DNA from: an uncultured Candidatus Saccharibacteria bacterium
Lineage (GTDB): Bacteria; Patescibacteriota; Doudnabacteria; UBA920
NCBI GenBank assembly: GCA_964532425.1
Contig: CAZHIA010000001.1
Coordinates: forward strand, 44,889 to 108,888
Direction: 5' to 3'
DNA length: 64,000 nt
Part shown: positions 1-64,000 of the stretch, piece after piece
Layout of the letters: every line of letters starts with the position of its first letter
Position numbering within the stretch: the stretch's first letter is position 1
The notes under the pieces: model-generated
Told to the model about the DNA's origin: nothing
The model's input: the letters and a program-made list of their open reading frames with translations, nothing else
The model's database searches: none
Program-made: the position numbers and the translations under genes

Positions 1-329
1 GCTTTCGCGCCTTCTTTGGCAGCGAATACGAAGTCAAAGACGGCGTGTTCACCGGCGAAGTCACGAACCTCGACACGTTCTATAAGAAAGCTTTCGTCCT
101 GCAGGAGTTCCTGCGAACCCATGGCGTGGATGCGGACCTGGAAGGCTCGACTGCCGTAGGGGACACGGAGAGCGACATCCCCATGCTCGAAGTGGTGGGA
201 CACCCCATAGCATTCAATCCCAATACCAAGCTCGCTGAGTATGCTCAGGAAAAAGGCTGGCGTGTTGTGGTTGAGCGCAAGGATGTCATTTACGAATTGG
301 ATACATTTACGATCCTGCCGCACAACTGA
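1..329 (+). CDS. HAD-superfamily hydrolase (SerB-like), C-terminal fragment; 5' end lies outside the window
   Basis: Frame is open from the window edge. Carries the HAD motif region ...GDTESDIPMLEVVGHPIAFNP. Confidence 0.6.
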   Translation, partial: FRAFFGSEYEVKDGVFTGEVTNLDTFYKKAFVLQEFLRTHGVDADLEGSTAVGDTESDIPMLEVVGHPIAFNPNTKLAEYAQEKGWRVVVERKDVIYELDTFTILPHN

Positions 330-345
330 ACCAGTATGCCACAGA

Positions 346-377
346 GCGCCTGGAATGCATTCCGGGCGCGTTTTTTT
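346..377 (+). terminator. rho-independent terminator
   Basis: GCGCCTGGAATG/CATTCCGGGCGC hairpin followed by TTTTTTT. Confidence 0.7.
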
Positions 378-548
378 ATGGTAACGATGAAAAACTTGCA
401 CCGTCACATACTCCAAACCTGAATTTGGAGGGTACTGGGACTGGCTTCTGGGACAACCGGGCACATCGGAGGAGTGTCCGGTCTTTTTTAATTCCTAGTG
501 GACAGTGATCAGTGACAAGTGGACAGCCTGGCGGGCTGCTGTCGCACG

Positions 549-618
549 CCCCTACGGGAAACAGAGTTGCAGTGTAGGGGCTGCCGACCCTGCCTACCGG
601 CAGGCAGGAGGCGCCCGC
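549..618. repeat. Compound hairpin repeat (family F). Other copies: 10072-10146, and variants at 45366-45418 and 56594-56630.
   Basis: About 90% identical to 10072-10146. GTAGGGG head and a 20-bp CCTGCCTGCCGGCAGGCAGG palindrome. Confidence 0.8.
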
Positions 619-671
619 ACATACATATCCTAATCTCAGAATTACAACAAACAATGTGATACAATTAACCT

Positions 672-2522
672 ATGAAAGAAAAATATCTGGTCCCGCTCCT
701 GGTGGCAGGCTGTCTCGTGGCCGCTGGACTGGCCTACGCGCTCGGAAACAAACTTATCTCGGAAATTATTTTGCAGATCGCCCTGGTGGCGGGCTTGCTG
801 CCTTTGCTGTGGAATACCGTAGTCCTTATTTTTAAAGGAAGGTTTGGTGTTGATGTGATTGCGATCACTGCTATCGCCTCATCGCTGGCTCTGCACCAAT
901 ACTGGGCTGGCGCGGTCATCATATTGATGATGAGCAGTGGCGAAGCGCTGGAGGCGTATGCCTTAAGCCGGGCTAGCAAGGAACTGACGCATTTGCTTTC
1001 AAAGGCGCCGACTATCGCTCATATTAAAACAGGCGAAGAACTTTCCGATGTGCCTGCGGCAGAAGTGCGGCCCGGTAATGTCATAGTAATCAAGCCGGGG
1101 GAGTCGTTGCCGGTTGATGGCGTGGTAATTGAAGGATCGGGTCTGGTGGATGAATCGGCCATGACCGGCGAGAGCGTGCCCGTGTCCAAACAAGTGCATA
1201 GTTATGTCAGCAGCGGCAGCGTCAACTTGGACGGAGTTCTGACGGTTAAGGCTTTAAAGCCTGCCAGTGAGAGCCAATACGAGCGGATCATTGCGCTGGT
1301 CAGGCAAGCTCAGGAAACCCGCGCTCCCATTGTGCGCCTGGCTGACCGCTACAGCATCTGGTTCACCTTCATTACATTTGCGATCGCCATTGCCGCATAT
1401 CTGGTATCGCACGACCCGGTTCGTTTCCTCTCGGTGCTCGTGGTGGCGACGCCGTGCCCGCTCATTTTGGCTACGCCCATAGCGGTCATGTCCGGCATTT
1501 CGTGGACGGCTAGTCGCGGCATTATCGTCAAAAGCGGCGGCAGCCTGGAGCGGCTCGGGGAGGCGCGCAGTTTTGTTTTCGATAAGACCGGGACCTTAAC
1601 GCTTGGCGTTCCCAAAGTGCTTGGCGCAGCCAGCAAGGAATTTGCTCCGGAAGAAATTATCTTTTTTGCCGCTTCGCTGGACCAGCTGTCCGCCCATATA
1701 TTCGCCCGCAGCCTGGTGAGTGCCGCGCGCAAGGAATTAAAGAAAGAATTGGCGTTTCCCGAGGAGTTCAAGGAACATATCGGCGACGGGGTGACGGGGC
1801 TCATTGACGGTTTGGAACATGCGTTCGGCAAGTTGAAATTTTTACAGACACTCGGATACCGCATCGATGAATTTTGGCACAGCCACTATCGCAAGGTACA
1901 GGATGACGGGCACGTGGCCGTGTATTTGGGACGGGAAGGCCGGGTAGTGGGCTGCGTGCTGTTTGCCGACGTGCCGCGGCCGGAAATAAAGAGCGTGTTT
2001 CATTCCATGCAGCACCAGGGCATTCGCCGGGTGGTCATGCTTACGGGTGACCGCCGGGCCGTGGCGGAAAAGATCGCGGCAGCGGTTGGTGTGCCGGAGT
2101 TCCGCGCGGAATGCCTGCCCGAGCAGAAGGTTGAGGAATTAAAAAAGATCCAGCAGGAATGCGGGCCGGTCGCCATGGTCGGCGACGGGGTTAACGACGC
2201 GCCAGCCCTAGCTGTGGCTGACATCGGCATTGCGCTCGGCGCCAGCGGGTCTACGGCGGCATCCGATGCGGGCGATATTGTCATTACGGTGAATAATATG
2301 GAGCGCGTGCCGGAAGCGCTCTACATTGCCCGGCGCGTCTTACACATTGCGCGGCAGGGTATCCTATTCGGTATTGGGGTTTCCATTCTGCTCATGTTGA
2401 TAGCCGCAGGCGGGTACATTCTGCCCGTGGCCGGCGCAATCATTCAGGAAGTTCTGGATGCGGTGGTAATCGTGAATGCGCTTCGGGTAAAATGGGGAAA
2501 GAGAGGGCATCGAAGGAATTGA
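672..2522 (+). CDS. P1B-type heavy-metal translocating P-type ATPase (no N-terminal metal-binding domain)
   Basis: TGES, CPC (ATPCPLILATP), DKTGTLT and GDGVNDAPAL motifs; N-terminal TM helices. Confidence 0.85.
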   Translation: MKEKYLVPLLVAGCLVAAGLAYALGNKLISEIILQIALVAGLLPLLWNTVVLIFKGRFGVDVIAITAIASSLALHQYWAGAVIILMMSSGEALEAYALSRASKELTHLLSKAPTIAHIKTGEELSDVPAAEVRPGNVIVIKPGESLPVDGVVIEGSGLVDESAMTGESVPVSKQVHSYVSSGSVNLDGVLTVKALKPASESQYERIIALVRQAQETRAPIVRLADRYSIWFTFITFAIAIAAYLVSHDPVRFLSVLVVATPCPLILATPIAVMSGISWTASRGIIVKSGGSLERLGEARSFVFDKTGTLTLGVPKVLGAASKEFAPEEIIFFAASLDQLSAHIFARSLVSAARKELKKELAFPEEFKEHIGDGVTGLIDGLEHAFGKLKFLQTLGYRIDEFWHSHYRKVQDDGHVAVYLGREGRVVGCVLFADVPRPEIKSVFHSMQHQGIRRVVMLTGDRRAVAEKIAAAVGVPEFRAECLPEQKVEELKKIQQECGPVAMVGDGVNDAPALAVADIGIALGASGSTAASDAGDIVITVNNMERVPEALYIARRVLHIARQGILFGIGVSILLMLIAAGGYILPVAGAIIQEVLDAVVIVNALRVKWGKRGHRRN

Positions 2523-2530
2523 CTAAACCC

Positions 2531-2612
2531 TGTTGAACATTTGACCTTTGACATGTAACATGTGACCTAACTGCAGTCGGTCAATGGTCAAAGGTTACAT
2601 GTCAAATGTTAT
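2531..2612. promoter_or_regulatory. ~80-bp palindromic element with TTGACC/GGTCAA half-sites ending in TGTCAAATGTT; a homologous element lies at 56327-56402
   Basis: AACATTTGACCTTTGAC...GTCAATGGTCA...ATGTCAAATGTT. The 11-mer TGTCAAATGTT recurs at 56391 and 59241. The element sits about 30 bp upstream of the ABC transporter start. Confidence 0.5.
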
Positions 2613-2640
2613 ATTTAGAATTTACTATTCATTTACCATT

Positions 2641-3390
2641 ATGGACACAAATGCAGTTGAGGTTAATAATCTTCAAAAGGCGTACCGGACGGTCCAGGCG
2701 GTAAAAGGTATTTCTTTTACGGTCGCACCTGGCGAGATCTTCGCCCTCATTGGACCGAATGGCGCGGGAAAATCCACCACGTTGCGCATACTTGCCACGC
2801 TGCTGCAACCGACCGGCGGCAGTGCAAGTGTATACGGTTTGGATGTAGTCAAAGACGGAGCGCGGGTACGCGAGAATATCAGCTATTTGCCGGAAGAGGC
2901 GGGTGCATACAAGAATCTGACCGGGCGCGGTTATTTGGAATTCATGGCAGGCTTGTTTGCCGACGATGCCGCCAAACAACGCGAATTCGTGAAATTTGCC
3001 GAAGACATTTCCGGACTTGGGCAGCGCTTGCAGGATAAGATTAATACCTACAGTAAAGGTATGACCAGGAAACTGCTGCTGGCGCGAACGGTCATGAGCC
3101 GGCCGCGGCTGGCCATCCTGGACGAACCGACCAGCGGGCTCGACATTATCAATGCCATGGAGATTCGGAAGAATATCCAGGCTTTGAGCCGTGAAGGCAT
3201 GGCTGTACTGCTCTCATCGCACAATATGCTCGAGATAGAGTTCCTGGCGCATCGGGTGGCGATAATTTACCAAGGCACTATCCATGAAACAGGGTCGCCG
3301 CAGGATCTGAAGAACAAGTATCATGCTTCTAATCTGGAAGAAGTATTTCTGGCGATCGTTCAAAGCCAGCAAGGAAAGGCGGCTGTATGA
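2641..3390 (+). CDS. ABC transporter ATP-binding protein
   Basis: Walker A GPNGAGKST, signature-like YSKGMTRK, Walker B LAILDEPTSGLD. Start taken at ATG 2641 rather than the track's 2584. Confidence 0.85.
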   Translation: MDTNAVEVNNLQKAYRTVQAVKGISFTVAPGEIFALIGPNGAGKSTTLRILATLLQPTGGSASVYGLDVVKDGARVRENISYLPEEAGAYKNLTGRGYLEFMAGLFADDAAKQREFVKFAEDISGLGQRLQDKINTYSKGMTRKLLLARTVMSRPRLAILDEPTSGLDIINAMEIRKNIQALSREGMAVLLSSHNMLEIEFLAHRVAIIYQGTIHETGSPQDLKNKYHASNLEEVFLAIVQSQQGKAAV

Positions 3391-4661
3391 AGAAATTTTT
3401 TGTACTCGTCAAAAAAGAAGTTAAAGAGTTGTTGACGCCGCAAATGCTTGTGCCGCTGCTGGTCGTCGTACTGGTATTCGTATTTATTGGTAAAGTGGTC
3501 GGAAAACAGACCCAGAAGAATACCGGCGCATCACCGGTAACCGTGGTAGATCTCGACAGGAGCGCCGCCTCAAACCAGTTAATCGCCTCAGCCAGGCAGA
3601 ACGGCCTTGAACCGATTATGCACGATACCGGCGATGCCGCAGAGCTCATGCGGTCAGACCGGACAAAGTCCGCCATCGTCATCCCCGCTGGTTTTGGCGG
3701 ACAGGTAGAGTCCGGCCAGTCTGCCGATGTGAGGGTCTATACGGTAATCTCCAATTTTTCCCTGCTCGGCAGCAAGCCGTCGCAGCAGGTTGTGGCTGCC
3801 TTAAATGCGGCTTCCCTCCAGATGTCAACGCAGTATGCCGGTCGTTTCCCAGGGGCGAATGCGGCGGTATTCCGGTCTCCGCTTAAGCCCGTTGACACGG
3901 TCATTGTCGGCAGCCGCCAGGCGCAGGTCAGTCCTTCGGCAATTGCCGGCCTTATGACCGGTCAAGCCACGTTGATACCCATCATTTTGTTCTTGGTTAT
4001 TACACTCTCTTCCCAGCTCATTGCCGTTTCTATGGCCACGGAAAAAGAGAATAAGACTTTAGAAACGTTGCTGTCTACCCCGGTTAGCCGGCGCGCATTA
4101 GTGGCTGCCAAGCTCATTGGTGCTGGCCTGGTTGCACTATTGACTTCGGTGGTCTATATGTTCGGCATGCGCTACTACTTGCAGGGCATGACCGGAGGCT
4201 CTATGACGACCGGCTCAGCCGATGCGGCAACGCATGCCGCTGCTGCTGCGCTCGGTCTGACTTTTAGCGCCCAGGATTATATATTGCTGGGACTCGTGCT
4301 CTTTTTGGCAATTTTGGTCGCTCTGTCGATCGCCATCATTTTGGGTTCATTCGCTGAGGATGCCAAGAGCGCCCAGGGAGTGGTGGCACCGTTGATGGTC
4401 CTGACGCTCGTTCCGTACTTCCTGACTTTGATGGTAGATATTTCTACGCTACCCGCCGGGTTGCGGGCTGTGGTTCTGGCTATCCCGTTCTCTCACGCTT
4501 TCCTTGCTGCGCCTAATTTAATGCTTCATCATTACGGCCAGCTGCTGTGGGGGATGGCGTATCTGGCTGTACTGTTCGTAGTCTTTGTCCTGCTTGCCAG
4601 CCGGTTGTTCGCTTCGGAAAAGATTTTGACCATGAAACTGTCGTTCAAAAAACGGTCATAA
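3387..4661 (+). CDS. ABC-2 family transporter permease
   Basis: Overlaps the upstream stop (ATGA). N-terminal TM, large extracytoplasmic loop, then a cluster of C-terminal TM helices. Confidence 0.7.
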   Translation: MKKFFVLVKKEVKELLTPQMLVPLLVVVLVFVFIGKVVGKQTQKNTGASPVTVVDLDRSAASNQLIASARQNGLEPIMHDTGDAAELMRSDRTKSAIVIPAGFGGQVESGQSADVRVYTVISNFSLLGSKPSQQVVAALNAASLQMSTQYAGRFPGANAAVFRSPLKPVDTVIVGSRQAQVSPSAIAGLMTGQATLIPIILFLVITLSSQLIAVSMATEKENKTLETLLSTPVSRRALVAAKLIGAGLVALLTSVVYMFGMRYYLQGMTGGSMTTGSADAATHAAAAALGLTFSAQDYILLGLVLFLAILVALSIAIILGSFAEDAKSAQGVVAPLMVLTLVPYFLTLMVDISTLPAGLRAVVLAIPFSHAFLAAPNLMLHHYGQLLWGMAYLAVLFVVFVLLASRLFASEKILTMKLSFKKRS

Positions 4662-4665
4662 AAAT

Positions 4666-4694
4666 AACCCCGCACCATTTGGTGCGGGGTTTTC
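4666..4694. terminator. bidirectional rho-independent terminator
   Basis: CCCCGCACC-attt-GGTGCGGGG flanked by A and T runs; lies between convergent genes. Confidence 0.7.
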
Positions 4695-4711
4695 ATACCA
4701 GGGGACTGACT

Positions 4712-5002
4712 TCAGGATCGGATGGTTTCCAGGCGGATGGCTTCCTCGTTGAGTTCCGTGATGTCCTCTTCGGACAGCGGTAGTGCTTTTGACGCGCGGT
4801 GGATGGCCACGATTTCGCAGATGCATCTTTCCGCACTCTCAGCGTCTGTTTCGATTATACCGCTGATGATCGCGCGGATGGATGACTCGTCCGTGCTCAG
4901 GACTAGGTAGTCCAGGAGCATGTCTTTGAAGAGATTGACTTCCCCGGGGGGAAGGTTGCGATACAGCGCGGTTTCGATTTTTTGCCTGAGATCCTTTGTC
5001 AT
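4712..5002 (-). CDS. hypothetical protein (96 aa)
   Basis: ORF with AGGAGG upstream on the minus strand; no recognisable domain. Confidence 0.45.
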   Translation of the reverse strand: MTKDLRQKIETALYRNLPPGEVNLFKDMLLDYLVLSTDESSIRAIISGIIETDAESAERCICEIVAIHRASKALPLSEEDITELNEEAIRLETIRS

Positions 5003-5611
5003 GAATTGAAAATGCCTCCTTCGGGTCGGTGTCGAAAGTGATAATACCGAAAAAACAGGAATAAGTCAATTCATATAGTAATCTCTAATATACGAATCAA
5101 GCACCAATCCGCCCTCTGGCGGAGGCGGACGAATGCAGCACACCGTCCTTTATTCCTTAGAACGGCCAATAGTTATTCGTATATTTGCGCTGTATTCGTT
5201 ATATTCGAGATTGCTAATAAAAATCCAGGACACCGCTGTGGTGTCCTGGATGGGAGTTCGTGCACGGCTATAGACAGCCGCGGAACGGGTCGAACCCGTA
5301 ACTGAAGAGTGGTGGGAATGGGGCGAATCGGTGGAACAGACGATCGAATTTAAGTTGAGTCCGGAAGGTCCGGTACTTGGTCTTAAACAGCCTGAAGGTC
5401 AGGCGCAGTCCACGTTGCTCGCCTTTCATACCGCGCTGGAACATGCGATCTCCTCCTACAGTTGGGATATATGGCAGTATATAACGGCTTTTTTCCAAAA
5501 GCAAGGGGTAATCAATAGAAAAATAAAAAGATAGAAAATAGAAAGATTGAGATTGCCATAATCTTTTGATCTTTTATTTTTCTATTTTTCTATTGTTTGC
5601 TATACTACAAA

Positions 5612-5733
5612 TACAACCTAAGCGTTATCGCGAGTCCGGCGAGAGCACTGGCTCTATGACCCGGCGGCAACCCTGAGTAGCCCGGCTATTCGATGGGTGC
5701 CCCATCCAGCCCATTAGTAATGGGAAAGATGAT
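5612..5733 (+). ncRNA. SAM-I (S-box) riboswitch
   Basis: TTATCgcGAG...GGCAACC...GGGTGCCCCATCCAGC...AAAGATGA matches the S-box consensus blocks. Lies directly upstream of metK. Confidence 0.75.
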
Positions 5734-5744
5734 TTGATTTTGCG

Positions 5745-5776
5745 CTCAAACCCTTTCCCGCGAAAGGTTTTTTGTT
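5745..5776 (+). terminator. riboswitch expression-platform terminator
   Basis: CCCTTTC-ccgc-GAAAGG followed by TTTTTTG, abutting the metK start. Confidence 0.6.
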
Positions 5777-5777
5777 T

Positions 5778-6812
5778 ATGTACCAGAGTAAGTTCTATAC
5801 GGCCGAGAATGTGGCCCTCGGGCATCCGGATAAGGTCTGTGATCAGATCTCGGACGCTATTTTAGATGAGATTCTCCGGCAGGATTCAAACGGCCGCGTG
5901 GCCATGGAAGCGTTCGGCAGCCACGGGCTTTTGGTTCTTGGTGGCGAGGTTACGGCTGAGGCTGAGGTTGATTATGAAGCTGTAGCCCGCCGGGTTTATA
6001 GCGATATCGGCTACCATGAGCCGCTGGAGGTGTTAGTTCATATTGCTTGCCAGTCGCCGGATATTGCCCGCGGCGTGGATACGGGCGGCGCTGGTGATCA
6101 GGGAATTATGTACGGCTATGCCACGGACGAGACGCCGGAATACTTGCCGACCGGCGTGGTGCTGGCCAGGCAACTGGCGCAAGGACTGGCGGAACTCGGC
6201 CGCAGCCAGCCGGGGATTGGGCCTGACGGTAAGACGCAAGTAACTATGGAGAACGGCATGGTGTGCCGCGTGCTGGTCAGTTGCCAGCACGGCGAAGGTA
6301 TGGAACTGTCCGAGCTGCGGCAGATGCTCGTCGAGCGAGTAATTGTTCCGGTCTGCGGCAGGTTGCAGGACGGGCAGATCCTGGTCAATCCGACGGGCCG
6401 GTTCGTGCAAGGAGGGTTTGCAGCGGATGCGGGCCTGACCGGCCGCAAAATTATGGTTGATACCTATGGCGGGCTGGCGCCCCATGGCGGCGGCGCATTC
6501 TCCGGCAAGGATCCTTCCAAGGTCGACCGCAGTGCCGCGTACCTGGCGCGCTTAGCCGCCAAACATATGGTATCTGCCGGGCTGGCGCACGAGTGCCTGG
6601 TGTCGGTGGCATATGCCATCGGCCAAGAGCAGCCGCTTATGGTTTCCGCGGTTTCGGAGAGCGGGCAGGATCTTTCGGCGGCAGTGAAGCGGCATTTCGA
6701 TTTCAGGCCGCTGGCAATTATTGAACGGTTAGGCTTGCGCCGGCCAATCTATCGACAAACTGCCTGCTTCGGCCATTTTGGCCGGCCGGGTTTGCCGTGG
6801 GAAGAGTTATAA
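5778..6812 (+). CDS. metK: S-adenosylmethionine synthetase
   Basis: GHPDKVCDQISDA and GGGAFSGKDPSKVDRSAAY motifs. Start taken at ATG 5778; the track calls TTG 5772. Confidence 0.9.
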   Translation: MYQSKFYTAENVALGHPDKVCDQISDAILDEILRQDSNGRVAMEAFGSHGLLVLGGEVTAEAEVDYEAVARRVYSDIGYHEPLEVLVHIACQSPDIARGVDTGGAGDQGIMYGYATDETPEYLPTGVVLARQLAQGLAELGRSQPGIGPDGKTQVTMENGMVCRVLVSCQHGEGMELSELRQMLVERVIVPVCGRLQDGQILVNPTGRFVQGGFAADAGLTGRKIMVDTYGGLAPHGGGAFSGKDPSKVDRSAAYLARLAAKHMVSAGLAHECLVSVAYAIGQEQPLMVSAVSESGQDLSAAVKRHFDFRPLAIIERLGLRRPIYRQTACFGHFGRPGLPWEEL

Positions 6813-6842
6813 AAAGAGCCCCGGGTTTACCGGAGCTAAAAG

Positions 6843-7364
6843 TCACAGCCGCGAAGAGTAGGGGCCGGGGTAGAGCTTGGCCCGAAACGTTCTCAGCAGT
6901 TCTATACGCGCGTCGAGCAGCGGCTTGGTGCCTTCAGTGGGATCAAGAAGCTTGGATGTCATGCGATCAATGAGCTGAAGCGCTTGCCGGTACTCGGGGC
7001 AGTTATGGCCAAGGAGTGCCTGCAGCATGAAGTATGAGCGGTCTTTGGCCCAGAGCATGCCCTGGCGCGCGCTTTCCAATTTGTCCCGGCTGTAGAAAAT
7101 AGTTTCCTGGTTGGTACTATCGGCCCAGGCAATCCCCGGTACGGATAGATTTACGGTGACCCGGAAGTTATCGTTCGGATGATGTGCAGGGTTAGTATGG
7201 ATGATACCGACGTGCAGTGAAATACTGAATTTGTAATCCTGGTGATTCACTCGGACCGTTTTTACATGCAAGAGTTCCGGATCCTGGCGGATGCATCCTT
7301 CCCGGACAGAGAATGTGCACGGGACTAGTTGGGCAGGGGCAGGCTGGACTGCGGCTGGCGTCAT
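6843..7364 (-). CDS. hypothetical protein
   Basis: 173-aa ORF convergent with metK; no recognisable domain. Confidence 0.45.
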   Translation of the reverse strand: MTPAAVQPAPAQLVPCTFSVREGCIRQDPELLHVKTVRVNHQDYKFSISLHVGIIHTNPAHHPNDNFRVTVNLSVPGIAWADSTNQETIFYSRDKLESARQGMLWAKDRSYFMLQALLGHNCPEYRQALQLIDRMTSKLLDPTEGTKPLLDARIELLRTFRAKLYPGPYSSRL

Positions 7365-7548
7365 GTTCCTCCTTGGTTTTTTGTCTCGAAAGCTTCTCTC
7401 TACCCGGTGTATGACGAAGCAATTTTGGCGCAGTTAACAGAAGAACTGGCACAAACGGAATACCGTGCTATACTGTAAACATGAATATTATCGCTTATAT
7501 ATGACATTTATAAAACCTTCTGCATCCGATTATGAAGGAGATGTAGGG

Positions 7549-8064
7549 ATGACAGAGACGGAATTTGAACGGCCCGGCACCGAGCTGCTGTATAACTCGA
7601 ACGAGACTTTAAAAACCCGTGAGTCCGGACCCATTCGTTTTTACTTTGTGTTTGATACGCCCGAGCAGAAGCAGGCTGCCCGCGAGTTCTTCAATAATTC
7701 TGACGTGTTCAATTACGCGCCGTTTGCCTATATCAAAAAAGACAGTCTGGCTATGGCCGACCCCATGCAGCCAGAACGCGGGCTTGTGATTGAGTGCTCG
7801 CAGGCGCCGGCCGGGAGGCAGGCACTGCAGGAGCAGTTCGAAAGTTTTTTGCGCGGCAAGGGATGGTCATTTGCAAGCCATCCCGTGCCGCTGGAGCGGC
7901 CGCCCTTGCAGCCTTTGAGTGAACCGATCATACCGGTGGTCGTGCCTGAGACAGAACTGACAGAATCAGCTGGCGTCACTCCGATTGATCAGCCCCGCAA
8001 GCGGCAACAGTCGGAAGAACCTGGCAAGCCAAAAACCCAACAACCCCCAGGAGTAGCCGCGTAA
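7549..8064 (+). CDS. hypothetical protein
   Basis: GAAGGAG RBS 8 nt upstream of ATG 7549; Pro-rich C-terminus. Confidence 0.5.
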   Translation: MTETEFERPGTELLYNSNETLKTRESGPIRFYFVFDTPEQKQAAREFFNNSDVFNYAPFAYIKKDSLAMADPMQPERGLVIECSQAPAGRQALQEQFESFLRGKGWSFASHPVPLERPPLQPLSEPIIPVVVPETELTESAGVTPIDQPRKRQQSEEPGKPKTQQPPGVAA

Positions 8065-8073
8065 CTGCAATTC

Positions 8074-8119
8074 AACCCTGGATTTGTCCTGCTGGACAAA
8101 TCCAGGGTTGTTTGGTATT
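8074..8119 (+). terminator. rho-independent terminator
   Basis: AACCCTGGATTTGTCC/GGACAAATCCAGGGTT perfect 16-bp stem followed by GTTTGGTATT. Confidence 0.6.
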
Positions 8120-8170
8120 CTGGGGTGACTTCGAGGCAGGCGTCAGTGTCTCAAGTGCTAAGGAGGCTGC

Positions 8171-8497
8171 ATGGAAAGAGAGTTAAAACCCGCGCATGAG
8201 GTGATCGTAGAGCTCATAGAGCAGCACTGCGCTAATATTCAGACGTTTGAAAGCGCTGCCGAAAAGCAGCGATCCGACCCTTTGCTTGACCATTTCCAGG
8301 ACATCACCCGGAATCAAAAGATCGGCGGTCTTGATGCCTTGCTGGAGGCGCTGACCAGAATGATCATCCCGCCGGACAAGCTGCCGGCAGTGGTGGAAGC
8401 ACTCAAGCGGCTGACCTACAGCCATTGCATCATCACCGATGCGATAGAAACGCTGGAACAGCGGCAGGCTGCATCGTCAGCGGTGGTGACGGCTTAG
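8171..8497 (+). CDS. hypothetical protein (108 aa)
   Basis: AGGAGG RBS upstream of ATG; no recognisable domain. Confidence 0.5.
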   Translation: MERELKPAHEVIVELIEQHCANIQTFESAAEKQRSDPLLDHFQDITRNQKIGGLDALLEALTRMIIPPDKLPAVVEALKRLTYSHCIITDAIETLEQRQAASSAVVTA

Positions 8498-9465
8498 ACT
8501 GTTACCGCACTCTCAACACAAGAGCTCTGATTGTAGTCCGCCGATTCATCGGCATTGATTCTACAGTAAACACAAGAGCCGCCCCGACTCGGAAGGTCGA
8601 GGGCGGCTTTTTTAGTTGGTTGTTTTTTGGCCTTGCGCGTCACGGCGACAACCTTTTTTGGCTGGTTCGGTTTTGGCTGGCCGATTGCATAAGCATAAGC
8701 CAGAACCACTTCGGGATAGCGGTGTGGGCTGCCGTAGTAGCGGGCCAGGGCTCCGCTTGGGTTCTGCTGCCACTTGAGCGTTTGTAAAAAGTTTGCGGCG
8801 CTAAGGTTTGCATCGTCAGCGGCGTAGAGGTTGGGGGCTCCGGAGCCTTTGGCCGAAACGCCGTAATGTTCGAGCGTGTAGGGGAGGAACTGGACCAGGC
8901 CGAGCGCACCTTCGCGCGAGCCGCGCAGGGAAAAGCAGTCAGTTTGGGCGTCCCGGCAATACGCTGCCAGGGCAGCAAAGTTCATGGCAGCCCACTTCCA
9001 TTGGCGATAGGTGCGGCTGACGGCGCGCTGGTAAAACAGCTTGTAAATTTCCCAGTCGCCGAAATTCTTGCCCAGGTCGGTTTCCACGCGCACTACGGCC
9101 GTGATTGATTCGGGCGGGACGCGGAAGCGCTGGAAGGCTGTGTCGAGAGTCTGGCGATTCTTTTCCAGATATTCCTTTCCGCGGGCTATGGATTCGGGGC
9201 ACTTAAGCCGGCGCAAGAATTCTGTCCAGGAGACGAACTCTTCCTTGGGTTTTACGAGCGGAAGCGTGAGTTCGGGACGGGCGAGTATGTCGCGCCGTTC
9301 GGTATCGCCGAATTTGCGCTTTTTAAGCTCTTGGTCCAGAAAAGCCAGACGCGGATTGGCCGTCGGAGCCTTCTGGACTGTCTTGTGTCCAACCCTCTTT
9401 TGCTTGGCTGTGCCCGATGGCGCAGCAGCCAGCATCAACGCAGTGGTGAACAAGGCTAAAAACAT
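8494..9465 (-). CDS. membrane-bound lytic murein transglycosylase (MltB-like)
   Basis: Signal peptide. LGLVQFLPYTLEHYG matches the MltB GxMQF(M/L)PxT motif. Lys-rich C-terminal tail. Confidence 0.7.
   Translation of the reverse strand: MFLALFTTALMLAAAPSGTAKQKRVGHKTVQKAPTANPRLAFLDQELKKRKFGDTERRDILARPELTLPLVKPKEEFVSWTEFLRRLKCPESIARGKEYLEKNRQTLDTAFQRFRVPPESITAVVRVETDLGKNFGDWEIYKLFYQRAVSRTYRQWKWAAMNFAALAAYCRDAQTDCFSLRGSREGALGLVQFLPYTLEHYGVSAKGSGAPNLYAADDANLSAANFLQTLKWQQNPSGALARYYGSPHRYPEVVLAYAYAIGQPKPNQPKKVVAVTRKAKKQPTKKAALDLPSRGGSCVYCRINADESADYNQSSCVESAVTV
8578..8614 (+). terminator. rho-independent terminator
   Basis: GCCGCCCCGAC...GTCGAGGGCGGC followed by TTTTTT; overlaps the 3' end of the convergent minus-strand gene. 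Confidence 0.65.
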
Positions 9466-9759
9466 AACCTGCCTCCTTGTATGAAGGCATTGTAGCAGAA
9501 AACGGCAATGGAGTGCAGGCCGCTGGCCTGCTGATAAATAAAAAGATTCAAAAATAGAAATATAAAAAATTATAAGAACTGTAGATTATGTAGGTAATAT
9601 CTACCCTACAATTTCTTGGATCTTTCTATTGGCAGGGCACGGCCCTGCACTACAAGAACAGGGGTGCATATGAATACCACTGTAGTACAGGCCCGTGGCC
9701 TGCTCCGTGTAGGGGCAGGCAGGAGGCGCCCTCTTCTTAAAGCACCAAAAACAAATCTC

Positions 9760-10052
9760 AAATTACAAATAATATCCAAATTTCAAATTCGAAATTCTGC
9801 AGATTGGATATTGAATATTGTCTCCCTCCAGGAGATCTACCGCAGGTACGAGGTATTAGGAAGTAGTCTCAAAACCTCCTTATGGCGTCATTCTGAGTCC
9901 TGAGTTCGACGAAGGACGAAGAATCTCATGATCGGTAAGAGATACTTCGGTCGTCTGACTCCCTCAGTATGACGCCGGAGAGGGAGTATCCTGGTTTTGA
10001 GACCGCTTCTAGAATAAATCTTAAAATTTGATGCTTGGGATTTGGAATTTGA
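9760..10052 (+). mobile_element. MITE-like element, copy 1 (~293 bp) with a long internal hairpin (GGCGTCATTCTGAGTCCTGAG...CTCAGTATGACGCC) and AT-rich CAAATTTCAAATTC-type termini
   Basis: About 95% identical to the reverse complement of 44737-45032; a partial core copy lies at 37694-37866. Confidence 0.8.
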
Positions 10053-10453
10053 ACGGCGGGCAGCTGCCGCTTGCCCCTACGGGGACCAGGTCTTTGCAGC
10101 GTAGGGGCCGCCGACCCTGCCTGCCGGCAGGCAGGAGGCGTCCTCTCGCACAAAGCCTAAATCCTAAATTTTAAATCCTTAATCCGTATTGATAGCCAGT
10201 CTCTTCAAAACCCGGTACAATGAGAGCAGGCTGTGACTTAATTTTTCTAGTTTCTATTTTTCTATTTATTATGTTGGCAATTATTTTCGGCCTTGTTGCT
10301 ATCGGAATATTCGTCCTGTTTCGGGAGGCGTTTTCGCATGCACCGACTTCGCCGCAGCGGCCAAAGCCGGCCGCTTCGGGTGATGCCCTCGTTCGCTTCG
10401 GCCTCGGGCAGCGCCGCAAGAGTCAGCGCCGATTGCATATAGAAAAGCCGGCC

Positions 10454-11755
10454 ATGGAGTTTAATCCCGAGAACAGCCGGGCTTTGGATTTGCTCGAGAA
10501 TTCCCGCCGCAATATTTTTCTGACCGGGCGGGCCGGGGCGGGTAAATCTACCTTGCTCATGTACTTTCGCGCTACTACCAAAAAGAACGTGGCTGTGGTC
10601 GCGCCGACCGGTGTGGCTGCCATTAACGTGCAGGGCCAGACCATTCATCGCTTCTTCCGCTTTAAGCCGGATATTACGCTCGACAAAGTGCCGAAGTATT
10701 TGGACCGCGACCGGGATCTCTATAAAGAATTAGACACACTGGTCATAGACGAGATCTCCATGGTGCGGGCTGATCTGCTCGATTGTGTGGATGCGTTCTT
10801 GCGTATGCACGGACCGGAACCGGGCAAGGTTTTCGGCGGCGTGCAAATGGTGTTCATGGGAGACTTATACCAATTGCCGCCCGTGGTCAAGGACGAGGAA
10901 GAGGAAATTTTCCAGACGCACTATCGCACGGAGTTTTTCTTTTCCGCCAAGTGCCTGCAGCAGACCACGCTCATTCCGCTGGAACTGACCCGCGTGTACC
11001 GCCAGAGCGATGAAGGCTTTAAGAAAATTTTAAACGACATCCGCGACGGTACAGTCAGTGACCAGGACTTGGCAGTTTTGAACTCCCGCGTTGACCGCGA
11101 TTTTTCGCCTGCACAGGAAGAGGGTATTGTCCGCGTATGGTTGGTACCGACGCGCGCCCAAGCCGCGGAAATTAATGGCTGGCACATGGAACATCTGCCT
11201 GGCGCCATGCGCATGTACCACGGTTCGGTAGAGGGTAGGTTTTCCGAGCGCGACATGCCAACACCGTTGGAATTGGAGTTGAAAGTCGGTACGCAGGTTA
11301 TGCTGCTCAATAACGACAGCAAGGGGCGCTGGGTTAACGGCGACGTGGCCCGGGTGGTAGATTTGCGCCAGGATTTTATCCGCGTCAAGTTCGACGACGG
11401 CACGTTCGATGATGTCGAACGCCATACCTGGGACGCGTTCCGTCATACGCTCGAAAAGGGGAGTAATAAGATTGTCGCGGTTTCCGACGGCAGTTTTACC
11501 CAGTTTCCGGTCAAGCCGGCTTGGGCGTTAACCATCCACAAGTCGCAAGGTAAGACGTATGATCATGTGGCCATCGATTTAAGCCGCGGTACTTTTGCGG
11601 CCGGCCAGGCTTATGTGGCCTTGTCGCGCTGCCGCACGCTTGAAGGTCTTATTTTAAAAACCCCGCTGCGCCGCCATCACGTTATGATAGACAAGGAAGC
11701 CGCGGAGTTCATGAAGGTGGTATCATTTTTAGCGGAGAAGGGACATATCCCCTAA
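10454..11755 (+). CDS. PIF1-family 5'-3' DNA helicase (paralog 1)
   Basis: Walker A GRAGAGKST and the C-terminal TIHKSQGKTYDHVAIDLSRGTFAAGQAYVALSRCRTLEGL motif. Start set at 10454 by alignment with paralog 2. The track's start at 10220 adds a doubtful TM segment that overlaps an AT-rich repeat. Confidence 0.8.
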   Translation: MEFNPENSRALDLLENSRRNIFLTGRAGAGKSTLLMYFRATTKKNVAVVAPTGVAAINVQGQTIHRFFRFKPDITLDKVPKYLDRDRDLYKELDTLVIDEISMVRADLLDCVDAFLRMHGPEPGKVFGGVQMVFMGDLYQLPPVVKDEEEEIFQTHYRTEFFFSAKCLQQTTLIPLELTRVYRQSDEGFKKILNDIRDGTVSDQDLAVLNSRVDRDFSPAQEEGIVRVWLVPTRAQAAEINGWHMEHLPGAMRMYHGSVEGRFSERDMPTPLELELKVGTQVMLLNNDSKGRWVNGDVARVVDLRQDFIRVKFDDGTFDDVERHTWDAFRHTLEKGSNKIVAVSDGSFTQFPVKPAWALTIHKSQGKTYDHVAIDLSRGTFAAGQAYVALSRCRTLEGLILKTPLRRHHVMIDKEAAEFMKVVSFLAEKGHIP

Positions 11756-11837
11756 ATCACCGCTGAAGGTGCGCTGATTACGACGCTGAAAGGTCGCTTA
11801 TGTAGGGGCGGCCATTGGCCGCCCTGTCCGTGATTCA

Positions 11838-11865
11838 GTAGGGGACGGTCGCGACCGTCCCGTAC
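11838..11865. repeat. REP-like palindrome (family E): GTAGGGGACGGTCGCGACCGTCCCGTAC. Related copies at 11797-11822, 11937-11965, 21590-21613, 22897-22924, 46565-46590, 50870-50899 and 51115-51144.
   Basis: Near-perfect palindrome with the GTAG head typical of RAYT-mobilised REPs; eight copies in the window. Confidence 0.8.
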
Positions 11866-11983
11866 GGGATTCAGATCATTTTATCCAAATAAGAGCGTAT
11901 CAGAGTTCATTTCACACTGAATGATTGCATATATAGAGGCGGCCAATGGCCGCCCTATCCGTGAACCAGGAACTATAATAACA

Positions 11984-12026
11984 AAAAAACGTCCCGGCTG
12001 CTTGCGCAGTCGGGACGTTGTTGTTT
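11984..12026. terminator. bidirectional terminator
   Basis: AAAAAAA-ACGTCCCGGCTG...CAGTCGGGACGT-TGTTGTTT. Confidence 0.7.
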
Positions 12027-12033
12027 GGCCTGC

Positions 12034-12951
12034 TCAGTCTTCCAGATCAAGCAGGGCTACAATGCGGTTGTCGAGGGACGGGTGCGTGGAAAGCAGGTCG
12101 TCCGGGTTCGGATCAGCGGTACAGAGGAAGCCGAACGCAGCGGCTGTGGCAGCTGAAGCTATGTGCGGTCGCCGGCAGACCTTTTTTAAGGCCGACACCA
12201 GAGGCCGCCCCGAACCCATGATGCGCGCGGAGGTTGCATCTGCCGCATATTCGCGCTGCCGCGAAACGAACATCTGCAACACCACGGCCAGGCCTCGTCC
12301 GACGAGGTAGAGGAGTACGCCTATCAACAAGGCGACAATCAGGGCCCATCCGCTGCCCTTGCGGTCGTCATCGTCGCTCGAACCTCCATACGGCGAGATG
12401 CGAAGCAGGAGCCAGCCGGTGAAGGCCATCATCATGACCGAGATGGTCAGCGCAGTGGAGACTAGGATGTCCTTGTTCACGATGTGGCCGGCTTCGTGCG
12501 CCATGACCGCGGAGAGCTCTTCATCGGTCAAGCCGCTAATGATTCCTTTGGTGGCGGCAACGGCCGAAAAGTAGGGGATGCCCCAACCAAAGGCCATGGC
12601 GTTCATGCCATCATCAGGAATGAGGTAGATGCGCGGGCAGGGCTTGGCCAGCATCGGAGTAGCGCGCAATACCGCATCCCAGAGCTTGGGATTTTCCTCC
12701 CGGACGTAAATCCGTTTGGCTCCCAACGAGATGACCACCAGCCATTCGTTGAATACGAGCATGAGTACGCCAATAATGCCGGCGCCCCACGCGCCATACC
12801 GGAAGTAATTCAGGTAGCCGTGGGCAAAGGTTGCCGTGAGCCAGTAGCACAGCCACCAGAACAGGCCTATGAGCCCGACAGCCAGAACGAACGAGAGCCA
12901 GCTGCGAACCCAGACAGCGAGTACGCGTTCCAAGCGCACCTTTGTACGCAT
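12034..12951 (-). CDS. M48-family zinc metalloprotease (HtpX-like)
   Basis: HEXXH motif (MAHEAGHIV) and TM helices. Start at 12951, preceded by AGGAGG; the track's longer N-terminus is rejected. Confidence 0.75.
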   Translation of the reverse strand: MRTKVRLERVLAVWVRSWLSFVLAVGLIGLFWWLCYWLTATFAHGYLNYFRYGAWGAGIIGVLMLVFNEWLVVISLGAKRIYVREENPKLWDAVLRATPMLAKPCPRIYLIPDDGMNAMAFGWGIPYFSAVAATKGIISGLTDEELSAVMAHEAGHIVNKDILVSTALTISVMMMAFTGWLLLRISPYGGSSDDDDRKGSGWALIVALLIGVLLYLVGRGLAVVLQMFVSRQREYAADATSARIMGSGRPLVSALKKVCRRPHIASAATAAAFGFLCTADPNPDDLLSTHPSLDNRIVALLDLED

Positions 12952-13022
12952 TGTGTATTTCCTCCTGAAGTTGAATAGGTACGATTCTTGCAAACTAGGT
13001 ATAGTACTAGATTTTGTCTTAT

Positions 13023-13051
13023 TTGTCAAGAGTATGAAAGAGGCATACAAT
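13023..13051 (+). promoter_or_regulatory. sigma70-like promoter upstream of radC
   Basis: TTGTCA, 17-nt spacer, TACAAT. Confidence 0.55.
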
Positions 13052-13072
13052 AGGGGCAAGAAAAGTTATATT

Positions 13073-13119
13073 TGTGTCATTCCGGAATCCGCCTCTTGCG
13101 GATATCCGGAATCTACACA
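13073..13119. repeat. hairpin repeat (family A): TGTGTCATTCCGGAATCC...GGATATCCGGAATCTACACA. Other copies at 16109-16156 and 24387-24455.
   Basis: Three copies sharing the GTCATTCCGGAATCC arms with variable loops. Confidence 0.75.
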
Positions 13120-13138
13120 TGCTTAGTCTCGAAACCAA

Positions 13139-13801
13139 ATGCCAATCAAAATGTTAGAGAGAATGTTACAACCACGCGAACGGCTCATGAAGTACGGTCC
13201 GGGGCGGCTTTCTGATGCCGAACTTCTCGCAATCATGCTCCGCACCGGGCCCAAAGGGTGCAATGTGGTTGAGCTTTCAAAGAAGCTGCTGAAAAAATAT
13301 CCGGACGCAAAACTGGCCCAAGCCAGCGTCCAGGAATTGTCCGAAGTACACGGCCTTGGCCCAGCCAAGGCCTGCGAGCTGTCTGCCTGTTTTGAACTGG
13401 GCAGGCGGATGCTCAAGGACAAGCAGTCCGTGCTCATTCTTTCCCCGCGCGAGGTGTGGGATCAGATGCAGGATATTCGCAACCACAAGAAGGAACACTT
13501 TGTCGTGTTCTTTTTGGACACCCAGAACCAGGTGGTCAAAAGGGAAGTGGTGAGCATCGGCACGCTGAATGCCAGCCTCATTCATCCGCGCGAGGTTTTC
13601 GAGCCAGCAGTGCGCTTTCTGGCCGCACATGTTATTGTCTCACACAATCATCCGTCAGGAAGTTTGGAGCCCTCGGACGAGGACCTGCGCATCACTAAGC
13701 GTCTTTGTGATGCGGGAAAGCTTTTGGGCATTGAACTGCTCGATCATGTCATTGTCACCGCATCCGGTTATGCAAGCTTCAAGGAGAAAAATCTGTTATG
13801 A
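13139..13801 (+). CDS. radC: RadC-like JAB-domain protein (UPF0758)
   Basis: N-terminal HhH region and JAMM motif region ...HVIVSHNHPSGSLEPSDED. Confidence 0.85.
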   Translation: MPIKMLERMLQPRERLMKYGPGRLSDAELLAIMLRTGPKGCNVVELSKKLLKKYPDAKLAQASVQELSEVHGLGPAKACELSACFELGRRMLKDKQSVLILSPREVWDQMQDIRNHKKEHFVVFFLDTQNQVVKREVVSIGTLNASLIHPREVFEPAVRFLAAHVIVSHNHPSGSLEPSDEDLRITKRLCDAGKLLGIELLDHVIVTASGYASFKEKNLL

Positions 13802-13812
13802 TGGTATAAGAG

Positions 13813-13843
13813 CCTATCCATCCTATCCATCTTATTCATCCTA
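13813..13843. repeat. period-9 tandem array (CCTATCCAT x3-4) directly after the radC stop and upstream of the PIF1-2 start
   Basis: cctatccat cctatccat cttattcat cc... Confidence 0.8.
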
Positions 13844-13865
13844 GAGGCCTTATTCCCTTTATTCC

Positions 13866-15968
13866 ATGTCCGAAGACAATTCTCCTCTTTACACGAAATC
13901 CTATTACGAAGAAGTCCGTAAAATCCACCCCCGCATGGGCAAGAAGTGGACTGCGGACGAAGACCAACAGCTTAAGAATGCCTACCTGCAATTCAAGGCG
14001 CAGCCGTCGGCGAATTTTGACGTGTTCCTGCAGGAACTGGTCGAGCAGTTCGGCAGGGCTTCGGGCGGCATTAAGGCAAGGTTAGCTAAATATTTTGAGG
14101 ACGTCCCGGGTTGGGACTATGGCCGCGATGCGTTCCGGCAGGAACAGCTCAATAAGGAGGCAGAGTCAGCCATTCCCAAAGACGACGAGGAGGTGCTGGT
14201 TCGGGCGTACCGCTTGTATGAAGAATCAAAAAATGAGACGTACATGGCCTTTTTACGGCGCATGTCGGAACGCCTTGGAAATATTGAGGGGAGGCTTATA
14301 ACGCACCGTTTATCGCAATTGGTCGGCGAGGTAAAAAAGTACAATAAGGAAGATGTAGGGGCGGCCAGTGGCCGCCCGCACCCAGGGAGTGATCGCGAAA
14401 AAAATACTCCCGACGTCTCAGATATCGACTTTTCTGGCAACCTTGAAGCAGGCGAGGCCTTGCGCCTTATGGAGCAGACCCGGGAAAATCTGTTTTTGAC
14501 CGGAGAGGCTGGAACCGGGAAATCGACCCTGCTGCAGTTCTTCCGCTATACCACCCAAAAGAACGTGGTGGTGCTCGCTCCGACCGGGGTGGCTGCTTTG
14601 AATGTGGAAGGCCAGACCATTCATTCGTTTTGCGGGTTCGGTCCGGATATTACGGTGCACAAGGTCAAGAAGCTAGGCCCATGGGCGCCCAAGCGCAAGC
14701 TGCTTAATAAGCTCGATGCGATTATTATAGACGAGATCTCCATGGTCCGCGCTGATCTGCTTGATTGCGTGGACAAGTTTTTGCGCATGAACGGGCCGAC
14801 TGGGACGCAAGCCTTTGGTGGCATTCAAATGATTTTCATCGGTGATCTTTATCAACTCCCGCCAGTATCCGCCGAAAGGCCTGTTGGCCAATCAGGCGGA
14901 CCCGCCACAATGTCCCGTTTTGGCGGGGCTTTGGGCGGGGAGAAGGGTTTTTATGGTGATCCTCTCCTGTCCCAATACGCCTCTCCTTATTTTTTTGATG
15001 CCCTTGCATATAAGCAGACGAAGTTCCACCACATCGCCCTCAAGCAAATGTACCGGCAGAAGGACCGGGTGTTCATCGACGTGCTGAATGCGGTGCGCAA
15101 CAATGCAGCCATGCAGGAACATTTGACCGTCTTAAACCAGCGCGCGCAGACTGCGGGTGCCAAGTTCACGTTCGAGAAATTTGCAATTTATTTAACTACT
15201 ACGAACCAACGCGCGCGGCAAGTGAATAATTTTTTCATTGAGCGCTTGAAGGGAGAGCTGAAGACTTTTCAGGGGCGCACTGCCGGAACCTTTGAGGACC
15301 GAGAGCTGCCCACAGACTTGAATTTGCAAATCAAGGTCGGCGCCCAAGTCATGATGCTCAACAACGACCGCAAGAAGCGCTGGGTCAATGGCACTATGGG
15401 GAAGATAGTTGCCATAGGTTTTGGTAATACCGATGTTGAGCAGGCCCGCGGCCTGCCCTCCCGGATGGAGAATGGTAGTGTGGTTTCTTCTCCCCAGGCG
15501 TGGGAAGATGCCCCGCAGGGGCAGAGAGGTCGAACCCTGGAAGCTGAAGATCAATCTCCCGAACTCACCTACGAACCCATCTCTCCATATGACTACCGCC
15601 CGCAATCTTCTGGCATGGTGGTAACCGTGGAATTGGAAACAGGGGAGACCGTAGACGTGACGCCGTTCACCTGGGAGATGCACAAGTTCGTGCTCGACAA
15701 GGAAACGGAGAAAATAGACATTCAGACCACGGGCACGTTCACGCAATACCCGTTCAAGTTGGCTTGGGCCGTGACCATACACAAGGCCCAGGGCAAGACG
15801 TTCGACAAGGTGTATGTGGATCTTTCCACCGGCACCTTCGCGCACGGCCAGCTCTACGTTGCCCTCTCGCGCTGCCGCACTCTGGAAGGTCTCTTCCTCC
15901 GCCGTCCCATCACCCCCGCCGACATCCTCCTCGACCAGCGCATTGTCCAATTTCTGAATTCGTTATAA
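13866..15968 (+). CDS. PIF1-family DNA helicase (paralog 2) with an ~200-aa N-terminal extension containing a Myb/SANT-like motif, plus two internal insertions
   Basis: Core ~65% identical to paralog 1 (GEAGTGKST ... TIHKAQGKTFDKVYVDLSTGTFAHGQLYVALSRCRTLEGL). N-terminus has GKKWTADEDQQLKNAYLQF...GGIKARL. Confidence 0.8.
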   Translation: MSEDNSPLYTKSYYEEVRKIHPRMGKKWTADEDQQLKNAYLQFKAQPSANFDVFLQELVEQFGRASGGIKARLAKYFEDVPGWDYGRDAFRQEQLNKEAESAIPKDDEEVLVRAYRLYEESKNETYMAFLRRMSERLGNIEGRLITHRLSQLVGEVKKYNKEDVGAASGRPHPGSDREKNTPDVSDIDFSGNLEAGEALRLMEQTRENLFLTGEAGTGKSTLLQFFRYTTQKNVVVLAPTGVAALNVEGQTIHSFCGFGPDITVHKVKKLGPWAPKRKLLNKLDAIIIDEISMVRADLLDCVDKFLRMNGPTGTQAFGGIQMIFIGDLYQLPPVSAERPVGQSGGPATMSRFGGALGGEKGFYGDPLLSQYASPYFFDALAYKQTKFHHIALKQMYRQKDRVFIDVLNAVRNNAAMQEHLTVLNQRAQTAGAKFTFEKFAIYLTTTNQRARQVNNFFIERLKGELKTFQGRTAGTFEDRELPTDLNLQIKVGAQVMMLNNDRKKRWVNGTMGKIVAIGFGNTDVEQARGLPSRMENGSVVSSPQAWEDAPQGQRGRTLEAEDQSPELTYEPISPYDYRPQSSGMVVTVELETGETVDVTPFTWEMHKFVLDKETEKIDIQTTGTFTQYPFKLAWAVTIHKAQGKTFDKVYVDLSTGTFAHGQLYVALSRCRTLEGLFLRRPITPADILLDQRIVQFLNSL

Positions 15969-15970
15969 AT

Positions 15971-16033
15971 CCTATCCATCCTATTCATCCTATCCATCTT
16001 ATCAATCCTATCCATCTTATAAATCCCATTTCA
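15971..16033. repeat. period-9 tandem array (7 units: CCTATCCAT, CCTATTCAT ...) directly after the PIF1-2 stop
   Basis: Seven consecutive 9-bp units; this array is the source of the spurious NPIHPIHPIH ORF. Confidence 0.85.
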
Positions 16034-16180
16034 CCCCTTCTTCCCCTTGGCTTCCATTAACCCCCCTTTACCCCCTTAAACCCCTTTTCACCCTTTCTTC
16101 CCTCACTCTGTGTCATTCCGGAATCCGAGTGCAGCCGAGGATGTCCGGAATCCAGTTTATTTCCCCATAAATTCTCTTAT

Positions 16181-16208
16181 TTGACAGGAATTTACCCGGT
16201 GCTATGAT
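16181..16208 (+). promoter_or_regulatory. near-consensus sigma70 promoter
   Basis: TTGACA, 16-nt spacer, TATGAT. Confidence 0.6.
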
Positions 16209-16214
16209 GGAAAA

Positions 16215-16302
16215 AACAACAAACATGCCAGTCGAGTCTCCCGTAAATAAAATAATAACTTAAACCAAAGCTCCAAGCCGCCGTTTTCGGCGGCTTTGTT
16301 TT
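16215..16302 (+). ncRNA. candidate small RNA (~85 nt) defined by a promoter and terminator
   Basis: Consensus promoter at 16181-16208. Terminator GCCGCCG-ttttc-GGCGGC followed by TTTGTTTT at 16277-16302. Contains only a 19-codon ORF with no RBS. Confidence 0.4.
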
Positions 16303-16489
16303 CCGGGCCTGCTCTCCTTCTACCGAAGGTCCAACGTAGCCTCGTGCGAAGTTGGAATAGGAGGAGTGCCCGCCGACTCGTCCGCCGTAGCTTTAGCGAA
16401 GGGGGAAGGCGGGGGAAGTGGTACGGGGTCTGTAGTGCCCCTCTCCCTTTCAAGGGAGAGGTAGGGTGAGGGTATTAATTAAAAATCCT

Positions 16490-16840
16490 ATGACAAAAAT
16501 TCAAAAAATCTGGCTCTCTATCTTCATTGCCATGTTTGCATTGCCTGAGATTTTATGGAGTCCAGTAATAAATCTGATTTACGAATTTTTACAAAATACT
16601 AATAAAGTTCAACCCTGGCGTGATAATTTTTTGATGAATAGCGATAACATTGCCTGGCTTAGTGTAATATACCTTATTCAATTGGTGGGATTGCTGGGGT
16701 GTTTGATGTTGATTATTTCACTTAAGCCAAAGAATATAGCTATGTGGTTAGTAAACTCGGTATTGATAATATGCAGTCTCACAGTTGCATTCTTGTTATT
16801 TGCCTCATTGACAATTGGGGGTCATGGAATTGGTTTCTAA
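16490..16840 (+). CDS. hypothetical small membrane protein (AT-rich gene)
   Basis: Three or four hydrophobic helices. Low GC compared with the flanks. ATG 16490; the track calls GTG 16466. Confidence 0.5.
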   Translation: MTKIQKIWLSIFIAMFALPEILWSPVINLIYEFLQNTNKVQPWRDNFLMNSDNIAWLSVIYLIQLVGLLGCLMLIISLKPKNIAMWLVNSVLIICSLTVAFLLFASLTIGGHGIGF

Positions 16841-16883
16841 CATACTCTAAAGATGCCCGTTAAATATAAGTATTCTAAATTTT

Positions 16884-19718
16884 ATGAGAGTTAGTAAACT
16901 TAATAGGTGTTTATTAGTGTTGGGCTGCTTAGCTCTACTAGGCGGTCAAGTAAGAATAGCGGCGAATGCTACTAGTGCTATTGTAGTCTGTGACCCAGGC
17001 TATAATGCTGGTAACTCTCCTATACAAGGTATTCCTACATATGATTACGGAACGGACGGAATGGTCCGTTTTCATTTTACCTTGGATGGTAATGGCTGGG
17101 CTCCCTCAAATAATTTTGTGGCCGTGTATGGAGAGAATTGTGAGTACCTTTATACAAAAGGTTATACGTACGCAAGTTCAGGTAGTATTCCGCAAGGTGT
17201 AATTCATCTTATGGTGAAAGCGCAAGAAGTAACACCAGGAGGCGGGTGGTATGTGTTCACAGCTTATGACGAGGACACAAACGAACCGGTAGGACTGGGA
17301 GGTATGCCGACCCAAGTAAACGAGCCGTTTGTTAGCTTTGCAATTTTACAGAACCCTAGCTACTACGTGTACAACGGAGCCAAAAGCCCTGCTGTGCCAG
17401 TGAGAGATCCGACACGAATGATTTCTAAGACCCCGGTATTGATTGTGCCAGGGGTGATGGGTACTGAATTAAAGATGGAGGGTGAGTTACTTTGGGTTGA
17501 TCTAGATAGAATGTTGGGTGATGTTGGTGACCAGTTTATGGATAAGTTGCAATTTAAGGAAGATCTTCAACCCGAAAATGAGAGTGTGTCACCAGATCAA
17601 GTAATTGCGCAAAAACCGTTATTTGATTACACGGGCTCTTTGGCTGATGAATTTAAAACCCAAGGGTATACCGAAAATCAGGATCTCTTTACTTTCCCAT
17701 ATGACTGGCGTTACGGGGTAACTGGAGTCGTAGATACTACAACAGGTAAAACAACGGTCGACTTACTGCAGCAAAGAATTGAGGAAATTAGTCAGCAAAC
17801 AGGAAGTTCTCAGGTGGATGTAATCGCACATAGCACTGGTGGCTTATTGGTGAAAAAGTATGTTATGGATCACCCGGATTCTCATCGGATTCGTAAGGCT
17901 GTATTTGTAGGTGTGCCAAACGTCGGCGCTCCCAAAGCCATAAAAACTCTTTTGATGGGGGATGGGTTTGGTATCCCTTGGCTTGCCGACGGAGAAATGC
18001 TAAAACTGTCTCAAAATCTTCCGGTTGTTTATGACCTCATGCCTAGTGCTCAATATTACTCTGTTCATACTAGCCCTATAAACATCCTTTCGGGTAAGGT
18101 TTTTGTTTCCGAGATGAAAAATCTTTCTTATGATGAATCCATTTCTTATTTGACAGAAAAAGGATTGAACATTTCTGCAATAACACAATCGCAGTCATTG
18201 CATTCAAGATCGTTCGATAGTTATGACATGAGGACGGCAGGTGTGGATGTATATAATATTGTCGGGTGTAAATCAGGGACTGTGACGCAAGTGTTGGACT
18301 ACGAACATCAAGACGGATCCCATATTAGATATGACGTGTATGAAGAAGGGACAGGTGATGGAACAGTACCGCTCGAGAGTTCAACTTATTTGCCAGTAAA
18401 CGATGACCATAAATTTTATGCGTTAAAGACAGAGCATGCGAAAATGTTGAGCCAGGATGGTGTTCGCCAGACAATTGTTAATGTTGTGTCCGGAGCCAAT
18501 CTTGCAGTCAGTGATAAAGCTGTTACCTCAGACATTGGAAAGTGTAAGTTGAAGGGGAAGGCTGTGGCTATATATAGTCCAGTTGATATTCAAATTTCCG
18601 ACCAATTTGGTAATAAACTAGGACTCGCGGAGGATGGGAGTATACAAAACACAATTCCCGGTGCGGATTTTGAAATCATGGGTGAACACAAGTATGCATT
18701 TTTGCCCGATGAGGATGGTGAAGTATATTCTTTAAATTTAAAAGGTACCGGGACCGGGCTCTTTACCGTGAAAGTTGATGATATTGATGGTTCGGTGATA
18801 GGCTCAAAAATCTTTGCGAGTCTCACCGTTACCCCTTCGCTAGTGGGTACCTTGTCTTTAACTGGGGACACTAAGATGGATTTGGACACGAATAATGATG
18901 GTTCAGTGGACCAGGAACTAACACCTTCAACACTTTCAAACCCCTCCCAATCCCAAGACTATCTTCCTCCCATCTCCACCTCCACCCTTTCTGGCATTAT
19001 GGGACAGGCGGGGTTTTATAGGAGCGAGGTGGTGGTGGCGCTGAATGCGACGGATACGGTGGTGTCGGGACTTGAGGATCAGACTTCCGGTGTTTTGGAC
19101 GTGCGCTATGCGCTGGACGACCATTCATCCAATCCATCCTATTCTTCCTATGCCAGCCCTATCACTGTTTCCACCGAAGGTCCTCACACCCTCTCGTTCT
19201 ATTCCGTGGACCGGGCGGGGAATAGGGAAGCGGTGCAGACGATTAATTTTACCATCGACAAAACCGCGCCAGAGGTTTCTTTGCAGTTTGACCAGAATGC
19301 AAAGGATCTGGTTTTCAGCGGCATCGACAATTCTCCGGTCTCGGTCAGCGACAAGGACGACATTATTACCGTAACCGATCAGGCCGGCAATGCCACAGTT
19401 ATGAAGCTCAAAGACAAGAACCGCAAGCGCTCGCTGAAGGCTGAAATTAAATCCATTAGCTACAACGGGCAGGTTGCGGATCTTTCTAAGAACAGCATGG
19501 CGTTCTCCTGGGCCTATGACAGAAAGGACAAAGACAAGCTTGTCTTGCTTTCGCAAATCGTGACTGCGAAAAAAGACTACCTCGTCTCAGCCATCTACAA
19601 TGGCAAGTCTACGGTGCTGCTTGGCCGTGACGCTTCGGGCAAAATAAAGAAAACTCTCCCCGGCCTGACTCTCCTCAAAATTGCCACCTCCACCGGCGAC
19701 TTGAATTGGAGTTATTAG
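16884..19718 (+). CDS. secreted LCAT/PGAP1-like alpha/beta hydrolase, fused through an S/T/P linker to a chitobiase-C-like Ig domain and a C-terminal region
   Basis: Signal peptide. PVLIVPGVMGTELK is LCAT-like. Nucleophile elbow VIAHSTGGL. A YYSVDRAGNRE-type beta-sandwich motif. The 5' 2 kb is AT-rich and the 3' 0.8 kb is GC-rich. Confidence 0.65.
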   Translation: MRVSKLNRCLLVLGCLALLGGQVRIAANATSAIVVCDPGYNAGNSPIQGIPTYDYGTDGMVRFHFTLDGNGWAPSNNFVAVYGENCEYLYTKGYTYASSGSIPQGVIHLMVKAQEVTPGGGWYVFTAYDEDTNEPVGLGGMPTQVNEPFVSFAILQNPSYYVYNGAKSPAVPVRDPTRMISKTPVLIVPGVMGTELKMEGELLWVDLDRMLGDVGDQFMDKLQFKEDLQPENESVSPDQVIAQKPLFDYTGSLADEFKTQGYTENQDLFTFPYDWRYGVTGVVDTTTGKTTVDLLQQRIEEISQQTGSSQVDVIAHSTGGLLVKKYVMDHPDSHRIRKAVFVGVPNVGAPKAIKTLLMGDGFGIPWLADGEMLKLSQNLPVVYDLMPSAQYYSVHTSPINILSGKVFVSEMKNLSYDESISYLTEKGLNISAITQSQSLHSRSFDSYDMRTAGVDVYNIVGCKSGTVTQVLDYEHQDGSHIRYDVYEEGTGDGTVPLESSTYLPVNDDHKFYALKTEHAKMLSQDGVRQTIVNVVSGANLAVSDKAVTSDIGKCKLKGKAVAIYSPVDIQISDQFGNKLGLAEDGSIQNTIPGADFEIMGEHKYAFLPDEDGEVYSLNLKGTGTGLFTVKVDDIDGSVIGSKIFASLTVTPSLVGTLSLTGDTKMDLDTNNDGSVDQELTPSTLSNPSQSQDYLPPISTSTLSGIMGQAGFYRSEVVVALNATDTVVSGLEDQTSGVLDVRYALDDHSSNPSYSSYASPITVSTEGPHTLSFYSVDRAGNREAVQTINFTIDKTAPEVSLQFDQNAKDLVFSGIDNSPVSVSDKDDIITVTDQAGNATVMKLKDKNRKRSLKAEIKSISYNGQVADLSKNSMAFSWAYDRKDKDKLVLLSQIVTAKKDYLVSAIYNGKSTVLLGRDASGKIKKTLPGLTLLKIATSTGDLNWSY

Positions 19719-19727
19719 TCTTATACG

Positions 19728-19772
19728 TCCTATTTGTCCTATTAGACCTATCTGCCCTATAGGTCCTATTCA
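19728..19772. repeat. period-9 tandem array (5 units, GTCCTATTn-like) directly after the hydrolase stop
   Basis: tcctatttg tcctattag acctatctg ccctatagg tcctattca. Confidence 0.75.
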
Positions 19773-19812
19773 AAATGCGCTATAATTAAAGCAAATTATA
19801 TTTAAACTTTTT

Positions 19813-20463
19813 ATGCAAGAAAAAGGATTCAGCGGGGCAGAGGCAAGCCTTGAGACCGAGTCTAAATTGTTTGGGGTTATAACGGAAGACCAAGCACGGG
19901 CTATTTGCGGCTCGCCGGAAAAGTTCGAGCAGGTAAAAGATGACTTTGTATCTCATGGCCAGCATGAATACTTGCTCAAAGGCGGTGGCAAGCTGGTCTT
20001 TCATCCCCGGGAGAACGAATGGACCATGAGTGGTTATGGAGACCGCAGTGATATTAAAGACGTCTTAGAAGCGGTGGAAGCGGGCTATACCGGTTTTATA
20101 GACGGCGAGCATGGGACTATGGAATATATAGACGGTGCGGACATTTCCAAAGCCCCTGATCGGGAAAAAATTTACAGCCTGGCTAGTCGCGTGGGGGTGG
20201 AGATCTCACTGTTCAACCGCGCCTTCCTGCAGGTCATAGAAGTTCGTCCGCATTTGAAGTTTAAAATTTATTCCAGCGGGTTTGGTGGGGAGCATAGCAT
20301 TTTGGAAGTTCAAAACGCGATCAAGGCAGGTAAGCCACTCCTGGCCGAAGATGCCGAAGAGCGGGTCAAGGACAGCATTGCCAGAATGGACAGTTTCCAA
20401 AGAATGTATGGCGAACCACTTTACGACCCCAACTCCATCGACAACCGTCCTAAGAAGAAATAA
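19813..20463 (+). CDS. hypothetical protein (216 aa)
   Basis: Clean ORF; no recognisable domain. Confidence 0.5.
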   Translation: MQEKGFSGAEASLETESKLFGVITEDQARAICGSPEKFEQVKDDFVSHGQHEYLLKGGGKLVFHPRENEWTMSGYGDRSDIKDVLEAVEAGYTGFIDGEHGTMEYIDGADISKAPDREKIYSLASRVGVEISLFNRAFLQVIEVRPHLKFKIYSSGFGGEHSILEVQNAIKAGKPLLAEDAEERVKDSIARMDSFQRMYGEPLYDPNSIDNRPKKK

Positions 20464-20654
20464 CCTCCCTGTTTTAAATGTAATGCAGGCTCTTGGCCTG
20501 CTTGCAGGTGCAGTACTCTCCTCCTGGGATAGGAGGAGTACCCGCCACAGGCGGGGGAGGTGGTATAGAGAAGTTGCGATGTAAATGTAGTGCAGTCCCT
20601 TGGCCTGCCTGCTTGTAGGGAACGGTTTGAAACCGTTCCCAACGGATCCAAGAT

Positions 20655-20885
20655 ATGTCCAAACATTCCAAAGAATCAGAACAATATCTGCGCGATATGC
20701 AGGACTGGCAGAACAAGCAATACCTCCCCGGGGCCTATACCGGCCACGAGATGCCTTTTGCAGTTAAACAATTGGGTAAGAAAAAATGGTTCCGCATTTG
20801 GACAGTTTTCTATCTTATTGTCTTTTTTGTCTTGGTCATTTTTGGTTTGGTGCAAATGGCAATTTATATTCTGCATTCGCGATAG
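20655..20885 (+). CDS. hypothetical small membrane protein (76 aa, one TM)
   Basis: ORF with a C-terminal hydrophobic helix; preferred over the overlapping 20590 ORF, which reads through repeat sequence. Confidence 0.4.
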   Translation: MSKHSKESEQYLRDMQDWQNKQYLPGAYTGHEMPFAVKQLGKKKWFRIWTVFYLIVFFVLVIFGLVQMAIYILHSR

Positions 20886-20958
20886 CTTTATGGCATTTTT
20901 GTCATCAATTTGGTATTTTTTCCTTAGCCCGCCTAACGGGGTTCGGGCAGCGAGGAAA

Positions 20959-21489
20959 ATGGTCAAGCGCATTCATAAGCGGTTGTTGCGGCTGATTTTT
21001 AATCCTACATATTGGGCAGCAGTGGATTACTTCCATATGGATGATGAAGAGGAAGAAAAGATTGTTAGCCTCTTGCGGTTTAATGCCCTTGCCATGACCC
21101 AACTTATGTTGGATTTTGCCGCAGATTCAGTGCATAACCCGGATCAGCGTGAGTTGTACCGCGAGACTAAGAACTGTTTGATTTCGGAATTCTTGGCAAC
21201 GCTTCAGCCGGACGATGACGAAGAGGGGGACGGAGATGCCGGATGGCGACAAATGGTAGCCATCCAGTACGAGCAATTGCGGCAGACGCATGATGCTTTA
21301 AAAGACCAACTGCCCGATCCTAAGCTTATCAACAACTGGGTTCTCGTTACCACGCTGAATACGTACATTAATATTCGGGAGAAAGAACCGGACTCTGAAG
21401 ATGACTTGTTCGAACTGCTTTATAATACCTTTGGAGAAATGTCCTCCGATGTCCTTGATCCTGTCATTAGCGAACTAAAACGGATTTGA
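20959..21489 (+). CDS. hypothetical acidic protein
   Basis: GAGGA immediately upstream of ATG 20959. The 5' part of the track's ORF 20590.. lies in a repeat, so it is trimmed. Confidence 0.45.
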   Translation: MVKRIHKRLLRLIFNPTYWAAVDYFHMDDEEEEKIVSLLRFNALAMTQLMLDFAADSVHNPDQRELYRETKNCLISEFLATLQPDDDEEGDGDAGWRQMVAIQYEQLRQTHDALKDQLPDPKLINNWVLVTTLNTYINIREKEPDSEDDLFELLYNTFGEMSSDVLDPVISELKRI

Positions 21490-21644
21490 GATTTGAGCTG
21501 TTTCCCTCTTCTCCTTCCAGGAGAAGATGTCCGCCTCCGGCGGACAGATGAGGTGATTATGTAGTGCAAGCCATTGACCTGCTGTTTCCTGTAGGGGCGG
21601 ATAGTATCCGCCGAAATCAAATAGTGTCATCCGGAATAAAAATA

Positions 21645-21674
21645 CCAGCACCAAAATTTGGTGCTGGCTTTTGT
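21645..21674. terminator. bidirectional terminator
   Basis: CCAGCACC-aaaattt-GGTGCTGG followed by CTTTTGT. Confidence 0.7.
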
Positions 21675-21699
21675 AATGGCACACGAGTGCCGTTTTGTG

Positions 21700-22779
21700 T
21701 CAGACTGTTGCACGTTTGAGAGTAGCAGGCAGTGGCTCCATTTCCATGACCGCTTTGCGGAGTGCTTCGGCTGCACGCTCGGGCGGCAGGGGGTTAATGT
21801 AGTACCCGGTGCTGAATTCGAATCCGGCAACCTTGGTGATGCGCGGAATAATGCGCAGGCGCCAGCGGAAGAATTCCTCGGGCTTGCAGTACACGTTGGG
21901 CGGGGCTTCCTCGAGGAACATATTAAACGGCGGCAAGTACTTGAGGACCTTGTCCAGGGCCTTGAACGACATACTCATCATGGTGGCCAGTTCCTGGAAC
22001 TGGGCGCGGTTGTCGGTCAGCCGGGCCGTACTCTTCAGGGGCAGGATGGTCATTTCGAACGGGACCTTGCTGGCATACGGGCAGTAGCAGAGGAAATTGC
22101 CGCTGTGGCGCACGACCAGTTTGTGCTGGTCGGCCTGGTTGATGGCGTCCTGGAAAATGTCGCGGTTGTGCTGCTGCTGGTATTCGCGGCAGCGGAACAG
22201 CCGGTGATTGATCTTCTCCGGAACATCCGGCAAGGCAATAATCTGCCAGTGCGGATGCTCCAGGCTGGCGCCGGCTTCGCTGCCGAAGTTCTTGAATAGC
22301 TGGACGTAGCGGATCCGCTCGTGGCTGTACAGCGCGGAGAAGCGGTCGTCGGCCACCTGCAGGACGTTGAGGAGTTTCCAGACCGGCATGGCCGAGATTT
22401 CCTCGTTGTGCACGGCGGTCTCAATAATGACTTCGTGCGCGCCGAACGCGTTGGTAATAACCGAACTGCCGGCATCCTGAATGACGAACGCGGACCGCTC
22501 TTCGGGCGTGGCGGCAGGGTACTTGTTGGGCACGACGCGGAGCGTCCACTTCTGGCCGGGTTCGCCGAGCCGGATAATTTCCGGCGGGGGAACCATGTCC
22601 TCGTTACCGGTACAGAACGGGCACTTGGGATCGTGGCACGGCTTTTCGAGCTTGGCTTCGACATCAACTTTCTTTGCAAAATCGTCGGGGCGCATGGCCC
22701 GGTCGGTTGCAACAATGACCGGAGTCTCGCTGATCAATGATCGCCTGATATCTGACATACAGGCCTCCTTTGCACCCAT
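21700..22779 (-). CDS. galT: galactose-1-phosphate uridylyltransferase (HIT superfamily)
   Basis: CPFCTGNE zinc motif and the SLEHPHWQI HPH active-site motif. Confidence 0.8.
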   Translation of the reverse strand: MGAKEACMSDIRRSLISETPVIVATDRAMRPDDFAKKVDVEAKLEKPCHDPKCPFCTGNEDMVPPPEIIRLGEPGQKWTLRVVPNKYPAATPEERSAFVIQDAGSSVITNAFGAHEVIIETAVHNEEISAMPVWKLLNVLQVADDRFSALYSHERIRYVQLFKNFGSEAGASLEHPHWQIIALPDVPEKINHRLFRCREYQQQHNRDIFQDAINQADQHKLVVRHSGNFLCYCPYASKVPFEMTILPLKSTARLTDNRAQFQELATMMSMSFKALDKVLKYLPPFNMFLEEAPPNVYCKPEEFFRWRLRIIPRITKVAGFEFSTGYYINPLPPERAAEALRKAVMEMEPLPATLKRATV

Positions 22780-22835
22780 TGTAGTCCAAAGCTAACTTAA
22801 TAGCAAAGGCTGGTGAAATAACCTTCTCCACATAG

Positions 22836-23200
22836 GTGTAGTGCAGGCCCTCTTGTCCGCCGAAGCCTTGGCGAAGGTGGATGACCTGCTCAGCCCCTGT
22901 AGGGGCGGATACCATCCGCCCGGGATTAAAGCAGACGAGGTAGAATGGTAAGTTTAAGCTGTCAGTAAATGTAGTGCAGGCCCTCGGCCTGCTGGGAGAT
23001 GGCGTTTCTCCCTCTCCTTATTCGCAGATCTGCCATAGTTTTAACGTAGGAGGACATAGGAGAGGATGAAGGTGAGGTTATTGACACAGAGAGTACTGAA
23101 GGTAGAGGTTGCAGTCACCCCCTCTCCTTGCATAGGAGAGGGTAGGGGTGAGGTTATTTGGTGTATGTAGTGCAGGCCCTTGGCCTGCAAGGTGCAGGAG
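22836..23200. repeat. cluster of hairpin repeats: family D (TGTAGTGCAGGCCCTTGGCCTGC; copies at 22838, 22968 and 23165), family E (22897) and CTCTCC/GGAGAG palindromes (23108-23160)
   Basis: Several dispersed families sit together here. D copies elsewhere: 9632, 9681, 20478, 20585, 21560, 46459 and 46517. Confidence 0.8.
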
Positions 23201-23272
23201 TTTAAATCCAATTCGCCATCATCTTCAAAACAAGTTACAATTAAGACAAGAAATTCTTAATTTGAAACACAT

Positions 23273-23536
23273 ATGGACCAAGTTTATAACAATTGCCAGA
23301 GCTGCGGCATGCCGCTCAAACGCGATCCTCAAAACGGGGGAACGAATGCGGATGGCAGCAAATCGACCATGTACTGCAGCTATTGTTATGTGAATGGCCA
23401 GTTTATGAATCCCACCATGACCGCCCAAGAGATGCAGGTCTTCTGCAAAGGCAAGTTAAAAGAAATGGGGTACCCTGGTTTTGTTGCCTCATTCCTCACT
23501 TGGAACATCCCCCGCCTCGCCCGGTGGAAGAAGTAA
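23273..23536 (+). CDS. zinc-ribbon domain protein (87 aa)
   Basis: CQSCGMPL...CSYCYVNG, i.e. two CxxC pairs. Confidence 0.55.
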   Translation: MDQVYNNCQSCGMPLKRDPQNGGTNADGSKSTMYCSYCYVNGQFMNPTMTAQEMQVFCKGKLKEMGYPGFVASFLTWNIPRLARWKK

Positions 23537-23798
23537 TCTGCATTTTCTCCTCTCCTTATGAGGAGAGGGATTAAGGGAGAGGTTGCAGTCACCCCCTCTC
23601 CTTGCATAGGAGAGGGTAGGGGTGAGGTTATAAACCCTCCTCTCTTTGCTCGAAGATCCAACGCAGCCTCGCGCGAAGTTGGATAAAGAGAGGGGTTAGG
23701 GGTTCCGTTGCATTTCCCCCTCTCTTTGTCTAAAGAGAGGGGTTAGGGGTGAGTTTAAAGCTAGGCACTATTTACTCGTTACTATTTACTCGTTCCCA

Positions 23799-24344
23799 AT
23801 GACCTGGAAAACCCACGCCGCCATCGGCGCCAATAGTATTTGGCTTGTTCCATTTTTCAGCACGGTCGACCAGACCATGCTTATGTATTTAATCGTGGCC
23901 GTAGTGGCCAGCCTTTTGCCAGACATCGACGCTGTCACCGCCAAAATCCATTACATTGGCGGGGGAGCGCTTGGTATTTTCCGCGGCATGTTCCGGGGCA
24001 AGCTCTTTCACCACCGTGGTATGATGCATTCCGTCTTCGTGGCACTGTTGTTCTCTATGATAATCTGGATCTTTTCGCGTCACACGTACCCAATGCTCGG
24101 CGCGGTCTTCTTTGTTGCCTACCTGAGCCACTCCGTCATTGACGGCTTTAACACTTCGGTGGGATTTCTCTACCCCTTCATCCCCAAACGCTTCGCCCTC
24201 GTCCCCAAACCCCTCCAATCTCACGTCGGCGGCCTCACCGACAACCTCTTCCTCTTCATCGGCCTCCTCGGCCTATTGCTATTCTTTATGACCTTCCGCG
24301 ATCAGCTTCTATTAAACAACCTCTCCACTCTCCCGAAATATTAG
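23799..24344 (+). CDS. YdjM-family membrane-bound metal-dependent hydrolase
   Basis: LLPDID, HHRGMMHS and HSVIDGFN motifs with TM helices. Confidence 0.6.
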   Translation: MTWKTHAAIGANSIWLVPFFSTVDQTMLMYLIVAVVASLLPDIDAVTAKIHYIGGGALGIFRGMFRGKLFHHRGMMHSVFVALLFSMIIWIFSRHTYPMLGAVFFVAYLSHSVIDGFNTSVGFLYPFIPKRFALVPKPLQSHVGGLTDNLFLFIGLLGLLLFFMTFRDQLLLNNLSTLPKY

Positions 24345-24561
24345 CTGTAGTATTTCCTCTCCTTGTCCAAGGAGAGGTGGAATGAGGTAATCCCCATTGT
24401 GTCATTCCGACCTACGACAGTGTCCGCCGTAGCTTTACGCGAAGGCTGGAGCCGGAATCCATGCCATACAGAACATCCTACCCGCCCATTTGGCGGGTTT
24501 TTTAAATGGGTGTAAAATACTTATAGAATGGCTGTTTTTGATAGCTTAATTACAGAAATGC

Positions 24562-27507
24562 ATGAGAATAACAGACTGCCACGCTAAATATTTTGCTTAC
24601 GAGTTGACTAAGCGGTGTTCGTCTGATAGTTTAGAAAAATTATCTTCTACTTTATCAAACGCGCAAGTCGATCTAAATCCGCACCAAATTGAAGCGGCTC
24701 TTTTTGCGTTCCGCTCACCATTATCAAGAGGTGCAATTTTAGCCGACGAAGTGGGCTTAGGCAAGACCATTGAAGCCGGTCTGGTGTTGTCCCAAAAATG
24801 GGCGGAGCGTAAACGTAATCTACTGCTAATAGTACCCTCAAGTTTGCGCAAACAGTGGAATGCGGAATTACAGGAGAAGTTTTTTTTGCCCTCGACAATT
24901 TTAGAAACCAAAACATTTAATCAGTATATCAAAGATGGAAACCTAAATCCGTTTATCCAAGAAGACAAAATAATAATTTGTTCTTATCACTTTGCTCGTT
25001 CCAAGGCGCCTTATATTAAACAGACTAAATGGGACCTGGTAGTAATTGATGAAGCTCATAGGCTACGCAATGTCTATAAGACCAGCAATAAAATCGCTAA
25101 AGAGATTAAAACTACACTGGCTGATTTTCCAAAAATCCTCTTAACGGCAACCCCACTACAAAATTCCCTTCTCGAACTTTATGGTCTTGTTAGTATTATC
25201 GATGACCATGTGTTTGGTGATTTGAAAAGCTTTAAAGCCAACTACGCAAGAGTTTCCCGGCAGCAAGATATCTACGAAAGCGAGGTCGGCTTAGTAGAAC
25301 CAAAGCAGGAGATGTTTTCAGACTTGCGGGACCGACTAAAAACTATCTGCATCAGAACGCTTAGGCGGCAGGTACTGGAATATATCAAATATACCAAGCG
25401 TATCCCTTTAACCCAGGACTACGTTCCGACTGAACAGGAAATTGAGTTATATAACGGCATGTCTGCGTATTTACAAAGACCCAGACTTTTTGCCCTACCT
25501 TCCAGCCAGCGCCAACTCATTACTCTTATTTTACGCAAATTACTTGCTTCTTCGTCTTTTGCCATTGCTAGCACACTCAATGGCCTGGTATATAAATTAT
25601 CTAAACTGATTGAAGAAGCCGAGAAGCAGAAGGCTTCAGCTCAAGATGCTGATATTGCTGGAATTGACCAAAACTTTGAAAACTTCGAAGATGTCTCTGA
25701 TGAGTGGATCGATGATGAAGAAGAGGAAGAAACCGGGGCTGATAAGAAGAGTGTTATTTATACCGAAGAAGAGATCGCTTTAATGAAGGAAGAAAAAGCT
25801 GAACTGGAAAAATATCGGGAATTGGCAAAAAAAATCTGGACCAATTCCAAAGGGGATGCTCTGCTGATTGCTCTGCAAAAAGGCTTCGAGATGACCGAAG
25901 ATCTTGGAGCCAAGAAGAAGGCCATCATTTTTACAGAATCGACAATAACCCAAAATTACCTGTTAAACTTGCTTTCTGAAAATGGTTACAAAGATAAAAT
26001 TGTACTCTTTAATGGCTCCAATAATGATGACAAGTCAAAGCAGGTTTATGCCGACTGGATCAAAGCCAATAAGGACACGGATAAAATAACCGGCTCTAAG
26101 ACGGCTGATATCCGCGCTGCGCTGGTAGAGTATTTCCGTGATGATGCGGAGATTATGATAGCAACTGAAGCTGCCGCTGAAGGTGTTAACCTACAATTCT
26201 GCTCCCTGCTTATAAATTATGATTTGCCATGGAATCCTCAAAGGATTGAACAGCGCATTGGTCGCTGTCATCGTTATGGACAAAAGCACGACGTGGTGGT
26301 TATTAACTTCGTAAACCGTAAAAATGCCGCTGATCAGAGAGTTTACGAACTATTGGACCAAAAGTTTAGCCTATTCAAAGGTGTGTTTGGTGCAAGCGAC
26401 GAAGTACTTGGCAGTATTGAATCCGGGGTAGATTTTGAAAAGAGAATCGCTGATATTTACCAGACTTGCCGCACTGAAGAAGAGATTAATACAGCATTCG
26501 ACAACCTGCAGAAGGATATGGATGAAAGCATCCAGGACAGCCTACGGGAAACCAGGCAAAAATTATTAGAAAACTTCGATACCGAAGTACACGAAAAGCT
26601 AAAAGTTAATCTAAAGGAAACTCAGGCCTGTCTTGATACCTTTGAACACTGGCTTTGGGACATTACCAGATATTATCTCAAGGAAAATGCGGATTTCTCC
26701 GAGCATGAGTACTCATTTACCTTAAAAAATAATCCTTTCCCCAAGGAGTCTATTGACGCTGGTCCTTACAGGATTGGTAAGAATATTGAAGATGCTCACA
26801 TATACCGTCCTGGTCACCCGTTGGCACAAAGGATATTAAACCAAGTTAAATTAAAACCTATCGAGGAAGCAGAGGTTATATTTGATTATTCCAACAATCC
26901 AACCATCGTTTCAGTATTGAAACCACTGGTAGGTAAAAGCGGAGTGATGAAAATTTCTAACTATACAGTCGAAGCTTTTGAGGCCGAGGATAATATTATT
27001 GCCTCTGCTATCGATGAATCTGGAGAAGCTATTAACCCCGAGGTTGTGAAAAAACTTTTTTCTTTGTCGGCAGAACATAAGAAGTCAGCATTAGTACCGC
27101 CGGATGTTAAAACTCACCTTGAAAAAATTGAGCAGGAAACGGTTGCTGTAACATCCACTAATATTGCCGAACGCAATAGCACTTTTTTTGACAATGAAGT
27201 CGATAAACTTGAAAAGTGGGCGGACGACGTTAAAAAATCTTTAGAACTGGATCTAAAAAAACTGGATATTGAGATTAAAGCGTCCAAAACAAACGCAAAA
27301 AAAATCGTAAACTTGGAAGATAAGCTAAAAACACAGCGAGAAATTAAAGAAATGGAGAAAAAAAGGAACGAAATGCGAAAAAAGCTTTATGATGCTCAGG
27401 ATGAAGTGGAAGAAAAAAAAGAAGAACTTATAAATAAAGTCGAGGCACAATTGCACCAGAGATCGCATTTAGAACCACTATTTACGATTTACTGGAGAGT
27501 GGTTTAA
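24562..27507 (+). CDS. SNF2-family helicase (SNF2_N plus HELICc) with a C-terminal coiled-coil extension; first gene of the low-GC island operon
   Basis: LADEVGLGKTIEAG (motif I), DEAHRLRN (motif II), and ...GVNLQFCSLLINYDLPWNPQRIEQRIGRCHRYGQKHDVVVINFV (motifs V and VI). The C-terminus has heptad-like KE-rich repeats. Confidence 0.85.
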   Translation: MRITDCHAKYFAYELTKRCSSDSLEKLSSTLSNAQVDLNPHQIEAALFAFRSPLSRGAILADEVGLGKTIEAGLVLSQKWAERKRNLLLIVPSSLRKQWNAELQEKFFLPSTILETKTFNQYIKDGNLNPFIQEDKIIICSYHFARSKAPYIKQTKWDLVVIDEAHRLRNVYKTSNKIAKEIKTTLADFPKILLTATPLQNSLLELYGLVSIIDDHVFGDLKSFKANYARVSRQQDIYESEVGLVEPKQEMFSDLRDRLKTICIRTLRRQVLEYIKYTKRIPLTQDYVPTEQEIELYNGMSAYLQRPRLFALPSSQRQLITLILRKLLASSSFAIASTLNGLVYKLSKLIEEAEKQKASAQDADIAGIDQNFENFEDVSDEWIDDEEEEETGADKKSVIYTEEEIALMKEEKAELEKYRELAKKIWTNSKGDALLIALQKGFEMTEDLGAKKKAIIFTESTITQNYLLNLLSENGYKDKIVLFNGSNNDDKSKQVYADWIKANKDTDKITGSKTADIRAALVEYFRDDAEIMIATEAAAEGVNLQFCSLLINYDLPWNPQRIEQRIGRCHRYGQKHDVVVINFVNRKNAADQRVYELLDQKFSLFKGVFGASDEVLGSIESGVDFEKRIADIYQTCRTEEEINTAFDNLQKDMDESIQDSLRETRQKLLENFDTEVHEKLKVNLKETQACLDTFEHWLWDITRYYLKENADFSEHEYSFTLKNNPFPKESIDAGPYRIGKNIEDAHIYRPGHPLAQRILNQVKLKPIEEAEVIFDYSNNPTIVSVLKPLVGKSGVMKISNYTVEAFEAEDNIIASAIDESGEAINPEVVKKLFSLSAEHKKSALVPPDVKTHLEKIEQETVAVTSTNIAERNSTFFDNEVDKLEKWADDVKKSLELDLKKLDIEIKASKTNAKKIVNLEDKLKTQREIKEMEKKRNEMRKKLYDAQDEVEEKKEELINKVEAQLHQRSHLEPLFTIYWRVV

Positions 27508-27516
27508 GCAAGGTTT

Positions 27517-28176
27517 ATGCACCCCCAATTATATTATCAACACCATTTTTATCCATTATGCTATGGTATTCTACAATCCCATGAGTCTTTTTACTTAACC
27601 TCTGAATTTTGGACCGCCATGGCAGTTGTGGTGGCATTGATTACACCTTGGATTGTAAATTGGCTGAGTAACAAACCTAAGTTGAGTAAAATAAAAGCGA
27701 TAGGAACGAGGGTAGTGGACCAGACAAATTATGATCATGATGAGACTCTAAGAGAAGCATATACTCTCCATGTTGGCAGGCTAGTGTTAAAAAATGAGGG
27801 GGAATACACAGCTAGATCAGTAGAAGCATACTTGGAAAGGATTGTATACGAAGGTGAAGAGAGGAAGGATTTTCTACCCATGCCTCTTTCTTGGACCCAT
27901 GGACAACTTAATAAAGATGGAATTACAGTAAGAGATATCTATCCTAATCAAGCAGTTTATTTGGATGTTTTCAACCATTTTTTTAATCCTTATATTGTTG
28001 GTGATAGGGAAACTAAATTTGCTGTTGGGACTGGCGAGAACTTCGAAAATCTATCTTATGTCAATACTGGAAAATCAGATGTATATATAAAGTTTTATCA
28101 AGAAAGTGGACAGGTTAATACAGTACATTTAATCAGTAATTGGGATAATGGGGTCCCTGAATTATCAATTGTATGA
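27517..28176 (+). CDS. hypothetical protein (219 aa, one N-terminal TM), sitting between the SNF2 gene and the methyltransferase
   Basis: Starts 10 bp after the SNF2 stop. Its stop overlaps the mod start by 4 bp. No recognisable domain. Confidence 0.5.
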
Positions 28177-29843
28177 ATGACCATAAACAAAAACTGGAAT
28201 TAACATGGATTGGTAAGAATGAAGAGCTTAGGCTCGAACCTCGAATTCTGATTGAGGATCCCGATAAATCTTATGGTGATGTGGAATCGGAGAATCTTCT
28301 CATTCATGGTGACAATCTTCTCGCTCTGAAAGCTCTTCAGCAAGACTTCGCAAGTCGTGTTAAGTGTGTGTATATTGATCCACCCTATAATACAGGTAAG
28401 GCTTTCGACAAATATGATGACGGTATCGAACATTCAATTTGGCTCAATTTAATGCGCCCACGGATTGAGTTGCTTCACAGCCTTTTGGCTACCGATGGGA
28501 TAGTTTGGATCTCTTTAGATGACGTAGAAGTACATTATATGAAAATATTGTGTGACGAAGTATTCGGAAGAAATAATTTTATAGCTTCGTTGCCAACTAT
28601 TATGAATCTCAAAGGTAATAATGATGAATTTGGCTTTGCTGGTACTCATGAATACACTTTGGTTTACGCAAAAGATATATCCACCGCAAAAATTGGAATG
28701 TATGAGATTGATGAAGAAGAGATGGAGGATTGGGAAAAGGATGATATTGGGTTTTTCAAAAGAGGTGCAAATTTAAAAGCGACTGGAACAAACGCTCCCA
28801 GAGAAAAAAGACCAAACTTATATTATCCTTTATATGTTAGCGAAGATAATACCGTATCTATTACAAGACAGTCTGCTTCAGATGTAGAAATATTGCCTAT
28901 TACTGATGGGAAAGAAATGTCTTGGAGATGGAGTAAAGATAAAGTAACCAATGAGCCTTACAATATTATCATAGTTAGGAATGGTGATAATGTCTCTGTT
29001 TATAAAAAACAAAGGCCAGAGATTGGTGAACTGCCAAGTAAAAAACCAAAAACGTTATTTTATAAACCAGAGTATAGTAGTGGTAATGGAACTTCCCAAT
29101 TAAAGAGGTTGTTTGGGGAGGTGGTTTCTGTTTTTCCTTATCCAAAACCAGAAGAATTGATAGCTGATTTTATAAAGTTAACTACTTCTCCAGGAGATAT
29201 TATCCTGGATTCATTTCTTGGTTCTGGTACTACAGCTGCGGTGGCGACAAAGTTAGGAAGAAAATGGATAGGTGTTGAGATGGGGGATCATTCCTATACT
29301 TTGTGTGTACCACGTTTGCGATTAGTAATAGATGGTAAAGATGATGGAGGTATATCAAAAAAAGTAAACTGGAAAGGTGGTGGGGGGTTTAAATTTTATA
29401 ATCTTGCTCCCAGCTTGTTACGGAAGGACGGCTTTGGAAATTTTGTAATTGATGAAAAATATAATGCAAACATGTTGGCTGCAGCTGTGTGCAAGCATGA
29501 AGGTTTTAAATACTTCCCTGACGAAACTTTGTATTGGAAACAGGGTAGATCCACGGAAGCTGACTATATTTTTGTAACCACAGGTTTTGTTACAGTTGAA
29601 CAGCTTGATAAAATCCACGCGGAGATGAAGGAAGGGGAGAGCTTGTTAATTTGCGCCAAAGCTTATGCTTCAGGGTGCGAAAATCATTGTGGAAATATCA
29701 CTGTCAAGAAAATCCCCCAAATGATTTTGGGGAAATGCGAATTTGGGAAAGATAATTATGATCTAAACATTATCAAAGCCACAGAGGCTGAAGCTGAAGA
29801 AGCCGAAATGGCGCAAGTAATCGAAATGTCAGATGAACAATAA
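28173..29843 (+). CDS. mod: DNA methyltransferase (N6-adenine/N4-cytosine family, type III Mod-like)
   Basis: Motif [12 protein letters not shown], and an FxGxG-like AdoMet-binding region [10 protein letters not shown]. Confidence 0.85.
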
Positions 29844-32520
29844 AGCACAAAATATCGAAAACAGGTTAAGCCTAAGAACTCCGCAGTCAGATAGCTTGCA
29901 GATCCTGGAACAACTAGCAGACGTGCTGGGGCTTAAAAAAGATGTTAATGTCGCTGCTGAACTTTCTAAGGTCCAGGCGCTTTATCCAACCTGTTCTGAC
30001 TTTGAGCGGGATTTTCCCTCTGTCTGCTTTTCGCTGGCTACCGGCGTGGGCAAAACCCGTCTAATGGGTGCTTTTATTTCTTATCTCTTTACGGCAAAGG
30101 GAATAAAGAACTTTTTTGTTCTAGCCCCAAATTTAACCATATATGAAAAATTAAAAGCTGAATTAAGCGAGCCTAATCATCCTAAGTACGTATTTAAGGG
30201 GATTAGCGAATTTGCAGTTGATAGACCCGTAGTTATAAGCGGAGACGATTATACCCAAGCCAGCTCAACGCTATTTAGTGATAAGGTCAGTATAAATATT
30301 TTTAATATTTCCAAAATAAATTCGGAAGTCCGGGGAGGAAAAGAGCCTAGAATTAAACGGCTATCTGAATATTTAGGTGAATCGTACTTTAACTATCTCG
30401 CGTCACTACCTGATTTAGTGTTACTGATGGACGAATCCCACCACTACAGGGCAGACGCCGGCTTACGGGCTATTAACGAGCTTAAGCCGATATTAGGTTT
30501 GGAGCTTACGGCTACGCCTATAGATGCCAATGGCAATAAATTTAAAAATGTAGTATTTGATTACCCTCTAGCCCTGGCTTTAAAAGACGGCTTCGTAAAA
30601 GAACCCGCAGTAGCCACGAGGAGGAATTTCAACCCTATTCAATACAGAAATGATCCAAAGGAGTTGGATTTGATTAAACTGGAAGATGGGATAAGGATTC
30701 ATGAGGATACCAAAGTTGCTCTTGATATATATTCCCGAGACTCAGGCCGTAAACTAGTAAAGCCATTCGTGTTAGTCGTGACTCAAAATACAGACCATGC
30801 CAAAGAAATACATGAACTTATAGAGTCAGACAAATTCTTTGAGGGACGATACAAGGGAAAGGTTATCGAAGTTCACTCCAGGCAAACAGGAGAAGAAAAG
30901 GAAGAGAATATCGAAAAACTTCTTGCCTTGGAAAAACCTGAAAATACAATCGAAATTGTCATTCACGTGAACATGCTCAAAGAAGGTTGGGATATTGCCA
31001 ACTTATACACCATCATTCCTTTGCGTGCTGCAAATTCGGTGATCTTAACTGAACAAACCATTGGTCGTGGGTTACGGTTGCCTTACGGCGAGCGTACTGG
31101 CGATGCAAAAGTAGATAAATTGACCATAATAGCGCACGATAAATTCCAAACTATTGTTGACGCAGCTAATGACCCCAACTCTATAATTCGGCTGGAGAAT
31201 ATTATCGAGATTGATCCGGAAATCCTATCTGGTACCCAAGAAGTGATAGTGTCCACTTCAAGTTTGGATTTTGCTTTAGAACAACAGCGAACGGAAATTG
31301 CCACGATAACGAACGCTGAAGAAAAAGAGAAAGCGGAATTAGGGCTTGAGACACAAAAAATTATTTCTGAAACCATTGCCCATATTGGCAGCGGTATCAA
31401 AAATATAAATGATCTAAAAACCGACGAAGTCCAAAAGATAGTCTATCAAAAAATGGCCGAAAGGATTGACTTAAATCCGCAAAAACTTTTGCCAAACTTC
31501 AAAGCCCAAATTATGGAACGGGCTAAGGAAGCTTATACTACGGTTGTCGATAAATTACTAGAAAAGACCATACCCATTCCTCGAATATTAATTCAGCGAA
31601 AAGATGAAATCAAAAGCGGGTTTCATGATTTTGACTTAGATATAAGCAGTCTCAACTACCAGCCTGTAACGGACGAGATAATCAGGCGCACTTTAAGAAC
31701 CAACACTAGCGAGATTTTACACACCGAAGGAACGGGTATAATTAAAGATCTACCAGAAAACATTTTGGTAAACGAGCTAATTAATTATCCTGAAGTGGAT
31801 TACGACCGGGAAGCAGCTCTCCTCTACAAGCTTGCTAAACAGGCCATAGCTAAACTGGGTGTAAACCGCTGCAAGGAAGATTTAGAAAATATTGTCTGGT
31901 ACTACAAACGAGAGATCGGAAAGTATATATATGCCCAACTGCAGCAACACTTCTATCTAGAAGAGAGCGGTTTTGAAGAACCAGTGGTATATCCCTATAC
32001 GAAGATTGAGCCACATAATTATTCGAAGTTCACTGCAGACAGCATTTTCAATTACAGCGAAACCATCAACCCAACGAGCGCAATACCAACCAAAATTTTT
32101 GGTGGGTTTAAGAAAGCCTGTCATAACTTATACAAATTTGACTCTAAAACAGAAAAGGATTTCGCGTCAATTTTAGAGAGTGACAGGAATGTATTAAAGT
32201 GGTTGCGTCAATCACCTAGTCAATTTAGGATATACTGGGCCAAAAATTCCAAACAGTATTATCCCGATTTTGTAGTAGAGACATCGGATTCGATTTACTT
32301 AGTCGAAACGAAAGCACAGGATCAAGTAGGCTCGCCGGATGTATTAGACAAAAAAGAATCAGCACTCAGATACTGTAAGTTTGCCAGTGATTATAATGCT
32401 AAAAATGGTGGGAAGCCGTGGAAATATGTTTTGATCCCTCATACAGAAGTTTCCTCGAATATGAGCTTTGACTACTTTGTTGATAGATTCCAACAAGAAC
32501 TAAATGTGATCCCTGCATAG
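29833..32520 (+). CDS. res: type III restriction enzyme Res-like subunit (superfamily 2 helicase plus C-terminal PD-(D/E)xK nuclease)
   Basis: [11 protein letters not shown] (motif I), LLMDESHHY (motif II), TATP (motif III), and a C-terminal YYPDFVVE...LVETK nuclease motif. Overlaps the mod stop. Confidence 0.8.
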
Positions 32521-32785
32521 AATAGATAACATACCAGGTACCTTTTTTATAATAATGTAAGGTTATGGCTAATTTCAATTTAACAGTAGGAGTGTTAAAG
32601 GAGGTGAAGGGCGTTGTTTAGATTTATCGAGAGAACAGCCGTACAATATTTTGTTGGGAACTACTAGAAGAGGGAAAGGGGTATTGTATAATCATTTATA
32701 TAGTCAGTTGGCCAGGCAAAACTCGCCGGAGGAGGTGGGTTTGTTTTTATAGAGGGTATAAAACTCAAAGTTATTTACCATCTGC

Positions 32786-32875
32786 CCTAATCCTACTGGA
32801 CCATTCGCTCGAAAGGTCCAGTGCCCTCGAGTGCTTATTCCCGCCAGAGGCGGGCAGGCGCACGAATAAGCACTC
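32786..32875. repeat. composite hairpin repeat (H: GGACCATTCGCTCGAAAGGTCC; G: GAGTGCTTATTCG..CGAATAAGCACTC). A direct-orientation copy lies at 35388-35457.
   Basis: The H+G composite is present twice in direct orientation, bracketing genes 33110-35221. Further G copies lie at 36231-36264 and 36562-36591. Confidence 0.8.
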
Positions 32876-32889
32876 CCAATAAGTAATGC

Positions 32890-32917
32890 AAAACTGCCAT
32901 TGACAGGCAGTTTTTTG
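32890..32917 (+). terminator. rho-independent terminator
   Basis: AAACTGCC-attgac-GGCAGTTT followed by TTTTGG. Confidence 0.65.
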
Positions 32918-33109
32918 GTGATTTATACTAATATGAAATCCTTAAGGAGGATCAGAGTCAGCTTATAGGTTTGGAGGCGGTTGCCACGATTGTTCGGCAA
33001 TTGATGCTTTCATGCTATTTGACTCTGGTTTAATCCTTCGGGATTGAATCTATACTTGCTTGCCCTGGTTAACACCGGGGTGTAGTAAGCGAAAGGAGAA
33101 ACAAATAAC

Positions 33110-33463
33110 ATGAATGCATCTACCCGAGTAATCCAGGGTGATGTGATCAATATGTATGTCTCGAATGAGCATACGTACGTCCAGATACGAAACAACGGAT
33201 TCGTGAAGACAGTGGTCATCACGGCTGTTGAATCGGTCGATCCGCGCCAAGAACCGCTGGAACTGTTTTGGCCTAAGGGGATGATTCGTGAATTGCACTA
33301 TCTCCAAAAGGCCGGGTACTTTACCTGGGGCGATGTGAGCAAGCAGTATCAGTCAGTGGTCGAAACCACTAAACACATTGGACCCGAGACCTGGAAAATT
33401 CTCCGACAGGGGTTGGAAAACCGGGGACTGAAGTACTTTAGCGATCAAATGAGCATGTTCTGA
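33110..33463 (+). CDS. hypothetical protein (117 aa)
   Basis: GAAAGGAGA RBS; terminator hairpin at 33479-33507 directly downstream. Confidence 0.55.
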   Translation: MNASTRVIQGDVINMYVSNEHTYVQIRNNGFVKTVVITAVESVDPRQEPLELFWPKGMIRELHYLQKAGYFTWGDVSKQYQSVVETTKHIGPETWKILRQGLENRGLKYFSDQMSMF

Positions 33464-33632
33464 CTCTGACATCATCTTGGTGCGCTGGCTCCCAGCGCAC
33501 CTTTTTTAGTTGGCTTACTTGTGCCATTCATGGTTATTTTATGGTATTATAGAGGCGTAATATAGCTTTATGAGTGAGCAATTTGCCCAATTTCTATACT
33601 GACTTTTAAATTAACGATTAAAACACTCTTAT

Positions 33633-34466
33633 ATGTCGAGCCAAGGTATCAAGATTTTTTTACCTGAAGGTGACCCGAACAGTTTACAAGTCATCACTGT
33701 TGAAAATTGGGCAGGCAAAGCCTTTGTTATTCCAAGAGCCAAATTAAAGGAAATGAACACCAGGGAAGAAAAAGACTGGCCGGGGGTGTATTTTCTTATA
33801 GGTGAGTTTACTGATTCGATATTACCAGAGGTATACATAGGCGAGTCGGAGCATTTTTGTGATCGTTTATATACTCATGATAGTGAAAAGCAGTTTTGGA
33901 ATCGCGCTGTTGTGTTTACTGGCTCTATTGATAAAGCTGATGTAAAGTTTCTAGAAGATAAAGCTATCAAAGTTGCTAAAAAGATAAACCGTTTTCATAT
34001 TCATAATGACCAGGGAACAACCCCAAATAAACTTTCTGAATTTAAGCAAGCAGCTATTGAGAATTATTTTGAATATATAAAGCTGGTTATGGCAGTACTT
34101 GGGTATACTCTTTTTCAGGAGGTGCCGAGTAATATTCGTCCCGAAGAAATGTATTTCTGCAAAGTTGATGAAGCGGTGGGTAAGGGAAAGTTGTTGGACT
34201 CTGGTGAGTTTATTGTATTCAAGGGTTCTACAGCTCGGGTCAAAGAAACACCTAATTATCAAGCACATAATTCTGGGATTCGGTCTCGATTGTTAGCTGA
34301 AGGTGTATTGTCTCAGATTGGGGATGGTCTGTATTATTTCCAGTCAGATTATATCTTTACCAGTCCGAGTGCAGCAGCAGACACTATAGCCGGTAGGTCA
34401 ATGAATGGTTGGAAGGAGTGGAAAGATTCTCAAGGGAAAACATTAGATGATAATAAGAGGCAATGA
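33633..34466 (+). CDS. GIY-YIG nuclease-domain protein with a C-terminal extension
   Basis: PGVYFLIGEF..(10)..VYIGESE...R...H...E...N matches the GIY-YIG core. Confidence 0.6.
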   Translation: MSSQGIKIFLPEGDPNSLQVITVENWAGKAFVIPRAKLKEMNTREEKDWPGVYFLIGEFTDSILPEVYIGESEHFCDRLYTHDSEKQFWNRAVVFTGSIDKADVKFLEDKAIKVAKKINRFHIHNDQGTTPNKLSEFKQAAIENYFEYIKLVMAVLGYTLFQEVPSNIRPEEMYFCKVDEAVGKGKLLDSGEFIVFKGSTARVKETPNYQAHNSGIRSRLLAEGVLSQIGDGLYYFQSDYIFTSPSAAADTIAGRSMNGWKEWKDSQGKTLDDNKRQ

Positions 34467-35221
34467 TCACTCTGGCAGAAATATTCTCTAACTTGATTAC
34501 TCCCGCAATCCTGCTGGCGGTTTTAGGGTATCTTATTAGATTATTCGGACGAATTATTACCGATGCTGAAGCGTTCGTTGATGACTACAAATGGCATGTT
34601 GAACTTTCCGGTTTAATGTTTGCTATAAATTATATAGCTTTCCCTGGGTTAGTTGCTGTTCTGTTATTATATTTTAATCCGATAAAGTTAATATTTAGTT
34701 TTTGGGTGGGATTGGTCATGCTTACGCTAGTGACCGGAATGTTATATGTAAACGGTTCAATGTCAGGAAAAACATTTTATAAGTTGCCAGAATTGAAGTC
34801 AGGAGCAGAAAGTAAAAATAATGATGATAGTTTTCAGCTATTTTTCGAAAAATTTTTGAGCTGGTTAAATAAACCATTTTCGAACTATGGACTATTTTTG
34901 ATCTCAATAGTTTTAATGTTGATTTTGTGTGCTCAGGCAGGATCTACTTCTACCATAAAGTTAGCTATTTTGATCCTCTACAATTTTATTGCCTATATTT
35001 TCATTTGCGTTTTGTACTCCTTGAATAAATCTAAACAATTGAGTCAAGCGAATATATATTTTATTTCCGGTGTAGAGCCTGTACGAGATTGTTTACTTTT
35101 AAAGATCAATAATGATAATTTGAGGGTTAGGGTTGGGGATCAGTTATTCATAATCAACAAGAATCAAGTATTAAAAGTGGAAATTTATAAGAAAATATCT
35201 ACGAAGGCCAAAAAGAACTAA
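34463..35221 (+). CDS. hypothetical multi-pass membrane protein, translationally coupled to the GIY-YIG gene
   Basis: ATGA overlap with the upstream gene. Five or six hydrophobic helices. AT-rich. Confidence 0.55.
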   Translation: MITLAEIFSNLITPAILLAVLGYLIRLFGRIITDAEAFVDDYKWHVELSGLMFAINYIAFPGLVAVLLLYFNPIKLIFSFWVGLVMLTLVTGMLYVNGSMSGKTFYKLPELKSGAESKNNDDSFQLFFEKFLSWLNKPFSNYGLFLISIVLMLILCAQAGSTSTIKLAILILYNFIAYIFICVLYSLNKSKQLSQANIYFISGVEPVRDCLLLKINNDNLRVRVGDQLFIINKNQVLKVEIYKKISTKAKKN

Positions 35222-35499
35222 AACAAATAATTGATATATATGCCGATCAACAAAGAATGGCACCTGAAGAACAGGATGCCGAAGAATGCGACACGGGAGC
35301 AACGTATAGCCTGGCATGAGGGGCATGCCAAGCATTGCTCGTGCCGGGATTCCAAGGCTCATCTTAAGAAACTAAAATCTTCCTAATCCGACCATGGGAC
35401 CATTCGCTCGAAAGGTCCGCTACCCTCAAATGCTTATTCGCACGAATAAGCACTCGGGGGTTTGCAGCAAAAGCAAAAAAACATTATTGGGGTGAATGT

Positions 35500-36204
35500 A
35501 TGAGCAAATCATCAAACACATCAAGCTGGTCCTTGAAGCTATTGGGGTTCATGCTGCGCCCGTTTGTGAAGCCTATCCGGTACGGCGCTTTGAAGTTGAT
35601 GAAAACTATGCACCAGCCTAATGACCGAAGGCCATCTATGGCGGCGGCTGAACATGTTTTGGAGGAGTATGTTTTTCCTTCCGTCTACCAGACATTTCAG
35701 GATGTACAACTCCGACAGCTAGCCCATTTCGAAAAATTACCGACATCGGAGCATGACCGGATCTTCAATGAATTGCTGGTGGCGGGAATCATCTCAGTTG
35801 AAAATTATTTAGACGCCCAGAAAGAACATGTCAGAGACGGGGACTTTCATTTTTGGCGTAATGTCCTGGAAGAATTGCCCAGACAATATACCAAAAAAAT
35901 GATCAGTCTCGGAGTGGATAGTGGCAATGCCAAATTAATGCGTCAGCTGGTGGAGATGCGATATACGGAATATGAAGAGTTGGCTGATGAAGTTTGGCAA
36001 GCCAGTAACGGTGCGAGTAAAGAGTTTCGTGACCTGGAGCCCGAACAAAAACGCCTCGCTTCCATGATTCAGGGTATAGCCATTGGTACCGCGAGTCATA
36101 TCTTCCGTGGAAAATTACAAGATGGCGATCCATTGACTCAGTACCTTGCCGCCTGGAACTTGCAGCTTCAGAGGAAGGTGGGAAAGTTCACGAGAAATCT
36201 TTGA
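35500..36204 (+). CDS. hypothetical protein (234 aa)
   Basis: Clean ORF; no recognisable domain. Confidence 0.45.
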   Translation: MSKSSNTSSWSLKLLGFMLRPFVKPIRYGALKLMKTMHQPNDRRPSMAAAEHVLEEYVFPSVYQTFQDVQLRQLAHFEKLPTSEHDRIFNELLVAGIISVENYLDAQKEHVRDGDFHFWRNVLEELPRQYTKKMISLGVDSGNAKLMRQLVEMRYTEYEELADEVWQASNGASKEFRDLEPEQKRLASMIQGIAIGTASHIFRGKLQDGDPLTQYLAAWNLQLQRKVGKFTRNL

Positions 36205-36300
36205 AGTTAGATCATTTGAATTACGATTCCCCGGAGTGCTTATTCGCACGAATAAGCACTCCGGGAAGAATACAACAAAAATATTAAGCGGAATAAAAGT

Positions 36301-36561
36301 ATGAAAGAGCTTGAACGACAGCTGAAAGCCCTGGCCAACCGGCGGCGGCTGGGGATAGTCAAGTTCTTGGGCAAGGCCAAGTCGGCTTCGGTAGGAGAGA
36401 TTGCGAAAGAGATTAAACTCTCTTTTAAATCCACTTCCCGTCATTTGGCGGTGCTCCGGTCGGCGGATATTGTCAGCCGCGACCAGGCGAGCCTGCAGGC
36501 TATTTATAGCCTGCACAATGCGCCGCATCCGATCTCGCGCTACATAATCTCGCAGTGTTGA
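36301..36561 (+). CDS. ArsR/SmtB-family transcriptional regulator
   Basis: wHTH region ...SASVGEIAKEIKLSFKSTSRHLAVLRSADIV...; flanked on both sides by 13-2-13 G palindromes. Confidence 0.75.
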   Translation: MKELERQLKALANRRRLGIVKFLGKAKSASVGEIAKEIKLSFKSTSRHLAVLRSADIVSRDQASLQAIYSLHNAPHPISRYIISQC

Positions 36562-36622
36562 CCAGTGCTTATTCGCACGAATAAGCACTGGGGCGGAGAG
36601 TGGGGTGGGGTGGGAGGGGAAT

Positions 36623-36657
36623 AAAAAAGACCCGGGGTGATCGGGTCTCAGAGTTTT
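36623..36657. terminator. bidirectional terminator
   Basis: AAAAAA-GACCCG-gggtga-TCGGGTC followed by ..TTTT. Confidence 0.65.
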
Positions 36658-36673
36658 GCTGGCAGGGTGCGGG

Positions 36674-36964
36674 CTATCGGGCGCCGCGCCGTATGAGTTC
36701 CATTTCCATGGCTTTGCCATGGGCTTCCCGCGCGTACTGCAGGGGAGTCTTGCCGTCTTTGTCCGGCTTGTTCACATCTACGCCTCGCGTGTTCATCACT
36801 GCTGTGAACAGGGTGAACTGGTTTCTCCGGATCGCCTCGATGAGCGGTGTCACGCCGTCGCGGCTGAGAGCATTGATGTCGTTGTTGCTGTAGTGTGCGA
36901 GCTGCAAAAACGTCATGACGTTTCCGTCCCTGATGGACTCCACGAGCATGGAAGAATCTGCCAT
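36674..36964 (-). CDS. ankyrin-repeat protein (96 aa)
   Basis: Two ANK repeats (DGVTPLIEAIRRNQ..., DKDGKTPLQYA); AGGAGG RBS. Confidence 0.7.
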   Translation of the reverse strand: MADSSMLVESIRDGNVMTFLQLAHYSNNDINALSRDGVTPLIEAIRRNQFTLFTAVMNTRGVDVNKPDKDGKTPLQYAREAHGKAMEMELIRRGAR

Positions 36965-37112
36965 TGCTAATTATTGCCTCCTGTAGAATGTAAGATATTC
37001 TATGGTGGCATTTTTTTTAAAAAAAGTCAAGGAATAATGCCGTCGAGAGAAAAAAATGGTATGATATAAGCGCAAAAGATTTGAGCTGTAACCGCATGAT
37101 TAACATATTTGT

Positions 37113-37682
37113 ATGCAGATAACTTCCGCAAAATTCGTGAAAGGGGTAGTGGGTCCGGACGGGGTCTTAGACGACGGAACGCCGCAGATTGCGGTCATTG
37201 GCCGCTCTAATGTGGGCAAGTCCAGTTTGATCAATTCCCTGACGCGGCAAAAAAGTCTGGCCCGGACCAGCTCGTTTCCCGGGCACACCCAGGAGATCAA
37301 CGTCTTTTCCATCAACAAATTATTTTACCTTATTGATCTGCCCGGTTACGGGTTTGCCAAGGCCTCGAAAGAAACCCAGGAGCGGCTGCAGCGGATCATC
37401 TATTGGTATTTGTTCGAATCGGGCTGCGAGCAGAAAAAAGTCGTATTGATCGTGGATGCTGTCGTCGGTCCGACAGTCAATGACGAGCAGATGCTGAACA
37501 GCCTGGAAGAGCACGGCAAGGATGTGGTCGTGGTGGCCAATAAGGTAGACAAGCTCAAAAGTTCCGAGTACAAAAAGAAACTGAAGGTCATTCAGGATAT
37601 GGCCGGCGCAATCCCGGTGGTGCCATACTCGTCGGAAAAGAAGATCGGCATTCAGGAATTGACGAACTTATTATTTGATTAG
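37113..37682 (+). CDS. engB: ribosome-biogenesis GTPase EngB (YsxC/YihA)
   Basis: G1 GRSNVGKSS, G3 DLPGYG, G4 NKVDK. Confidence 0.85.
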   Translation: MQITSAKFVKGVVGPDGVLDDGTPQIAVIGRSNVGKSSLINSLTRQKSLARTSSFPGHTQEINVFSINKLFYLIDLPGYGFAKASKETQERLQRIIYWYLFESGCEQKKVVLIVDAVVGPTVNDEQMLNSLEEHGKDVVVVANKVDKLKSSEYKKKLKVIQDMAGAIPVVPYSSEKKIGIQELTNLLFD

Positions 37683-37693
37683 GGAGTAGTTTT

Positions 37694-37866
37694 AAAATCT
37701 CCTTGTGGCGTCATTCTGAGTCCTGAGCCTGCCAACTCCTCGAGTCTGAGCGATCTCGGAATCGAAGACCAACAGGCAGGTTCGAAGAAGGACGAAGAAT
37801 CCCATTATCGGTAATAGATGCTTCGGTCATCTGATTCCCTCAGCATGACGCCGGAGAACAGATATT
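37694..37866 (+). mobile_element. partial (core hairpin) copy of the MITE-like element, carrying a 53-bp internal insertion
   Basis: GGCGTCATTCTGAGTCCTGAG...CTCAGCATGACGCC, homologous to the cores at 9885-9978 and 44800-44905. Confidence 0.7.
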
Positions 37867-37897
37867 TTTGTTACGAAACTATCTCTAGGCTTATTGT

Positions 37898-38317
37898 ATG
37901 GTATTTGAGTGTACGGAGGACGAACAATATTTTAAAAAGCTGCTCGGCGCGCGCGATTTGGAGCCTTACGCCGCCTTGTTCGATTTCCGTCCGGTTGCCG
38001 TTAAGCGCGCGGAGTTTAATAGGTTGCATATACAGCTGTATCAAAAGCTCGTCGAACGAGACGGGAGGCGGTGTGCCTGGCACCTGGTTGATGATTGCGA
38101 ACAGGACAATCACCTGGCTATAGACCATCTGGTACCGCTGTCCAGCAACAAGCTGAACAAAGACCTGAGGCGCATGCAACCTTCGCGCGGCAAAAAAGTG
38201 CCGACCCAAAGTTTGGGATCGAATAATCCGGCTAACTTGGTCCTGGCCTGCGCCAAATGCAATAACCATAAGAAACACCGGCTGCTGGATATTCGCCAGT
38301 TCATCCGGGGCCTGTAA
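37898..38317 (+). CDS. HNH endonuclease-domain protein
   Basis: CAWHLVDDC...DHLVPLSSN...LACAKCNNHKKHR. Confidence 0.7.
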   Translation: MVFECTEDEQYFKKLLGARDLEPYAALFDFRPVAVKRAEFNRLHIQLYQKLVERDGRRCAWHLVDDCEQDNHLAIDHLVPLSSNKLNKDLRRMQPSRGKKVPTQSLGSNNPANLVLACAKCNNHKKHRLLDIRQFIRGL

Positions 38318-38349
38318 ATCGTCATATATACATCAGTAATCCCAGACGT

Positions 38350-38829
38350 ATGGAAAAATTGAAATATAAACTTACCACGCCGCAGCTGATGTGGGCCATC
38401 GTGCTGGCCGGTGGCGTGGTGCTCGCCTTGGCAGTACCTAAAGGGAAATTGTTTGATAGCGGCTGGTGGGGTATTGCGGTGCTGGCGCTCGGCGTGATCA
38501 ACTGGATCGCAGTAGCCCGGGCCGCCGGCCACATTCACCGCCAGGCTTTGCGCAGCGTGCAGGGAATTGACCACATTGTTACCGAAGGCATGTATGGGGT
38601 TGTCCGGCATCCGATGTATGCGGCCGGCATGATGGCAGCCTGGTCCATCTTTATTTGGCAGCCGTACTACCGGGTACTGGCCGTGGTCATGTGGGCCACA
38701 GTGGTATTGTTGTTCTGGTCGAACCTCGAGGATCGCATGCTGGAGGAGAAGTTTATGGAAGAATACCGGGAATATAAAAAGCGCGTGCCGATGATTGTGC
38801 CGAGGATAGGGGGAATAGTAAACAGATAG
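38350..38829 (+). CDS. isoprenylcysteine carboxyl methyltransferase (ICMT/PEMT) family membrane methyltransferase
   Basis: VVRHPMYAAGMMAAWSIF motif with TM helices. Confidence 0.65.
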   Translation: MEKLKYKLTTPQLMWAIVLAGGVVLALAVPKGKLFDSGWWGIAVLALGVINWIAVARAAGHIHRQALRSVQGIDHIVTEGMYGVVRHPMYAAGMMAAWSIFIWQPYYRVLAVVMWATVVLLFWSNLEDRMLEEKFMEEYREYKKRVPMIVPRIGGIVNR

Positions 38830-38939
38830 AAAAATAAAAAGATAGAAAAATAGAAAGATGGAAATTAGAAAGATTTAAAATGATGGATTCCGGATGGCAC
38901 TTCGCTCCGCTTCGTTGCCTCCGGAACGACACAGAGAAC

Positions 38940-39209
38940 ATGAACAAGTACGAGCGCCAGCCGGAATACATTGTCGATTTGCACGGCTACACCACGCGGG
39001 AAGCCAAAGAGGTTTTGGATGACCTCATTGCAGGCCGGGAATACCGTCACGTCCGCATCATCACGGGCAAGGGACTGTTCCGCGGTACGGGCCCGGTGCT
39101 GCGATCGTATGTTGAAAATTATCTCCGTAATCACGACATCCGCTACGAGTACGCAAAGCTCTATAACGGCGGTGAAGGAGCACTGGAAGTGTATTTCGGA
39201 GGCAATTAA
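38940..39209 (+). CDS. Smr (small MutS-related) domain protein
   Basis: VDLHGYTTREAKEVL...VRIITGKG...GPVLRSYVENYL. Start trimmed to ATG 38940. Confidence 0.65.
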   Translation: MNKYERQPEYIVDLHGYTTREAKEVLDDLIAGREYRHVRIITGKGLFRGTGPVLRSYVENYLRNHDIRYEYAKLYNGGEGALEVYFGGN

Positions 39210-39298
39210 TCATTTCGGATTACGTATTGGAAACAGTCATCAAAGCAGCAATCAGGAATTGCTGTTCTTTTTTGGTGTATAATACAGTTACGAGAGCT

Positions 39299-39853
39299 AT
39301 GAAATATTTTATTCTCATTATCGTGATCGTGGTTGGGTTGGGTACAGCCGTCTCTGCACATGCTGCCTGGGTGCCCATTCAGCCGCGCGGGCCTGAGCCA
39401 AAACCAGTGGCGCAAAAACTGCTGGAAGCCGTGCTGGGAGTGCAGACGGAGGTACAGCCCGGTTCGGCAGAAGCGCCTGCGCAAGCGGCGCCGGACAAAC
39501 GTATTGTCGTTAGCCTTAAGGACCAGGACCTTAAATATTTCGAAGACAACAAACTCATCGGCGAATTTAAGATCTCGAGCGGCATTAAAGGCCGGTCCAC
39601 TCCCGCAGGGGAATTTGAGGTGCTGGCGAAGAAGCCGTTCGTGGACTATATCGGCCCGGATTACAACTACCCGCACACCAAGTGGAACCTGCAGTTCAAG
39701 AAAGGCCAACCCCTCGGGTATTACATCCACGGCGTATATTGGCACAAGAATTTCGGCCATCCCATGAGCCACGGCTGCATTAACGTTTCGTATGCCGACA
39801 TGGAACCGCTCTATAATTGGGCGGACGTGGGGACTAAGATCAGCATAGAATGA
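39299..39853 (+). CDS. L,D-transpeptidase (YkuD domain), secreted
   Basis: Signal peptide MKYFILIIVIVVGLGTAVSAHA. Catalytic HG...SHGCINV. Extended -10 TGGTGTATAAT at 39274. Confidence 0.75.
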   Translation: MKYFILIIVIVVGLGTAVSAHAAWVPIQPRGPEPKPVAQKLLEAVLGVQTEVQPGSAEAPAQAAPDKRIVVSLKDQDLKYFEDNKLIGEFKISSGIKGRSTPAGEFEVLAKKPFVDYIGPDYNYPHTKWNLQFKKGQPLGYYIHGVYWHKNFGHPMSHGCINVSYADMEPLYNWADVGTKISIE

Positions 39854-39994
39854 TTTGTAGCGAGTTGCGCGTCTGAATAGTAACAAAGTACTCTGAAAAG
39901 AGGTAATTAAATAATTTCAAATTTCCAGTATCCAATCAAATAATATATAACAAATATTAGAATTTAGAAATTTTGATCAAAAAATTTCAGTTAT

Positions 39995-40195
39995 ATGAAC
40001 GGACAAAATAGGGATGATATTTACGAGGGATTGGAGGTGGACATAGTGCTCAAAGAAGACCAGGGTACGGGACAGCTGACGCGCGGCATCGTACAGGATA
40101 TTTTAACTAATTCGCAGTTCCATCCCCGCGGCATCAAGGTGCGTCTGACTACGGGCCAAGTGGGCCGGGTCCAAAGCATTGTCGGGAAGCCATAG
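39995..40195 (+). CDS. YwbE-like (DUF2196) small protein
   Basis: GLEVDIVLKEDQGTGQLTRGIVQDILTNSQFHPRGIKVRLTTGQVGRV. Confidence 0.55.
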   Translation: MNGQNRDDIYEGLEVDIVLKEDQGTGQLTRGIVQDILTNSQFHPRGIKVRLTTGQVGRVQSIVGKP

Positions 40196-40258
40196 TTGAC
40201 AGAACCCAATAGCAGTGTATGATAGGGGTACTATTATCCGCTTACATAAAGGCAATTT

Positions 40259-40402
40259 ATGCCTGACGTGCAGGAAAAAGAAAAGCTGGAAGACGAAACG
40301 GATGCACTGGCAGACGACCTGCCGGATGACATCTTAAACGATGGAACCGGCGAGCCTGCTGCCCAGGACGACAAGAGCGACCTGGACGATTTCGACGTGT
40401 AG
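40259..40402 (+). CDS. candidate 47-aa highly acidic small protein (not in the ORF track)
   Basis: MPDVQEKEKLEDETDALADDLPDDILNDGTGEPAAQDDKSDLDDFDV, followed by the terminator at 40426-40460. Confidence 0.3.
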   Translation: MPDVQEKEKLEDETDALADDLPDDILNDGTGEPAAQDDKSDLDDFDV

Positions 40403-40425
40403 TTTTTGAGCGGCGCGTATACATA

Positions 40426-40460
40426 AACCCCGCAAGGTCTTTTTCCTTGCGGGTTTTTTG
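40426..40460. terminator. bidirectional terminator
   Basis: ACCCCGCAAGG-tcttttt-CCTTGCGGGTT followed by TTTTTG. Confidence 0.7.
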
Positions 40461-40463
40461 CGG

Positions 40464-40982
40464 CTAGTTCGGGCCATATGGGCTCTGGAGTCGGCGGCGT
40501 TTGGCAGCCGGTTTTGTTGTTCGGGGCGGGAAAAAAGGCGCGCCTTGGGACGAGGCAATCCAGTGGCGCATAGCCTGGCGAAAACGGCAGTCGCGGAATG
40601 TTCCTGCGAGCAGTTCGGGCTGGGCGCCGGCTAGGACTATGGGTGCCAGGGCCATCTGCGCCAGAAAAGCTTCTTTCCTGCCGGAAAACCTGCCGTCGGT
40701 GTTTCCCTGGTAGCGTTTGGCTGCGTTCCGGATTGGCAATAGGTCGTCTTCAGCCAGGATATCGCAGAACAGGCGCAGGGGAGTGAACGCCAATACCTGG
40801 CGGATTTGAAATATGCTACTGCGCCAGTGGGCGCTGCCAGCACTTTGGGCGGCGGCTTCCGCTGCTTTCTCCCGGATAAAATCATAGAGAATTGCAAGCG
40901 CCTGTTTGGCGGAATGGGAATCTTCACAGGGGCGCGCGATAAAATGGCGGCTTATCTGCAATAAAAATTCAGAGCTGTCCAT
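40464..40982 (-). CDS. hypothetical protein (172 aa)
   Basis: ORF with GGAGGA upstream on the minus strand; no recognisable domain. Confidence 0.45.
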   Translation of the reverse strand: MDSSEFLLQISRHFIARPCEDSHSAKQALAILYDFIREKAAEAAAQSAGSAHWRSSIFQIRQVLAFTPLRLFCDILAEDDLLPIRNAAKRYQGNTDGRFSGRKEAFLAQMALAPIVLAGAQPELLAGTFRDCRFRQAMRHWIASSQGAPFFPPRTTKPAAKRRRLQSPYGPN

Positions 40983-41069
40983 TGGTCCTCCGTCAATGCA
41001 ATGCGTCCCTTTCCGTGTCGAAAGGAAACAATTGTAAAGACGTCAGGATATCTGTAATCATACATCGGT

Positions 41070-41567
41070 ATGCATACAGACACATATTACGAAATCCTAA
41101 AAGTGCGGGGAGATGCCACGGATGAAGAAGTTTTTTTGAATTTCCTGCGCCTGGAGTATGAATGCCGCCAGCGTCAAGATGAGGCGAGCTTTTTAAAGTT
41201 GTGCGAAGCTTTTTATGTGCTGCGAGATCCGATTCTGCGCCAGGGGTATGACCGCTGGCTGGACAAAACATTCATCCAGCCGAAGCTGCGGGCCCGGAGC
41301 GCCCTGTTCATATTTTGGACTACGTTTTTTTCCATAGAAGTTCTGGTGCTGTGCCTGTCCCTGCGCGCCACTGCCCGGTTCTGGAGCGGACTGGTCCTAT
41401 TTTTAGCCAGCCTGTTCGCGGTGCAATGGGTGGTGCGTGATCCCAGTTTTCATGTCAAAATACAAAACATGGATTTTTCGGCAGACGGCCCACTCCAGTA
41501 TCGCGGGGACAATAATGCGATACTGGTGAACTTCAAACGGTTTTGGTGGAGAAAAATTTTGCGGTAA
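41070..41567 (+). CDS. J-domain-like membrane protein lacking the HPD motif
   Basis: TYYEILKV...FYVLRDPILRQGYD resembles a J domain with HPD absent; two C-terminal TM helices. Confidence 0.45.
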   Translation: MHTDTYYEILKVRGDATDEEVFLNFLRLEYECRQRQDEASFLKLCEAFYVLRDPILRQGYDRWLDKTFIQPKLRARSALFIFWTTFFSIEVLVLCLSLRATARFWSGLVLFLASLFAVQWVVRDPSFHVKIQNMDFSADGPLQYRGDNNAILVNFKRFWWRKILR

Positions 41568-41582
41568 AGAATTTGCTGCCAT

Positions 41583-41618
41583 AAAAAAACAGCAGACATC
41601 ACAGTCTGCTGTTTTATG
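41583..41618. terminator. bidirectional terminator
   Basis: AAAAAAA-ACAGCAGAC-atcac-GTCTGCTGT followed by TTTAT. Confidence 0.7.
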
Positions 41619-41633
41619 ATGGCAGTCCCGCGC

Positions 41634-42014
41634 TCAACGGCGCCGGGTGCAGTTGATGAAGCATATCAGCATGTGGTGCATGCCCATGCGGCCGTACTGG
41701 CTGGCCTGGACCAGCGGTGACAAGCCGCTTTTGTCCGGCGCGAGCGGATCGATAGCATCTTTGAGCATAAGCCGGGTAAAGGCGAAGTGATCGCCTTGTA
41801 CAATCGCCTCAGTAAGGGGAGTGGTGCCAAAGCTGCCCGGCCGGTTGATATCGATATCATCGCGCTCGAGCATGGCAGCGAGCCCTATTTTGTCCTTGTT
41901 GCGGATGAGTACGGTCAGGTCTGCGGTTTGTCCGGCAACTGCAGTCATGAATCCTCCTGGATACCGCATTGTAAAATAGGCCGGTGTAAAAGTAAAGCCT
42001 GCCTCCATGGACAA
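41634..42014 (-). CDS. ankyrin-repeat protein (paralog of 36674..36964)
   Basis: ANK repeats (FGTTPLTEAIVQGDH..., DKSGLSPLVQASQYGR). Confidence 0.65.
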   Translation of the reverse strand: MSMEAGFTFTPAYFTMRYPGGFMTAVAGQTADLTVLIRNKDKIGLAAMLERDDIDINRPGSFGTTPLTEAIVQGDHFAFTRLMLKDAIDPLAPDKSGLSPLVQASQYGRMGMHHMLICFINCTRRR

Positions 42015-42091
42015 GCCGGATTCGTAAACGGCAATTGACTTTTCTTCGGGTTTGGCCTACGCTCAGGGAGCTATACGGAGGAAATTTCCCA

Positions 42092-42346
42092 ATGACCTGG
42101 GTTTTAAGCCGCCTGTCCCTGCTCTGTTCTATTGTTGCCGCCAGTGTCGCGCGCAGCCTTCGCTACGAGCGTCCAGTGACCGTCTGCCGCCTGTGCCAGC
42201 GCCCCATTTACAAATCGGACCCGTTTGAGCGGCGCTTTGCATACATCTCGGATGCGCAAGATTTTGGCTTGCATCCCGATACCTATGGCAGCTGCCTCGT
42301 GCATGCATGTTGCCAGGGCATTCCTGTCATTGTGCCCGGTGAGTAA
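42092..42346 (+). CDS. hypothetical Cys-rich small protein
   Basis: GGAGGA RBS 8 nt before ATG 42092; CRLC...CLVHACC. Confidence 0.4.
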   Translation: MTWVLSRLSLLCSIVAASVARSLRYERPVTVCRLCQRPIYKSDPFERRFAYISDAQDFGLHPDTYGSCLVHACCQGIPVIVPGE

Positions 42347-42448
42347 CGCGTTTCTGTCCCGCCCTTTTTCTTATTAGGGCGGGACAATTTTCTTTTATGC
42401 CCAATTTTGATATAGTGTAAGAAAGCATTCTTCCCGAAATAAACATTC

Positions 42449-43168
42449 ATGGCACCTGTATACGGATCTGACAGTTCATACCTGTCCCGCAAAGAGCGTG
42501 ATTATTACTTGTGGTGGCTGGCGCTGCTTTTGGTTCCCATTGCCGGCGTGGCCGTTGCGGCGCGGTTCGGCTCACCGCTGGCACTTTTGGTAACGGCGGT
42601 GGCCGGCTTGGGATTTGTCTTTTTCATTTGCGAACCGGCAGTAAAGTGGATGCGCAAAAAGACCGGACAGGTCTACACCGGGCGCTGGGGCGAAATCAAC
42701 ATTAAAGAAGTACTCAAAGCATTGCCGTCCGACTATGCAGTGTTCGAAGGTGTGGTAACGGAAGCGGACAGGGGAGATATTGACTACGTCGTGATCGGCC
42801 CGACTGGGGTTTTTACAGTAGAGGTTAAAGCCCACAAGGGGGAAGTGGGGTATGATGGTTTTGGTATTACGCTGGATGGCCGTCCATTTCCTGACAAGAA
42901 TATCCTGCGCCAAATGCATGGCGAAACCCATGGGTTGAAGATTTTTTTGCAGGAGCGCGTGCATGCGGATTTTTACGTCCGTCCCATCCTCGTGTTTTCG
43001 AATGACCGGGCCCGGGTGTCCATTGGCGGCACTCCAGTCCAGAACGTCCATGTCGTCCATAAGAGCGGGCTGCTTGACCTCATTCAAGCGTTTCCCTATT
43101 GCCGTTTCCCCGTACCCCAACCGGTGGTAGAAAAAGCTCTGCGCCGCACGGTGAGTAGGAATAGCTAA
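42449..43168 (+). CDS. NERD (nuclease-related domain) protein with N-terminal TM helices
   Basis: GEINIKEVL...DYAVFEGVV...IDYVVIGPTGVFTVEVKAHKG. Confidence 0.7.
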   Translation: MAPVYGSDSSYLSRKERDYYLWWLALLLVPIAGVAVAARFGSPLALLVTAVAGLGFVFFICEPAVKWMRKKTGQVYTGRWGEINIKEVLKALPSDYAVFEGVVTEADRGDIDYVVIGPTGVFTVEVKAHKGEVGYDGFGITLDGRPFPDKNILRQMHGETHGLKIFLQERVHADFYVRPILVFSNDRARVSIGGTPVQNVHVVHKSGLLDLIQAFPYCRFPVPQPVVEKALRRTVSRNS

Positions 43169-43213
43169 ACATTAAAAACTCTCAAAACCCCAATAAAAAT
43201 GGGGTTTTTTCTA

Positions 43214-43242
43214 TTGACAAAATATTGTAATTATGCTATAAT
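43214..43242 (+). promoter_or_regulatory. consensus sigma70 promoter
   Basis: TTGACA, 17-nt spacer, TATAAT exactly. Confidence 0.7.
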
Positions 43243-43273
43243 ATTAGGTTATTATTTATCTTATCTTTAGCAT

Positions 43274-43894
43274 ATGTTTATATACACCTTGCTCGTCATT
43301 CTTCTGTTTGTGGTCATCGGACTCACTGCCTGGCAGCGGTCTGATTTCCAGTTTCCGGCAGATTCCGTCCGCCGCCGCAAGAAGGTTTCCAAGATTCCCG
43401 AACAGGACGTGTTCCCGCCGCACCTGGCCGGTGCTCTGCATAAAGCGGTTGAGGCAGGCGAGTCGCTGTTATCCAGGACCGAAGCGGAAATATATTCCGT
43501 TGTCCAGCGGGTAGTCGGGGACCTCTATTATGTATTCCCTCGCATGCAGTTGTCGCACTTGTTGGAAACCAAGGCACAGAAGAAACGGCTGACCGGTTGG
43601 CAGCGCTGGAAAATGTCTGGGCACACTGTTGATCTTGTCGTGTGCGAAAAAAATACCTGCAAGGCAGTTGTCGCCATCCAGATCATTAATACCGATCATT
43701 ACCGCCAAAGTGAAATGGAACATGACGCATTTGTGGTCCAGTCGCTCGATAATGCCGGCATCCGCACCGTGCGGCTGGCCTCCCACTGGGCAGGAGACAT
43801 TAACCGCCTCCGCGCAGTCGTCGGCGAAGCGCTCTGCGATCATAAGCTCGACCAGCTGAAATACCGCATAGTATTCCCGGCACTTGTTCAGTAG
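43274..43894 (+). CDS. membrane-anchored DUF2726-like (restriction-endonuclease fold) protein
   Basis: N-terminal TM; YVFPRMQL...VDLVVCEK...AVVAIQI resembles a PD-(D/E)xK arrangement. Confidence 0.45.
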   Translation: MFIYTLLVILLFVVIGLTAWQRSDFQFPADSVRRRKKVSKIPEQDVFPPHLAGALHKAVEAGESLLSRTEAEIYSVVQRVVGDLYYVFPRMQLSHLLETKAQKKRLTGWQRWKMSGHTVDLVVCEKNTCKAVVAIQIINTDHYRQSEMEHDAFVVQSLDNAGIRTVRLASHWAGDINRLRAVVGEALCDHKLDQLKYRIVFPALVQ

Positions 43895-44102
43895 CTGTAT
43901 ATTTCTCCACCCCCTCTTTCCTAGAAAGAGAGGGTGGTTTTTATTTGTCCCAGGACAAGGTGTCTGGCACTGTTCTGAAGAGTTCCTGCCACCTTCGGAT
44001 TCCAACAGGCATTCAAGCGCCGGTTCGCGCCTTTTTTCTGTCTGTCAGGAGATCTGGTCATATAGTATAATTAAGAAAAGCTTTCCGCGTCCGTTGCTTC
44101 AT

Positions 44103-44657
44103 ATGAGCAAAATATTAATATTTTTTGTGCTTGTTGCAAGTTTGGGGGCGTTTTCCTGTTCCAGGGAGACACCCGCTGAATCGCACCGCCAAGGAGAGAA
44201 AGGCCGACCTATGCTCGTTATTACCAGCCCGGAATTCGAACAAGAAGGCACCATCCCAGCCAAGTTCACCTGTAAGGGTCAAAACGCCAGCCCGCCCCTG
44301 ACAATCTCAGGTTTTCCGAATGATACCCAGAGCGTGGCATTAATATTAGATGATCCCGATGCACCAAAAGGGACGTTCACCCACTGGGTCGTTTGGAATA
44401 TTATGCCGAGTGTGCAAATTAAATTTCCCGAAGGACAGATGGCCGAGGGGGGAATTAGCGGAGTGAATTCTACGGGCGGCTCCGGGTATGTTGGCCCTTG
44501 TCCGCCGTCCGGCACTCACCGTTATTATTTCCGCGCGTACGCGCTGGACCAAAAACTGAACCTGCCGGAAGATGCCGATCATACCATGCTCGAGCAGGCC
44601 ATGGCAGGGCATGTGTTAAGCACTGGCGAACTGATGGGGAAGTTTTCGGCAGAGTAA
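44103..44657 (+). CDS. PEBP/YbhB-YbcL family lipoprotein
   Basis: Signal peptide with lipobox-like ...GAFSCS. DDPDAP...HW...GPCPP...HRYYF motifs. Confidence 0.75.
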   Translation: MSKILIFFVLVASLGAFSCSRETPAESHRQGEKGRPMLVITSPEFEQEGTIPAKFTCKGQNASPPLTISGFPNDTQSVALILDDPDAPKGTFTHWVVWNIMPSVQIKFPEGQMAEGGISGVNSTGGSGYVGPCPPSGTHRYYFRAYALDQKLNLPEDADHTMLEQAMAGHVLSTGELMGKFSAE

Positions 44658-44736
44658 CAACATGGAGAGTGATCACTCGTAATTGTTTTCTTGCGAATAG
44701 CATCTGTCTAGGGCAGATTGTGGTTGCCTGTTACTA

Positions 44737-45032
44737 AAATTCCAAATTTCAAGCATCAAATCACAAATAAACTCGAAGCGGTCTCAAAACCAGGACACTC
44801 CCTCTCCGGCGTCATACTGAGGGAGTCAGACGACTGAAGTATCTCTTACCGATCATGAGATTCTTCGTCCTTCGTCGAACTCAGGACTCAGAATGACGCC
44901 ACAAGGAGGTTTTGAGACTACTTCCTAATACCTCGTACCTGCGGTAGATCTCCTGGAGGGAGACAATATTCAATGTACAAATCCTTTTTGGACTATTGAA
45001 TTTGAAATTTGGATATTATTTGTGATTTGAGG
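44737..45032 (-). mobile_element. MITE-like element, copy 2 (inverted relative to copy 1)
   Basis: Reverse complement is ~95% identical to 9760-10052. Confidence 0.8.
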
Positions 45033-45311
45033 CTTGTTACTTCTATAAGCGGGCGGATCCAGCCTTCGCGTAAAGCTCCCTCCTTCGCTTAAGCTACGGA
45101 GGACAAGACGGCGGACTCAGTAAATCTCGTCCCTACACTGCATGGAACGCTTGACTGAAGTTAAAAACAGCCTTAGACTAAAGGAACTATGAATAAACTT
45201 CGCGCATCCAACATGCTGGCATCCAGCAATAAGTTCTATTTTGCGGCCTCTGGCAAGAGGCTGGTTTTTGGGTGCCGAAGGCTGCGCGTTCCATAATTCC
45301 TTCGACGTCTG

Positions 45312-45342
45312 TAACCGGCCTGTTGTCAGGCCGGTTTTTTTA
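45312..45342 (+). terminator. rho-independent terminator with no evident upstream gene
   Basis: AACCGGCCTG-ttgt-CAGGCCGGTT followed by TTTTTT. Confidence 0.6.
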
Positions 45343-45464
45343 GTGGAGGTTTAGGTGAATGTTACCATGTAGGGCCGGTCGCGCCTGCCTGCCGGTAGGC
45401 AGGACCGGCCCCTACACAGTTACCCATGGTACAAAACCACCGGACCTTTCTATAGGAGGACTCT

Positions 45465-46385
45465 ATGAACATCGAACGCGAATGGAATATTCCCGCGATC
45501 AACAACCGCCCCATCAGTATTTACGCACTACTCATGGACGGCGAGACCATGCTGCTCGGCTGCGGCCTTTGGGACCGCAAGACCCAGGAGCATTCAATGG
45601 AAATCAAGAATGCCACGCCGGGCATGGTCCTGCGCGTTGGCATGGATGGAAAAATCATCAGCCAGAGCCCGCAGCTCGACAATATAGTCTATCCGCTCAT
45701 TCGCAGCCCGTGGGGCGGTTTGTTTGCCGGCTGCCGGACCGGGGCAGGATATTTTGTCGACGTGGCCCTGCATGCAATTAAAGCCGGTGATTTCGGGGGA
45801 GGCATTTACGGTATTTCTTCCAGCAGGTCCATGAAGGGGATTCTGCTCGGATGCCGCAACGGCCAACTGGTGGCTATTGATGCGGCAGGAAGGCCGATGG
45901 TAGTCACCACAACCTCGGCGAATCGGCTGTGGAATTTGTGTCCCGATCCTTCCAGTGACCACATTGTCTGGGCGTCTTCGTACGAAGGGGTGTTGCGGAA
46001 GATTGACGCCTATCGCAGCCGCATTACTTATGAGCGGCCATTCGGTCCCGGGGCATTGACGCTCATCTGCCGCCTGCAGGGTGATATGCTGGCAGTCGGC
46101 TCGCTGAAGAAGAAAATCCATTTGCTCACGCGATTCGGGCAGCCACAGAAAGAAATTTCCGTGCTGGGCGGTATTTGTTTTATTGCAGACCTGCCCGAGC
46201 TGGAAAACTTCTATGCAACAGACCACGACGGCCGTATCTACCGGTTCGATTATGAAGGTACATTGCTCGACCGGTTCGACGGCGATGTCTCGCGCAATAA
46301 TCCTATTTGGATTGCCCAATCAAGCGGGCCGGGACGCTTGATTGCCGCCTGGGCCAACGGGATCGTGCGGGAACTTTCGCTGTGA
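45465..46385 (+). CDS. beta-propeller repeat protein (PQQ/WD40-like), hypothetical
   Basis: AGGAGG RBS; repetitive beta-strand-rich sequence with D/G-rich turns. Confidence 0.5.
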   Translation: MNIEREWNIPAINNRPISIYALLMDGETMLLGCGLWDRKTQEHSMEIKNATPGMVLRVGMDGKIISQSPQLDNIVYPLIRSPWGGLFAGCRTGAGYFVDVALHAIKAGDFGGGIYGISSSRSMKGILLGCRNGQLVAIDAAGRPMVVTTTSANRLWNLCPDPSSDHIVWASSYEGVLRKIDAYRSRITYERPFGPGALTLICRLQGDMLAVGSLKKKIHLLTRFGQPQKEISVLGGICFIADLPELENFYATDHDGRIYRFDYEGTLLDRFDGDVSRNNPIWIAQSSGPGRLIAAWANGIVRELSL

Positions 46386-46662
46386 ATGTGTTCGTGATGC
46401 TTTGACGGGTACTTGTCTCTAAGACGGTGCCCGTCATTTTTAATCCATTGGAGAGGATTGTAGTGCAGGGCCACGCTAAGCGTGGCAGGGCCTTGCTCTG
46501 CCCAACATTCAACTATGCGGCAGGCCGAGGGCCTGCGCTACATTATTGGCAATCAGCGGACAAGGAACGGTCGCGACCGTTCCCTACAGGCAGACCCCCG
46601 GGCTTGCGCCACAGCCTTACAATAGACATCAAGGCCAGCACTGTATCTTCGTCTTACACAAC

Positions 46663-47067
46663 ATGAACAAAAGCGTATCGCAGGGAATTAAAGTCGTCAC
46701 TGCACTGGCTGAAGATGTCTATCGAACGCTCGGCAGCGGTTTTTCCGAAGTGGTCTATGACAAAGCCATACAAGTCGGCTTGCGGTTGGCCGGCATCCGC
46801 TACGAAACACAGCGGGTAGTTGAGCTCACCTACAAAGGCCACTTTGTCGGTGAAGGGTACCCGGACTTGGTCGTGCACTTTGGCCGGCAGCGATTGGTAG
46901 TTGAGCTTAAAGCTATAGCAGGCGAGTTGGGTCCGCCGGAAGAACAGCAACTGAAAAATTATTTGCGGTATCTAAAAATCCCTCGCGGCCTCCTCATTAA
47001 CTTCCAATATCCGCCGTACCGGAAAGAAGCGAAGACGAAGCTGGAAGTGAGGGAAGTAAGGCTTTAA
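46663..47067 (+). CDS. GxxExxY protein (PD-(D/E)xK nuclease superfamily)
   Basis: LGSGFSEVVYDKAIQVGL...YKGHFVGEGYPDLVV...LVVELKA. Start trimmed to ATG 46663; the track's N-terminus runs through repeats. Confidence 0.75.
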   Translation: MNKSVSQGIKVVTALAEDVYRTLGSGFSEVVYDKAIQVGLRLAGIRYETQRVVELTYKGHFVGEGYPDLVVHFGRQRLVVELKAIAGELGPPEEQQLKNYLRYLKIPRGLLINFQYPPYRKEAKTKLEVREVRL

Positions 47068-47165
47068 GAATTTCAAACTTAAAATTTCAAATCAAATCCT
47101 AATGTCATAATATCAAATCTGACATTGAGTTATTGGACATTGATTTGGAATTTATCATTTGAAAT
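47068..47165. repeat. AT-rich palindromic element with GAATTTCAAA/TTTGAAATTC termini; related copies at 52907-53001 and 39890-39990
   Basis: Perfect 10-bp terminal inverted repeat; AATTTCAAAT-type motifs also terminate the MITE-like element. Confidence 0.65.
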
Positions 47166-47180
47166 TTGAAATTCATATTT

Positions 47181-47570
47181 ATGAAGTCTCGTCTTCTCAC
47201 CGCCATCCTTATCATTCAAGGTTTGTACTACGCCGTGTTTGGTGCATTGGCGATCTTTAACTTGCCGATTTTTTTCCGCATCGTGCGCGATGCTGCCGAT
47301 CCGTACAAAAGCCAGGTCAATGCCGTGCTGTTCTTGGCACTGGGGTTGTGGTACCTCTATGGGGCCTGGCGGCCTGATGCCCGCCGCCTGGCCGGCGCCT
47401 TGGCTGCCCTGGTGGCGCTGATGGTCGCTGCAGTGACTATCTTTTATGCGGTACAGCTGCCATGGACCTTCCGGCTCGATGCGGTAGAAGAGATTGCCGT
47501 CGCGGTGTTACTGATACTCAGTTTATATCAGAAAGAAAAGCCGTTGTTACCGGGCGGTAACAACGGCTGA
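47181..47570 (+). CDS. hypothetical membrane protein
   Basis: Four hydrophobic helices; ATG 47181 (the track calls TTG 47166). Confidence 0.5.
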   Translation: MKSRLLTAILIIQGLYYAVFGALAIFNLPIFFRIVRDAADPYKSQVNAVLFLALGLWYLYGAWRPDARRLAGALAALVALMVAAVTIFYAVQLPWTFRLDAVEEIAVAVLLILSLYQKEKPLLPGGNNG

Positions 47571-47588
47571 ATGTGCGATCTTTCGTTG

Positions 47589-48344
47589 TTATACTGCTTG
47601 AGACAGTGCTTCCTTGCCCTGGCTGGCAGCATCGTTCATCATCGACAAGCAGTCTTTTATGTCGGCCAAAGGGCCTGCCAACTCGGGTCGGTTCAGGCAA
47701 TCCTTTTCAGCTTGGACAACAGCTTTTTCCAGGTGTGCAATGCTGTTGGATAAATGGTCCCATGCCGTGCGTGCGCGGAAAGTCCCTTCGCTCACCTCTC
47801 CTTTTGGCGGGAGGGGCGTGCTTGGGGGCTGGGGGAGAGGGTGTGATTCGGAAGGGAGTACGGCAGGATGTCTGAGCGGCGGTTTGACCGGGCTTGCCGC
47901 GGCTGCGGCAGGCGGGATTGTCACCAGTGGGGCAGGCAGGCCTGCAGCAGGTGCAATTGGCGGACGAACGGCGGATGAGGTCCCATTGGTGTGAGGTGTT
48001 ACTGGGGTCGTTACGATTCGGTCGTTTATCACGACGAGCTGCTTGAGTACTTCGGACGCCTCAGGCTTGTTTTGCGCGTATCGGATCTTCGATCCCTGCT
48101 GACGCTGTTCCAGTAGTTCCGTCAGTTGGGATTCGACCTTGTCGAGGCGGCTTTCAACGATCAGGATGGCACCGATACTGTCCTGGTTTGGAATATGGCG
48201 GCTCGCAAGAATGCGGCGAACCTCGGCCAGGTCCCAAGCCGTCATGATGTGGCGGTGGTGGTGCTCGGCCAGCAGCGGTCCTGGACGGTCGGCGACCAGG
48301 ATGAGCTTTTTACTGCGTTCGACTTCCAGTTGTTCGGTTCCCAT
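47589..48344 (-). CDS. hypothetical protein with a Pro-rich central region
   Basis: AGGAGA RBS; PPIAPAAGLPAPLVTIPPAAAAASPVKPP linker. Confidence 0.5.
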   Translation of the reverse strand: MGTEQLEVERSKKLILVADRPGPLLAEHHHRHIMTAWDLAEVRRILASRHIPNQDSIGAILIVESRLDKVESQLTELLEQRQQGSKIRYAQNKPEASEVLKQLVVINDRIVTTPVTPHTNGTSSAVRPPIAPAAGLPAPLVTIPPAAAAASPVKPPLRHPAVLPSESHPLPQPPSTPLPPKGEVSEGTFRARTAWDHLSNSIAHLEKAVVQAEKDCLNRPELAGPLADIKDCLSMMNDAASQGKEALSQAV

Positions 48345-48539
48345 GGCTTATCTCCTTATAGAGGTGATGAACCGAGGAGAAGATCCCTTCCTGTCCGCCC
48401 CAAAGGGACGGGTACACGAAAGATCATTTCCGCCTCCTTTGGCTTATCTGTAAGCATCAAACCAGATAATTCGGGACTGGTCAAGCATAAAAAAGCACCC
48501 GGTGAGCTTCGCGGAGAAGCGGCGGGTGCAGGAAGGTCC

Positions 48540-49163
48540 TCATGCCAGTGATGTGTTGATAACATCGAATGAGAACCGTTCCGGAGGCAGTGACGATACC
48601 GGGTCGGGCGCCGTATGAGCCCATCGGTTGAACGCGGAAGCGGCTATTTCCCCATTGAGGTACTGGAGGAAGTCGCTCGTGAAGTAATGGATGGGCGGCA
48701 AATGACGGAACGACAGCCGGGCGCCCACTGCGCTGTGCAACGGTACATTGGTCTGGATCCCTTTGTCGATGAGTAGGTCGACAAAACTTTTGCGGCTGGC
48801 GTGCGGCCAGATGTCTGCACGCAGGAGGCTGCGTAGCGGCGCGCGCATTTCGAAGGTCTCTTCGCATTGGCGGATCCAATCCATGATCCCGTCGCCCCAT
48901 TGCCACAGGCACTTGAATTCCAGGTATCGGTCAACCTGGGCCAGGGCCAGGCCCATGCGTCGGCGCTCCAGCATCACATCCAACTCCGGGTCATCAACGG
49001 GTACAAGCGGTATCAATTCCTCCTGGTCGATGTTCTCTTTTGACATCTCGATGATCTTATCGCTTTTTGCTTTGGCAGACATTCGAACGAGCAACGGCGG
49101 CAATTCGTACGGATGGTCTGCGGGCGGCAGTTCTACATACCGTCTGTCTCCTACGATATCCAT
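48540..49163 (-). CDS. hypothetical protein (207 aa)
   Basis: ORF; a minus-strand terminator-like hairpin lies at 48487-48530 downstream. Confidence 0.45.
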   Translation of the reverse strand: MDIVGDRRYVELPPADHPYELPPLLVRMSAKAKSDKIIEMSKENIDQEELIPLVPVDDPELDVMLERRRMGLALAQVDRYLEFKCLWQWGDGIMDWIRQCEETFEMRAPLRSLLRADIWPHASRKSFVDLLIDKGIQTNVPLHSAVGARLSFRHLPPIHYFTSDFLQYLNGEIAASAFNRWAHTAPDPVSSLPPERFSFDVINTSLA

Positions 49164-49356
49164 TTCTGTGTACCTCTTTCAAACGGAGTAATACAACAAT
49201 AATAAACACTTTCGTGTGAAATTGGCAAGCCCCGCCCTTTGCCAGCAAAGGGCGGGGCAAGTCCAAGTATACTCTTGATGGCTCTCGTCAGGGAGCCAAG
49301 GGAAGATTTCCTTTCAGAAAATGTGAAGCTTTGGTATGATGAAAGAAAGGAGCTTT

Positions 49357-49818
49357 ATGGCACATAATCACGATTCAGGCTATTTGTTCGGGGAAATGGA
49401 CCCTTCAAGGCGCTTTTCGGCTAGTCCCAATAGCCCGGATGGGCCTTCCCGCCCATCCCGCCGCGAGAGCAGGATAAACGATGAGAATGAGGGCGATGTT
49501 TGGCATATTCGCGTGGATGAGGAGGCTGTTTCCAGACGGCAAAGAGTGAGAGTTAAAACAGAACGCGCAGATGCCGACCCGTTTGACCGGGTATGTGCGG
49601 AAGTGGAAGCGGAAATGAATCGCAAGCTCAAGGCTGCCGAGCGCAATGACATCCAGTTTGCCGTGCTGCAAGCAGAACGGATCGAAAAGAATCACGCTGA
49701 TGCCAAGATGGTGGATTTTTACAAACGGGATACGGAAAAATTTCTTCGGACCATTGCCGGCCATCGTCCAGGGGTCCAAAAGAAGATACGGGAGATTTTG
49801 GAACCGTATCTCAAATAA
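49357..49818 (+). CDS. hypothetical protein
   Basis: AAGGAG RBS before ATG 49357. Confidence 0.5.
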   Translation: MAHNHDSGYLFGEMDPSRRFSASPNSPDGPSRPSRRESRINDENEGDVWHIRVDEEAVSRRQRVRVKTERADADPFDRVCAEVEAEMNRKLKAAERNDIQFAVLQAERIEKNHADAKMVDFYKRDTEKFLRTIAGHRPGVQKKIREILEPYLK

Positions 49819-49829
49819 ATTTGAAATGC

Positions 49830-49971
49830 TGTCATTGCGAGCTTCGGGGCTTTGACCGAAGCGCGGCAATCTTTCCATTTAAAGAGATCCCTCGGATGCA
49901 CTCGGGATGACGCCAAAGGCATCAGATTGCTTCGTAAGCAAGCCCAAGCCCTTGCTTCCTCGCAATGACAT
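49830..49971. repeat. nested hairpin repeat (family B): GTCATTGCGAG ... GCAATCT..AGATTGC ... CTCGCAATGAC. Other copies at 53660-53756, 55538-55627 and 56469-56631.
   Basis: Four copies with conserved outer and inner stems and variable loops. Confidence 0.8.
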
Positions 49972-50021
49972 ACTAAGAAGCCTATTATTAGCATGGCCTG
50001 ATTTGCCGAAACGTCTTTTAT

Positions 50022-50555
50022 ATGAAAGTCAATCATACTGAAATCCAAATCATCCAAGACGACATTACCCGGCTTGCGGTCGACTGCATCGTCAATGCCG
50101 CGAACAAAAAATTGTCAGGCGGGGGAGGGGTGGACGGCGCCATCCACCGCGCGGCGGGGGATGAGCTGACCAAGGCCTGTTTGCGTTTGGGCGGGTGCAA
50201 TACCGGGGAGGCCAAGATTACGCTCGGCTACAATTTGCCGGCCAAGTTCGTTATCCATACGGTTGGGCCGGTCTATGGGGCTATGGACGGCATGGAAGCG
50301 TCCTATTTGGAAGACTGCTATAAAAATTCCCTGGCCTTGGCCGATGTGAAGCATATCAAGACCATTGCTTTTCCTTCTATTTCCACCGGCGCATACGGAT
50401 TTCCCATCGAGGAAGCGGCACCCATCGCACTCGAGAGTGTGCGGGAATATATAGAGGAGCATCCGGACACAGGACTTAAGCAAATTATCTTTGTCTGCTT
50501 TGACAGCACGGATGCGGGGGTATATAGAAGGACGGCGGGAGAAATGGGGATGTAG
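50022..50555 (+). CDS. macro-domain protein (ADP-ribose binding / O-acetyl-ADP-ribose deacetylase family)
   Basis: IQDDITRLAVDCIVNAANKKLSGGGGVDGAIHRAAG. Confidence 0.85.
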   Translation: MKVNHTEIQIIQDDITRLAVDCIVNAANKKLSGGGGVDGAIHRAAGDELTKACLRLGGCNTGEAKITLGYNLPAKFVIHTVGPVYGAMDGMEASYLEDCYKNSLALADVKHIKTIAFPSISTGAYGFPIEEAAPIALESVREYIEEHPDTGLKQIIFVCFDSTDAGVYRRTAGEMGM

Positions 50556-50584
50556 AGACAGGTCGTGACCTGTCCGTATAGGGG

Positions 50585-51118
50585 ATGAATATGTTTCAAA
50601 GAAAAGTCCATCGTTTGCAAGAATACGACTATTCCCAGCCAGGGTATTATTTTGTTACCCAGTGCGTACAAGATCGGAGATGTTGTTTGGGAGCGATGGC
50701 AGGAGGGGAGGTAATGTTGAATGAATACGGGAAGATCGTGCAGCGACAATGGCAATGGTTGGCCGAACATTTTCCAAATGTACAATTAGATGAATTTCAG
50801 ATCATGCCCAACCACGTGCATGGGATTGTGATCATAACCCCGGCGGGAAACGGCCAGGGTGGTGTGTTTGTAGGGGACGGTCGCGACCGTCCCGTACAGA
50901 AACCGCTTCCCGATTTAATCGGCGCATTTAAAACTACATCGTCAAAACTAATCCATCGTGCAGGTTTTACCGATTTCTCTTGGCACCGGTCCTTCTACGA
51001 CCACATCATCCGTAAAGACGAATCGTTAGACAAAATCAGGGAATACATTCGTACCAATCCCAAGCAGTGGGAATTGGATGAGGAGAATCCAAAAAAATTT
51101 AATAATGTTATTTCGTAG
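50585..51118 (+). CDS. REP-associated tyrosine transposase (RAYT; IS200/IS605 TnpA-like HuH Y1 transposase)
   Basis: HuH motif MPNHVHGIV. Catalytic-Tyr region SWHRSFYDHIIR. A 30-bp REP (GTAGGGGACGGTCGCGACCGTCCCGTACAG) lies in frame at 50870-50899 and another copy overlaps the stop codon (51115-51144). Confidence 0.8.
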   Translation: MNMFQRKVHRLQEYDYSQPGYYFVTQCVQDRRCCLGAMAGGEVMLNEYGKIVQRQWQWLAEHFPNVQLDEFQIMPNHVHGIVIITPAGNGQGGVFVGDGRDRPVQKPLPDLIGAFKTTSSKLIHRAGFTDFSWHRSFYDHIIRKDESLDKIREYIRTNPKQWELDEENPKKFNNVIS

Positions 51119-51160
51119 GGGCGGGTCGCGACCCGCCCGTACAGAAAAAGACGACAAAAT

Positions 51161-52906
51161 ATGAAACTAAAAATATTTATCTTGGCTACTGCTGCCATCT
51201 TCGTCCTCCCGTTTGCGGCCAAGGCGGAAAAGATCACGGACTTCCAGAGTGATATCTCCATCAAGGCAGATGCTTCCATCTCGGTCCGCGAAACCATCCA
51301 GTATGATTTCGAGGGTGCGAGCCGGCACGGCATTTTTCGCAACATCCCCGTATCCTACAAGGCCCGGGGCGGCAATTTTAACCTGCGCCTGGCCAACGTC
51401 CGTGTGACCGATGACGGCGGTGCATCGATACCTTTTACCAGCTCCAAGAGCGGAGCCAATATGCAGATCAAGATCGGCGATGCCAACACGCTGGTGAGTG
51501 GAGTAAAGACATACGTGATCTCGTATGATGTCAGCCGGGCTATTAATTTTTTTAAGGATCATGATGAGCTGTACTGGAATGCCACAGGCAACAACTGGAC
51601 CGTCCCAATAGAAAAATCACTGGCAACGGTCACGCTGCCGAAATCAACTGCTCGAAACGGCCTGCAATTCGACTGCTTTGCGGGGCCGTATGGTTCATCC
51701 GCCAAATGCCCGGTCATTATGGAGAGCGGCGCGTCTGAGGTTGATCGCGTGCTCTTTGGCCAGCCGGCGGAGCTTGCTTCGGGCGGCGGATTAACGGTTG
51801 TGGTCGGCTTCCCGAAAGGGCTGGTGAGCCAGCCGACGTTCTGGCAAAATCTTGTAGAAATCATTCGTGACAATGGGGTGCTGGCCGTGCCGCTACTGGT
51901 GTTGGTACTGATGTATTACCTGTGGCATACGCGCGGCCGGGACCCGAAAGGTTTCGAGACTATTGTACCGCAGTACGAAGCGCCGGAAGGGTTAACTCCG
52001 ACCGAGGTTGGGACTATTGTGGATGGGTCTGCAAGCAACCAGGATATAACGGCTGATATTATTTATCTGGCATCGCGCGGGTTCATCAAGATTACCCGGC
52101 TCGACAAGAAGATTTTGTTTTTCAACAATACCGATTACCAGCTCGACCTGGTCAAGAATCCTACCGGCCAGCTGGCTCCGTTCGAGGAGCGCATGCTCCT
52201 TGGCCTGTTCGGTATTATTGCGCCGATCGATGGCAAGGGGAGTATTCAAATTTCCGAATTGAAAGGAAAGTTCTATAAGGACCTGGCAGAAATTAAGAAC
52301 CAGGTGTACAAGTCCACGGTAGACAAAGGATATTTTGTGAGGAACCCGAAGAACGTACGCGCGGCGTACATGGCCGCAGCCTTCTTCGTCCTGGCGCTAG
52401 GGATATTTTTGGGGGCCAAGATGGGGTCGCTCTATGCGATCATAGCATTTGTGCTTTCGGCTATCATCATTTTCATTTTCAGTTTCGTGATGCCTGCCAG
52501 GACAGGCAAGGGTGCTCAGGCCCGGCAGTATATTTTAGGCCTCAAGCGCTATTTGTCTGTGGCCGAAGCTGACCGCTTGAAGTTCTTTAATGCGCCGGAC
52601 AAGACGCCGGAACGATTTGAAAAATTATTGCCCTATGCCATGGTTCTCGGCGTGGAAAATGAATGGGCCAAGCAATTTGAAGGCATGTATGTTCAGCCGC
52701 CTTCATGGTATTCAGACCCGAGCGGGCATGCATTCAATTCTGTCCTGTTGGCAAGCAGCTTGCATGGTTTTAGTAGTGCGGCCAATACCACCTTCGCGTC
52801 CCAGCCGTCCAGCCATGGCAGCGGAGCCTGGGGTGGGGGCAGCGGCTTAGGAGGAGGCGGTTTTTCTGGCGGCGGTTTTGGCGGGGGAGGAGGAGGGAGC
52901 TGGTAG
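51161..52906 (+). CDS. DUF2207 family membrane protein with a Gly-rich C-terminal tail
   Basis: Signal peptide, central TM helices, C-terminal GGGSGLGGGGFSGGGFGGGGGGSW. Confidence 0.7.
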   Translation: MKLKIFILATAAIFVLPFAAKAEKITDFQSDISIKADASISVRETIQYDFEGASRHGIFRNIPVSYKARGGNFNLRLANVRVTDDGGASIPFTSSKSGANMQIKIGDANTLVSGVKTYVISYDVSRAINFFKDHDELYWNATGNNWTVPIEKSLATVTLPKSTARNGLQFDCFAGPYGSSAKCPVIMESGASEVDRVLFGQPAELASGGGLTVVVGFPKGLVSQPTFWQNLVEIIRDNGVLAVPLLVLVLMYYLWHTRGRDPKGFETIVPQYEAPEGLTPTEVGTIVDGSASNQDITADIIYLASRGFIKITRLDKKILFFNNTDYQLDLVKNPTGQLAPFEERMLLGLFGIIAPIDGKGSIQISELKGKFYKDLAEIKNQVYKSTVDKGYFVRNPKNVRAAYMAAAFFVLALGIFLGAKMGSLYAIIAFVLSAIIIFIFSFVMPARTGKGAQARQYILGLKRYLSVAEADRLKFFNAPDKTPERFEKLLPYAMVLGVENEWAKQFEGMYVQPPSWYSDPSGHAFNSVLLASSLHGFSSAANTTFASQPSSHGSGAWGGGSGLGGGGFSGGGFGGGGGGSW

Positions 52907-53001
52907 GAATTTCAAATTTCAAATTACAAATTTCAAATTGATTTCAGTAAGAATTTGTTATTTGTAATTGATTTGAAATTTGACATTAGGAATTTGAAAT
53001 T

Positions 53002-53655
53002 ATGGATTATCGACTGTTCCGTTCCCGTCGCCGTACTGTCTCACTCTGTATCTCTGAAGGTCAATTGGTCGTCAGGGCGCCTCTGCGATTGCCGGCTCCT
53101 GAGATCGAACGATTTATAGCCCTAAAGCAAAAGTGGATACAGAAGCATCTCCAGCACTCAAAAGCCAAAGCCCCTGCCCATGCATATAACGCAGGTGAAT
53201 TATTTTGGTATCTCGGCAAGCAATACCCGCTCTTAATAACGGATCATTTCCGCAGTAGCGTGGAATTCGACGGCGCATCATTTCATCTTTCGCGGCACAA
53301 GGCCATGCACGGCAAGAGCGTGTTCGAAAAGTGGTACCGGCAGCAGGCAGAAAAGTTGCTGGCAGAACGCACCAGGTATTATGCGGGATTGATGGAGTTA
53401 TCATATAAACGCATTACCATCAAAGATGCAAATTCGCGCTGGGGCTCGTGTTCCAGTCTCGGCAACATCAACTATTCCCTGCGCCTGGTAATGGCCCCAC
53501 TTGAGGTGATTGATTACGTGGTAGTCCACGAACTCTCGCACCTCAAACATCAGAACCATTCATCACGTTTTTGGGAGTTAGTCGGCCGGTTTTGTCCCGC
53601 GTACCGAAGTTTCAGGATGTGGCTCAAAAAGAACGGGCAGAAATTAACATACTAA
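53002..53655 (+). CDS. YgjP-like (DUF45) metal-dependent hydrolase
   Basis: WGSCSSLGNINYSLRL...YVVVHELSHLKHQNHSSRFWELV. Confidence 0.8.
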   Translation: MDYRLFRSRRRTVSLCISEGQLVVRAPLRLPAPEIERFIALKQKWIQKHLQHSKAKAPAHAYNAGELFWYLGKQYPLLITDHFRSSVEFDGASFHLSRHKAMHGKSVFEKWYRQQAEKLLAERTRYYAGLMELSYKRITIKDANSRWGSCSSLGNINYSLRLVMAPLEVIDYVVVHELSHLKHQNHSSRFWELVGRFCPAYRSFRMWLKKNGQKLTY

Positions 53656-53785
53656 CAGGTGTCATTGCGAGCCCGAGTGCAGCCGAGGGCGTGGCAATCT
53701 TACAAGATGAGATTGCTTCGTCAGCAAGATAAGGCCCTTGCTTCCTCGCAATGACAGCGCCATAAATAATTTTGTCAATTGTACT

Positions 53786-54244
53786 ATGCTCGTTATTACT
53801 CCTCCTCATCAATATTTTAAAACTGGTCAATCATCGGTAATCTTTTTAGCCGGCAGCATAGAAATGGATAAGGCTGAACCGTGGCAGGATCGGGTCATTG
53901 ACCAGCTCAAAGAGCTGGATGTAACTGTTTTAAATCCCCGCCGAGAACACTGGGACACCAGCTTGCGCCAAGCGGTGGACGAGCCTAAATTCAGAGAACA
54001 GGTGGAATGGGAGCTTGAGGGGCTCGAACAGGCGGATGTTATTGCCATGTACCTGGACCCAGCAACCAAGTCGCCCATTTCTCTATTGGAGCTTGGTCTC
54101 CACGCCCGCAGCGGCAAACTCATTGTCTGCTGCCCGAACGGTTTCTGGCGGCAGGGGAATGTGGCAGTAACCTGCCAAAAGTACGGTGTGCCATATTTTA
54201 CCAACGAACAAGACTGGTTGGCAGAAATTCGGAAAAGATTATAA
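53786..54244 (+). CDS. nucleoside 2-deoxyribosyltransferase-like domain protein
   Basis: Rossmann-like VIFLAGSIEMD...VLNP...SLLELG...KLIVCCPNGF pattern; start trimmed to ATG 53786. Confidence 0.5.
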   Translation: MLVITPPHQYFKTGQSSVIFLAGSIEMDKAEPWQDRVIDQLKELDVTVLNPRREHWDTSLRQAVDEPKFREQVEWELEGLEQADVIAMYLDPATKSPISLLELGLHARSGKLIVCCPNGFWRQGNVAVTCQKYGVPYFTNEQDWLAEIRKRL

Positions 54245-54253
54245 AGATCACCA

Positions 54254-54316
54254 TACAAAGAGAGTCTTTTGCTCCGTTAATCGGCGGAATGCAAAAGACT
54301 CTCTTTGTATTTTAAT
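54254..54316 (+). terminator. rho-independent terminator with a long stem
   Basis: ATACAAAGAGAGTCTTTTGC...GCAAAAGACTCTCTTTGTAT (20-bp perfect stem) followed by TTTAAT. Confidence 0.65.
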
Positions 54317-54371
54317 GGTTGACCGTATTGCCTTTTTCCATTAAAATAGTGAGAATATATACGGAGGAATT

Positions 54372-54779
54372 ATGGCTGAACTGTTTGTGTTGGCATTGCT
54401 GGGCCATTTGGTTGGTGATTATTTGCTGCAAAGCAAACGCATGGCCTTGGGAAAATCCCAAGAGGGGATCGCGGGAATTGGATGGTGTGCTTTCCATGTT
54501 GCACTCTACACCGCAGCAGTTGCCGTATTCTGGCAGCGGTTCGATCTCGTGACGTTGCTGCTCATCTTCGTACCGCACTTTGTGATGGATCGGTATTCAC
54601 TGGGGAGTGCATGGCTGAAACTGATCCGCGGCCGGACGTTCGAGTCGGCCTACACCTCGACCGACAAATACCGCGAGTTCGACATTGCCTTTACCTGTCT
54701 GGTCTACGCGGTGGTTGACAATACCTTCCACTTGCTGTCGCTGTGGGCGGTAGCAAAATTCTGGTTACTCAGGAGCTGA
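54372..54779 (+). CDS. DUF3307 family membrane protein
   Basis: HLVGDYLLQ motif; GGAGGA RBS. Confidence 0.65.
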   Translation: MAELFVLALLGHLVGDYLLQSKRMALGKSQEGIAGIGWCAFHVALYTAAVAVFWQRFDLVTLLLIFVPHFVMDRYSLGSAWLKLIRGRTFESAYTSTDKYREFDIAFTCLVYAVVDNTFHLLSLWAVAKFWLLRS

Positions 54780-54780
54780 T

Positions 54781-55272
54781 ATGGCACGCACAATCGCTGT
54801 TTTTCCGGGCACATTTGACCCTCCGCATCTGGGACATCTCGACACGCTGAATCAGGCTGTTGCCACCTTCGACCAGGTCTATTGGGTGGTAGGCACTTCC
54901 GGTGCCAAGGTCCCTATGTTTCCTTTGCCGGCCCGTACGGCCATGATGCTTGCTATGGCCGAGAAGCATCCGGACGCTTCCAAAATCGTCGTGGCCGACT
55001 TCCCGGACCTGTTGGTTGACTATGCGGATTCGGTCGGGGCGACTCACATTGTGCGCAGCTTGCGCATGGGTACGGATTTCGAGTTTGAATATCCCATGAC
55101 CCTGACGAATCGCCATATGAAACCAGGGTTGATAACGGTCTACTTTCCGGCTTTCCAAGAGCACATGCACATCAGTTCCACCGCGGTGCGGGAATTGATT
55201 CGCCTCGGGAAAGACCCGGAATTCATGGTCGGACCGACTATTGCCCAGATGATCAGAGTGGCAGCGCGGTGA
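54781..55272 (+). CDS. coaD: phosphopantetheine adenylyltransferase
   Basis: PGTFDPPHLGHLD (H/TxGH), SLRMGTDFEFEYPMTLTNRHM, ISSTAVRELIRLGKD; 163 aa. Confidence 0.75.
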   Translation: MARTIAVFPGTFDPPHLGHLDTLNQAVATFDQVYWVVGTSGAKVPMFPLPARTAMMLAMAEKHPDASKIVVADFPDLLVDYADSVGATHIVRSLRMGTDFEFEYPMTLTNRHMKPGLITVYFPAFQEHMHISSTAVRELIRLGKDPEFMVGPTIAQMIRVAAR

Positions 55273-55281
55273 ACAACGCCT

Positions 55282-55311
55282 GGCGTTCCCTTCGGGGAAC
55301 GCTTTTATTTT
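55282..55311 (+). terminator. rho-independent terminator
   Basis: GCGTTCCC-ttcg-GGGAACGC followed by TTTTATTTT. Confidence 0.7.
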
Positions 55312-55642
55312 ATAATATCCTTGATGGAAATCTTCCTGAGGTATGCGCTCAGCGTTATATCCGCGTAGAAATCCGCGATAGATCAGCGGTTAGATCTATC
55401 GGTATTTTGGTCGCTTGCGAAATTAAAGTGGGTTGTGGATAATAAGTATTCTTGCGAGTTTTCGGGCACTTGACAGGTTTTTGAAAGCGGTTTAATATGT
55501 GTATGTAATACACTAATTGGACGTCAGACAGCGTAGGTTGTCATTGCGAGTGAAGCCGAAGCAATCTTCTGATGGGGGAAAGATTGCTTCGGCTAAAAGA
55601 TAAAGCCCTTTTAGGCTCGCAATGACAAGGAGAAGAGAAGAC

Positions 55643-56317
55643 ATGAAGACTATTACCCAAAAATATGAGTTTGCCGTAATAGCTACCGATGTGGTCATTT
55701 TTACGGTCAAAGACGGCCAGCTCCAGGTTCTGCTCATCAAAATGAAAAAGGCTCCGTTTACGGGCAAGTGGGCGGTACCGGGTGGGTTGGTTCGGGGTAA
55801 TGAATCGGTGGAAGCTGCGGCTCTGCGGCAGCTGCTCAGTAAGACCGGGGTAGGCGACGTGTATTTGGAGCAGCTCTATACTTTTGGCGACGTTGGACGG
55901 GATCCGTTTGGGCGGGTGGTCTCCGTAGCTTATTTTGCCTTAATTCCGAATGCGGGCATGAAAATTTTTACCACAGACGAATACGAGGATATTGCCTGGT
56001 TCCCGGTCAACAAGCTGCCGGTCTTGGCTTACGATCATGACAAAGTCATCAAGACCGCTGTCTCGCGCCTGCGCAGCAAGCTGGAATATACTAACGTAGT
56101 CTATAGCCTCTTGCCGGCAAATTTCACTCTGAGCGAACTGCAGGAAGCATATGAAGTCATTTTGGGCCGGAAGCTGGATAAGCGCAATTTTCGCAAGAAG
56201 ATCTTGTCTTTAGGGCTCATTAAAAAGACTGGCAAGAAGCGCCTCGGGGGAGTGGGCCAGCCAGCAGAGTTGTTCTGCTTTGCCAAACGCAAGCCGCAGA
56301 ACGTGGAGATGTTGTAA
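55643..56317 (+). CDS. NrtR-like regulator (Nudix-like domain with a degenerate Nudix box, plus C-terminal winged helix)
   Basis: GGLVRGNESVEAAALRQLLSKTG (REx2EE degenerate); C-terminus ...FTLSELQEAYEVILGRKLDKRNFRKKIL; AAGGAGA RBS. Confidence 0.55.
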   Translation: MKTITQKYEFAVIATDVVIFTVKDGQLQVLLIKMKKAPFTGKWAVPGGLVRGNESVEAAALRQLLSKTGVGDVYLEQLYTFGDVGRDPFGRVVSVAYFALIPNAGMKIFTTDEYEDIAWFPVNKLPVLAYDHDKVIKTAVSRLRSKLEYTNVVYSLLPANFTLSELQEAYEVILGRKLDKRNFRKKILSLGLIKKTGKKRLGGVGQPAELFCFAKRKPQNVEML

Positions 56318-56326
56318 AGCTTGAAA

Positions 56327-56402
56327 AAACATTTAACCTTTAACAATTGACCTTTGACCGGTTCGATTAAGTTAAATGTCAATGGTCATATGTCAAATGT
56401 TG
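56327..56402. promoter_or_regulatory. second copy of the TTGACC/GGTCAA palindromic element ending in TGTCAAATGTT
   Basis: AACATTTAACCTTTAACAATTGACCTTTGACC...AAATGTCAATGGTCATATGTCAAATGTT; homologous to 2531-2612. Confidence 0.5.
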
Positions 56403-56771
56403 GCCCCCTATATTTTTTTCTTCTTAATTAGTGTAAAAAATACACCATATGTAAACTATCCATTGGGTATGTCATTGCGAGGAGTACAATCGATCGAAGA
56501 TCCGCCATATCCGTCTTGGCGGAGGAGGCGGACAAAGCAATCTTTATTTTTTACTCTTTGTTCATGGGTAGGAAAGATTGCCACGCTCGGATGCACCTGC
56601 CTACCGGCAGGTAGGCTCGCTCGCAATGACAGATAAGTCGCAGGTTTTGCCAGGGAGCCTTTGGGCCACTGCTTGATGTCGCGTTGGGCAGCGGTATCCA
56701 TGGGCTCCCCGGCAAGCCCTGCCTCAAAAGCAGAGCCTGAAGCAGTACCTTGTTTGGCATAAGGAGGAACT

Positions 56772-57659
56772 ATGTTAGGTTTAGGATACTACCGTCCCCA
56801 TTCGACGACGGATTTCGTCGCCAAGTTTGTGGAAGGGAAGCTGCGCAGCCAAGGCCAGGGTAAGCCGTTCTTTTACGGCCCCCGCACTTCCATTGCCCGC
56901 GTGCCCACCACCGAACAGGCCATTACGTTCCTGTTCCGTGAAGCGACGAGCGACAGCCAGCAGCTGGTTGTCCAGGGTACGTGCTACGTGAAGTTCGATC
57001 CCGCCCGGCTCATCCAGCGGTACGATTTCACCATCAACCCGGTGCGCGACGCGTACGTGGATGCCGATGTACTGGAACGGATCAAGAACGAGATTCGGTC
57101 CCAGCTGCAGCAGTATGTTCGCGAACAGGTTCAGGACAAGGAGTTGGAAGAGCATATGGCCAATACCGCCGTGCTTGACCAGTCCATCAGCTCCTCGGCA
57201 ACAGCCGGCAAAGAAAAGTTTGCCGCGCTCGGCGCGCTCGACCTTCGGCTGTTCGTCAGCGGTATCGAGCCGGGTAACAAAGACCTGCAAAAGGCTTTGG
57301 AAGCCAAAAAGCGCGAAGATCTGCTGTCGCAGGCTGACCGCGCCCAGGCCGATCGCCACAAGGCTGCCGCTGAGAACCAGCGGGAGCTGCGCGAGTACGA
57401 ATCGGAGACCGAGCTGATCATGGAGAAAAAGCGCGAAGAGCTGATCGCCGTGCAGAACGGCAACTTGGTCAAGGAAGCTGAAGCGCAGGCCGAAGCATCG
57501 TCCAAAAAACTGGGACCCTACGTGAACCTCGAGCCTTCGCTCGTATTTGCCCTGGCGCTCCAGGAACTCGCCCGCGAAGGCCATGTCGGCCAGCTCAACA
57601 TCAGTCCCGATCTGCTGACCGCGCTGCAGCACGCCACTAATGGCAGTGTGCGGTCATAA
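56772..57659 (+). CDS. SPFH/band-7 (flotillin-like) domain protein, putative, with a coiled-coil C-terminus
   Basis: AGGAGG RBS; beta/alpha N-terminal domain followed by an EA/Q-rich coiled coil (QADRAQADRHKAAAENQRELREYESE...). Confidence 0.45.
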   Translation: MLGLGYYRPHSTTDFVAKFVEGKLRSQGQGKPFFYGPRTSIARVPTTEQAITFLFREATSDSQQLVVQGTCYVKFDPARLIQRYDFTINPVRDAYVDADVLERIKNEIRSQLQQYVREQVQDKELEEHMANTAVLDQSISSSATAGKEKFAALGALDLRLFVSGIEPGNKDLQKALEAKKREDLLSQADRAQADRHKAAAENQRELREYESETELIMEKKREELIAVQNGNLVKEAEAQAEASSKKLGPYVNLEPSLVFALALQELAREGHVGQLNISPDLLTALQHATNGSVRS

Positions 57660-57671
57660 GGAGCAATCCAT

Positions 57672-58592
57672 ATGTTCGAACGTATCGTTGTCGTGACGAA
57701 GAAGACGCCGCTCGAGGAACTCCTCGAGCGGCACTACAGCAGGGAACAGGCTGCGTTCTTTCTGAAAAGCCGCGGCAACGACATTGCGGCATATGAGGCA
57801 GTGCATGCCCGGTACCAATCATCACTCCAGTACCTGCTCTCCGCGCTACCTGAAACCGTTCCAAACCACCGCATCGAACGCGGTTCAGTCGCCAGTTTTT
57901 TATTCCGGGCGACAGATCTCATTATCGCGATCGGACCGGACGGGCTGGTGGCTAATGTCGCCAAGTATGCGGCTGGTCAGCCTATTCTTGCGGTGAATCC
58001 CGACCCGGCCAACATTGACGGCGTCCTGGTAAGGTTCCAAGTTCAGGAGGTTATCCGGATATTGCCCGAAATTTTGCGCGAGAAATATTCCGTCGATGAA
58101 TTGACGCTCGCGGAAGCGACTACCAATGACGGCCAGCGCCTGCTGGCCGTCAATGACTTCCTGGTGGGCCGCCGTGACCAGATCTCGGCCCGTTACACTA
58201 TTGAATTCGCCGGTTGCCGCGAGCGGCAGTCCAGCAGTGGCATTTTGGTCTCGACCGGGGTTGGTTCCAGCGGTTGGCTGTCCTCCGTGGCCGGCCAGAT
58301 AGAACGGCTTTCCGGTTGCCGGCCTGTCATAGCAGGGGAGAATATCCCGTTTTCTTGGCAGGCTAAACATCTGGTATTCGTGGTCCGCGAACCATTCGCC
58401 TCACGCTCCACCGGGACCGGGATTGTCTGTGAGAAGATTACCGGGTCCCTACCGCTGACCGTCTATTCCGAAATGCCGGAAGGTGGCGTCGTCTTTTCCG
58501 ACGGCGTTCCGGAAGATGCGTTGGAATTCAACTCGGGAAGTGTCCTAACTATTAGCCTTGCATCCCAGCGAGCTCGGCTCATTGCCATATAA
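57672..58592 (+). CDS. ATP-NAD kinase family (NAD kinase-like) protein, divergent
   Basis: DLIIAIGPDGLVANV (GGDG-like), NDFLV (NE/D motif), GILVSTGVGSSGWLSSVAG (DGxxxSTxxGSTAYS-like). Confidence 0.5.
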   Translation: MFERIVVVTKKTPLEELLERHYSREQAAFFLKSRGNDIAAYEAVHARYQSSLQYLLSALPETVPNHRIERGSVASFLFRATDLIIAIGPDGLVANVAKYAAGQPILAVNPDPANIDGVLVRFQVQEVIRILPEILREKYSVDELTLAEATTNDGQRLLAVNDFLVGRRDQISARYTIEFAGCRERQSSSGILVSTGVGSSGWLSSVAGQIERLSGCRPVIAGENIPFSWQAKHLVFVVREPFASRSTGTGIVCEKITGSLPLTVYSEMPEGGVVFSDGVPEDALEFNSGSVLTISLASQRARLIAI

Positions 58593-58698
58593 TCAAATAC
58601 TGCGGCAGTATTACATACTGCCGCAGTTCCGCTTTAAATCCTGTTGTAAAGAAAAGAACGCCGAGAATTATTCCCGGCGCTCGAGCTGCACTCTGCTT

Positions 58699-59178
58699 TT
58701 ATTCGATCCAGACGATGATCCCTTCCTTGGGATCCATCTCGTAATCCGACGGTTCCCGTCCCATAACGTTCCGAAACAACTCAAGGAATAACGGTTTGAA
58801 CGCCGTGCTCAGTGTTGGCCTTGATTCCCGCATGAAGCTTTCGCTGTTTCTGAATCTGCCCCACAGTCTAATAGCGCTCAGGATATCGAACTCCTTTCCT
58901 TTGAAAAAGCTTTTGTCATCGGGGAAAATTGGCCCGAGGAATTTGTGGTGGACGCGGCATGCCAGACCTTTCCAGATGTCAAATTTACCTTCGTTTATGA
59001 CGAGAATGCAATCTTCGCCTTCACACTTGCACTTTTTCAAATCGGAATTTCCGTGACTGAGAGGGACTTCTTCGGCGGTCTCGTAGAGGGTGGCGAGCAT
59101 TAATTCGCTCGTCCCGTAGTACCGGCCGTAGAGTCGGAAACCGTCTTTGAAGACAACCTCGGTTGGATAGTGTGCCAT
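58699..59178 (-). CDS. hypothetical protein
   Basis: AGGAGG RBS on the minus strand before ATG 59178; divergent from the phosphatase-kinase operon. Confidence 0.5.
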   Translation of the reverse strand: MAHYPTEVVFKDGFRLYGRYYGTSELMLATLYETAEEVPLSHGNSDLKKCKCEGEDCILVINEGKFDIWKGLACRVHHKFLGPIFPDDKSFFKGKEFDILSAIRLWGRFRNSESFMRESRPTLSTAFKPLFLELFRNVMGREPSDYEMDPKEGIIVWIE

Positions 59179-59277
59179 ATTTTCCTCCTGAAATCGTAAT
59201 GAAAATGTTGACCACATACTATACATTAATATGTTAATTTTGTCAAATGTTTCAACGTTTTTATAATAATTAATCTC

Positions 59278-59306
59278 TTGACAATAAGTGGTTTGTTATG
59301 TATACT
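59278..59306 (+). promoter_or_regulatory. consensus-like sigma70 promoter with a ~170-nt structured leader
   Basis: TTGACA, 17-nt spacer, TATACT. The leader contains the GCAAGAG...CTCTTGC hairpin. A second TTGTCA-16-TATAAT promoter at 59240-59267 overlaps a TGTCAAATGTT copy. Confidence 0.6.
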
Positions 59307-59473
59307 CCTAGGTCAACAAAAATTGAGAAAAGCAAGAGGCCAGGGACTTGGAGTCACAACGCGACCACTCTAAGTCTCTTGCCTTATGCCCAAAAAGCTT
59401 TAAGACAAGAACGAACCTTAAAAATTTGCTCTCACTCGATTTACGCAGTTAGTTTAGAATCAGGAGGTAACGG

Positions 59474-60358
59474 ATGCCCCAGCAATACCAGGAGTTTGAA
59501 ATAGCCGGTGGCAGCATTGTGGGAACGGACCATGTCGGACCGCCCCAGCTGCTGCTCGGTAAGAATAACCAGGATGCGTACGCCATCGTAGACCAGCCGA
59601 CCTATAAGATCGGTATCGTGTGCGACGGCTGCGGATCTGGATCCCATAGCGAAGCTGGCTCCCAGTTAGGCGCCATCCAAATTGCGACCGCTCTCGACAA
59701 TTGCCTGGTCCGGCAAGGCTTCGGTTCCCTAAGCTTTGAACAAGCTGAAGGTTCCGTCGCCATGATGCTGGAACGGGTGCGTCAGGACGTTCTCGCACAT
59801 TTGCGCATACAAGCGCTGACCATGGGGAGCAGCCTGTCTAAGACTGTGAACGAATATTTTCTGTTCACGGCCGTAGGCGCGGTTTTGACCCAAGGTTGGA
59901 CGGCGATTTTCACTCACGGCGACGGAGTGTTCCGCCTCAACGGAGAGGAAGTGTTCATTCCTCCCGAGGAGGGGAACCAGCCGCTGTACATGGCCTACGC
60001 CCTCACCGGATCTTCATTGACGGATACCAGGCCGGAACTGCTTCAGTTCCGCATTCACCGTTTGATCAAGACCTGGAACGTCAACGACATTGTCATCGGT
60101 TCCGACGGTGCGGCAGACTTCGCCTCGATCGCCAACAAAATCGTTCCCGGCAAACAGGAGCCGGCAGGAGACCTGTCCCAGTTTTTAGCGGACAAGTACT
60201 TTGCCATTCCTGATGCCATCCGCAGAAGACTCGCCATGATCAATACCCGCAGAACTCGCATGAATAGCGAGCGAAACGGACTATCGATCGAGAATGGCCT
60301 TCTGCCGGACGATACGACTGTTGTCGCTATCCGGCGCAAGCCGGCCCAGGAGGGCTGA
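59474..60358 (+). CDS. PP2C-family (PPM) Ser/Thr protein phosphatase
   Basis: NQDAYAI...IGIVCDGCGSGSHSEAGS metal-binding motifs; AGGAGG RBS. Confidence 0.7.
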   Translation: MPQQYQEFEIAGGSIVGTDHVGPPQLLLGKNNQDAYAIVDQPTYKIGIVCDGCGSGSHSEAGSQLGAIQIATALDNCLVRQGFGSLSFEQAEGSVAMMLERVRQDVLAHLRIQALTMGSSLSKTVNEYFLFTAVGAVLTQGWTAIFTHGDGVFRLNGEEVFIPPEEGNQPLYMAYALTGSSLTDTRPELLQFRIHRLIKTWNVNDIVIGSDGAADFASIANKIVPGKQEPAGDLSQFLADKYFAIPDAIRRRLAMINTRRTRMNSERNGLSIENGLLPDDTTVVAIRRKPAQEG

Positions 60359-60359
60359 G

Positions 60360-62231
60360 ATGTACGTCTATATCAACGGCAAGCGCCTCAATCTCGATCC
60401 GACGAAGTCGATCGGCAAAGGCGGCGAAGCTGACGTGTATGACATCGGCTCCGGGCTGGCAGGCAAGATCTTCAAGACTCCGGACCATCCGGATTTTGAG
60501 AACCAGCCGGTCGAACAGCATGCCGCAAAGATGCGCCTGGAAGAACATCAGCGAAAACTGCCGGCTTTCCCCAAAGGACTGCCGGAAACCGTGATCACGC
60601 CGCAGGACCTGCTCAAAAACCAGGCCGGCGACCGCATTCATGGTTACACCATGAAGTTCATTCGGGGCGCTGAACTCTTGCTCCGTTATTCGCAGCAGGA
60701 TTTCCGCCAGGCCGGCGTTTCGAGCAATGAGGTAGTAGAAGTCTTTCGAAATCTGCACACAACCGTCGACGGCATTCATAAAGCCAAGGCGGTGATCGGC
60801 GATTTCAACGACCTTAACTGCCTGGTGCTCAACAAGCAGGTTTACATTATCGATGCCGACAGTTTTGCGTTCGAGCAGTTCCCGTGCCGGGTGTTTACCC
60901 AGCGCTTTGTCGACCCGACCCTTTGCGATCCGAACGCGAACGCTCCGCTGCTGATGCAGCCGCACAACGACAATTCCGATTGGTACGCTTTTAGCGTAAT
61001 GCTCATGCAGTCGCTTCTGTTTGTCGATCCGTATGGCGGTATGTACCGTCCGAAGGATCCATCCAAACGAATTCCGCATGACAAGCGGCCGCTGCTGCGC
61101 GTAACCGTATTCGATCCGGAAGTGAGGTATCCGAAGCCGGCCATCCCGTATGGCAGGCTGCCGGACGACCTTCTTCAGTACTATCATAAGCTGCTCAAGG
61201 AAGATGCGCGCGGAACTTTTCCGTTCAAGCTGCTCCAGCAGCTCCGGTGGACCGTCTGTACCCAGTGCGGCACCGAGCATGCGCGAGGCGCTTGTCCGGA
61301 GTGCAAGTTCGCGGCCCCCGGGGCGGTGAAAGAGGTGACTCAGGTGCACGGCCAGGTTATTATCAGCAGAATTTTTACCACGCCGGGCACTATTCTGTAC
61401 TCTACCGTGCAGAAAGGGAAGCTTTTGTGGTTATACCATGAGAGCGACCAGTTCAAGCGGGAAGGTAATGTTGCCGTGCTGCCCGGGGAACTGGACCGCA
61501 ACCTGCGGTTTAGGATCCAGGGGCAGTCGACATTGCTCGGCAAAGGCAACACGATGGTCACTCTGACCCCGGACAAGCCTCCTTCACGGACCATGATCGA
61601 AAGCGTGGGAACGCTCCCGGTCTTTGACGCCAATAGCCAATTCAGTTATTGGATAGAGAACGGCCGGCTCATGCGGAGCGGTGAGTATGCTTCCGAGTAT
61701 CTCGGCGATGTTCTTTCCGGCCAGACCCTGTTCTGGGCCGGGGAGCGTGTCGGTTTCGGTTTTTACCGCGCCGGCAACCTCTGCGTGTTCTTTGTGTTCG
61801 ACGCCAAGAATCCGGGCATTAATGACCGGGTCAAGCTGCCGGTCCCGAAAGGCCAGCTGGTCGATGCGTATTGTCTGTTCTCAAGCGGGAGAATTTGGTT
61901 TTTCCTCTCTACGCGCGAAGCCGGCAAAACCATTAACCAGTGCATGGTCCTGAAGGAGAACGGCGAGCTGGAGGCGAGCGCCTCTCAGGAAGAAGGCTCA
62001 AATGGCTGGTTGTCTACATTGCGCGGCAAGTGTGCAACCGGCAATCTGCTATTTGCCCCCACGGACGAAGGAATCGTGCGCGTGGAACCGAAAGGCGGCA
62101 GCCTGGAAGTTACGAGCCGGTTCCCTGATACGGAACCGTTTGTGAATTCCGGCAGCCAGATGCATGTTGGCGCTGATGGATTGTATATCGTCGGCTCCAA
62201 AGAGATCGTTCGCCTGCAACTCAAGAAGTAG
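60360..62231 (+). CDS. Ser/Thr protein kinase-like protein with a zinc ribbon and a large C-terminal beta-rich domain
   Basis: Gly-rich loop IGKGGEADVYDI, Lys AGKIFK, catalytic-loop-like IGDFNDLNCLV, DFG-like IIDADSFAF. CxxC...CPEC. Start 2 bp after the phosphatase stop. Confidence 0.65.
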   Translation: MYVYINGKRLNLDPTKSIGKGGEADVYDIGSGLAGKIFKTPDHPDFENQPVEQHAAKMRLEEHQRKLPAFPKGLPETVITPQDLLKNQAGDRIHGYTMKFIRGAELLLRYSQQDFRQAGVSSNEVVEVFRNLHTTVDGIHKAKAVIGDFNDLNCLVLNKQVYIIDADSFAFEQFPCRVFTQRFVDPTLCDPNANAPLLMQPHNDNSDWYAFSVMLMQSLLFVDPYGGMYRPKDPSKRIPHDKRPLLRVTVFDPEVRYPKPAIPYGRLPDDLLQYYHKLLKEDARGTFPFKLLQQLRWTVCTQCGTEHARGACPECKFAAPGAVKEVTQVHGQVIISRIFTTPGTILYSTVQKGKLLWLYHESDQFKREGNVAVLPGELDRNLRFRIQGQSTLLGKGNTMVTLTPDKPPSRTMIESVGTLPVFDANSQFSYWIENGRLMRSGEYASEYLGDVLSGQTLFWAGERVGFGFYRAGNLCVFFVFDAKNPGINDRVKLPVPKGQLVDAYCLFSSGRIWFFLSTREAGKTINQCMVLKENGELEASASQEEGSNGWLSTLRGKCATGNLLFAPTDEGIVRVEPKGGSLEVTSRFPDTEPFVNSGSQMHVGADGLYIVGSKEIVRLQLKK

Positions 62232-62335
62232 CGGGTTGCGGCAGAATTCCTTCTGTACTATTTTAGCGGCCTTGGCAACAGCCGGGTCGTAAGCAATTGC
62301 GTAAATCCATTCAAACAAAAAAAAGGAGAGAAGTT

Positions 62336-63400
62336 ATGACGACTTCCACGAAGTCTAATGTTATTGCGATCAATGAGTTTCCGCCGCATTACAACCCGGC
62401 GAACTCCCGCAAAGCCGACTACCAGGCGAACCCGACTCAACTGCAGAAGGCGGCTGAGGACTGGAAGAAGCGGTTCGGCCTGAAGCCGGTGGCCAGCGAC
62501 CAGAACCAGATCGTCGTGCTCGATATCGATGACCAGGGTGATTTCGACTTTCCGTCGGGCTCCTTGTTCGTCGCCGGGCGCAGCGGTACTGGTGCAATGG
62601 ATGCCATGCGTCGCCGCGTCGAATTCGGCTATCGCTACATGGCAAACATCTCGGAATGGATCGACACGATGGACAGCCATCTGCCATACCAGGTGTTCTA
62701 CGGCAGTGCCCATATGACGCGCGACGGCGAGCTGGTTCAGCCCAATACCATGATCTCGGCTGACGAATACAAGGGTGGCGTGTACCGGCCCAATCCGGCC
62801 ATGGCTGCCCAGATCGGTGCAGACACGAATTGGCTCCACCGTCAGTGGATCCATTACTGCGAGCGGCTCGAAGAAAGCGGCAAGTATAAGCTCTTCATTT
62901 GGCCGTACCACTGCATGATCGGTTCACCCGGCCATCGCCTGGCAGGCCTGACCGAAGAGTTCCGCCTGTTCCATTCGTTCGCCCGCGGCGCTGCCAATAA
63001 TCCCGAGATCAAGGGCGGCAACCCGCTAACCGAACATTACAGCATTTTCGCTCCCGAAGTGACCACGACGTGGGACGGCAAAACCATCCCCGGCGCGCAA
63101 AAGAACACCCGGCTCATTAACCGGCTGCTCCGCGCGCACCGTGTGTTCATCATCGGCGAGGCGGCGAGCCACTGCGTGCGCACGAGCATCGCCGACCTGC
63201 TGACCGAGATCAAAGCGGTCGATATCAAGCTGGCCCAGAAAGTGGTCATCTTGCGCGACTGCACTGCTGCAGTGGTTATCCCGAACGTGGTTGACTTCAC
63301 TGACGAGGCCGAGAAGGCGCTGCAGGAGTTCCAGGATGCCGGCATGAACGTGGTCAGCTCCACGGACTATGGCCGCATTGAGGAATTGATGGCGGCGTAA
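62336..63400 (+). CDS. isochorismatase-family (cysteine hydrolase / nicotinamidase-like) protein, extended
   Basis: VVLDIDDQGDF..PSGSLFVAG ... DSH ... VFIIGEAASHCVRTS (D-K-C triad context); AAGGAGAG RBS. Confidence 0.55.
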   Translation: MTTSTKSNVIAINEFPPHYNPANSRKADYQANPTQLQKAAEDWKKRFGLKPVASDQNQIVVLDIDDQGDFDFPSGSLFVAGRSGTGAMDAMRRRVEFGYRYMANISEWIDTMDSHLPYQVFYGSAHMTRDGELVQPNTMISADEYKGGVYRPNPAMAAQIGADTNWLHRQWIHYCERLEESGKYKLFIWPYHCMIGSPGHRLAGLTEEFRLFHSFARGAANNPEIKGGNPLTEHYSIFAPEVTTTWDGKTIPGAQKNTRLINRLLRAHRVFIIGEAASHCVRTSIADLLTEIKAVDIKLAQKVVILRDCTAAVVIPNVVDFTDEAEKALQEFQDAGMNVVSSTDYGRIEELMAA

Positions 63401-63455
63401 CAGCCGATCAAGATTTCAGAACCGACCGAAAACCAGACCGTACAGGAGATTGAAA

Positions 63456-64000
63456 ATGAACTACTCAACCCCAGACGTTTCGTCGTTGTTCCAGACTGCC
63501 CACGAAGAGGGCGATATTTCCGCAGCTTCCCTAAACGTGCTGAACATCGCTGACGTCGGCGCCGCCATTCAAGGCGCGCTCGGCGTGAACGTGAGCGTGG
63601 TTCAAGCGGGAGAGACCATGCTGGTGACCGTTGTTCCTGACGATTCCGGTTCCATCCGATTCGTCAGCGGCAATGCACAGGCTGTTCGCGAAGGCCACAA
63701 CGGCGTCATTGCCGCGCTGAAAGGCTCAAAGCAGACTTCCAACATCCTGGCCCAGTGCCGGTATCTGAACGGGACCGTGCTGTACCCGTTCGTGCCGTTG
63801 GACCAGGCAGTGCTGATGACTGCCCAGAACTACAATCCCAACCTCGGGACCCCGCTCTACGACCAGGCGGTGCTCGTGCTCGGCACGGTTATCGCCAAGT
63901 GCCAGGAGTTTATCGACAACGGCCAAGTCCCGCGCAGCGCCACGCTGTTTGTCACCGACGGCAAGGACGAGCATTCGCCCGTTTACGCCGGCGGTAAAGG
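63456..64000 (+). CDS. hypothetical protein, 3' partial (runs off the window); not in the ORF track
   Basis: AGGAGA RBS before ATG 63456; I translated it by hand to the window end and saw no stop, but this was not machine-checked. Confidence 0.4.
   Translation, partial: MNYSTPDVSSLFQTAHEEGDISAASLNVLNIADVGAAIQGALGVNVSVVQAGETMLVTVVPDDSGSIRFVSGNAQAVREGHNGVIAALKGSKQTSNILAQCRYLNGTVLYPFVPLDQAVLMTAQNYNPNLGTPLYDQAVLVLGTVIAKCQEFIDNGQVPRSATLFVTDGKDEHSPVYAGGK

What the first reader, a model, noticed from the sequence alone, without database searches (positions are those of the whole stretch)
2531..2612. Recurrent ~80-bp TTGACC/GGTCAA palindromic element ending in the 11-mer TGTCAAATGTT
Homologous elements lie at 2531-2612 and 56327-56402: AACATTTGACCTTTGAC ... 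GTCAATGGTCA ... ATGTCAAATGTT. The first overlaps the promoter of the ABC exporter. The second sits immediately after the NrtR-like regulator.

The exact 11-mer TGTCAAATGTT occurs a third time at 59241. There it overlaps a -35 element, and a GTTGAC half-site lies nearby in the divergent promoter region of the phosphatase-kinase operon.

Three exact 11-mers in 64 kb is far above chance. The inverted TTGAC half-sites suggest an operator for a dimeric regulator; the adjacent NrtR-like protein is one candidate. It could also be another mobile hairpin family.
Basis: seen in the sequence. Interest (0 to 1): 0.5.

Follow-up and report, generated by a model that had tools for sequence, protein, structure and literature searches.

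The report
Dispersed inverted heptad-repeat element, not operator
The two ~75-bp "palindromes" are copies of a widespread family of small intergenic repeats found mainly in Patescibacteria, each built from about four 7-bp units (ATTTRAC) facing four inverted units; one copy is a recent insertion next to the NrtR gene, and it is not that regulator's binding site.

Summary
E1 (2536-2610) and E2 (56328-56401) exist, and the 11-mer TGTCAAATGTT occurs three times against 0.06 expected. Each element has 4 contiguous heptads (consensus ATTTRAC), a 12-13 nt loop, and 4 inverted heptads.

NrtR does not use them. Its operator is a separate 21-bp palindrome with a GT-N7-AC core, at 55496-55516 and 56428-56448, and it is conserved in four relatives. 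In all four relatives the downstream box follows the nrtR stop codon after about 15 nt, so E2 sits in a ~91-nt lineage-specific insertion.

A metagenome scan found 83 loci with the same architecture (chance about 2 or fewer). Named genomes with these elements are mostly Patescibacteria. The elements fill tight gaps at gene 3' ends, are never inside long ORFs, and are always in convergent orientation. Their arms do not co-evolve for pairing, so the conserved feature is the heptad, not the hairpin.

The third 11-mer (59241) is the -35 region of a strong promoter-like site and is probably coincidental.

The closest described kind is the intergenic heptamer repeats of Xanthomonas and Nostoc. The best reading is an insertion-prone, REP/MITE-like repeat family recognised through its heptads. 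The factor that recognises them is unknown.

The parts
2536..2566 (.). E1 left arm: AAC + 4 contiguous heptads ATTTGAC CTTTGAC ATGTAAC ATGTGAC
   Evidence: TRAC every 7 nt from 2542 to 2566
2567..2579 (.). E1 loop/spacer CTAACTGCAGTCG (13 nt)
2580..2610 (.). E1 right arm: inverted heptads GTCAATG GTCAAAG GTTACAT GTCAAAT + GTT. It contains the ATG at 2584 that gene callers use as the ABC ATPase start; the more likely start is the ATG at 2641.
56319..56409 (.). Block of about 91 nt (agcttgaaaa + E2 + ggccccc) present in the window but absent between the nrtR stop codon and the NrtR box in four relatives: a lineage-specific insertion
   Evidence: L122, L123, L207, L209 compared with the window
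56328..56358 (.). E2 left arm: AAC + ATTTAAC CTTTAAC AATTGAC CTTTGAC
56359..56370 (.). E2 loop/spacer CGGTTCGATTAA (12 nt)
56371..56401 (.). E2 right arm: GTTAAAT GTCAATG GTCATAT GTCAAAT + GTT
59241..59251 (-). Third exact 11-mer. It is not an array. On the minus strand it supplies the TTGACA -35 (59246-59241) of a TTGACA-17-TATAGT promoter-like site for the gene starting at 59178. It is listed only because the finding names it.
55496..55516 (.). Context, not part of the element: candidate NrtR box TATGTGTATGTAATACACTAA, just after the -10 of the nrtR promoter (TTGACA 55470, TAATAT 55493)
56428..56448 (.). Context, not part of the element: second candidate NrtR box TTAGTGTAAAAAATACACCAT, downstream of nrtR and separated from the stop codon by the E2 insertion

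Best explanation
E1 and E2 are two members of a dispersed family of small intergenic repeats. Each is built from two head-to-head arrays of about four contiguous 7-bp units: 5'-(ATTTRAC)n, a variable spacer of 1-56 nt, then (GTYAAAT)n-3'. The family is common in Patescibacteria (CPR)-type genomes, to which this window most likely belongs.

Shown:
- The elements enter genomes as insertions. E2 is a ~91-nt gain immediately after the nrtR stop codon.
- They settle in the short gaps at gene 3' ends.
- The left arm carries TGA/TAA in all three frames, and in about 40% of cases it supplies the stop codon of the upstream ORF.
- They persist at the same gap in genomes whose flanking proteins are only 59-81% identical, while their own sequence turns over.

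Inferred:
- The heptad, not base pairing between the arms, is the unit that is recognised.
- It is most likely read on duplex DNA by an unidentified sequence-specific protein that binds several contiguous heptads. This could be a mobilising enzyme that treats the arrays as terminal inverted repeats, as in MITE/REP-like elements, or a cooperative binder like the omega protein.

The elements are not the NrtR operator, and there is no evidence that they regulate the neighbouring ABC or NAD genes. The third 11-mer at 59241 is a promoter -35 region that resembles one and a half consensus heptads by chance.
For: Anatomy and specificity: TRAC at 7-nt period, found only at E1 and E2 in the window.

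Family:
- 83 metagenome loci matched a 26-base pattern expected about 2 times or fewer by chance (expectation is my calculation).
- Positions not forced by the pattern still show A-T-T-T-R-A-C in units 3-4 on the left and 2-4 on the right, decaying to background at unit 5.
- The mode is 4 units per arm and the loop is 1-56 nt.
- Named MAGs with such hairpins are mostly Staskawicz-, Curtiss-, Peri-, Sacchari- and Parcubacteria.
- The window's own proteins have best named hits in Patescibacteria.

Insertion: four relatives have TAA + 14-15 A/T nt + NrtR box, while the window has the same box and A/T tract plus the extra block containing E2.

Location:
- 0 of 76 hairpins lie inside long ORFs.
- Flanking-gene orientations are ++27, --22, +-9, -+2.
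- Median distances to flanking ORFs are 4-10 nt.
- 31 of 77 adjacent long ORFs stop inside arm units 1-3.
- Neighbouring genes are diverse housekeeping genes.

Orientation rule: among arrays not forced by my patterns there are 13 convergent pairs and 0 divergent.

Motif rather than pairing:
- Identity between arms at variable positions is 0.736 against a null of 0.721.
- Real elements fold no better than chimeras with arms from other elements: mean z +0.1, Wilcoxon p 0.15.
- There is no transcript-oriented asymmetry of the kind G-U pairing would give.

Positional persistence and turnover: L173/L180/L202 and L110/L195.

Mobility of heptad-ended elements in this same genome: a ~330-nt element whose ends are heptad arrays is present in two copies 97% identical. 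In L184 TTRAC arrays flank a PF05635 gene.

Same architecture described elsewhere: Xanthomonas and Nostoc heptamer repeats (PMC4692102).
Against: - No mobilising enzyme, target-site duplication or near-identical copies of this family were found.
- E1 and E2 are only 71% identical, no closer than to foreign elements, so there is no sign of recent transposition.
- Occupancy of the same gap across 59-81% protein identity, and solo arrays that replace equal-length loops inside a tsaD gene, fit selection for the motif (a host function) at least as well as selfish spread.
- The heptad core is partly defined by my own detector and search patterns. Only the unforced-position analysis is free of that circularity.
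- Hairpins will still form in RNA or single-stranded DNA whatever the selection, so an RNA-level effect is not excluded.
- Gene boundaries come from crude ORF calls.
Confidence: 0.5

Rival explanations
1. Host-functional protein-binding arrays. A conserved Patescibacteria DNA-binding protein polymerises on at least 4 contiguous heptads, as omega2/ParB of pSM19035 does on WATCACW heptads. The arrays would then act as architectural, insulator, roadblock or segregation sites, not as selfish DNA.
For: - The heptad consensus is kept while the arms do not co-evolve.
- The typical 4 units per arm matches the minimum of 4 contiguous heptads needed by omega/ParB-pSM (PMC9499535).
- The same gaps are occupied in diverged genomes.
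- Solo arrays sit inside tsaD and murC-like ORFs without any length change, and one is partly shared by L122 and L123.
- The orientation rule is strict.
Against: - No candidate protein was found, and no ribbon-helix-helix or ParA/ParB gene is linked to the elements.
- E2 is absent in four close relatives, so its site is dispensable.
- Other heptad families with different units coexist in the same genome, which would require several proteins.
- The spacer between the arms varies from 1 to 56 nt.
Confidence: 0.2
2. RNA-level element. The repeats are co-transcribed between genes and act as intercistronic or 3' stem-loops, serving as an mRNA stabiliser, a processing site or a weak bidirectional terminator, as REP/BIME elements do in enterobacteria.
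For: - The location is between co-directional and convergent genes, rarely divergent ones, tight against stop codons and just before the next gene's Shine-Dalgarno sequence.
- E1 folds well as a single strand, z -3.9.
Against: - The arms do not covary, and native arms pair no better than foreign ones.
- E2 folds poorly, z -1.45, and is less stable than its chimeras.
- The R/Y asymmetry goes against G-U-tolerant pairing.
- There is no G+C stem or T-run and no terminator-like match.
- No Rfam family matches.
- A hairpin-only model does not predict the 13:0 orientation rule.
Confidence: 0.15
3. Neutral simple-sequence product. Heptamer arrays arise in place by polymerase slippage and template switching and persist where they are harmless, with no factor recognising them.
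For: - Heptamers are the over-represented long simple-sequence-repeat class in many bacteria, and slippage has been proposed as the cause (PMC4692102).
- Unit number differs between orthologous copies.
- E1 and E2 differ by one heptad.
Against: - Adjacent units are no more alike than units three apart, 0.616 against 0.651.
- The same heterogeneous consensus recurs across many lineages.
- The exclusively convergent orientation is not predicted.
- E2 arrived as a complete 8-unit block.
Confidence: 0.1
4. Local operator for a dimeric transcription factor, with NrtR as the suggested candidate, controlling the ABC exporter, the genes after nrtR and the phosphatase-kinase operon.
For: - Inverted TTGAC/GTCAA half-sites are present.
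- E2 is next to nrtR.
- The 11-mer recurs in a promoter region.
Against: - A separate, conserved 21-bp GT-N7-AC palindrome accounts for NrtR.
- E2 is absent in four relatives.
- The family neighbours more than 100 unrelated gene clusters.
- It lies at gene 3' ends and is depleted from divergent promoter regions.
- 8 units and a variable spacer do not fit a dimer site.
Confidence: 0.03

Closest known systems
Intergenic heptameric repeats of Xanthomonas (GGGAATC) and Nostoc (GGGGAYT); cyanobacterial short tandemly repeated heptanucleotides (Rehm et al. 2015, PMC4692102)
   Same: - 7-nt unit with some conserved and some free positions.
- Most arrays have about 4 units.
- Many occur as two arrays in convergent orientation close together.
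- 89-93% are intergenic, close to the 3' end of the upstream ORF, mostly between co-directional genes, with few between divergent genes and few inside genes.
- Arrays lie at the same gaps in related species but with length and sequence variation (against here).
   Different: - The unit here is A+T-rich ATTTRAC with no G-quadruplex potential.
- The hosts are Patescibacteria-like.
- Spacing to both flanking genes is much tighter.
- An insertion event is documented here.
- The function of the Xanthomonas and Nostoc repeats is itself unknown.
REP/BIME elements with RAYT transposases, and bacterial MITEs (general knowledge, not tested against a curated definition)
   Same: - Short palindromic, multi-copy, extragenic repeats.
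- Found between co-directional or convergent genes.
- Presence/absence differences occur between relatives.
- Positions are conserved while sequences turn over.
- A classical GTAG-REP/RAYT pair is present in this same window.
   Different: - E1/E2 have no GTAG head.
- Their arms are arrays of heptads, not a co-evolving stem.
- No target duplication, cognate transposase or near-identical copies were found.
Omega2 (ParB-pSM) heptad operators and parS of plasmid pSM19035 (PMC9499535)
   Same: Contiguous 7-bp units without gaps, in direct and inverted orientation. At least 4 contiguous units are needed for function there, and 4 is the modal number here.
   Different: - The heptad sequence differs (WATCACW, from my own knowledge).
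- Those sites are plasmid-borne promoter/centromere sites next to the omega gene.
- Here there are tens of chromosomal copies at gene 3' ends and no linked ribbon-helix-helix gene. This is an analogy of mechanism only.
NrtR operator (Rodionov et al. 2008, PMC2330246)
   Same: E2 lies next to an nrtR gene and has inverted symmetry.
   Different: NrtR sites are 21-bp palindromes with core GT-N7-AC. Such sites exist separately at 55496-55516 and 56428-56448 and are conserved in relatives. E2 is 74 nt, made of heptads, and absent from the relatives.
CtsR box of Firmicutes, (A/G)GTCAAA-NAN-(A/G)GTCAAA (recalled from my own knowledge, not checked here)
   Same: The heptad GGTCAAA/TGTCAAA is nearly the same word as the right-arm unit.
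   Different: CtsR repeats are spaced 10 bp apart, occur as one direct pair, and lie upstream of clp or chaperone genes. Here the units are contiguous (7 bp), number 4+4 inverted, and sit next to unrelated genes.

Membership tests
NrtR operator | 21-bp palindrome with conserved core GT-N7-AC (PMC2330246) | tested here: not met
   E1 and E2 are 75- and 74-nt heptad arrays. The GTGTA-N5-TACAC palindromes are separate sites at 55499-55513 and 56431-56445.
NrtR operator | Site conserved at the same place in relatives that carry the regulator | tested here: not met
   E2 is absent in L122, L123, L207 and L209, whereas boxes lie at both positions in all four (the downstream box in L207 deviates).
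Intergenic heptameric repeats in convergent pairs (Xanthomonas/Nostoc type) | Tandem 7-nt units with conserved core positions and heterogeneous other positions | tested here: met
   Consensus A-T-T-T-R-A-C at positions not forced by the pattern. Unit spectrum.
Intergenic heptameric repeats in convergent pairs (Xanthomonas/Nostoc type) | Arrays mostly of about 4 units, often as two arrays in convergent orientation | tested here: met
   Mode of 4 units per arm. 13 convergent and 0 divergent pairs among non-seed arrays.
Intergenic heptameric repeats in convergent pairs (Xanthomonas/Nostoc type) | Intergenic, near the 3' end of the upstream ORF, mainly between co-directional genes | tested here: met
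   0 of 76 in long ORFs. Orientations ++27, --22, +-9, -+2. ORF stops lie within or just before the arm.
Intergenic heptameric repeats in convergent pairs (Xanthomonas/Nostoc type) | G-rich unit able to form G-quadruplexes | tested here: not met
   The unit ATTTRAC has at most one G.
MITE | Terminal inverted repeats | tested here: met
   The inverted heptad arrays form both ends.
MITE | Target-site duplication flanking the element | tested here: inconclusive
   No direct repeat flanks E1 (CTGTTG / ATATTT) or E2 (TGAAAA / GGCCCC). The relatives are too diverged to fix the insertion borders to the base.
MITE | Presence/absence polymorphism at orthologous sites | tested here: met
   E2 compared with four relatives. 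The L195-only copy compared with L110.
MITE | Multiple near-identical copies and a related autonomous element encoding a transposase | tested here: not met
   E1 and E2 are 71% identical. The only cargo versions seen carry a PF05635 gene or no ORF. There were no hits in viral contigs.
REP/RAYT | Conserved GTAG-type head next to a co-evolving palindrome, with a Y1 (RAYT) transposase in the genome | tested here: not met
   A RAYT (PF01797; HVH and SFYDH motifs) and GTAG-REPs are in the window. E1/E2 lack GTAG, and their arms do not co-evolve.
Omega/ParB-pSM-type heptad operator or centromere | At least 4 contiguous 7-bp units in direct and inverted orientation | tested here: met
   4 + 4 units. 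The requirement is taken from PMC9499535.
Omega/ParB-pSM-type heptad operator or centromere | Cognate ribbon-helix-helix protein that binds the heptads | not testable with these tools
   No linked ribbon-helix-helix or ParA gene appeared among the annotated window ORFs. Binding cannot be tested here.
Intrinsic terminator | G+C-rich stem followed by a T-run | tested here: not met
   0 terminator-like sites at E1 and none at E2. Family flanks show no T-run.
TIGR array (TIGR-Tas) | Alternating 8-12-nt repeats with 9-nt spacers, about 36-nt units repeated 5-15 times, next to a Nop-domain Tas gene (PMC12045711) | tested here: not met
   The units here are contiguous 7-mers without spacers, and there is no Nop-domain neighbour.
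Any Rfam family | Match at the gathering score | tested here: not met
   Only the SAM riboswitch at 5622-5735 passes. E1 and E2 give only far-sub-threshold miRNA-precursor hits.

The most novel reading that the evidence does not exclude
The ATTTRAC heptad arrays are chromosome-wide binding sites for a conserved, still unidentified Patescibacteria DNA-binding protein. That protein would coat at least 4 contiguous heptads, like omega, and use head-to-head arrays between genes (and occasionally inside genes such as tsaD) as architectural, insulating or segregation sites. Because analogous heptamer pairs exist in Xanthomonas and Nostoc, this would be one example of a general, undescribed class of heptad-reading systems.
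Probability: 0.15. Interest if true: 0.75.

Novelty: new member of a known kind. Interest (0 to 1): 0.4.

Why it matters
- It removes a false regulatory lead. The real candidate NrtR operators in this lineage are the 21-bp boxes, not the palindrome.
- It corrects a likely start-codon error. The ABC ATPase gene is called from an ATG inside the repeat.
- It documents that compact Patescibacteria genomes carry an abundant, phylum-spanning repeat family. I found no report of this family in two of the four literature searches, those aimed at Patescibacteria/CPR repeats.
- The family shares its odd architecture (about 4 heptads facing about 4 inverted heptads at gene 3' ends) with unexplained repeats of Xanthomonas and Nostoc.
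- The heptad is conserved and arm pairing is not. That makes the long-open question of what intergenic heptamer repeats are for directly testable, by looking for a heptad-binding protein.
- The elements also confound gene callers, because they offer stop and start codons in all frames.

Tried and rejected
1. NrtR operator: rejected.
2. Rfam families: none match.
3. Canonical terminator: none.
4. TIGR-Tas array, which surfaced in a literature search because it occurs in CPR: the unit structure is different.
5. Integron attC. The A-type heptads ATTTAAC/GTTAAAT fit RYYYAAC/GTTRRRY (my own recollection), but half the units are GAC/GTC, the units are contiguous, and the contexts are housekeeping operons. 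Not pursued further.
6. CtsR box: the spacing is wrong (my own knowledge).
7. Promoter cluster. The -35-like TTGACA words in both arms point inward and no -10 follows at 17 nt. Only a 9/12 match, GTTACA-16-TAGAAT at 2594-2621.
8. Recent slippage: adjacent units are no more alike than distant ones.
9. Hairpin selection: three tests were negative.
10. Search for a linked protein. Neighbour clustering gave 102 clusters among 134 ORFs with none dominant. Pfam on about 45 window ORFs found no transposase linked to the arrays, only a RAYT that belongs to the GTAG-REPs.
11. Strain variants lacking E1 or E2. Exact-protein look-ups returned only identical contigs.
12. Orthologous site of E1. Gene order is not conserved in the nearest ABC-permease relatives (at most 58% identity), so this was uninformative.
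The window's own genome was not recovered.
14. Viral contigs: 0 hits.
15. A generic strict lag-7 periodicity scan misses these heterogeneous arrays and was not informative.

Full report
OBSERVATION

Both elements are present as described: E1 at 2536-2610 and E2 at 56328-56401. The exact 11-mer TGTCAAATGTT occurs at 2600, 56391 and 59241. That is 3 matches against 0.06 expected, and no shuffle out of 100 reached 3. With one mismatch allowed there are 5 matches against 1.3 expected.

TGAC or TAAC recurs every 7 nt.
- E1: ATTTGAC CTTTGAC ATGTAAC ATGTGAC, a 13-nt spacer, then GTCAATG GTCAAAG GTTACAT GTCAAAT.
- E2: ATTTAAC CTTTAAC AATTGAC CTTTGAC, a 12-nt spacer, then GTTAAAT GTCAATG GTCATAT GTCAAAT.

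A detector for 'TRAC every 7 nt, at least 3 units' finds only these four arms in the 64 kb. The shared 11-mer is simply one and a half consensus units at the outer end of the right arm. E1 and E2 are 53/75 identical, no closer than either is to elements from unrelated metagenomes.

CONTEXT AND ORGANISM

E1 lies between a P-type ATPase (672-2522) and an ABC-2 transporter operon. E2 lies directly after a Nudix/winged-helix NrtR gene. The window is identical to three Logan contigs. The closest named homologues of NrtR and of the ABC permease are from Patescibacteria, so the organism is most likely a member of that group. This is an inference from best hits.

NrtR IS ACCOUNTED FOR BY ANOTHER SITE

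GTGTA-N5-TACAC occurs exactly twice in the window. One copy, at 55499-55513, lies just after the -10 of a TTGACA-17-TAATAT promoter in front of nrtR. The other, at 56431-56445, lies downstream of nrtR. Extended, both are 21-bp palindromes with a GT-N7-AC core, which is the published hallmark of NrtR sites (PMC2330246).

Four relatives with 75-78% identical NrtR have boxes at the same two relative positions. L122 and L123 match the pattern exactly, and the sequences were read directly in all four; the downstream box in L207 deviates. In all four the nrtR stop codon is followed by 14-15 A/T-rich nucleotides and then the box. The window has the same A/T tract and box, but about 91 nt (agcttgaaaa + E2 + ggccccc, 56319-56409) lie between the stop codon and them. 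E2 is therefore a lineage-specific insertion and not the operator.

THE FAMILY

A loose scan of the genome collection forced only one heptad per side. It gave about the number of hits expected by chance, but many hits were heptad-array palindromes, mostly in Patescibacteria MAGs.

A stricter scan of the metagenome collection specified 26 bases. By my calculation chance predicts about 2 hits or fewer even for A+T-rich DNA. It gave 83 loci. In these loci:
- Positions I did not force still show the consensus A-T-T-T-R-A-C for two more units on the left and three more on the right, decaying to background at the fifth unit.
- The mode is 4 units per arm.
- The spacer between the arms ranges from 1 to 56 nt.

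An Acidobacteria-type flavour with AACATTT/ATCATTT units also turned up. No copy was found in 2.9 million viral contigs, and no Rfam family matches.

WHERE THEY SIT

- None of 76 hairpins lies inside a long ORF.
- Flanking genes are co-directional in 49 cases, convergent in 9 and divergent in 2.
- Median distances to the flanking ORFs are 4-10 nt, so the element essentially is the intergenic gap.
- 31 of 77 long ORFs that end beside an element use a TGA or TAA inside arm units 1-3. This is possible because a 7-nt period presents TRA in all three frames.
- The right arm likewise offers ATG in all frames. This is why the ABC ATPase was called from 2584, inside E1. Relatives are 242-245 aa, which points to the ATG at 2641.
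- Neighbouring genes are diverse housekeeping genes: L27, SerRS, FtsQ, EF-Ts, Hsp20 and GalU.
- The same gap is occupied in contigs whose flanking proteins are only 59-81% identical, while unit composition, unit number and spacer differ. One gap is occupied in L195 but not in L110.

WHAT IS CONSERVED

Three tests show that arm-to-arm pairing is not under selection beyond what the shared motif gives.
- Identity between arms at the variable heptad positions is 0.736, against 0.721 for arms taken from different elements.
- Native elements are no more stable than chimeras: mean z +0.1, 37% more stable, p 0.15.
- Oriented by transcription, the R/Y composition differs slightly in the direction opposite to what G-U-tolerant RNA pairing would favour.

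E1 happens to fold well and E2 poorly. Adjacent units are no more alike than units three apart, so recent slippage is not the source.

Among arrays not forced by my patterns there are 13 convergent pairs and no divergent pair. Note that a convergent palindrome maps onto itself on inversion. Common descent of a copied element, or directional recognition, therefore explains the rule. Independent origin in place does not.

MECHANISM

Shown:
- The elements are gained as whole blocks.
- They sit where they do not disrupt genes.
- They keep a heptad consensus.

Inferred: the heptad is read by a protein on duplex DNA. Two facts make a mobilising enzyme that treats the arrays as terminal repeats the most economical reading.
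- This same genome holds a ~330-nt element whose ends are heptad arrays of another unit, in two copies 97% identical.
- In L184 TTRAC arrays flank a 23S-rRNA-intervening-sequence-protein gene.

Against this reading:
- No enzyme, target duplication or young copies of the TTRAC family were found.
- The positional persistence fits a host function just as well.
- So do the solo arrays that replace equal-length loops in a tsaD gene, one of which is partly shared by two genomes.

The omega2/ParB system of pSM19035 needs at least 4 contiguous heptads (PMC9499535). It is a mechanistic analogy, not a membership claim.

THE THIRD 11-MER

At 59241 there is no array. On the minus strand the 11-mer contains TTGACA, followed by 17 nt and TATAGT (11/12). 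This lies upstream of a Shine-Dalgarno sequence and the ATG at 59178. Two further 11/12 sites serve the plus strand.

The window has 27 TTGACA words. By my estimate, the chance that one of the 23 outside E1/E2 carries AACAT in front is a few percent. A decayed single-unit remnant cannot be excluded, because a TTGACC lies 29 nt away in convergent orientation. A coincidence with the -35 consensus is the simpler reading.

COMPARISON WITH WHAT IS KNOWN

The closest description is of the intergenic heptamers of Xanthomonas and Nostoc. They have heterogeneous units with a conserved core, mostly four units, and 70-75 convergent pairs per genome. They are 89-93% intergenic and close to the upstream ORF's 3' end, mostly between co-directional genes, with 7-8% between divergent genes (PMC4692102). 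The architecture and distribution are the same. The unit, the host and the G-quadruplex potential are not.

The elements are not REPs. A genuine GTAG-REP/RAYT pair is present separately in the window. They are also not TIGR arrays, terminators or NrtR sites. Two of my four literature searches were aimed at repeats in Patescibacteria/CPR, and neither found a report of this family.

VERDICT

The operator interpretation is rejected, and the 'mobile hairpin family' alternative is partly right. The finding is a new member, in a new phylum and with a new unit, of a known but unexplained kind of repeat. Interest is moderate. The local biology is ordinary. The family-level result, that the motif is conserved and the pairing is not, gives a concrete handle on an old open question.

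Noticed in passing
window 55496-55516 and 56428-56448; L122 9965/10692, L123 9759/10689, L207, L209: Candidate NrtR operators: 21-bp palindromes TTAGTGTA-N5-TACACTAA with a GT-N7-AC core. One overlaps the nrtR promoter and one lies just downstream of nrtR (upstream of pnuC in L122 and L207). They are conserved in five genomes.
   Followed up: yes
window 55541-55627; also 49921-49970 and 53707-53756: A second palindromic repeat family (GTCATTGCGAG ... CTCGCAATGAC). One copy is inserted in the nrtR 5' leader and is absent from L122, L207 and L209. L123 carries a different palindrome (TTTATCACAGAATATC...) at the same spot.
   Followed up: partly
window 50585-51118, with repeats at 50867-50902, 51112-51147, 11835-11870, 46557-46592: An IS200-like Y1 transposase of RAYT type (HVH and SFYDH motifs; PF01797, 27.8 bits). 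A GTAG-headed REP (GTAGGGGACGGTCGCGACCGTCCCGTACAG) lies in frame inside the gene and another lies just after it. Further GTAG-REP families are at 11800, 11931, 14353, 567-633, 10094-10160 and 45362-45428.
   Followed up: partly
window ~9746-10120 and 44738-45038 (inverted, 97% over 209 nt); partial copy at 37678-37888: A ~330-nt MITE-like element. Its two ends are heptad arrays of another unit (CAAATNA/AATTTCA ... TGAAATT), and its core holds a long GGCGTCATTCTGAG...CTCAGTATGACGCC stem. The two nearly identical copies imply recent copying.
   Followed up: partly
window 52908-53001; also 47062-47173 and 39913-39943: Inverted arrays of the heptad AATTTCA/TGAAATT exactly fill the gap between the DUF2207 gene (stop at 52906) and the YgjP-like gene (ATG at 53002). 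Another copy follows a PD-(D/E)XK (PF13366) gene at 46546-47067.
   Followed up: no
window 5510-5598 and 5622-5735; also 38819-38880, 9536-9578, 10234-10270: Inverted arrays of an 8-nt unit (ATAGAAAA / TTTTCTAT) sit immediately upstream of a SAM riboswitch (RF00162, 55.5 bits) that precedes metK (5772-6812).
   Followed up: no
window 13813-13852, 15962-16037, 19120-19159, 19720-19770: One-directional arrays of a 9-nt unit (CCTATCCAT) lie after genes, including after each of two paralogous PIF1-like helicase genes (10220-11755 and 13866-15968; about 70-85% similar segments).
   Followed up: no
L123 8049-8080, 8610-8634, 8790-8828 (tsaD gene 7899-9038, minus strand); L095 5317-5341 (murC-like ORF): Solo TTRAC arrays lie inside essential genes, always with GTYAAAT on the coding strand, and encode peptides such as LNVKGQMSNV. 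In tsaD they replace variable loops with little or no length change relative to L122. One is partly present in L122 too. This is unexplained.
   Followed up: partly
L184 545-1006: Five TTRAC heptads and four inverted heptads flank a 130-aa gene of the 23S rRNA intervening-sequence protein family (PF05635, E 1e-28). The outer array also supplies the start codon and leader of a pilin-like ORF (MSNVKCQSGFTLLELL).
   Followed up: partly
window 2584-3390: The ABC ATPase ORF is called from an ATG inside E1 (268 aa). Relatives are 242-245 aa, so the start is probably the ATG at 2641, which has no Shine-Dalgarno sequence in front.
   Followed up: partly
window 24562-32520: A defence-like cluster: an SNF2-family helicase, an N6/N4 DNA methylase and a type III restriction res-subunit helicase. 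NERD, DUF2726 and RadC-like genes are nearby.
   Followed up: no
window 56640-56722: A further hairpin between the downstream NrtR box and the SPFH/Band-7 gene (56772). It gives only sub-threshold miRNA-precursor-like Rfam hits.
   Followed up: no

What the first reader, a model, noticed from the sequence alone, without database searches (positions are those of the whole stretch)
9760..10052. A ~295-bp MITE-like element in two inverted copies 34.7 kb apart, plus a partial third copy
Copy 1 (9760-10052) and copy 2 (44737-45032, reverse orientation) are about 95% identical. Both end in AT-rich CAAATTTCAAATTC-type inverted termini. Both contain a ~95-nt imperfect hairpin: GGCGTCATTCTGAGTCCTGAG ... 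CTCAGTATGACGCC.

A core-only copy with a 53-bp insertion lies at 37694-37866.

The inverted pair brackets the 10-45 kb segment, which holds the PIF1/RadC module, the low-GC defence island, and the HNH, NERD and DUF2726-like genes. The pair could mediate inversion of this segment, or mark the edges of a composite element.

The long conserved hairpin could alternatively be an expressed structured RNA.
Basis: seen in the sequence. Interest (0 to 1): 0.6.

Follow-up and report, generated by a model that had tools for sequence, protein, structure and literature searches.

The report
REP-type hairpin repeat, not a transposon
The reported "MITE" is real, but its conserved hairpin is an inverted pair of CGTC-tagged REP palindromes, a known class of bacterial repeat, here nested inside a longer palindrome in a Patescibacteria genome that also encodes a REP-type transposase; nothing indicates that the two copies invert or bound the 35 kb between them.

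Summary
Copy 1 (9750-10050, +) and copy 2 (45038-44737, -) align over about 301 bp. Identity is 97% in a 209-nt core and about 77% at the AT-rich ends. A third, core-only copy lies at 37678-37888 and carries a 53-nt nested hairpin.

The 93-nt "hairpin" is not a single structure. It is two short palindromic units in inverted orientation: (G)CGTC-AT-www-GAG-[loop]-CGA-w'w'w'-AT-CTC. Covariation supports each unit folding on its own and does not support the long hairpin. This matches the CGTC-tagged REP superfamily of Di Nocera et al. 2013 (tags outside, heterodimers, intragenic members such as Rickettsia RPE-4 and RPE-6).

The window holds 16 such units: seven dimers and two singlets. A covariance model built only from other Patescibacteria genomes finds the window copies at E about 1e-17. 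In those genomes the dimers are insertion-polymorphic and often sit in frame inside LeuRS, MnmA, MiaA and TatD.

The window also encodes a RAYT-like Y1 transposase (50585-51118) flanked by GTAG REPs.

There is no target-site duplication, no parent IS and no Rfam match. Gene orientation and GC skew show no fixed inversion, and the bracketed 35 kb mixes housekeeping and defence genes. Verdict: a new member of a known kind.

The parts
9750..10050 (+). Copy 1 of the about 301-bp composite repeat. Layout: heptad AT-rich left end, left arm, extended palindrome with the REP dimer, heptad AT-rich right end.
   Evidence: Local alignment with copy 2. Identity by block. Lies between the SLT gene (-) and PIF1 (+).
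9860..10012 (+). Extended palindrome that hosts the dimer. Outer stem GAAGTAGTCTCAAAACC / GGTTTTGAGACCGCTTC, inner stem CTCC / GGAG.
   Evidence: MFE fold. Copy 3 keeps an outer stem using a different 3' sequence (GAGTAGTTT / AAACTATCTC), read directly.
9884..9976 (+). CGTC-tagged REP head-to-head heterodimer (tags outside). Unit 1 is 9884-9927 (ATTCT/AGAAT), the spacer is 9928-9938, and unit 2 is 9939-9976 on the opposite strand (ATACT/AGTAT).
   Evidence: Unit scan. Model R1, built only from other genomes: 74.1 bits, E = 3e-17.
44737..45038 (-). Copy 2 of the composite repeat, inverted relative to copy 1. The REP dimer is at 44808-44900.
   Evidence: R1 gives 73.3 bits, E = 5e-17. Lies between the PEBP gene and an unknown ORF. 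A Logan contig breaks inside its core, as expected for a repeat.
37678..37888 (+). Copy 3: the extended palindrome and dimer only, without the left arm or AT-rich ends. The dimer is at 37707-37852 (ATTCT/AGAAT plus ATGCT/AGCAT). The repeat begins 2 nt before the engB stop codon (TAG at 37680-37682), so the stop lies inside it.
   Evidence: (D5, D10). R1 gives 28.5 bits, E = 2.5e-5. EngB assignment.
37728..37780 (+). 53-nt hairpin module (CCTGCC...GGCAGG) nested in the loop of unit 1 of copy 3. It is inserted after GAG, before T.
   Evidence: Alignment gap. The related 20-nt palindrome CCTGCCTRCCGGYAGGCAGG lies at 589, 10116, 45384 and 56596. The 56596 copy interrupts a unit loop at the same GAG^T position.
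49831..49969 (+). Sister dimer with TGTC tags (GTCATTGCGAG...CTCGCAATGAC). A singlet CGTC unit (49883-49914, ATCCC/GGGAT) is nested in its spacer.
   Evidence: R1 gives 35.7 bits, E = 3e-7.
53661..53755 (+). Sister TGTC-tagged dimer.
   Evidence: R1 gives 45.2 bits, E = 1e-9.
55540..55626 (+). Sister TGTC-tagged dimer.
   Evidence: R1 gives 22 bits, E = 1e-3.
56471..56630 (+). Sister TGTC-tagged dimer with large loop inserts, including the 20-nt palindrome at 56596-56615.
   Evidence: Not found by R1, probably because the inserts are too large.
16112..16156 (+). Singlet TGTC-tagged unit: 8-bp stem ATTCCGGA/TCCGGAAT, CCA tail, and a nested loop hairpin ATCC-GAGTGCAGCCGA-GGAT.
   Evidence: R1 hit at 16109-16198, 17.4 bits, E = 0.02. 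Sequence read.
50585..51118 (+). RAYT-like Y1 (HUH) transposase gene. With its flanking GTAG REPs (50552-50578 and 51115-51142, the latter supplying the TAG stop) it forms a REPtron. A further GTAG palindrome lies in frame inside the ORF at 50870-50897.
   Evidence: 52% identity to the L035 homologue, which hits Pfam Y1_Tnp. NCBIfam REP_Tyr_transpos E = 8e-12, below the curated cutoff. HUH motif HVH and the EYIRTNP tyrosine motif. REPs.

Best explanation
The conserved hairpin is a head-to-head heterodimer of two CGTC-tagged REP units.

**Unit anatomy.** Each unit is itself a small imperfect hairpin. It has a CGTC (or TGTC) tag, a stem that opens with A-T and T-A, three covarying base pairs, a tandem G.A step, a variable loop that can hold further small hairpins, and a short CTC or CCA tail.

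**Composite structure.** In this genome the dimer sits in the loop of a longer palindrome. In the two full copies that palindrome sits between the halves of an AT-rich heptad array. The about 301-bp "element" is therefore a nested, BIME-like mosaic of hairpins, not a cut-down insertion sequence.

**Shown.**
- The unit-level pairing and its covariation.
- Membership of a family that is abundant in Patescibacteria.
- Insertion polymorphism of that family between genomes.
- In-frame insertions in conserved genes of other genomes.
- Nesting of modules inside hairpin loops.
- A REP-type tyrosine transposase with its own GTAG REPs in the same window.

**Inferred.** The units spread as single-stranded DNA hairpins without target-site duplication, inserting preferentially into exposed loops or palindrome centres. 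An HUH/Y1 enzyme acting in trans would do this. The window's RAYT is the only candidate seen, but its cognate repeats are the GTAG type. The two 97%-identical cores then reflect a recent copy or gene conversion of the whole nested block.

**Likely effect on the cell.** Incidental: hairpins in 3' or 5' untranslated regions, and a stop codon supplied to engB. They do not act as ends of a 35-kb mobile or invertible segment.
For: **Unit-level structure.**
- The unit scan finds 15 units in the window against 0.9 in shuffles. Model R1 adds a 16th.
- At the diagnostic positions, within-unit pairs are Watson-Crick in 42 of 46 dimers, and cross-arm pairs in 2 of 46.
- On 37 dimers from other genomes, the units-fold-separately structure is 97.5% paired. 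It has 26 compensatory cells and a covariation score of 0.079 against 0.038, with 0 of 500 shuffles reaching it. Pair 15-37 reads GC 13, CG 12, UG 5, UA 2, AU 1.
- The single-long-hairpin structure has no compensatory change, and pair 43-72 is unpaired in 36 of 37.

**Family membership.**
- Model R1, which contains no window sequence, finds copies 1 and 2 at 74 and 73 bits (E about 1e-17), copy 3 at E = 2.5e-5, and three sister dimers.
- The family is multi-copy in Patescibacteria MAGs: 43 loci, 24 of them in one Saccharibacteria MAG.
- The window organism is Patescibacteria by its best EngB and RAYT hits.

**Mobility in relatives.**
- Ten of 43 dimers lie inside long ORFs. Eight of those ORFs were scanned against Pfam: the domain match runs across the insert in TatD, MnmA (two genomes) and MiaA, the insert lies between flanking domain matches in LeuRS, CarA and a Zn-ADH, and RecX matches only N-terminal to it.
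- Presence and absence are reciprocal: TatD carries the insert in L001 but not L018, and LeuRS carries it in L018 but not L001.

**Nesting.** Seen.

**Transposase.** RAYT-like gene and GTAG REPs.

**Literature.** The match to the CGTC superfamily, including dimers that sit inside longer palindromes, comes from PMC3733652.
Against: - Only three copies of this particular composite are visible. Its genome-wide copy number is unknown, because the source genome is absent from the DNA collections that could be scanned.
- Loops here are 12-60 nt and stems carry G.A mismatches. The published CGTC families have 4-5 nt loops and 8-9 bp stems.
- No enzyme has been linked to CGTC repeats, in the literature or here. 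The RAYT genes examined are flanked by GTAG REPs, not CGTC units, and several RAYT loci have no CGTC dimer within 20 kb.
- Higher identity in the core than at the ends could also reflect selection on a functional RNA.
- U-G pairs occur in the covarying stem, which is more natural for RNA than for DNA.
Confidence: 0.72

Rival explanations
1. It is a classical MITE. On this view an internally deleted insertion sequence, about 300 bp long with AT-rich terminal inverted repeats, is moved by a transposase that recognises those ends.
For: The size is about 300 bp. The ends are imperfectly inverted (CAAATTTCAAATTC against CAAATTCCAAATCC; I4, 12). The outermost 25-40 nt are about 92% identical between the copies.
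Against: - No target-site duplication at either copy.
- The blocks flanking the core are only about 77% identical with indels, against 97% for the core.
- The end motif is a genome-wide heptad array that also exists unoccupied at 52904-53003.
- Copy 3 lacks the ends entirely but keeps the hairpin.
- No IS with matching ends is in the window. The arms have no match in 43 related loci, and a six-frame protein search found nothing.
Confidence: 0.08
2. It is a functional structured RNA. The hairpin would be transcribed and act in cis as an mRNA stabiliser, a processing site or a terminator-like 3' UTR element, or in trans as a small RNA.
For: - Very stable fold on both strands.
- Covarying stems that include U-G pairs.
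- Copy 3 starts at the engB stop codon, so it is almost certainly co-transcribed.
- Many relatives abut gene 3' ends.
- REPs in general are reported to work as RNA elements (PMC3733652).
Against: - No Rfam family, in the window or in 18 related loci.
- No convincing promoter or U-tract terminator at the copies.
- No orientation preference relative to flanking genes: 9 same and 14 opposite in co-directional contexts (tallied by hand from the rows).
- The same sequences occur in frame inside enzymes and are absent from orthologues. That fits selfish DNA better than a dedicated RNA gene.
- This reading does not exclude the main explanation, since a REP can be both.
Confidence: 0.15
3. The inverted pair is a recombination substrate that flips the 34.7-kb segment (a genomic switch), or it marks the ends of a composite mobile element.
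For: The two copies share 209 nt at 97% identity in inverted orientation, which is enough for RecA-dependent exchange. The sharp rise in identity over the core could be a trace of gene conversion between the copies.
Against: - Cumulative GC skew rises without a sustained reversal across both junctions. Genes are mostly on the + strand inside and outside the segment, so no fixed inversion is visible and an inversion would turn about 25 genes head-on.
- The segment mixes housekeeping genes with a defence island whose borders do not coincide with the repeats.
- Inverted repeats at the two ends are not evidence for a composite element, because at least 16 units of the same class are scattered through the window.
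Confidence: 0.05

Closest known systems
CGTC-tagged REP superfamily (Di Nocera, De Gregorio and Rocco 2013, BMC Genomics 14:522; PMC3733652)
   Same: - Tag CGTC, or TGTC in the sister family.
- Stem opening with complementary A-T and T-A.
- Short unpaired tail (CCA in the 16112 singlet).
- Predominantly dimers with the tags outside ("HH"), often heterodimers whose partners differ in stem sequence.
- Units may fold separately or as one long hairpin.
- Intragenic in-frame copies.
- No transposase gene flanked by them.
- Some dimers sit inside longer palindromes.
   Different: - Loops are 12-60 nt and modular (GAGTGCATCCGA, a CCCG...CGGG hairpin, the 20-nt CCTGCC palindrome), not 4-5 nt.
- The stem is interrupted by a conserved tandem G.A step.
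- The tail is mostly CTC.
- The host phylum, Patescibacteria, was not covered in that survey.
- In this window the dimer is part of a 209-301-bp conserved composite.
Rickettsia palindromic elements RPE-4 and RPE-6 (Ogata et al. 2000; equated with CGTC-4 and CGTC-1 in PMC3733652; reviewed in PMC10969869)
   Same: The repeats carry the same tag. In relatives of this window they are inserted in frame in conserved enzymes and translated through in the open frames (GVILS...LRMTP, RRHSE...TQDDA). Both hosts are small-genome, host-dependent bacteria.
   Different: The three copies in this window are intergenic (one overlaps a stop codon), not intragenic. The stem and loop sequences differ from the Rickettsia families.
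REPIN/RAYT and BIME systems of Pseudomonas and E. coli (PMC3116915, PMC2817692, PMC8266576)
   Same: Two inverted REPs form a hairpin. They occur in mosaic arrays with other short repeats. A RAYT-like gene is present in the window, flanked by REPs.
   Different: RAYT-associated REPs carry GTAG, and in this window it is GTAG REPs that flank the RAYT, not the CGTC units of the reported element. The source contig carries at least two RAYT copies 90% identical to each other, whereas RAYTs are usually single-copy.
Bacterial MITEs (Correia, ERIC, Nezha and others; PMC10969869)
   Same: Size of about 300 bp, non-coding, palindromic overall, intergenic.
   Different: No target-site duplication, no conserved TIR-transposase relationship, the ends are less conserved than the centre, and the core is built from REP units.

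Membership tests
CGTC-tagged REP superfamily | Terminal unpaired tetranucleotide CGTC (variants TGTC, CCTC) | tested here: met
   In the window, GGCGTCAT precedes 7 units and TGTCAT precedes 9 (8, plus the 16112 singlet). In the loci, 96 of 108 units are preceded by GGCG.
CGTC-tagged REP superfamily | Stem whose first two positions are complementary A-T and T-A | tested here: met
   All units read AT-www...w'w'w'-AT. Pairs 8-44 and 9-43 are UA in 36-37 of 37.
CGTC-tagged REP superfamily | Stem of 8-9 bp and loop of 4-5 nt | tested here: not met
   The stem has 5 Watson-Crick pairs, a tandem G.A step, then 3-4 further Watson-Crick pairs. Loops are 12-60 nt with nested hairpins. Only the 16112 singlet has a clean 8-bp stem.
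CGTC-tagged REP superfamily | Short unpaired tail at the untagged end (consensus CCA) | tested here: inconclusive
   The tail is CTC or CTT in most units and CCA in the singlet at 16112-16156. In dimers the tails pair with each other.
CGTC-tagged REP superfamily | Mostly dimers with tags outside (HH), frequently heterodimers | tested here: met
   All 7 window dimers have the tags outside. Copies 1-3 are heterodimers (TCT+ACT, TCT+GCT). In the loci TCT+CCT predominates, though one arm was fixed by the search pattern.
CGTC-tagged REP superfamily | Many copies per genome | tested here: inconclusive
   The window holds 16 units in 64 kb. The rest of the 334,850-bp contig could not be read. One Saccharibacteria MAG accounts for 24 of the 43 loci.
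CGTC-tagged REP superfamily | Not flanking a transposase gene | tested here: met
   RAYT genes in the window and in 7 related loci are flanked by GTAG palindromes, not CGTC units.
MITE | Conserved terminal inverted repeats of 15-30 bp | tested here: inconclusive
   Low-complexity heptad ends with imperfect inverted symmetry. They are less conserved than the core and not specific to the element.
MITE | Target-site duplication flanking each copy | tested here: not met
   No direct repeat at the junctions of copy 1 or copy 2.
MITE | Cognate autonomous IS with the same ends | tested here: not met
   None in the window. The arms have no match in 43 loci. The six-frame protein search found 0 hits. 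The whole genome was not available.
REPIN/RAYT system | RAYT (Y1/HUH) gene present in the genome | tested here: met
   Window 50585-51118. NCBIfam REP_Tyr_transpos E = 8e-12, below the cutoff. The homologue L035 hits Pfam Y1_Tnp above the cutoff. More than 1,600 homologues, many named RayT.
REPIN/RAYT system | The repeat in question is the one that flanks the RAYT, with a GTAG tag | tested here: not met
   The RAYT is flanked by GTAG REPs. The reported hairpin carries CGTC tags. A GTAG does open the outer palindrome (GTAGTCTCAAAACC), but this was not shown to be a cognate REP.
Rickettsia-type intragenic palindromic elements (RPE) | In-frame insertion within functional genes | tested here: not met
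   Not met for the three window copies, which are intergenic (copy 3 supplies the engB stop). Met for family members in other Patescibacteria.
Curated structured RNA families (Rfam 15) | Match to a covariance model at the gathering score | tested here: not met
   The only hit in the window is a SAM riboswitch at 5622-5735. Nothing relevant at E <= 10 over 9500-10300. Nothing overlaps the dimers in 18 loci.

The most novel reading that the evidence does not exclude
Patescibacteria carry a phylum-wide, still active, modular branch of the CGTC-REP superfamily.

- Its units insert into the exposed loops of other hairpins, building "Russian-doll" palindromes such as the one reported here.
- Its units also insert in frame into essential enzymes (LeuRS, MnmA, MiaA, TatD).
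- CGTC repeats have no known mobilising enzyme. These roughly 1-Mb genomes encode very few candidate nucleases besides a conserved RAYT, which itself carries a REP inside its ORF. They could therefore be the system in which the mobiliser of CGTC repeats is finally identified.

I found no paper describing these repeats in this phylum.
Probability: 0.3. Interest if true: 0.55.

Novelty: new member of a known kind. Interest (0 to 1): 0.33.

Why it matters
For annotating this window, the result removes a false lead. The two inverted copies are not transposon ends and do not delimit a mobile or invertible island.

More broadly, it extends the CGTC/GTAG REP classification to Patescibacteria. Spurious ORFs and unexplained 25-40-residue inserts in conserved proteins (GVILS...LRMTP, RRHSE...TQDDA) can now be recognised as REP dimers. 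That matters for gene calling, protein-family alignments and contig breaks in metagenome assemblies.

It also offers small genomes that hold both REP classes and a RAYT. The open question of what moves CGTC repeats could be tested there.

Tried and rejected
**Rfam.** Gathering threshold on the whole window, E <= 10 on 9500-10300, and gathering threshold on 18 related loci. No family covers the hairpin.

**tRNA-like reading of the four-way fold.** ARAGORN finds nothing in the window.

**Hammerhead or kink-turn reading of the CUGAG...CGAAG step.** The core motifs do not fit. This was by inspection only.

**Literature search by DNA and peptide strings.** Only irrelevant hits, or none.

**Searching for more full-length copies.**
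- A metagenome scan with the hairpin-specific 21-mer found 0 hits.
- A viral contig scan found 0 hits.
- A six-frame translation of the arms used as a protein query found 0 hits.
- A second metagenome scan for ACT-type units found 5 loci with dimers but not the arms.

**Junction evidence for inversion from other assemblies.**
- Look-ups of SLT, PIF1 and PEBP were not on record.
- The only junction-side contig, L045, simply breaks inside the repeat.
- L044 is identical to the window.

**Finding the transposase.** A crude regex for RAYT motifs missed the gene. tblastn with sequences recalled from memory gave the first lead, and that lead was then confirmed with Pfam and NCBIfam.

**Protein-coding potential of the element.** Only short ORFs (at most 95 aa, running in from flanking non-element sequence) with no homologues.

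**Promoter and terminator scans.** Nothing above chance at copy 1; near copy 2 three terminator-like hairpins (0.7 expected), all outside the element, at 45244-45336.
Full report
**1. The observation**

The repeat finder reports a 209-nt inverted pair, 9804-10012 against 44772-44980, at 97% complementarity. It also reports a 48-nt pair at the left ends at 88%, and two direct matches to 37678-37727 and 37780-37888.

A local alignment bounds the homology at 9750-10050 against 45038-44737. A global alignment gives 90.5% identity overall: 96.7% in the core and 76-78% in the two blocks that flank it, which also carry indels.

The hairpin GGCGTCATTCTGAG...CTCAGTATGACGCC spans 9884-9976 and is 93 nt long. 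The element folds much better than shuffled sequence on both strands (z = -6.3 and -5.1).

**2. What the hairpin is made of**

A scan of one representative genome per species with only the hairpin's two ends specified returned 43 loci. Forty-one come from Patescibacteria MAGs (Saccharibacteria, Doudnabacteria and unclassified). Twenty-four come from a single Saccharibacteria MAG and nine from a single Doudnabacteria MAG. One locus each comes from Hymenobacter and Sphingomonas.

Reading these loci shows a constant skeleton with variable inserts: GGCGTCA-TTCT-GAG-[x]-CGA-AGAA-TCTC-loop-GAGA-TCCT-TCG-[y]-CTC-AGGA-TGACGCC.

The two halves are inverted copies of one unit, but they consistently differ at one stem position: ATTCT/AGAAT in one half and ATCCT/AGGAT in the other. 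In the long-hairpin reading these positions face each other as T.G and A.C. In the window they face each other as T.T and A.A (copies 1 and 2) or T.C and A.G (copy 3). Within each half they are always complementary: TCT/AGA, CCT/AGG, ACT/AGT, GCT/AGC.

- Scoring the positions without assuming pairing, within-unit pairs are Watson-Crick in 42 of 46 dimers and cross-arm pairs in 2 of 46.
- On a MAFFT alignment of 37 dimers from other genomes, the structure in which each unit folds on its own is 97.5% paired. It has 26 compensatory cells and a covariation score of 0.079 against 0.038 in shuffles (0 of 500 reach it). One inner pair reads GC 13, CG 12, UG 5, UA 2, AU 1.
- The single long hairpin shows no compensatory change, and one of its pairs is unpaired in 36 of 37 sequences.

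One caveat applies. The outer 14 columns on each side were fixed by my search pattern, so they carry no information. The signal comes from the inner columns.

The basic object is therefore a unit of about 25-45 nt, and the reported hairpin is an inverted dimer of two non-identical units.

**3. The window is full of them**

A unit scan (TCAT-www-GAG, then the complement of www followed by AT within 110 nt) finds 15 units in the window, against 0.9 in shuffles. They are:

- the three reported dimers;
- four dimers of a sister type, GTCATTGCGAG...CTCGCAATGAC, at 49831-49969, 53661-53755, 55540-55626 and 56471-56630;
- one singlet nested in the spacer of the 49831 dimer.

A covariance model built only from the 37 foreign dimers (R1) finds:

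| Target | Score |
|---|---|
| Copy 1 | 74 bits, E = 3e-17 |
| Copy 2 | 73 bits, E = 5e-17 |
| Copy 3 | E = 2.5e-5 |
| Three of the four sister dimers | E = 1e-9 to 1e-3 |
| A further singlet at about 16112-16156 | E = 0.02 |

Membership of the family therefore does not rest on my regular expressions.

By contrast, the arms of the 301-bp composite (9750-9883 and 9977-10052) have no counterpart in the 43 loci. The hairpin-specific 21-mer is absent from the metagenome collection. A six-frame protein query made from the arms finds nothing. The composite is lineage-specific, while its core belongs to a wide family.

**4. Evidence that the family is inserted DNA**

Ten of the 43 dimers in other Patescibacteria lie inside long ORFs. 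Translation and Pfam were run on eight of these. A single domain match runs across the insert in TatD, MnmA (two genomes, same site) and MiaA. The insert lies between flanking domain matches in the same frame in LeuRS, CarA and a zinc alcohol dehydrogenase, which carries two inserts. RecX matches only N-terminal to its insert.

Presence and absence are reciprocal between two syntenic loci. TatD carries the insert in L001 and lacks it in L018. LeuRS carries it in L018 and lacks it in L001.

At another syntenic site, downstream of a conserved promoter-like 50-mer, three genomes carry three different hairpin repeats. Many other dimers abut gene ends so closely that the TGA within CATYCTGAG serves as the stop codon. 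In the window, copy 3 begins 2 nt before the engB stop codon (TAG at 37680-37682), so the stop lies inside the repeat.

Orientation relative to flanking genes shows no bias: 9 the same and 14 opposite in co-directional contexts (tallied by hand from the rows).

Modules are nested inside hairpin loops:

- The 53-nt hairpin sits in a unit loop of copy 3.
- A 20-nt palindrome, CCTGCCTRCCGGYAGGCAGG, also occurs free at 589, 10116 and 45384. At 56596 it sits in a unit loop at the same GAG^T position.
- A singlet sits in a dimer spacer.
- In copies 1-3 the dimer itself sits inside a longer palindrome. Its 5' side is conserved, while its 3' side differs between copy 1 and copy 3 yet still pairs.

**5. 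A REP transposase in the same window**

tblastn with recalled RAYT and IS200 sequences gave a weak hit next to a dimer in locus L035. That ORF hits Pfam Y1_Tnp. Its homologue is in the window at 50585-51118, with 52% identity and E = 4e-57.

The window protein has the HUH motif (HVH) and the EYIRTNP tyrosine motif. It scores E = 8e-12 against NCBIfam "REP-associated tyrosine transposase". That is below the curated cutoff, but well ahead of the IS200 model. It has more than 1,600 homologues, many from Patescibacteria, and several are named RayT by JGI.

The gene is flanked by GTAG palindromes at 50552-50578 and 51115-51142, and the second supplies its stop codon. A third GTAG palindrome lies in frame inside it at 50870-50897. 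At least 14 GTAG-type REPs lie in the window.

The same arrangement, including the internal palindrome at the same place in the protein, recurs in the seven RAYT homologues examined beyond the window (L035, L061 and five further proteins, each fetched from two assemblies). Several of these sit in a conserved M48-RAYT-RecX neighbourhood. A second copy, 90% identical, lies on the same 334,850-bp contig. A similar copy occurs in a different context in another sequencing run.

CGTC-type dimers are not consistently near these genes.

**6. Comparison with what is known**

Di Nocera et al. 2013 (PMC3733652) sorted REPs into GTAG- and CGTC-tagged superfamilies. The CGTC class is defined by:

- the tag (or TGTC, CCTC);
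- stems that begin with complementary A-T pairs;
- short tails;
- a predominance of dimers with the tags outside, often heterodimers;
- partners that may fold separately or together;
- intragenic copies (Rickettsia RPE-4 and RPE-6, encoding VIPAKAGI, SFPRKRES and similar peptides);
- no associated transposase;
- in some species, location of the dimers inside longer palindromes, including AT-rich ones.

The units here meet the tag, the AT opening, the dimer geometry, the heterodimer habit, the intragenic habit (in relatives) and the lack of a flanking transposase. They differ in having long modular loops, a tandem G.A step and mostly a CTC tail. The host phylum was not in that survey, and I found no paper describing these repeats in it.

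I therefore file the hairpin as a new member of a known kind. The GTAG REPs and the RAYT in the window form an ordinary REPtron.

**7.

*MITE.* There are no target-site duplications and no parent IS. The ends are less conserved than the centre. The end motif also forms an unoccupied palindromic heptad array at 52904-53003. The outermost 25-40 nt are about 92% identical between copies, so the whole 301 bp is homologous by descent. I cannot exclude that the block moved as a unit.

*Composite element or inversion.* The 10-45 kb segment contains:

- two PIF1 genes, an M48 peptidase, RadC, a lipase-like protein, a GalT-like enzyme and YdjM;
- a low-GC island (DrmD-like helicase, type III Mod and Res, PDC-S14);
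- EngB, an HNH protein, a PEMT-like protein, Smr, YkuD, NERD, DUF2726 and PEBP.

This is not a coherent mobile unit, and the island's borders are far from the repeats. GC skew is positive in most 1-kb windows and cumulative skew rises without a sustained reversal across both junctions, and genes are mostly on the + strand throughout. No fixed inversion is visible. Heterogeneity in the population could not be tested, because the only other assemblies of the region are identical to the window or break inside the repeat.

*Structured RNA.* There is no Rfam match. Transcription is untested and remains compatible with the REP reading.

**8. Verdict**

The feature is real. It is a nested, REP-based palindromic repeat, not a MITE and not a boundary of anything. 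Its main interest is that it extends a known repeat class to Patescibacteria, where relatives decorate essential proteins and where the unknown mobiliser of CGTC repeats might be tractable.

Noticed in passing
window 50585-51118 (with 50552-50578, 50870-50897, 51115-51142); L035, L051, L053-L055, L057, L059-L061: Every RAYT-like gene of this Patescibacteria clade that I examined carries a GTAG palindrome in frame inside its own ORF. It lies about 270-300 nt from the start, in the loop after the HUH motif (peptides VGDGRDRPV, VGTGRDLSL, GFKPSPT), in addition to flanking GTAG REPs. The enzyme's own substrate-like hairpin embedded in its gene could be autoregulatory.
   Followed up: partly
outside the window, on the same 334,850-bp contig (P0121); L061 (Logan SRR11567528): A second RAYT copy, 90% identical to the window's, lies on the source contig. 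A similar copy sits in a different context (after a Peptidase_S51 gene) in another run, again flanked by GTAG REPs. RAYTs are usually single-copy.
   Followed up: partly
window 9632-9653, 11802-11865, 14355-14377, 20615-20639, 21591-21612, 22899-23189, 46520-46587 and others: At least 14 GTAG-tagged REPs with perfect 7-bp stems, several in pairs. Copy 1 of the reported element is embedded among them (9632-9735 and 10066-10160).
   Followed up: partly
window 589-608, 10116-10135, 45384-45403, 56596-56615: A 20-nt palindrome, CCTGCCTRCCGGYAGGCAGG, in four copies. Two of the free copies lie within about 350 bp of copies 1 and 2 of the reported element. One copy interrupts a REP unit loop.
   Followed up: partly
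window 52904-53003; 47136-47177; 10157-10185; 21482-21495: Heptad arrays (CAAATNN)n ... (NNATTTG)n form AT-rich palindromes immediately upstream of start codons (for example the ATG at 53002). This is the same motif that forms the "termini" of the reported element. They may be promoter-associated or a preferred target.
   Followed up: partly
window 5494-5554, 9533-9577, 38805-38881, and reverse complement at about 15970-16030: Arrays with an 8-nt period, GATAGAAA/AATAAAAA, in intergenic regions. One lies just upstream of the SAM riboswitch (5622-5735) that precedes metK (5772-6812).
   Followed up: no
window 24562-35221: The low-GC (0.36-0.42) island encodes a DrmD-like SNF2 helicase (PADLOC E = 1e-207), a type III methyltransferase and restriction enzyme, and a PDC-S14 candidate defence protein. 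Hairpin repeats CAGTGCTTATTCGCACGAATAAGCACTG lie at 35418, 36224 and 36553.
   Followed up: partly
window 10220-11755 and 13866-15968: Two PIF1-family helicase paralogues 4 kb apart, with 70-85% nucleotide identity in blocks. An M48 peptidase and RadC lie between them.
   Followed up: no
L007 about 5650-5710 (reverse strand), L024 about 5650-5700, L037 about 3330-3380: A near-identical 50-nt promoter-like sequence (TTGACA-17-TATCAT) is shared by a Doudnabacteria MAG, a Saccharibacteria MAG and an unclassified Patescibacteria MAG. In each genome it is followed by a different hairpin repeat: a CGTC dimer, a TGTC singlet plus CGTC dimer, or four copies of CCGAGGGTWACCCTCGG.
   Followed up: no
L041 3385-4752; L018 2184-5372: A zinc alcohol dehydrogenase carries two separate REP-dimer inserts, one CGTC type and one TGTC type. 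A LeuRS carries a REP-dimer insert and also an apparent Ser_hydrolase domain inside the protein.
   Followed up: no
L027 2954-3068: A LOOT RNA (RF03000, 62.8 bits) in a Saccharibacteria MAG locus. It is unrelated to the repeats.
   Followed up: no

What the first reader, a model, noticed from the sequence alone, without database searches (positions are those of the whole stretch)
10454..16033. Tandem PIF1 helicase paralogs flanking RadC and an HtpX-like protease; one paralog has a Myb/SANT-like N-terminal fusion
Two PIF1-family helicases share about 65% identity in the core (10454-11755 and 13866-15968). They flank an HtpX-like protease on the opposite strand and a RadC JAB-domain gene.

Paralog 2 has an ~200-aa N-terminal extension with a SANT/Myb-like motif (GKKWTADEDQQLKNAYLQF...IKARL). 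It also has two internal insertions.

PIF1 and RadC are typical cargo of mobile elements. A Myb-like DNA-binding domain fused to a bacterial PIF1 is unusual. The CCTAT period-9 arrays sit directly after radC (immediately upstream of paralog 2's start) and directly after paralog 2's stop, which suggests a specific DNA-recognition partnership.
Basis: partly seen in the sequence, partly recalled or inferred. Interest (0 to 1): 0.7.

Follow-up and report, generated by a model that had tools for sequence, protein, structure and literature searches.

The report
Myb-like PIF1 helicase family in Patescibacteria
The four genes are real, and the longer PIF1 helicase belongs to a conserved, apparently undescribed family from tiny candidate-phyla bacteria that carries two Myb-like three-helix domains at its front end, but the short CCTAT repeat arrays beside it are not its conserved partners.

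Summary
The gene calls are correct: two PIF1-family helicases, an M48/HtpX-like protease and a full-length RadC. The two helicase cores are 45-49% identical, not 65%.

Paralog 2 (pifB, 13866-15968) has a ~190-aa N-terminal extension. It folds confidently (pLDDT 88.6) into two tandem three-helix bundles. Structure and sequence-profile comparisons point to a Myb/homeodomain-like fold, with repeat 1 closer to Myb, but it scores below Pfam's Myb threshold.

This fusion is not a one-off. Most of the 120 best database hits, from Doudnabacteria and other Patescibacteria, share it at 50-60% identity. radC lies within about 1.5 kb of pifB in 7 of 17 distinct species loci.

Paralog 1 (pifA) really starts at 10271.

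I found no integrase, transposase, tRNA or defence-system match, so the mobile-cargo reading is unsupported.

The period-9 CCTAT arrays are real. A third one follows an unrelated lipase gene. No other homologous locus has one within 200 nt of pifB, and related genomes carry a copy-number-variable version (2, 4 or 8 units) in the leader of an antitoxin gene. The proposed array-helicase partnership is therefore not supported.

The parts
10271..11755 (+). pifA: a PIF1-family SF1B helicase of 494 aa. It has an N-terminal transmembrane helix (MLAIIFGLVAIGIFVLF, nt 10271-10330) and a basic linker motif (FGLGQRRKSQR).
   Evidence: Pfam PIF1 92.6 bits. The identical public protein P0205 is 494 aa. The transmembrane helix and motif are conserved in P0206-P0209, P0211 and the L004/L007 orthologs. 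Nineteen of the 120 best homologs have an N-terminal hydrophobic 19-mer.
11988..12019 (.). GC-rich hairpin between the convergent pifA and M48 genes, terminator-like. GTAG-type REP-like palindromes lie nearby at 11802-11824 and 11933-11955.
   Evidence: Terminator scan; repeat families D4, D6 and I2.
12034..12951 (-). M48 / HtpX-like zinc metalloprotease. It is 305 aa as called in the public record; the longest ORF runs to 13059.
   Evidence: Pfam Peptidase_M48 92.5 bits. NCBIfam HtpX models 145.6 bits, below the equivalog cut-offs. Public gene call of 305 aa. HEAGH motif in the translation.
13001..13051 (.). Divergent promoter-like hexamer pairs between M48 and radC. The plus-strand site is TTGTCA-17-TACAAT.
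   Evidence: Consensus scan only, 10 of 12 matches on each strand. Inferred, not shown.
13139..13801 (+). radC: full-length RadC family protein with an N-terminal UPF0758/HhH domain, a JAB domain and an intact HNHPSGSLEPSDED motif.
   Evidence: Pfam RadC 145.7 bits and UPF0758_N 86.2 bits. NCBIfam PRK00024 248 bits against a cut-off of 180. Lies within about 1.5 kb of pifB in 7 of 17 distinct homologous loci.
13813..13843 (+). Array 1: 3.4 units of CCTATCCAT in the 64-nt radC-pifB spacer.
   Evidence: TRF score 48; sequence; repeat family D1.
13866..15968 (+). pifB: a 700-aa PIF1-family helicase with an N-terminal tandem Myb-like module.
   Evidence: Pfam PIF1 94.3 bits. Most of the 120 best database hits span the N-terminal region at 46-62% identity. 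Helicase motifs are invariant across 29 sequences.
13935..14105 (+). pifB Myb-like repeat 1 (residues 24-80; helices 30-44, 51-62, 66-76), followed by the invariant FxDVPGWDY motif.
14175..14333 (+). pifB repeat 2 (residues 104-156; helices 105-121, 126-136, 142-153). It is a diverged copy of repeat 1 and is absent from the short-form homologs.
   Evidence: hhalign of repeat 1 against repeat 2: probability 95.7%, E 1e-8. Short forms of about 148 aa before the P-loop.
14355..14377 (+). GTAG-type REP-like palindrome (GTAGGGGCGGCCAGTGGCCGCCC) lying in frame inside the disordered linker of pifB (residues about 164-171).
   Evidence: The search pattern matches here and at the intergenic copy at 11802 with 0 mismatches, against 0 expected by chance. 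The linker has pLDDT below 50.
14439..15968 (+). pifB helicase core (residues about 192-700). Two disordered, length-variable insertions are encoded at 14859-14960 and 15426-15611.
   Evidence: BLASTP against pifA; alignment A1; full-length AF2 model with pLDDT below 50 for residues 332-365 and 521-582.
15969..16126 (+). Array 2 (5.8 units of ATCCTATCC, 15969-16020), a second period-9 array (CCCCCTTTA, 16057-16096), and a 160-nt C-rich, G-poor tract directly after the pifB stop codon. The opposite strand holds a canonical G-quadruplex motif at 16071-16102.
   Evidence: TRF. It is the longest C-rich/G-poor tract found in the window and the only long one outside a gene. G-quadruplex motif scan.
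19720..19769 (+). Array 3: five or six CCTAT cores at 9-nt spacing with variable spacers. It starts 2 nt after the stop codon of the LCAT-like lipase gene (16884-19718).

Best explanation
This is a chromosomal gene neighbourhood of a Doudnabacteria-like member of the Patescibacteria (candidate phyla radiation). It holds a canonical radC and two anciently diverged PIF1-family SF1B DNA helicases, each with a different N-terminal addressing module.

pifA carries a single transmembrane helix followed by a basic linker. That would hold the motor at the cytoplasmic face of the membrane.

pifB carries two tandem Myb-like three-helix bundles, joined to the motor by a disordered linker of about 35 aa. 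I infer that this module binds nucleic acid through the basic third helix of repeat 1, and so tethers or targets the 5'-to-3' motor. This would be analogous to the WYL domain of Thermotoga elfii Pif1, or to the Myb-like DNA-binding domain of Timeless acting with the helicase DDX11. radC and pifB are probably co-transcribed.

The CCTAT period-9 arrays are a separate feature. They are copy-number-variable simple repeats on the sense strand of untranslated regions. They may act at the RNA or transcription-termination level, and they are not conserved recognition sites of the helicase.

Shown: the gene identities, the fold, the family conservation, the synteny and the lack of array linkage. Inferred: DNA binding by the N-terminal module, membrane insertion of pifA, co-transcription, and any role for the arrays.
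For: - Gene identities: Pfam and NCBIfam.
- Active-enzyme features: Walker A, Walker B and the GDLYQLPPV region are invariant in 29 homologs.
- Family conservation: most of the 120 best hits span the N-terminal region and come from Doudnabacteria or Patescibacteria. Eighteen genome loci come from Doudnabacteria, Parcubacteria, Jacksonbacteria and MAGs labelled 'Saccharibacteria'.
- Distant relatives of repeat 1 are again fused to SF1 helicases (P0143, P0147), or sit in proteins with weak Myb or GcrA hits.
- Synteny: radC lies within about 1.5 kb of pifB in L004, L005, L006, L007, L008, L009/L010 and L012. A pifA ortholog lies 2-3 kb from pifB in L004 and L007.
- pifA transmembrane helix.
- No link between arrays and pifB.
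- No defence-system match in PADLOC, and no phage or plasmid match to the N-terminal domain.
Against: - Three-helix bundles of this kind can bind proteins rather than DNA, as SANT domains do.
- Repeat 1 as a whole is about neutral (mean pI 6.9).
- The full-length model gives no reliable domain docking (pTM 0.49).
- radC linkage is seen in only 7 of 17 distinct loci.
- In this one genome, arrays do sit on both sides of pifB, and I could not count arrays over the rest of the genome.
Confidence: 0.6

Rival explanations
1. One reading: the Myb-like domain of pifB specifically recognises the CCTATCCAT period-9 arrays that flank its gene, for autoregulation or as loading sites.
For: Arrays lie 22 nt upstream of the pifB start and directly after its stop. 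All three arrays in the 64-kb window fall within 6 kb of pifB. Related genomes L009, L010 and L012 have CCTATCCGT arrays 1.1 kb upstream of pifB. The CCTAT core is kept while the spacers vary in array 3, as expected for a protein-binding site.
Against: The 17 distinct homologous loci hold 0-1 CCTAT within 200 nt of pifB, and none has an array there. The L009/L010/L012 arrays lie in the leader of a phd/yefM antitoxin gene, behind its own promoter and operator, with three genes between them and pifB. L001 and L007 have the same promoter without an array. Copy number varies (2, 4 or 8 units), as in slippage-prone repeats. Array 3 follows an unrelated lipase gene. The N-terminal domain is conserved where the arrays are absent.
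Confidence: 0.07
2. The cluster is cargo of a mobile element or an anti-phage defence island.
For: PIF1-like and RadC-like genes are frequent on integrative elements and phages (background knowledge). A toxin-antitoxin pair and a DNA methyltransferase lie next to the L001 and L007 homologs. An identical 19-nt sequence (TGTGTCATTCCGGAATCCG) brackets radC-pifB at 13073 and 16109 and occurs nowhere else in the window. The wider gene context differs between genomes.
Against: No tRNA gene in the window. No integrase or transposase among the genes scanned between 0.6 and 27.5 kb. The flanking genes look like ordinary chromosomal genes: metK with a SAM riboswitch, an ABC transporter, a P-type ATPase, a lytic transglycosylase and a GalT-like enzyme. 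G+C content matches the flanks. radC is the full-length chromosomal type and passes the NCBIfam equivalog. PADLOC gives only generic SF1-core matches and nothing for radC or M48. Phage and plasmid records match only the helicase core, at 42% identity or less. Orthologs diverge in step with their genomes, at about 60% identity.
Confidence: 0.1
3. The N-terminal three-helix module is a SANT-like protein-interaction or autoinhibitory domain, not a DNA-binding domain. It would dock on a partner (RadC, SSB or the replisome) or on the helicase's own 2B domain.
For: Repeat 1 is overall near neutral (mean pI 6.9). The most conserved element, FxDVPGWDY, lies outside the recognition helix. The Myb score is below threshold. 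N-terminal domains of yeast Pif1 and Rrm3 act by regulation and partner binding (PMC6628001; bioRxiv 10.1101/163188). Conserved adjacency to radC would fit a partner relationship.
Against: The third helix of repeat 1 is strongly basic, with invariant R64 and R72. The closest structures are almost all DNA-bound domains. The module as a whole is mildly basic (pI 8.7).
Confidence: 0.25
4. The arrays, together with the C-rich tract after pifB, are transcript-level signals, such as Rho-loading (rut-like) sites or 3'-UTR elements that become exposed once ribosomes stop.
For: All three arrays begin 0-11 nt after the stop codon of a plus-strand gene, with the C-rich strand as the sense strand. The stretch 15967-16126 is the longest C-rich/G-poor tract in the window. 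No intrinsic terminator is predicted after pifB before 16275. Background knowledge: rut sites are C-rich, G-poor and unstructured.
Against: In L009, L010 and L012 the array is in a 5' leader, not at a gene end. Other gene ends in the window lack such tracts. I did not check for rho in this genome. Array 1 is only 31 nt long.
Confidence: 0.2

Closest known systems
Thermotoga elfii Pif1 (TePif1), with its C-terminal WYL domain
   Same: A bacterial PIF1 core fused to a small accessory nucleic-acid-binding module that modulates unwinding (bioRxiv 10.1101/163188). The nearest non-Patescibacteria relatives of pifA are PIF1+WYL proteins.
   Different: Here the accessory module is N-terminal, is a tandem Myb-like helix-turn-helix rather than a WYL domain, and is joined by a disordered linker. 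pifA has a transmembrane helix instead of a WYL domain. No biochemistry exists for either protein.
Bacteroides Pif1 (BaPif1) and Thermus oshimai Pif1, the core-only bacterial PIF1 helicases
   Same: The same SF1B motor, with the Walker A, Walker B and GDLYQLPPV region and a 2B/SH3 domain.
   Different: Those proteins lack N-terminal modules. pifB also has two disordered insertions, one after motif III and one in the 2B region.
Human Timeless DNA-binding domain (PDB 6TAZ, 6T9Q), which works with the helicase DDX11
   Different: Timeless is a separate polypeptide from its helicase, is eukaryotic, and partners an SF2 helicase. All the similarity scores are weak. G-quadruplex recognition by pifB is untested.
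c-Myb R1-R3, and Reb1/Rap1-type Myb repeats
   Same: Three-helix bundle with a conserved first tryptophan, an acidic EED stretch in helix 1 and a basic third helix. hhalign gives 77% for repeat 1.
   Different: The second and third core aromatic residues are Phe and Tyr/Phe rather than Trp. Pfam scores are below threshold. Repeat 2 has no direct Myb similarity. A long helix (residues 85-102) separates the repeats.
Chromosomal RadC (YicR/YsxA type)
   Same: Full-length architecture and an intact JAB motif. It passes the NCBIfam equivalog.
   Different: I found no report of its conserved linkage to PIF1 helicases.

Membership tests
PIF1 family (SF1B helicase) | Pfam PF05970 above the gathering score | tested here: met
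   pifA 92.6 bits and pifB 94.3 bits against a cut-off of 25.9.
PIF1 family (SF1B helicase) | Intact Walker A, Walker B and the Pif1 signature region (…FGGIQ…GDxxQLPPV) | tested here: met
   GEAGTGKST, DEISM and FGGIQMIFIGDLYQLPPV are invariant or nearly invariant in 29 homologs. pifA has GRAGAGKST, DEISM and FGGVQMVFMGDLYQLPPV.
PIF1 family (SF1B helicase) | ATP-dependent 5'-to-3' unwinding | not testable with these tools
   Needs biochemistry.
Myb/SANT DNA-binding domain (Pfam PF00249) | Pfam score at or above the gathering threshold | tested here: not met
   16.3 bits against 24.4, E 0.011, and only residues 26-44 are matched.
Myb/SANT DNA-binding domain (Pfam PF00249) | Three-helix bundle with a helix-turn-helix | tested here: met
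Myb/SANT DNA-binding domain (Pfam PF00249) | Three regularly spaced tryptophans forming the core | tested here: inconclusive
   W28 is invariant. The later positions hold F51/F54 and Y76/F77 instead of Trp.
Myb/SANT DNA-binding domain (Pfam PF00249) | Sequence-specific double-stranded DNA binding by helix 3 | not testable with these tools
   Only the charge is known: helix 3 has pI 11.3.
RadC family | NCBIfam equivalog, UPF0758 N-terminal domain and JAB motif HxHPxGxxxPSxxD | tested here: met
   PRK00024 248 bits against 180. Pfam RadC plus UPF0758_N. HNHPSGSLEPSDED in the translation.
HtpX (M48 protease) | M48 domain with HEXXH; HtpX equivalog score | tested here: inconclusive
   The M48 domain is met (92.5 bits, HEAGH present). 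The best HtpX equivalog scores 145.6 bits against a cut-off of 355. It is HtpX-like but not an equivalog.
Mobile element or defence island | Integrase, transposase or relaxase; tRNA or att borders; a known defence gene set | tested here: not met
   No tRNA gene. None of these functions among the genes scanned between 0.6 and 27.5 kb. PADLOC gives generic helicase-core hits only.
Cognate binding-site array (iteron or operator) of the adjacent DNA-binding protein | Co-occurrence of array and gene in homologous loci | tested here: not met
   No array within 200 nt of pifB in any of the 17 distinct homologous loci. Arrays are present only in L009, L010 and L012, in another gene's leader.

The most novel reading that the evidence does not exclude
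The most novel reading not excluded: radC, a membrane-anchored PIF1 (pifA) and a PIF1 targeted by Myb-like domains (pifB) form a lineage-specific DNA-handling module in Patescibacteria.

pifA would pull or unwind incoming DNA at the membrane, taking the role that ComFA plays in other competent bacteria. pifB would be directed by its Myb-like repeats to particular DNA structures or repeats. Candidates are the G-rich strand of the CCTAT and C-rich arrays, or the G-quadruplex motif at 16071-16102 beside its own gene. That would parallel Timeless and DDX11 in eukaryotes.
Probability: 0.08. Interest if true: 0.7.

Novelty: new variant of a known kind. Interest (0 to 1): 0.4.

Why it matters
PIF1 helicases are studied mainly as bare motors or through the disordered N-termini of the yeast enzymes. 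How bacterial PIF1s are directed to their substrates is largely unknown.

A compact, well-folded tandem Myb-like module fused to PIF1 would give a tractable system for asking how accessory domains address an SF1B motor. So would a sister paralog tethered to the membrane, with both linked to radC in organisms with very small genomes.

It would also hint at what the still-enigmatic RadC does. If the module is simply a generic DNA clamp, the finding is a useful annotation for a domain that Pfam does not cover, and no more.

Tried and rejected
- An exact look-up of the window's pifB translation found no contig. The look-up for pifA returned only a 4-kb read assembly. The rest of this genome therefore could not be scanned for arrays.
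- The afdb50 fold library was unavailable.
- Foldseek against the PDB gave no significant hit. The best E was 0.5, although the top ranks were double homeodomains and Timeless.
It showed only that the motif is not specific to pifB.
- G-quadruplex idea. The window has 7 canonical motifs against 1.5 expected, and 3 lie in or beside the PIF1 genes. Two of those are in coding sequence, including the glycine-rich P-loop codons of pifA. Homologous loci show no consistent motif near pifB, so I treat this as post hoc.
- Literature searches for Pif1 with Patescibacteria, RadC or helix-turn-helix accessory domains found nothing on this fusion. The library is limited, so this is absence of evidence only.
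It should be repeated against curated profiles.

Full report
**1. What is in the sequence**

The ORF list and Pfam scans confirm four genes.
- A PIF1-like helicase ending at 11755 (pifA).
- A minus-strand Peptidase_M48 gene at 12034-13059. It is called as 305 aa, 12034-12951, in a public record.
- radC at 13139-13801, with RadC JAB plus UPF0758_N domains.
- A 700-aa PIF1-like helicase at 13866-15968 (pifB).

NCBIfam places radC above the RadC equivalog cut-off (248 bits against 180). It places the protease below the HtpX equivalog cut-offs, so the protease is HtpX-like rather than HtpX proper.

BLASTP of the two helicases gives 45% identity over 327 aa and 49% over 112 aa.

pifB has about 190 extra N-terminal residues and two insertions relative to pifA. 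In a 29-sequence alignment those insertions vary in length and are low in complexity. In the full-length AlphaFold2 model they are disordered, with pLDDT below 50 for residues 332-365 and 521-582.

**2. The N-terminal extension of pifB**

Pfam gives only a sub-threshold Myb_DNA-binding hit (E 0.011, 16.3 bits against 24.4, residues 26-44).

An alignment of 36 N-termini (A2) gave an AlphaFold2 model with mean pLDDT 88.6. It shows:
- a first three-helix bundle (helices 30-44, 51-62, 66-76);
- a long connecting helix (85-102);
- a second three-helix bundle (helices 105-121, 126-136, 142-153);
- a disordered linker (about 157-190) before the helicase.

The two bundles are homologous to each other (hhalign probability 95.7%, E 1e-8).

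Foldseek is not significant, but it ranks DUX4 double homeodomains and Timeless first.

A sequence profile of A2 against all PDB chains returns only four weak hits. All four are c-Myb or Timeless (E 0.24-1.8).

hhalign of repeat 1 against five Myb repeats gives 77% probability over 42 columns. Against three homeodomains it gives 0.2%.

The third helix of repeat 1 is strongly basic (mean pI 11.3, with invariant R64 and R72). The whole module is mildly basic (pI 8.7).

Conclusion: a Myb-like fold is supported, and there are two repeats rather than one. Formal membership of Pfam Myb is not met, and DNA binding is inferred, not shown.

**3. The fusion is a conserved family**

A database search with pifB returned an identical protein from a 334,850-nt NCBI contig. 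Most of the 120 best hits span the N-terminal region at 46-62% identity. The few named ones are Candidatus Doudnabacteria or Patescibacteria.

Two forms exist:
- a long form, with about 205 residues before the P-loop and both repeats;
- a short form, with about 148 residues and repeat 1 only.

In a library clustered at 50% identity, the N-terminal profile finds only 16 clusters at E of 1e-10 or better, so the family is compact. Weaker hits to repeat 1 include other SF1 helicases with the domain at their N-terminus (P0143, P0147). They also include proteins with sub-threshold Myb or GcrA matches.

Literature searches found no description of this fusion.

**4. Genomic context and synteny**

A scan of species-representative genomes with the motif FxDVPGWDY gave 18 loci. 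They come from MAGs labelled Doudnabacteria, Parcubacteria, Jacksonbacteria or 'Saccharibacteria'.

tblastn of the window's proteins against these loci shows two things.
- radC lies within about 1.5 kb of pifB in L004, L005, L006 (the same place as L001), L007, L008, L009/L010 and L012.
- A pifA ortholog (62-63% identity) lies 2-3 kb from pifB in L004 and L007.

pifA is as close to PIF1(+WYL) helicases of Atribacterota, Thermodesulfovibrio and others (50-54%) as it is to anything else, and closer to them than to pifB. The two helicases are therefore old paralogs, not a recent tandem duplication.

Around the window's cluster I found metK behind a SAM riboswitch, an ABC transporter, a P-type ATPase, a lytic transglycosylase and a GalT-like gene. 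I found no tRNA, integrase or transposase.

PADLOC gives only generic SF1-core matches. Phage and plasmid collections match only the helicase core, at 42% identity or less, and never the N-terminal domain. The mobile-cargo reading is not supported.

**5. A missed feature of pifA**

The public protein identical to pifA is 494 aa and starts at window position 10271. Its first 17-20 residues are uniformly hydrophobic (MLAIIFGLVAIGIFVLF). They are followed by a basic linker with the motif (L)AKFGLGxRRKxQR.

Both features recur in its closest homologs and in the L004 and L007 orthologs. Nineteen of the 120 best hits have an N-terminal hydrophobic 19-mer.

The sister helicase is thus most likely anchored to the membrane, with the motor in the cytoplasm. 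The positively charged residues follow the hydrophobic helix, and by the positive-inside rule (background knowledge) that places the motor inside the cell. This is an inference.

**6. The CCTAT arrays**

The arrays are real.

There is a third array, at 19720-19769. It starts 2 nt after the stop codon of an LCAT-like lipase gene and keeps the CCTAT core with variable spacers. All three arrays lie on the sense strand, 0-11 nt after a stop codon.

The stretch 15967-16126 after pifB is the longest C-rich, G-poor tract in the window.

In the 17 distinct homologous loci, CCTAT occurs 0-1 times within 200 nt on either side of pifB, and no array is present there. Arrays occur only in L009 (4 units), L010 (8 units) and L012 (2 units).

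In those three loci the CCTATCCGT units lie in the leader of a phd/yefM antitoxin gene. They sit just after a conserved promoter with a palindromic operator (CCACTTGAC…ACATGTACACTATTATGTACATGTG). They are 1.1 kb and three genes upstream of pifB. L001 and L007 have the same promoter without an array.

L009 and L010 are two contigs of one MAG, so copy number varies within a population.

What the arrays do remains open. A transcript-level role such as Rho loading or a UTR element is a reasonable guess (one search shows no intrinsic terminator after pifB before 16275). It is untested.

**7. Verdict**

The Myb-like idea is supported and extended. The mobile-cargo and array-partnership ideas are not supported.

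The core result is a conserved and, as far as I could find, undescribed Patescibacteria subfamily of PIF1 helicases with a tandem Myb-like N-terminal module. In part of the clade it is linked to radC and to a membrane-anchored PIF1 paralog.

I rate it a new variant of a known kind, of moderate interest (0.4).

Noticed in passing
A membrane-anchored PIF1 subfamily exists: 19 of the 120 best homologs have an N-terminal hydrophobic 19-mer.
   Followed up: yes
window 14355-14377; also 11802-11824 and 11933-11955: A GTAG-type REP-like palindrome (GTAGGGGCGGCCANTGGCCGCCC) lies in frame inside the disordered linker of pifB. Intergenic copies form an inverted pair between pifA and the protease gene. 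There are 5 matches against 0 expected by chance.
   Followed up: partly
window 13073-13091 and 16109-16127: An identical 19-nt sequence (TGTGTCATTCCGGAATCCG) occurs twice, each time as the 5' arm of a hairpin element of about 45 nt. The two copies bracket the radC-pifB unit in direct orientation, and there are no others in the 64 kb. A similar 'TGTCATTCC…GGAATC' hairpin follows radC in L001, and related ones lie at window 9885-9930 and after pifB in L016.
   Followed up: partly
window 16071-16102 (minus strand); also 10526-10542 and 14925-14947: Canonical G-quadruplex motifs are enriched in the window (7 against 1.5 expected from a first-order Markov model). Three of the seven lie in or beside the PIF1 genes. 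They are not conserved in homologous loci.
   Followed up: partly
window 16181-16302: A strong promoter-like site (TTGACA-16-TGnTATGAT, 11 of 12 matches) is followed about 70 nt later by a terminator hairpin (16275-16296 plus a T-run). This may be a small RNA of about 90 nt. There is no Rfam match.
   Followed up: no
window 16057-16096: A second, different period-9 array (CCCCCTTTA, about 4 units) lies immediately after the CCTAT array, within the C-rich tract.
   Followed up: no
window 24500-36000: A low-G+C stretch (36-42% against about 50-58% in the flanks) starts with a 981-aa SNF2-family helicase gene (24562-27507) followed by several large ORFs. It may be an acquired island.
   Followed up: no
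window 5622-5735: A SAM (S-box) riboswitch lies directly upstream of the S-adenosylmethionine synthetase gene (5772-6812).
   Followed up: no
L001 10830-10910; L007 6640-6730; L009, L010 and L012 downstream of radC: A conserved promoter with a perfect palindrome over the -10 region (ACATGTACACTATTATGTACATGT) lies ahead of a phd/yefM-type antitoxin gene. It is probably the autoregulatory operator. In three loci a variable CCTATCCGT array (2, 4 or 8 units) is inserted between it and the start codon.
   Followed up: partly
L015 13090-15315: A homolog of the window's LCAT-like lipase (33% identity) also lies a few kb downstream of pifB in L015. This hints at wider conserved gene order.
   Followed up: no
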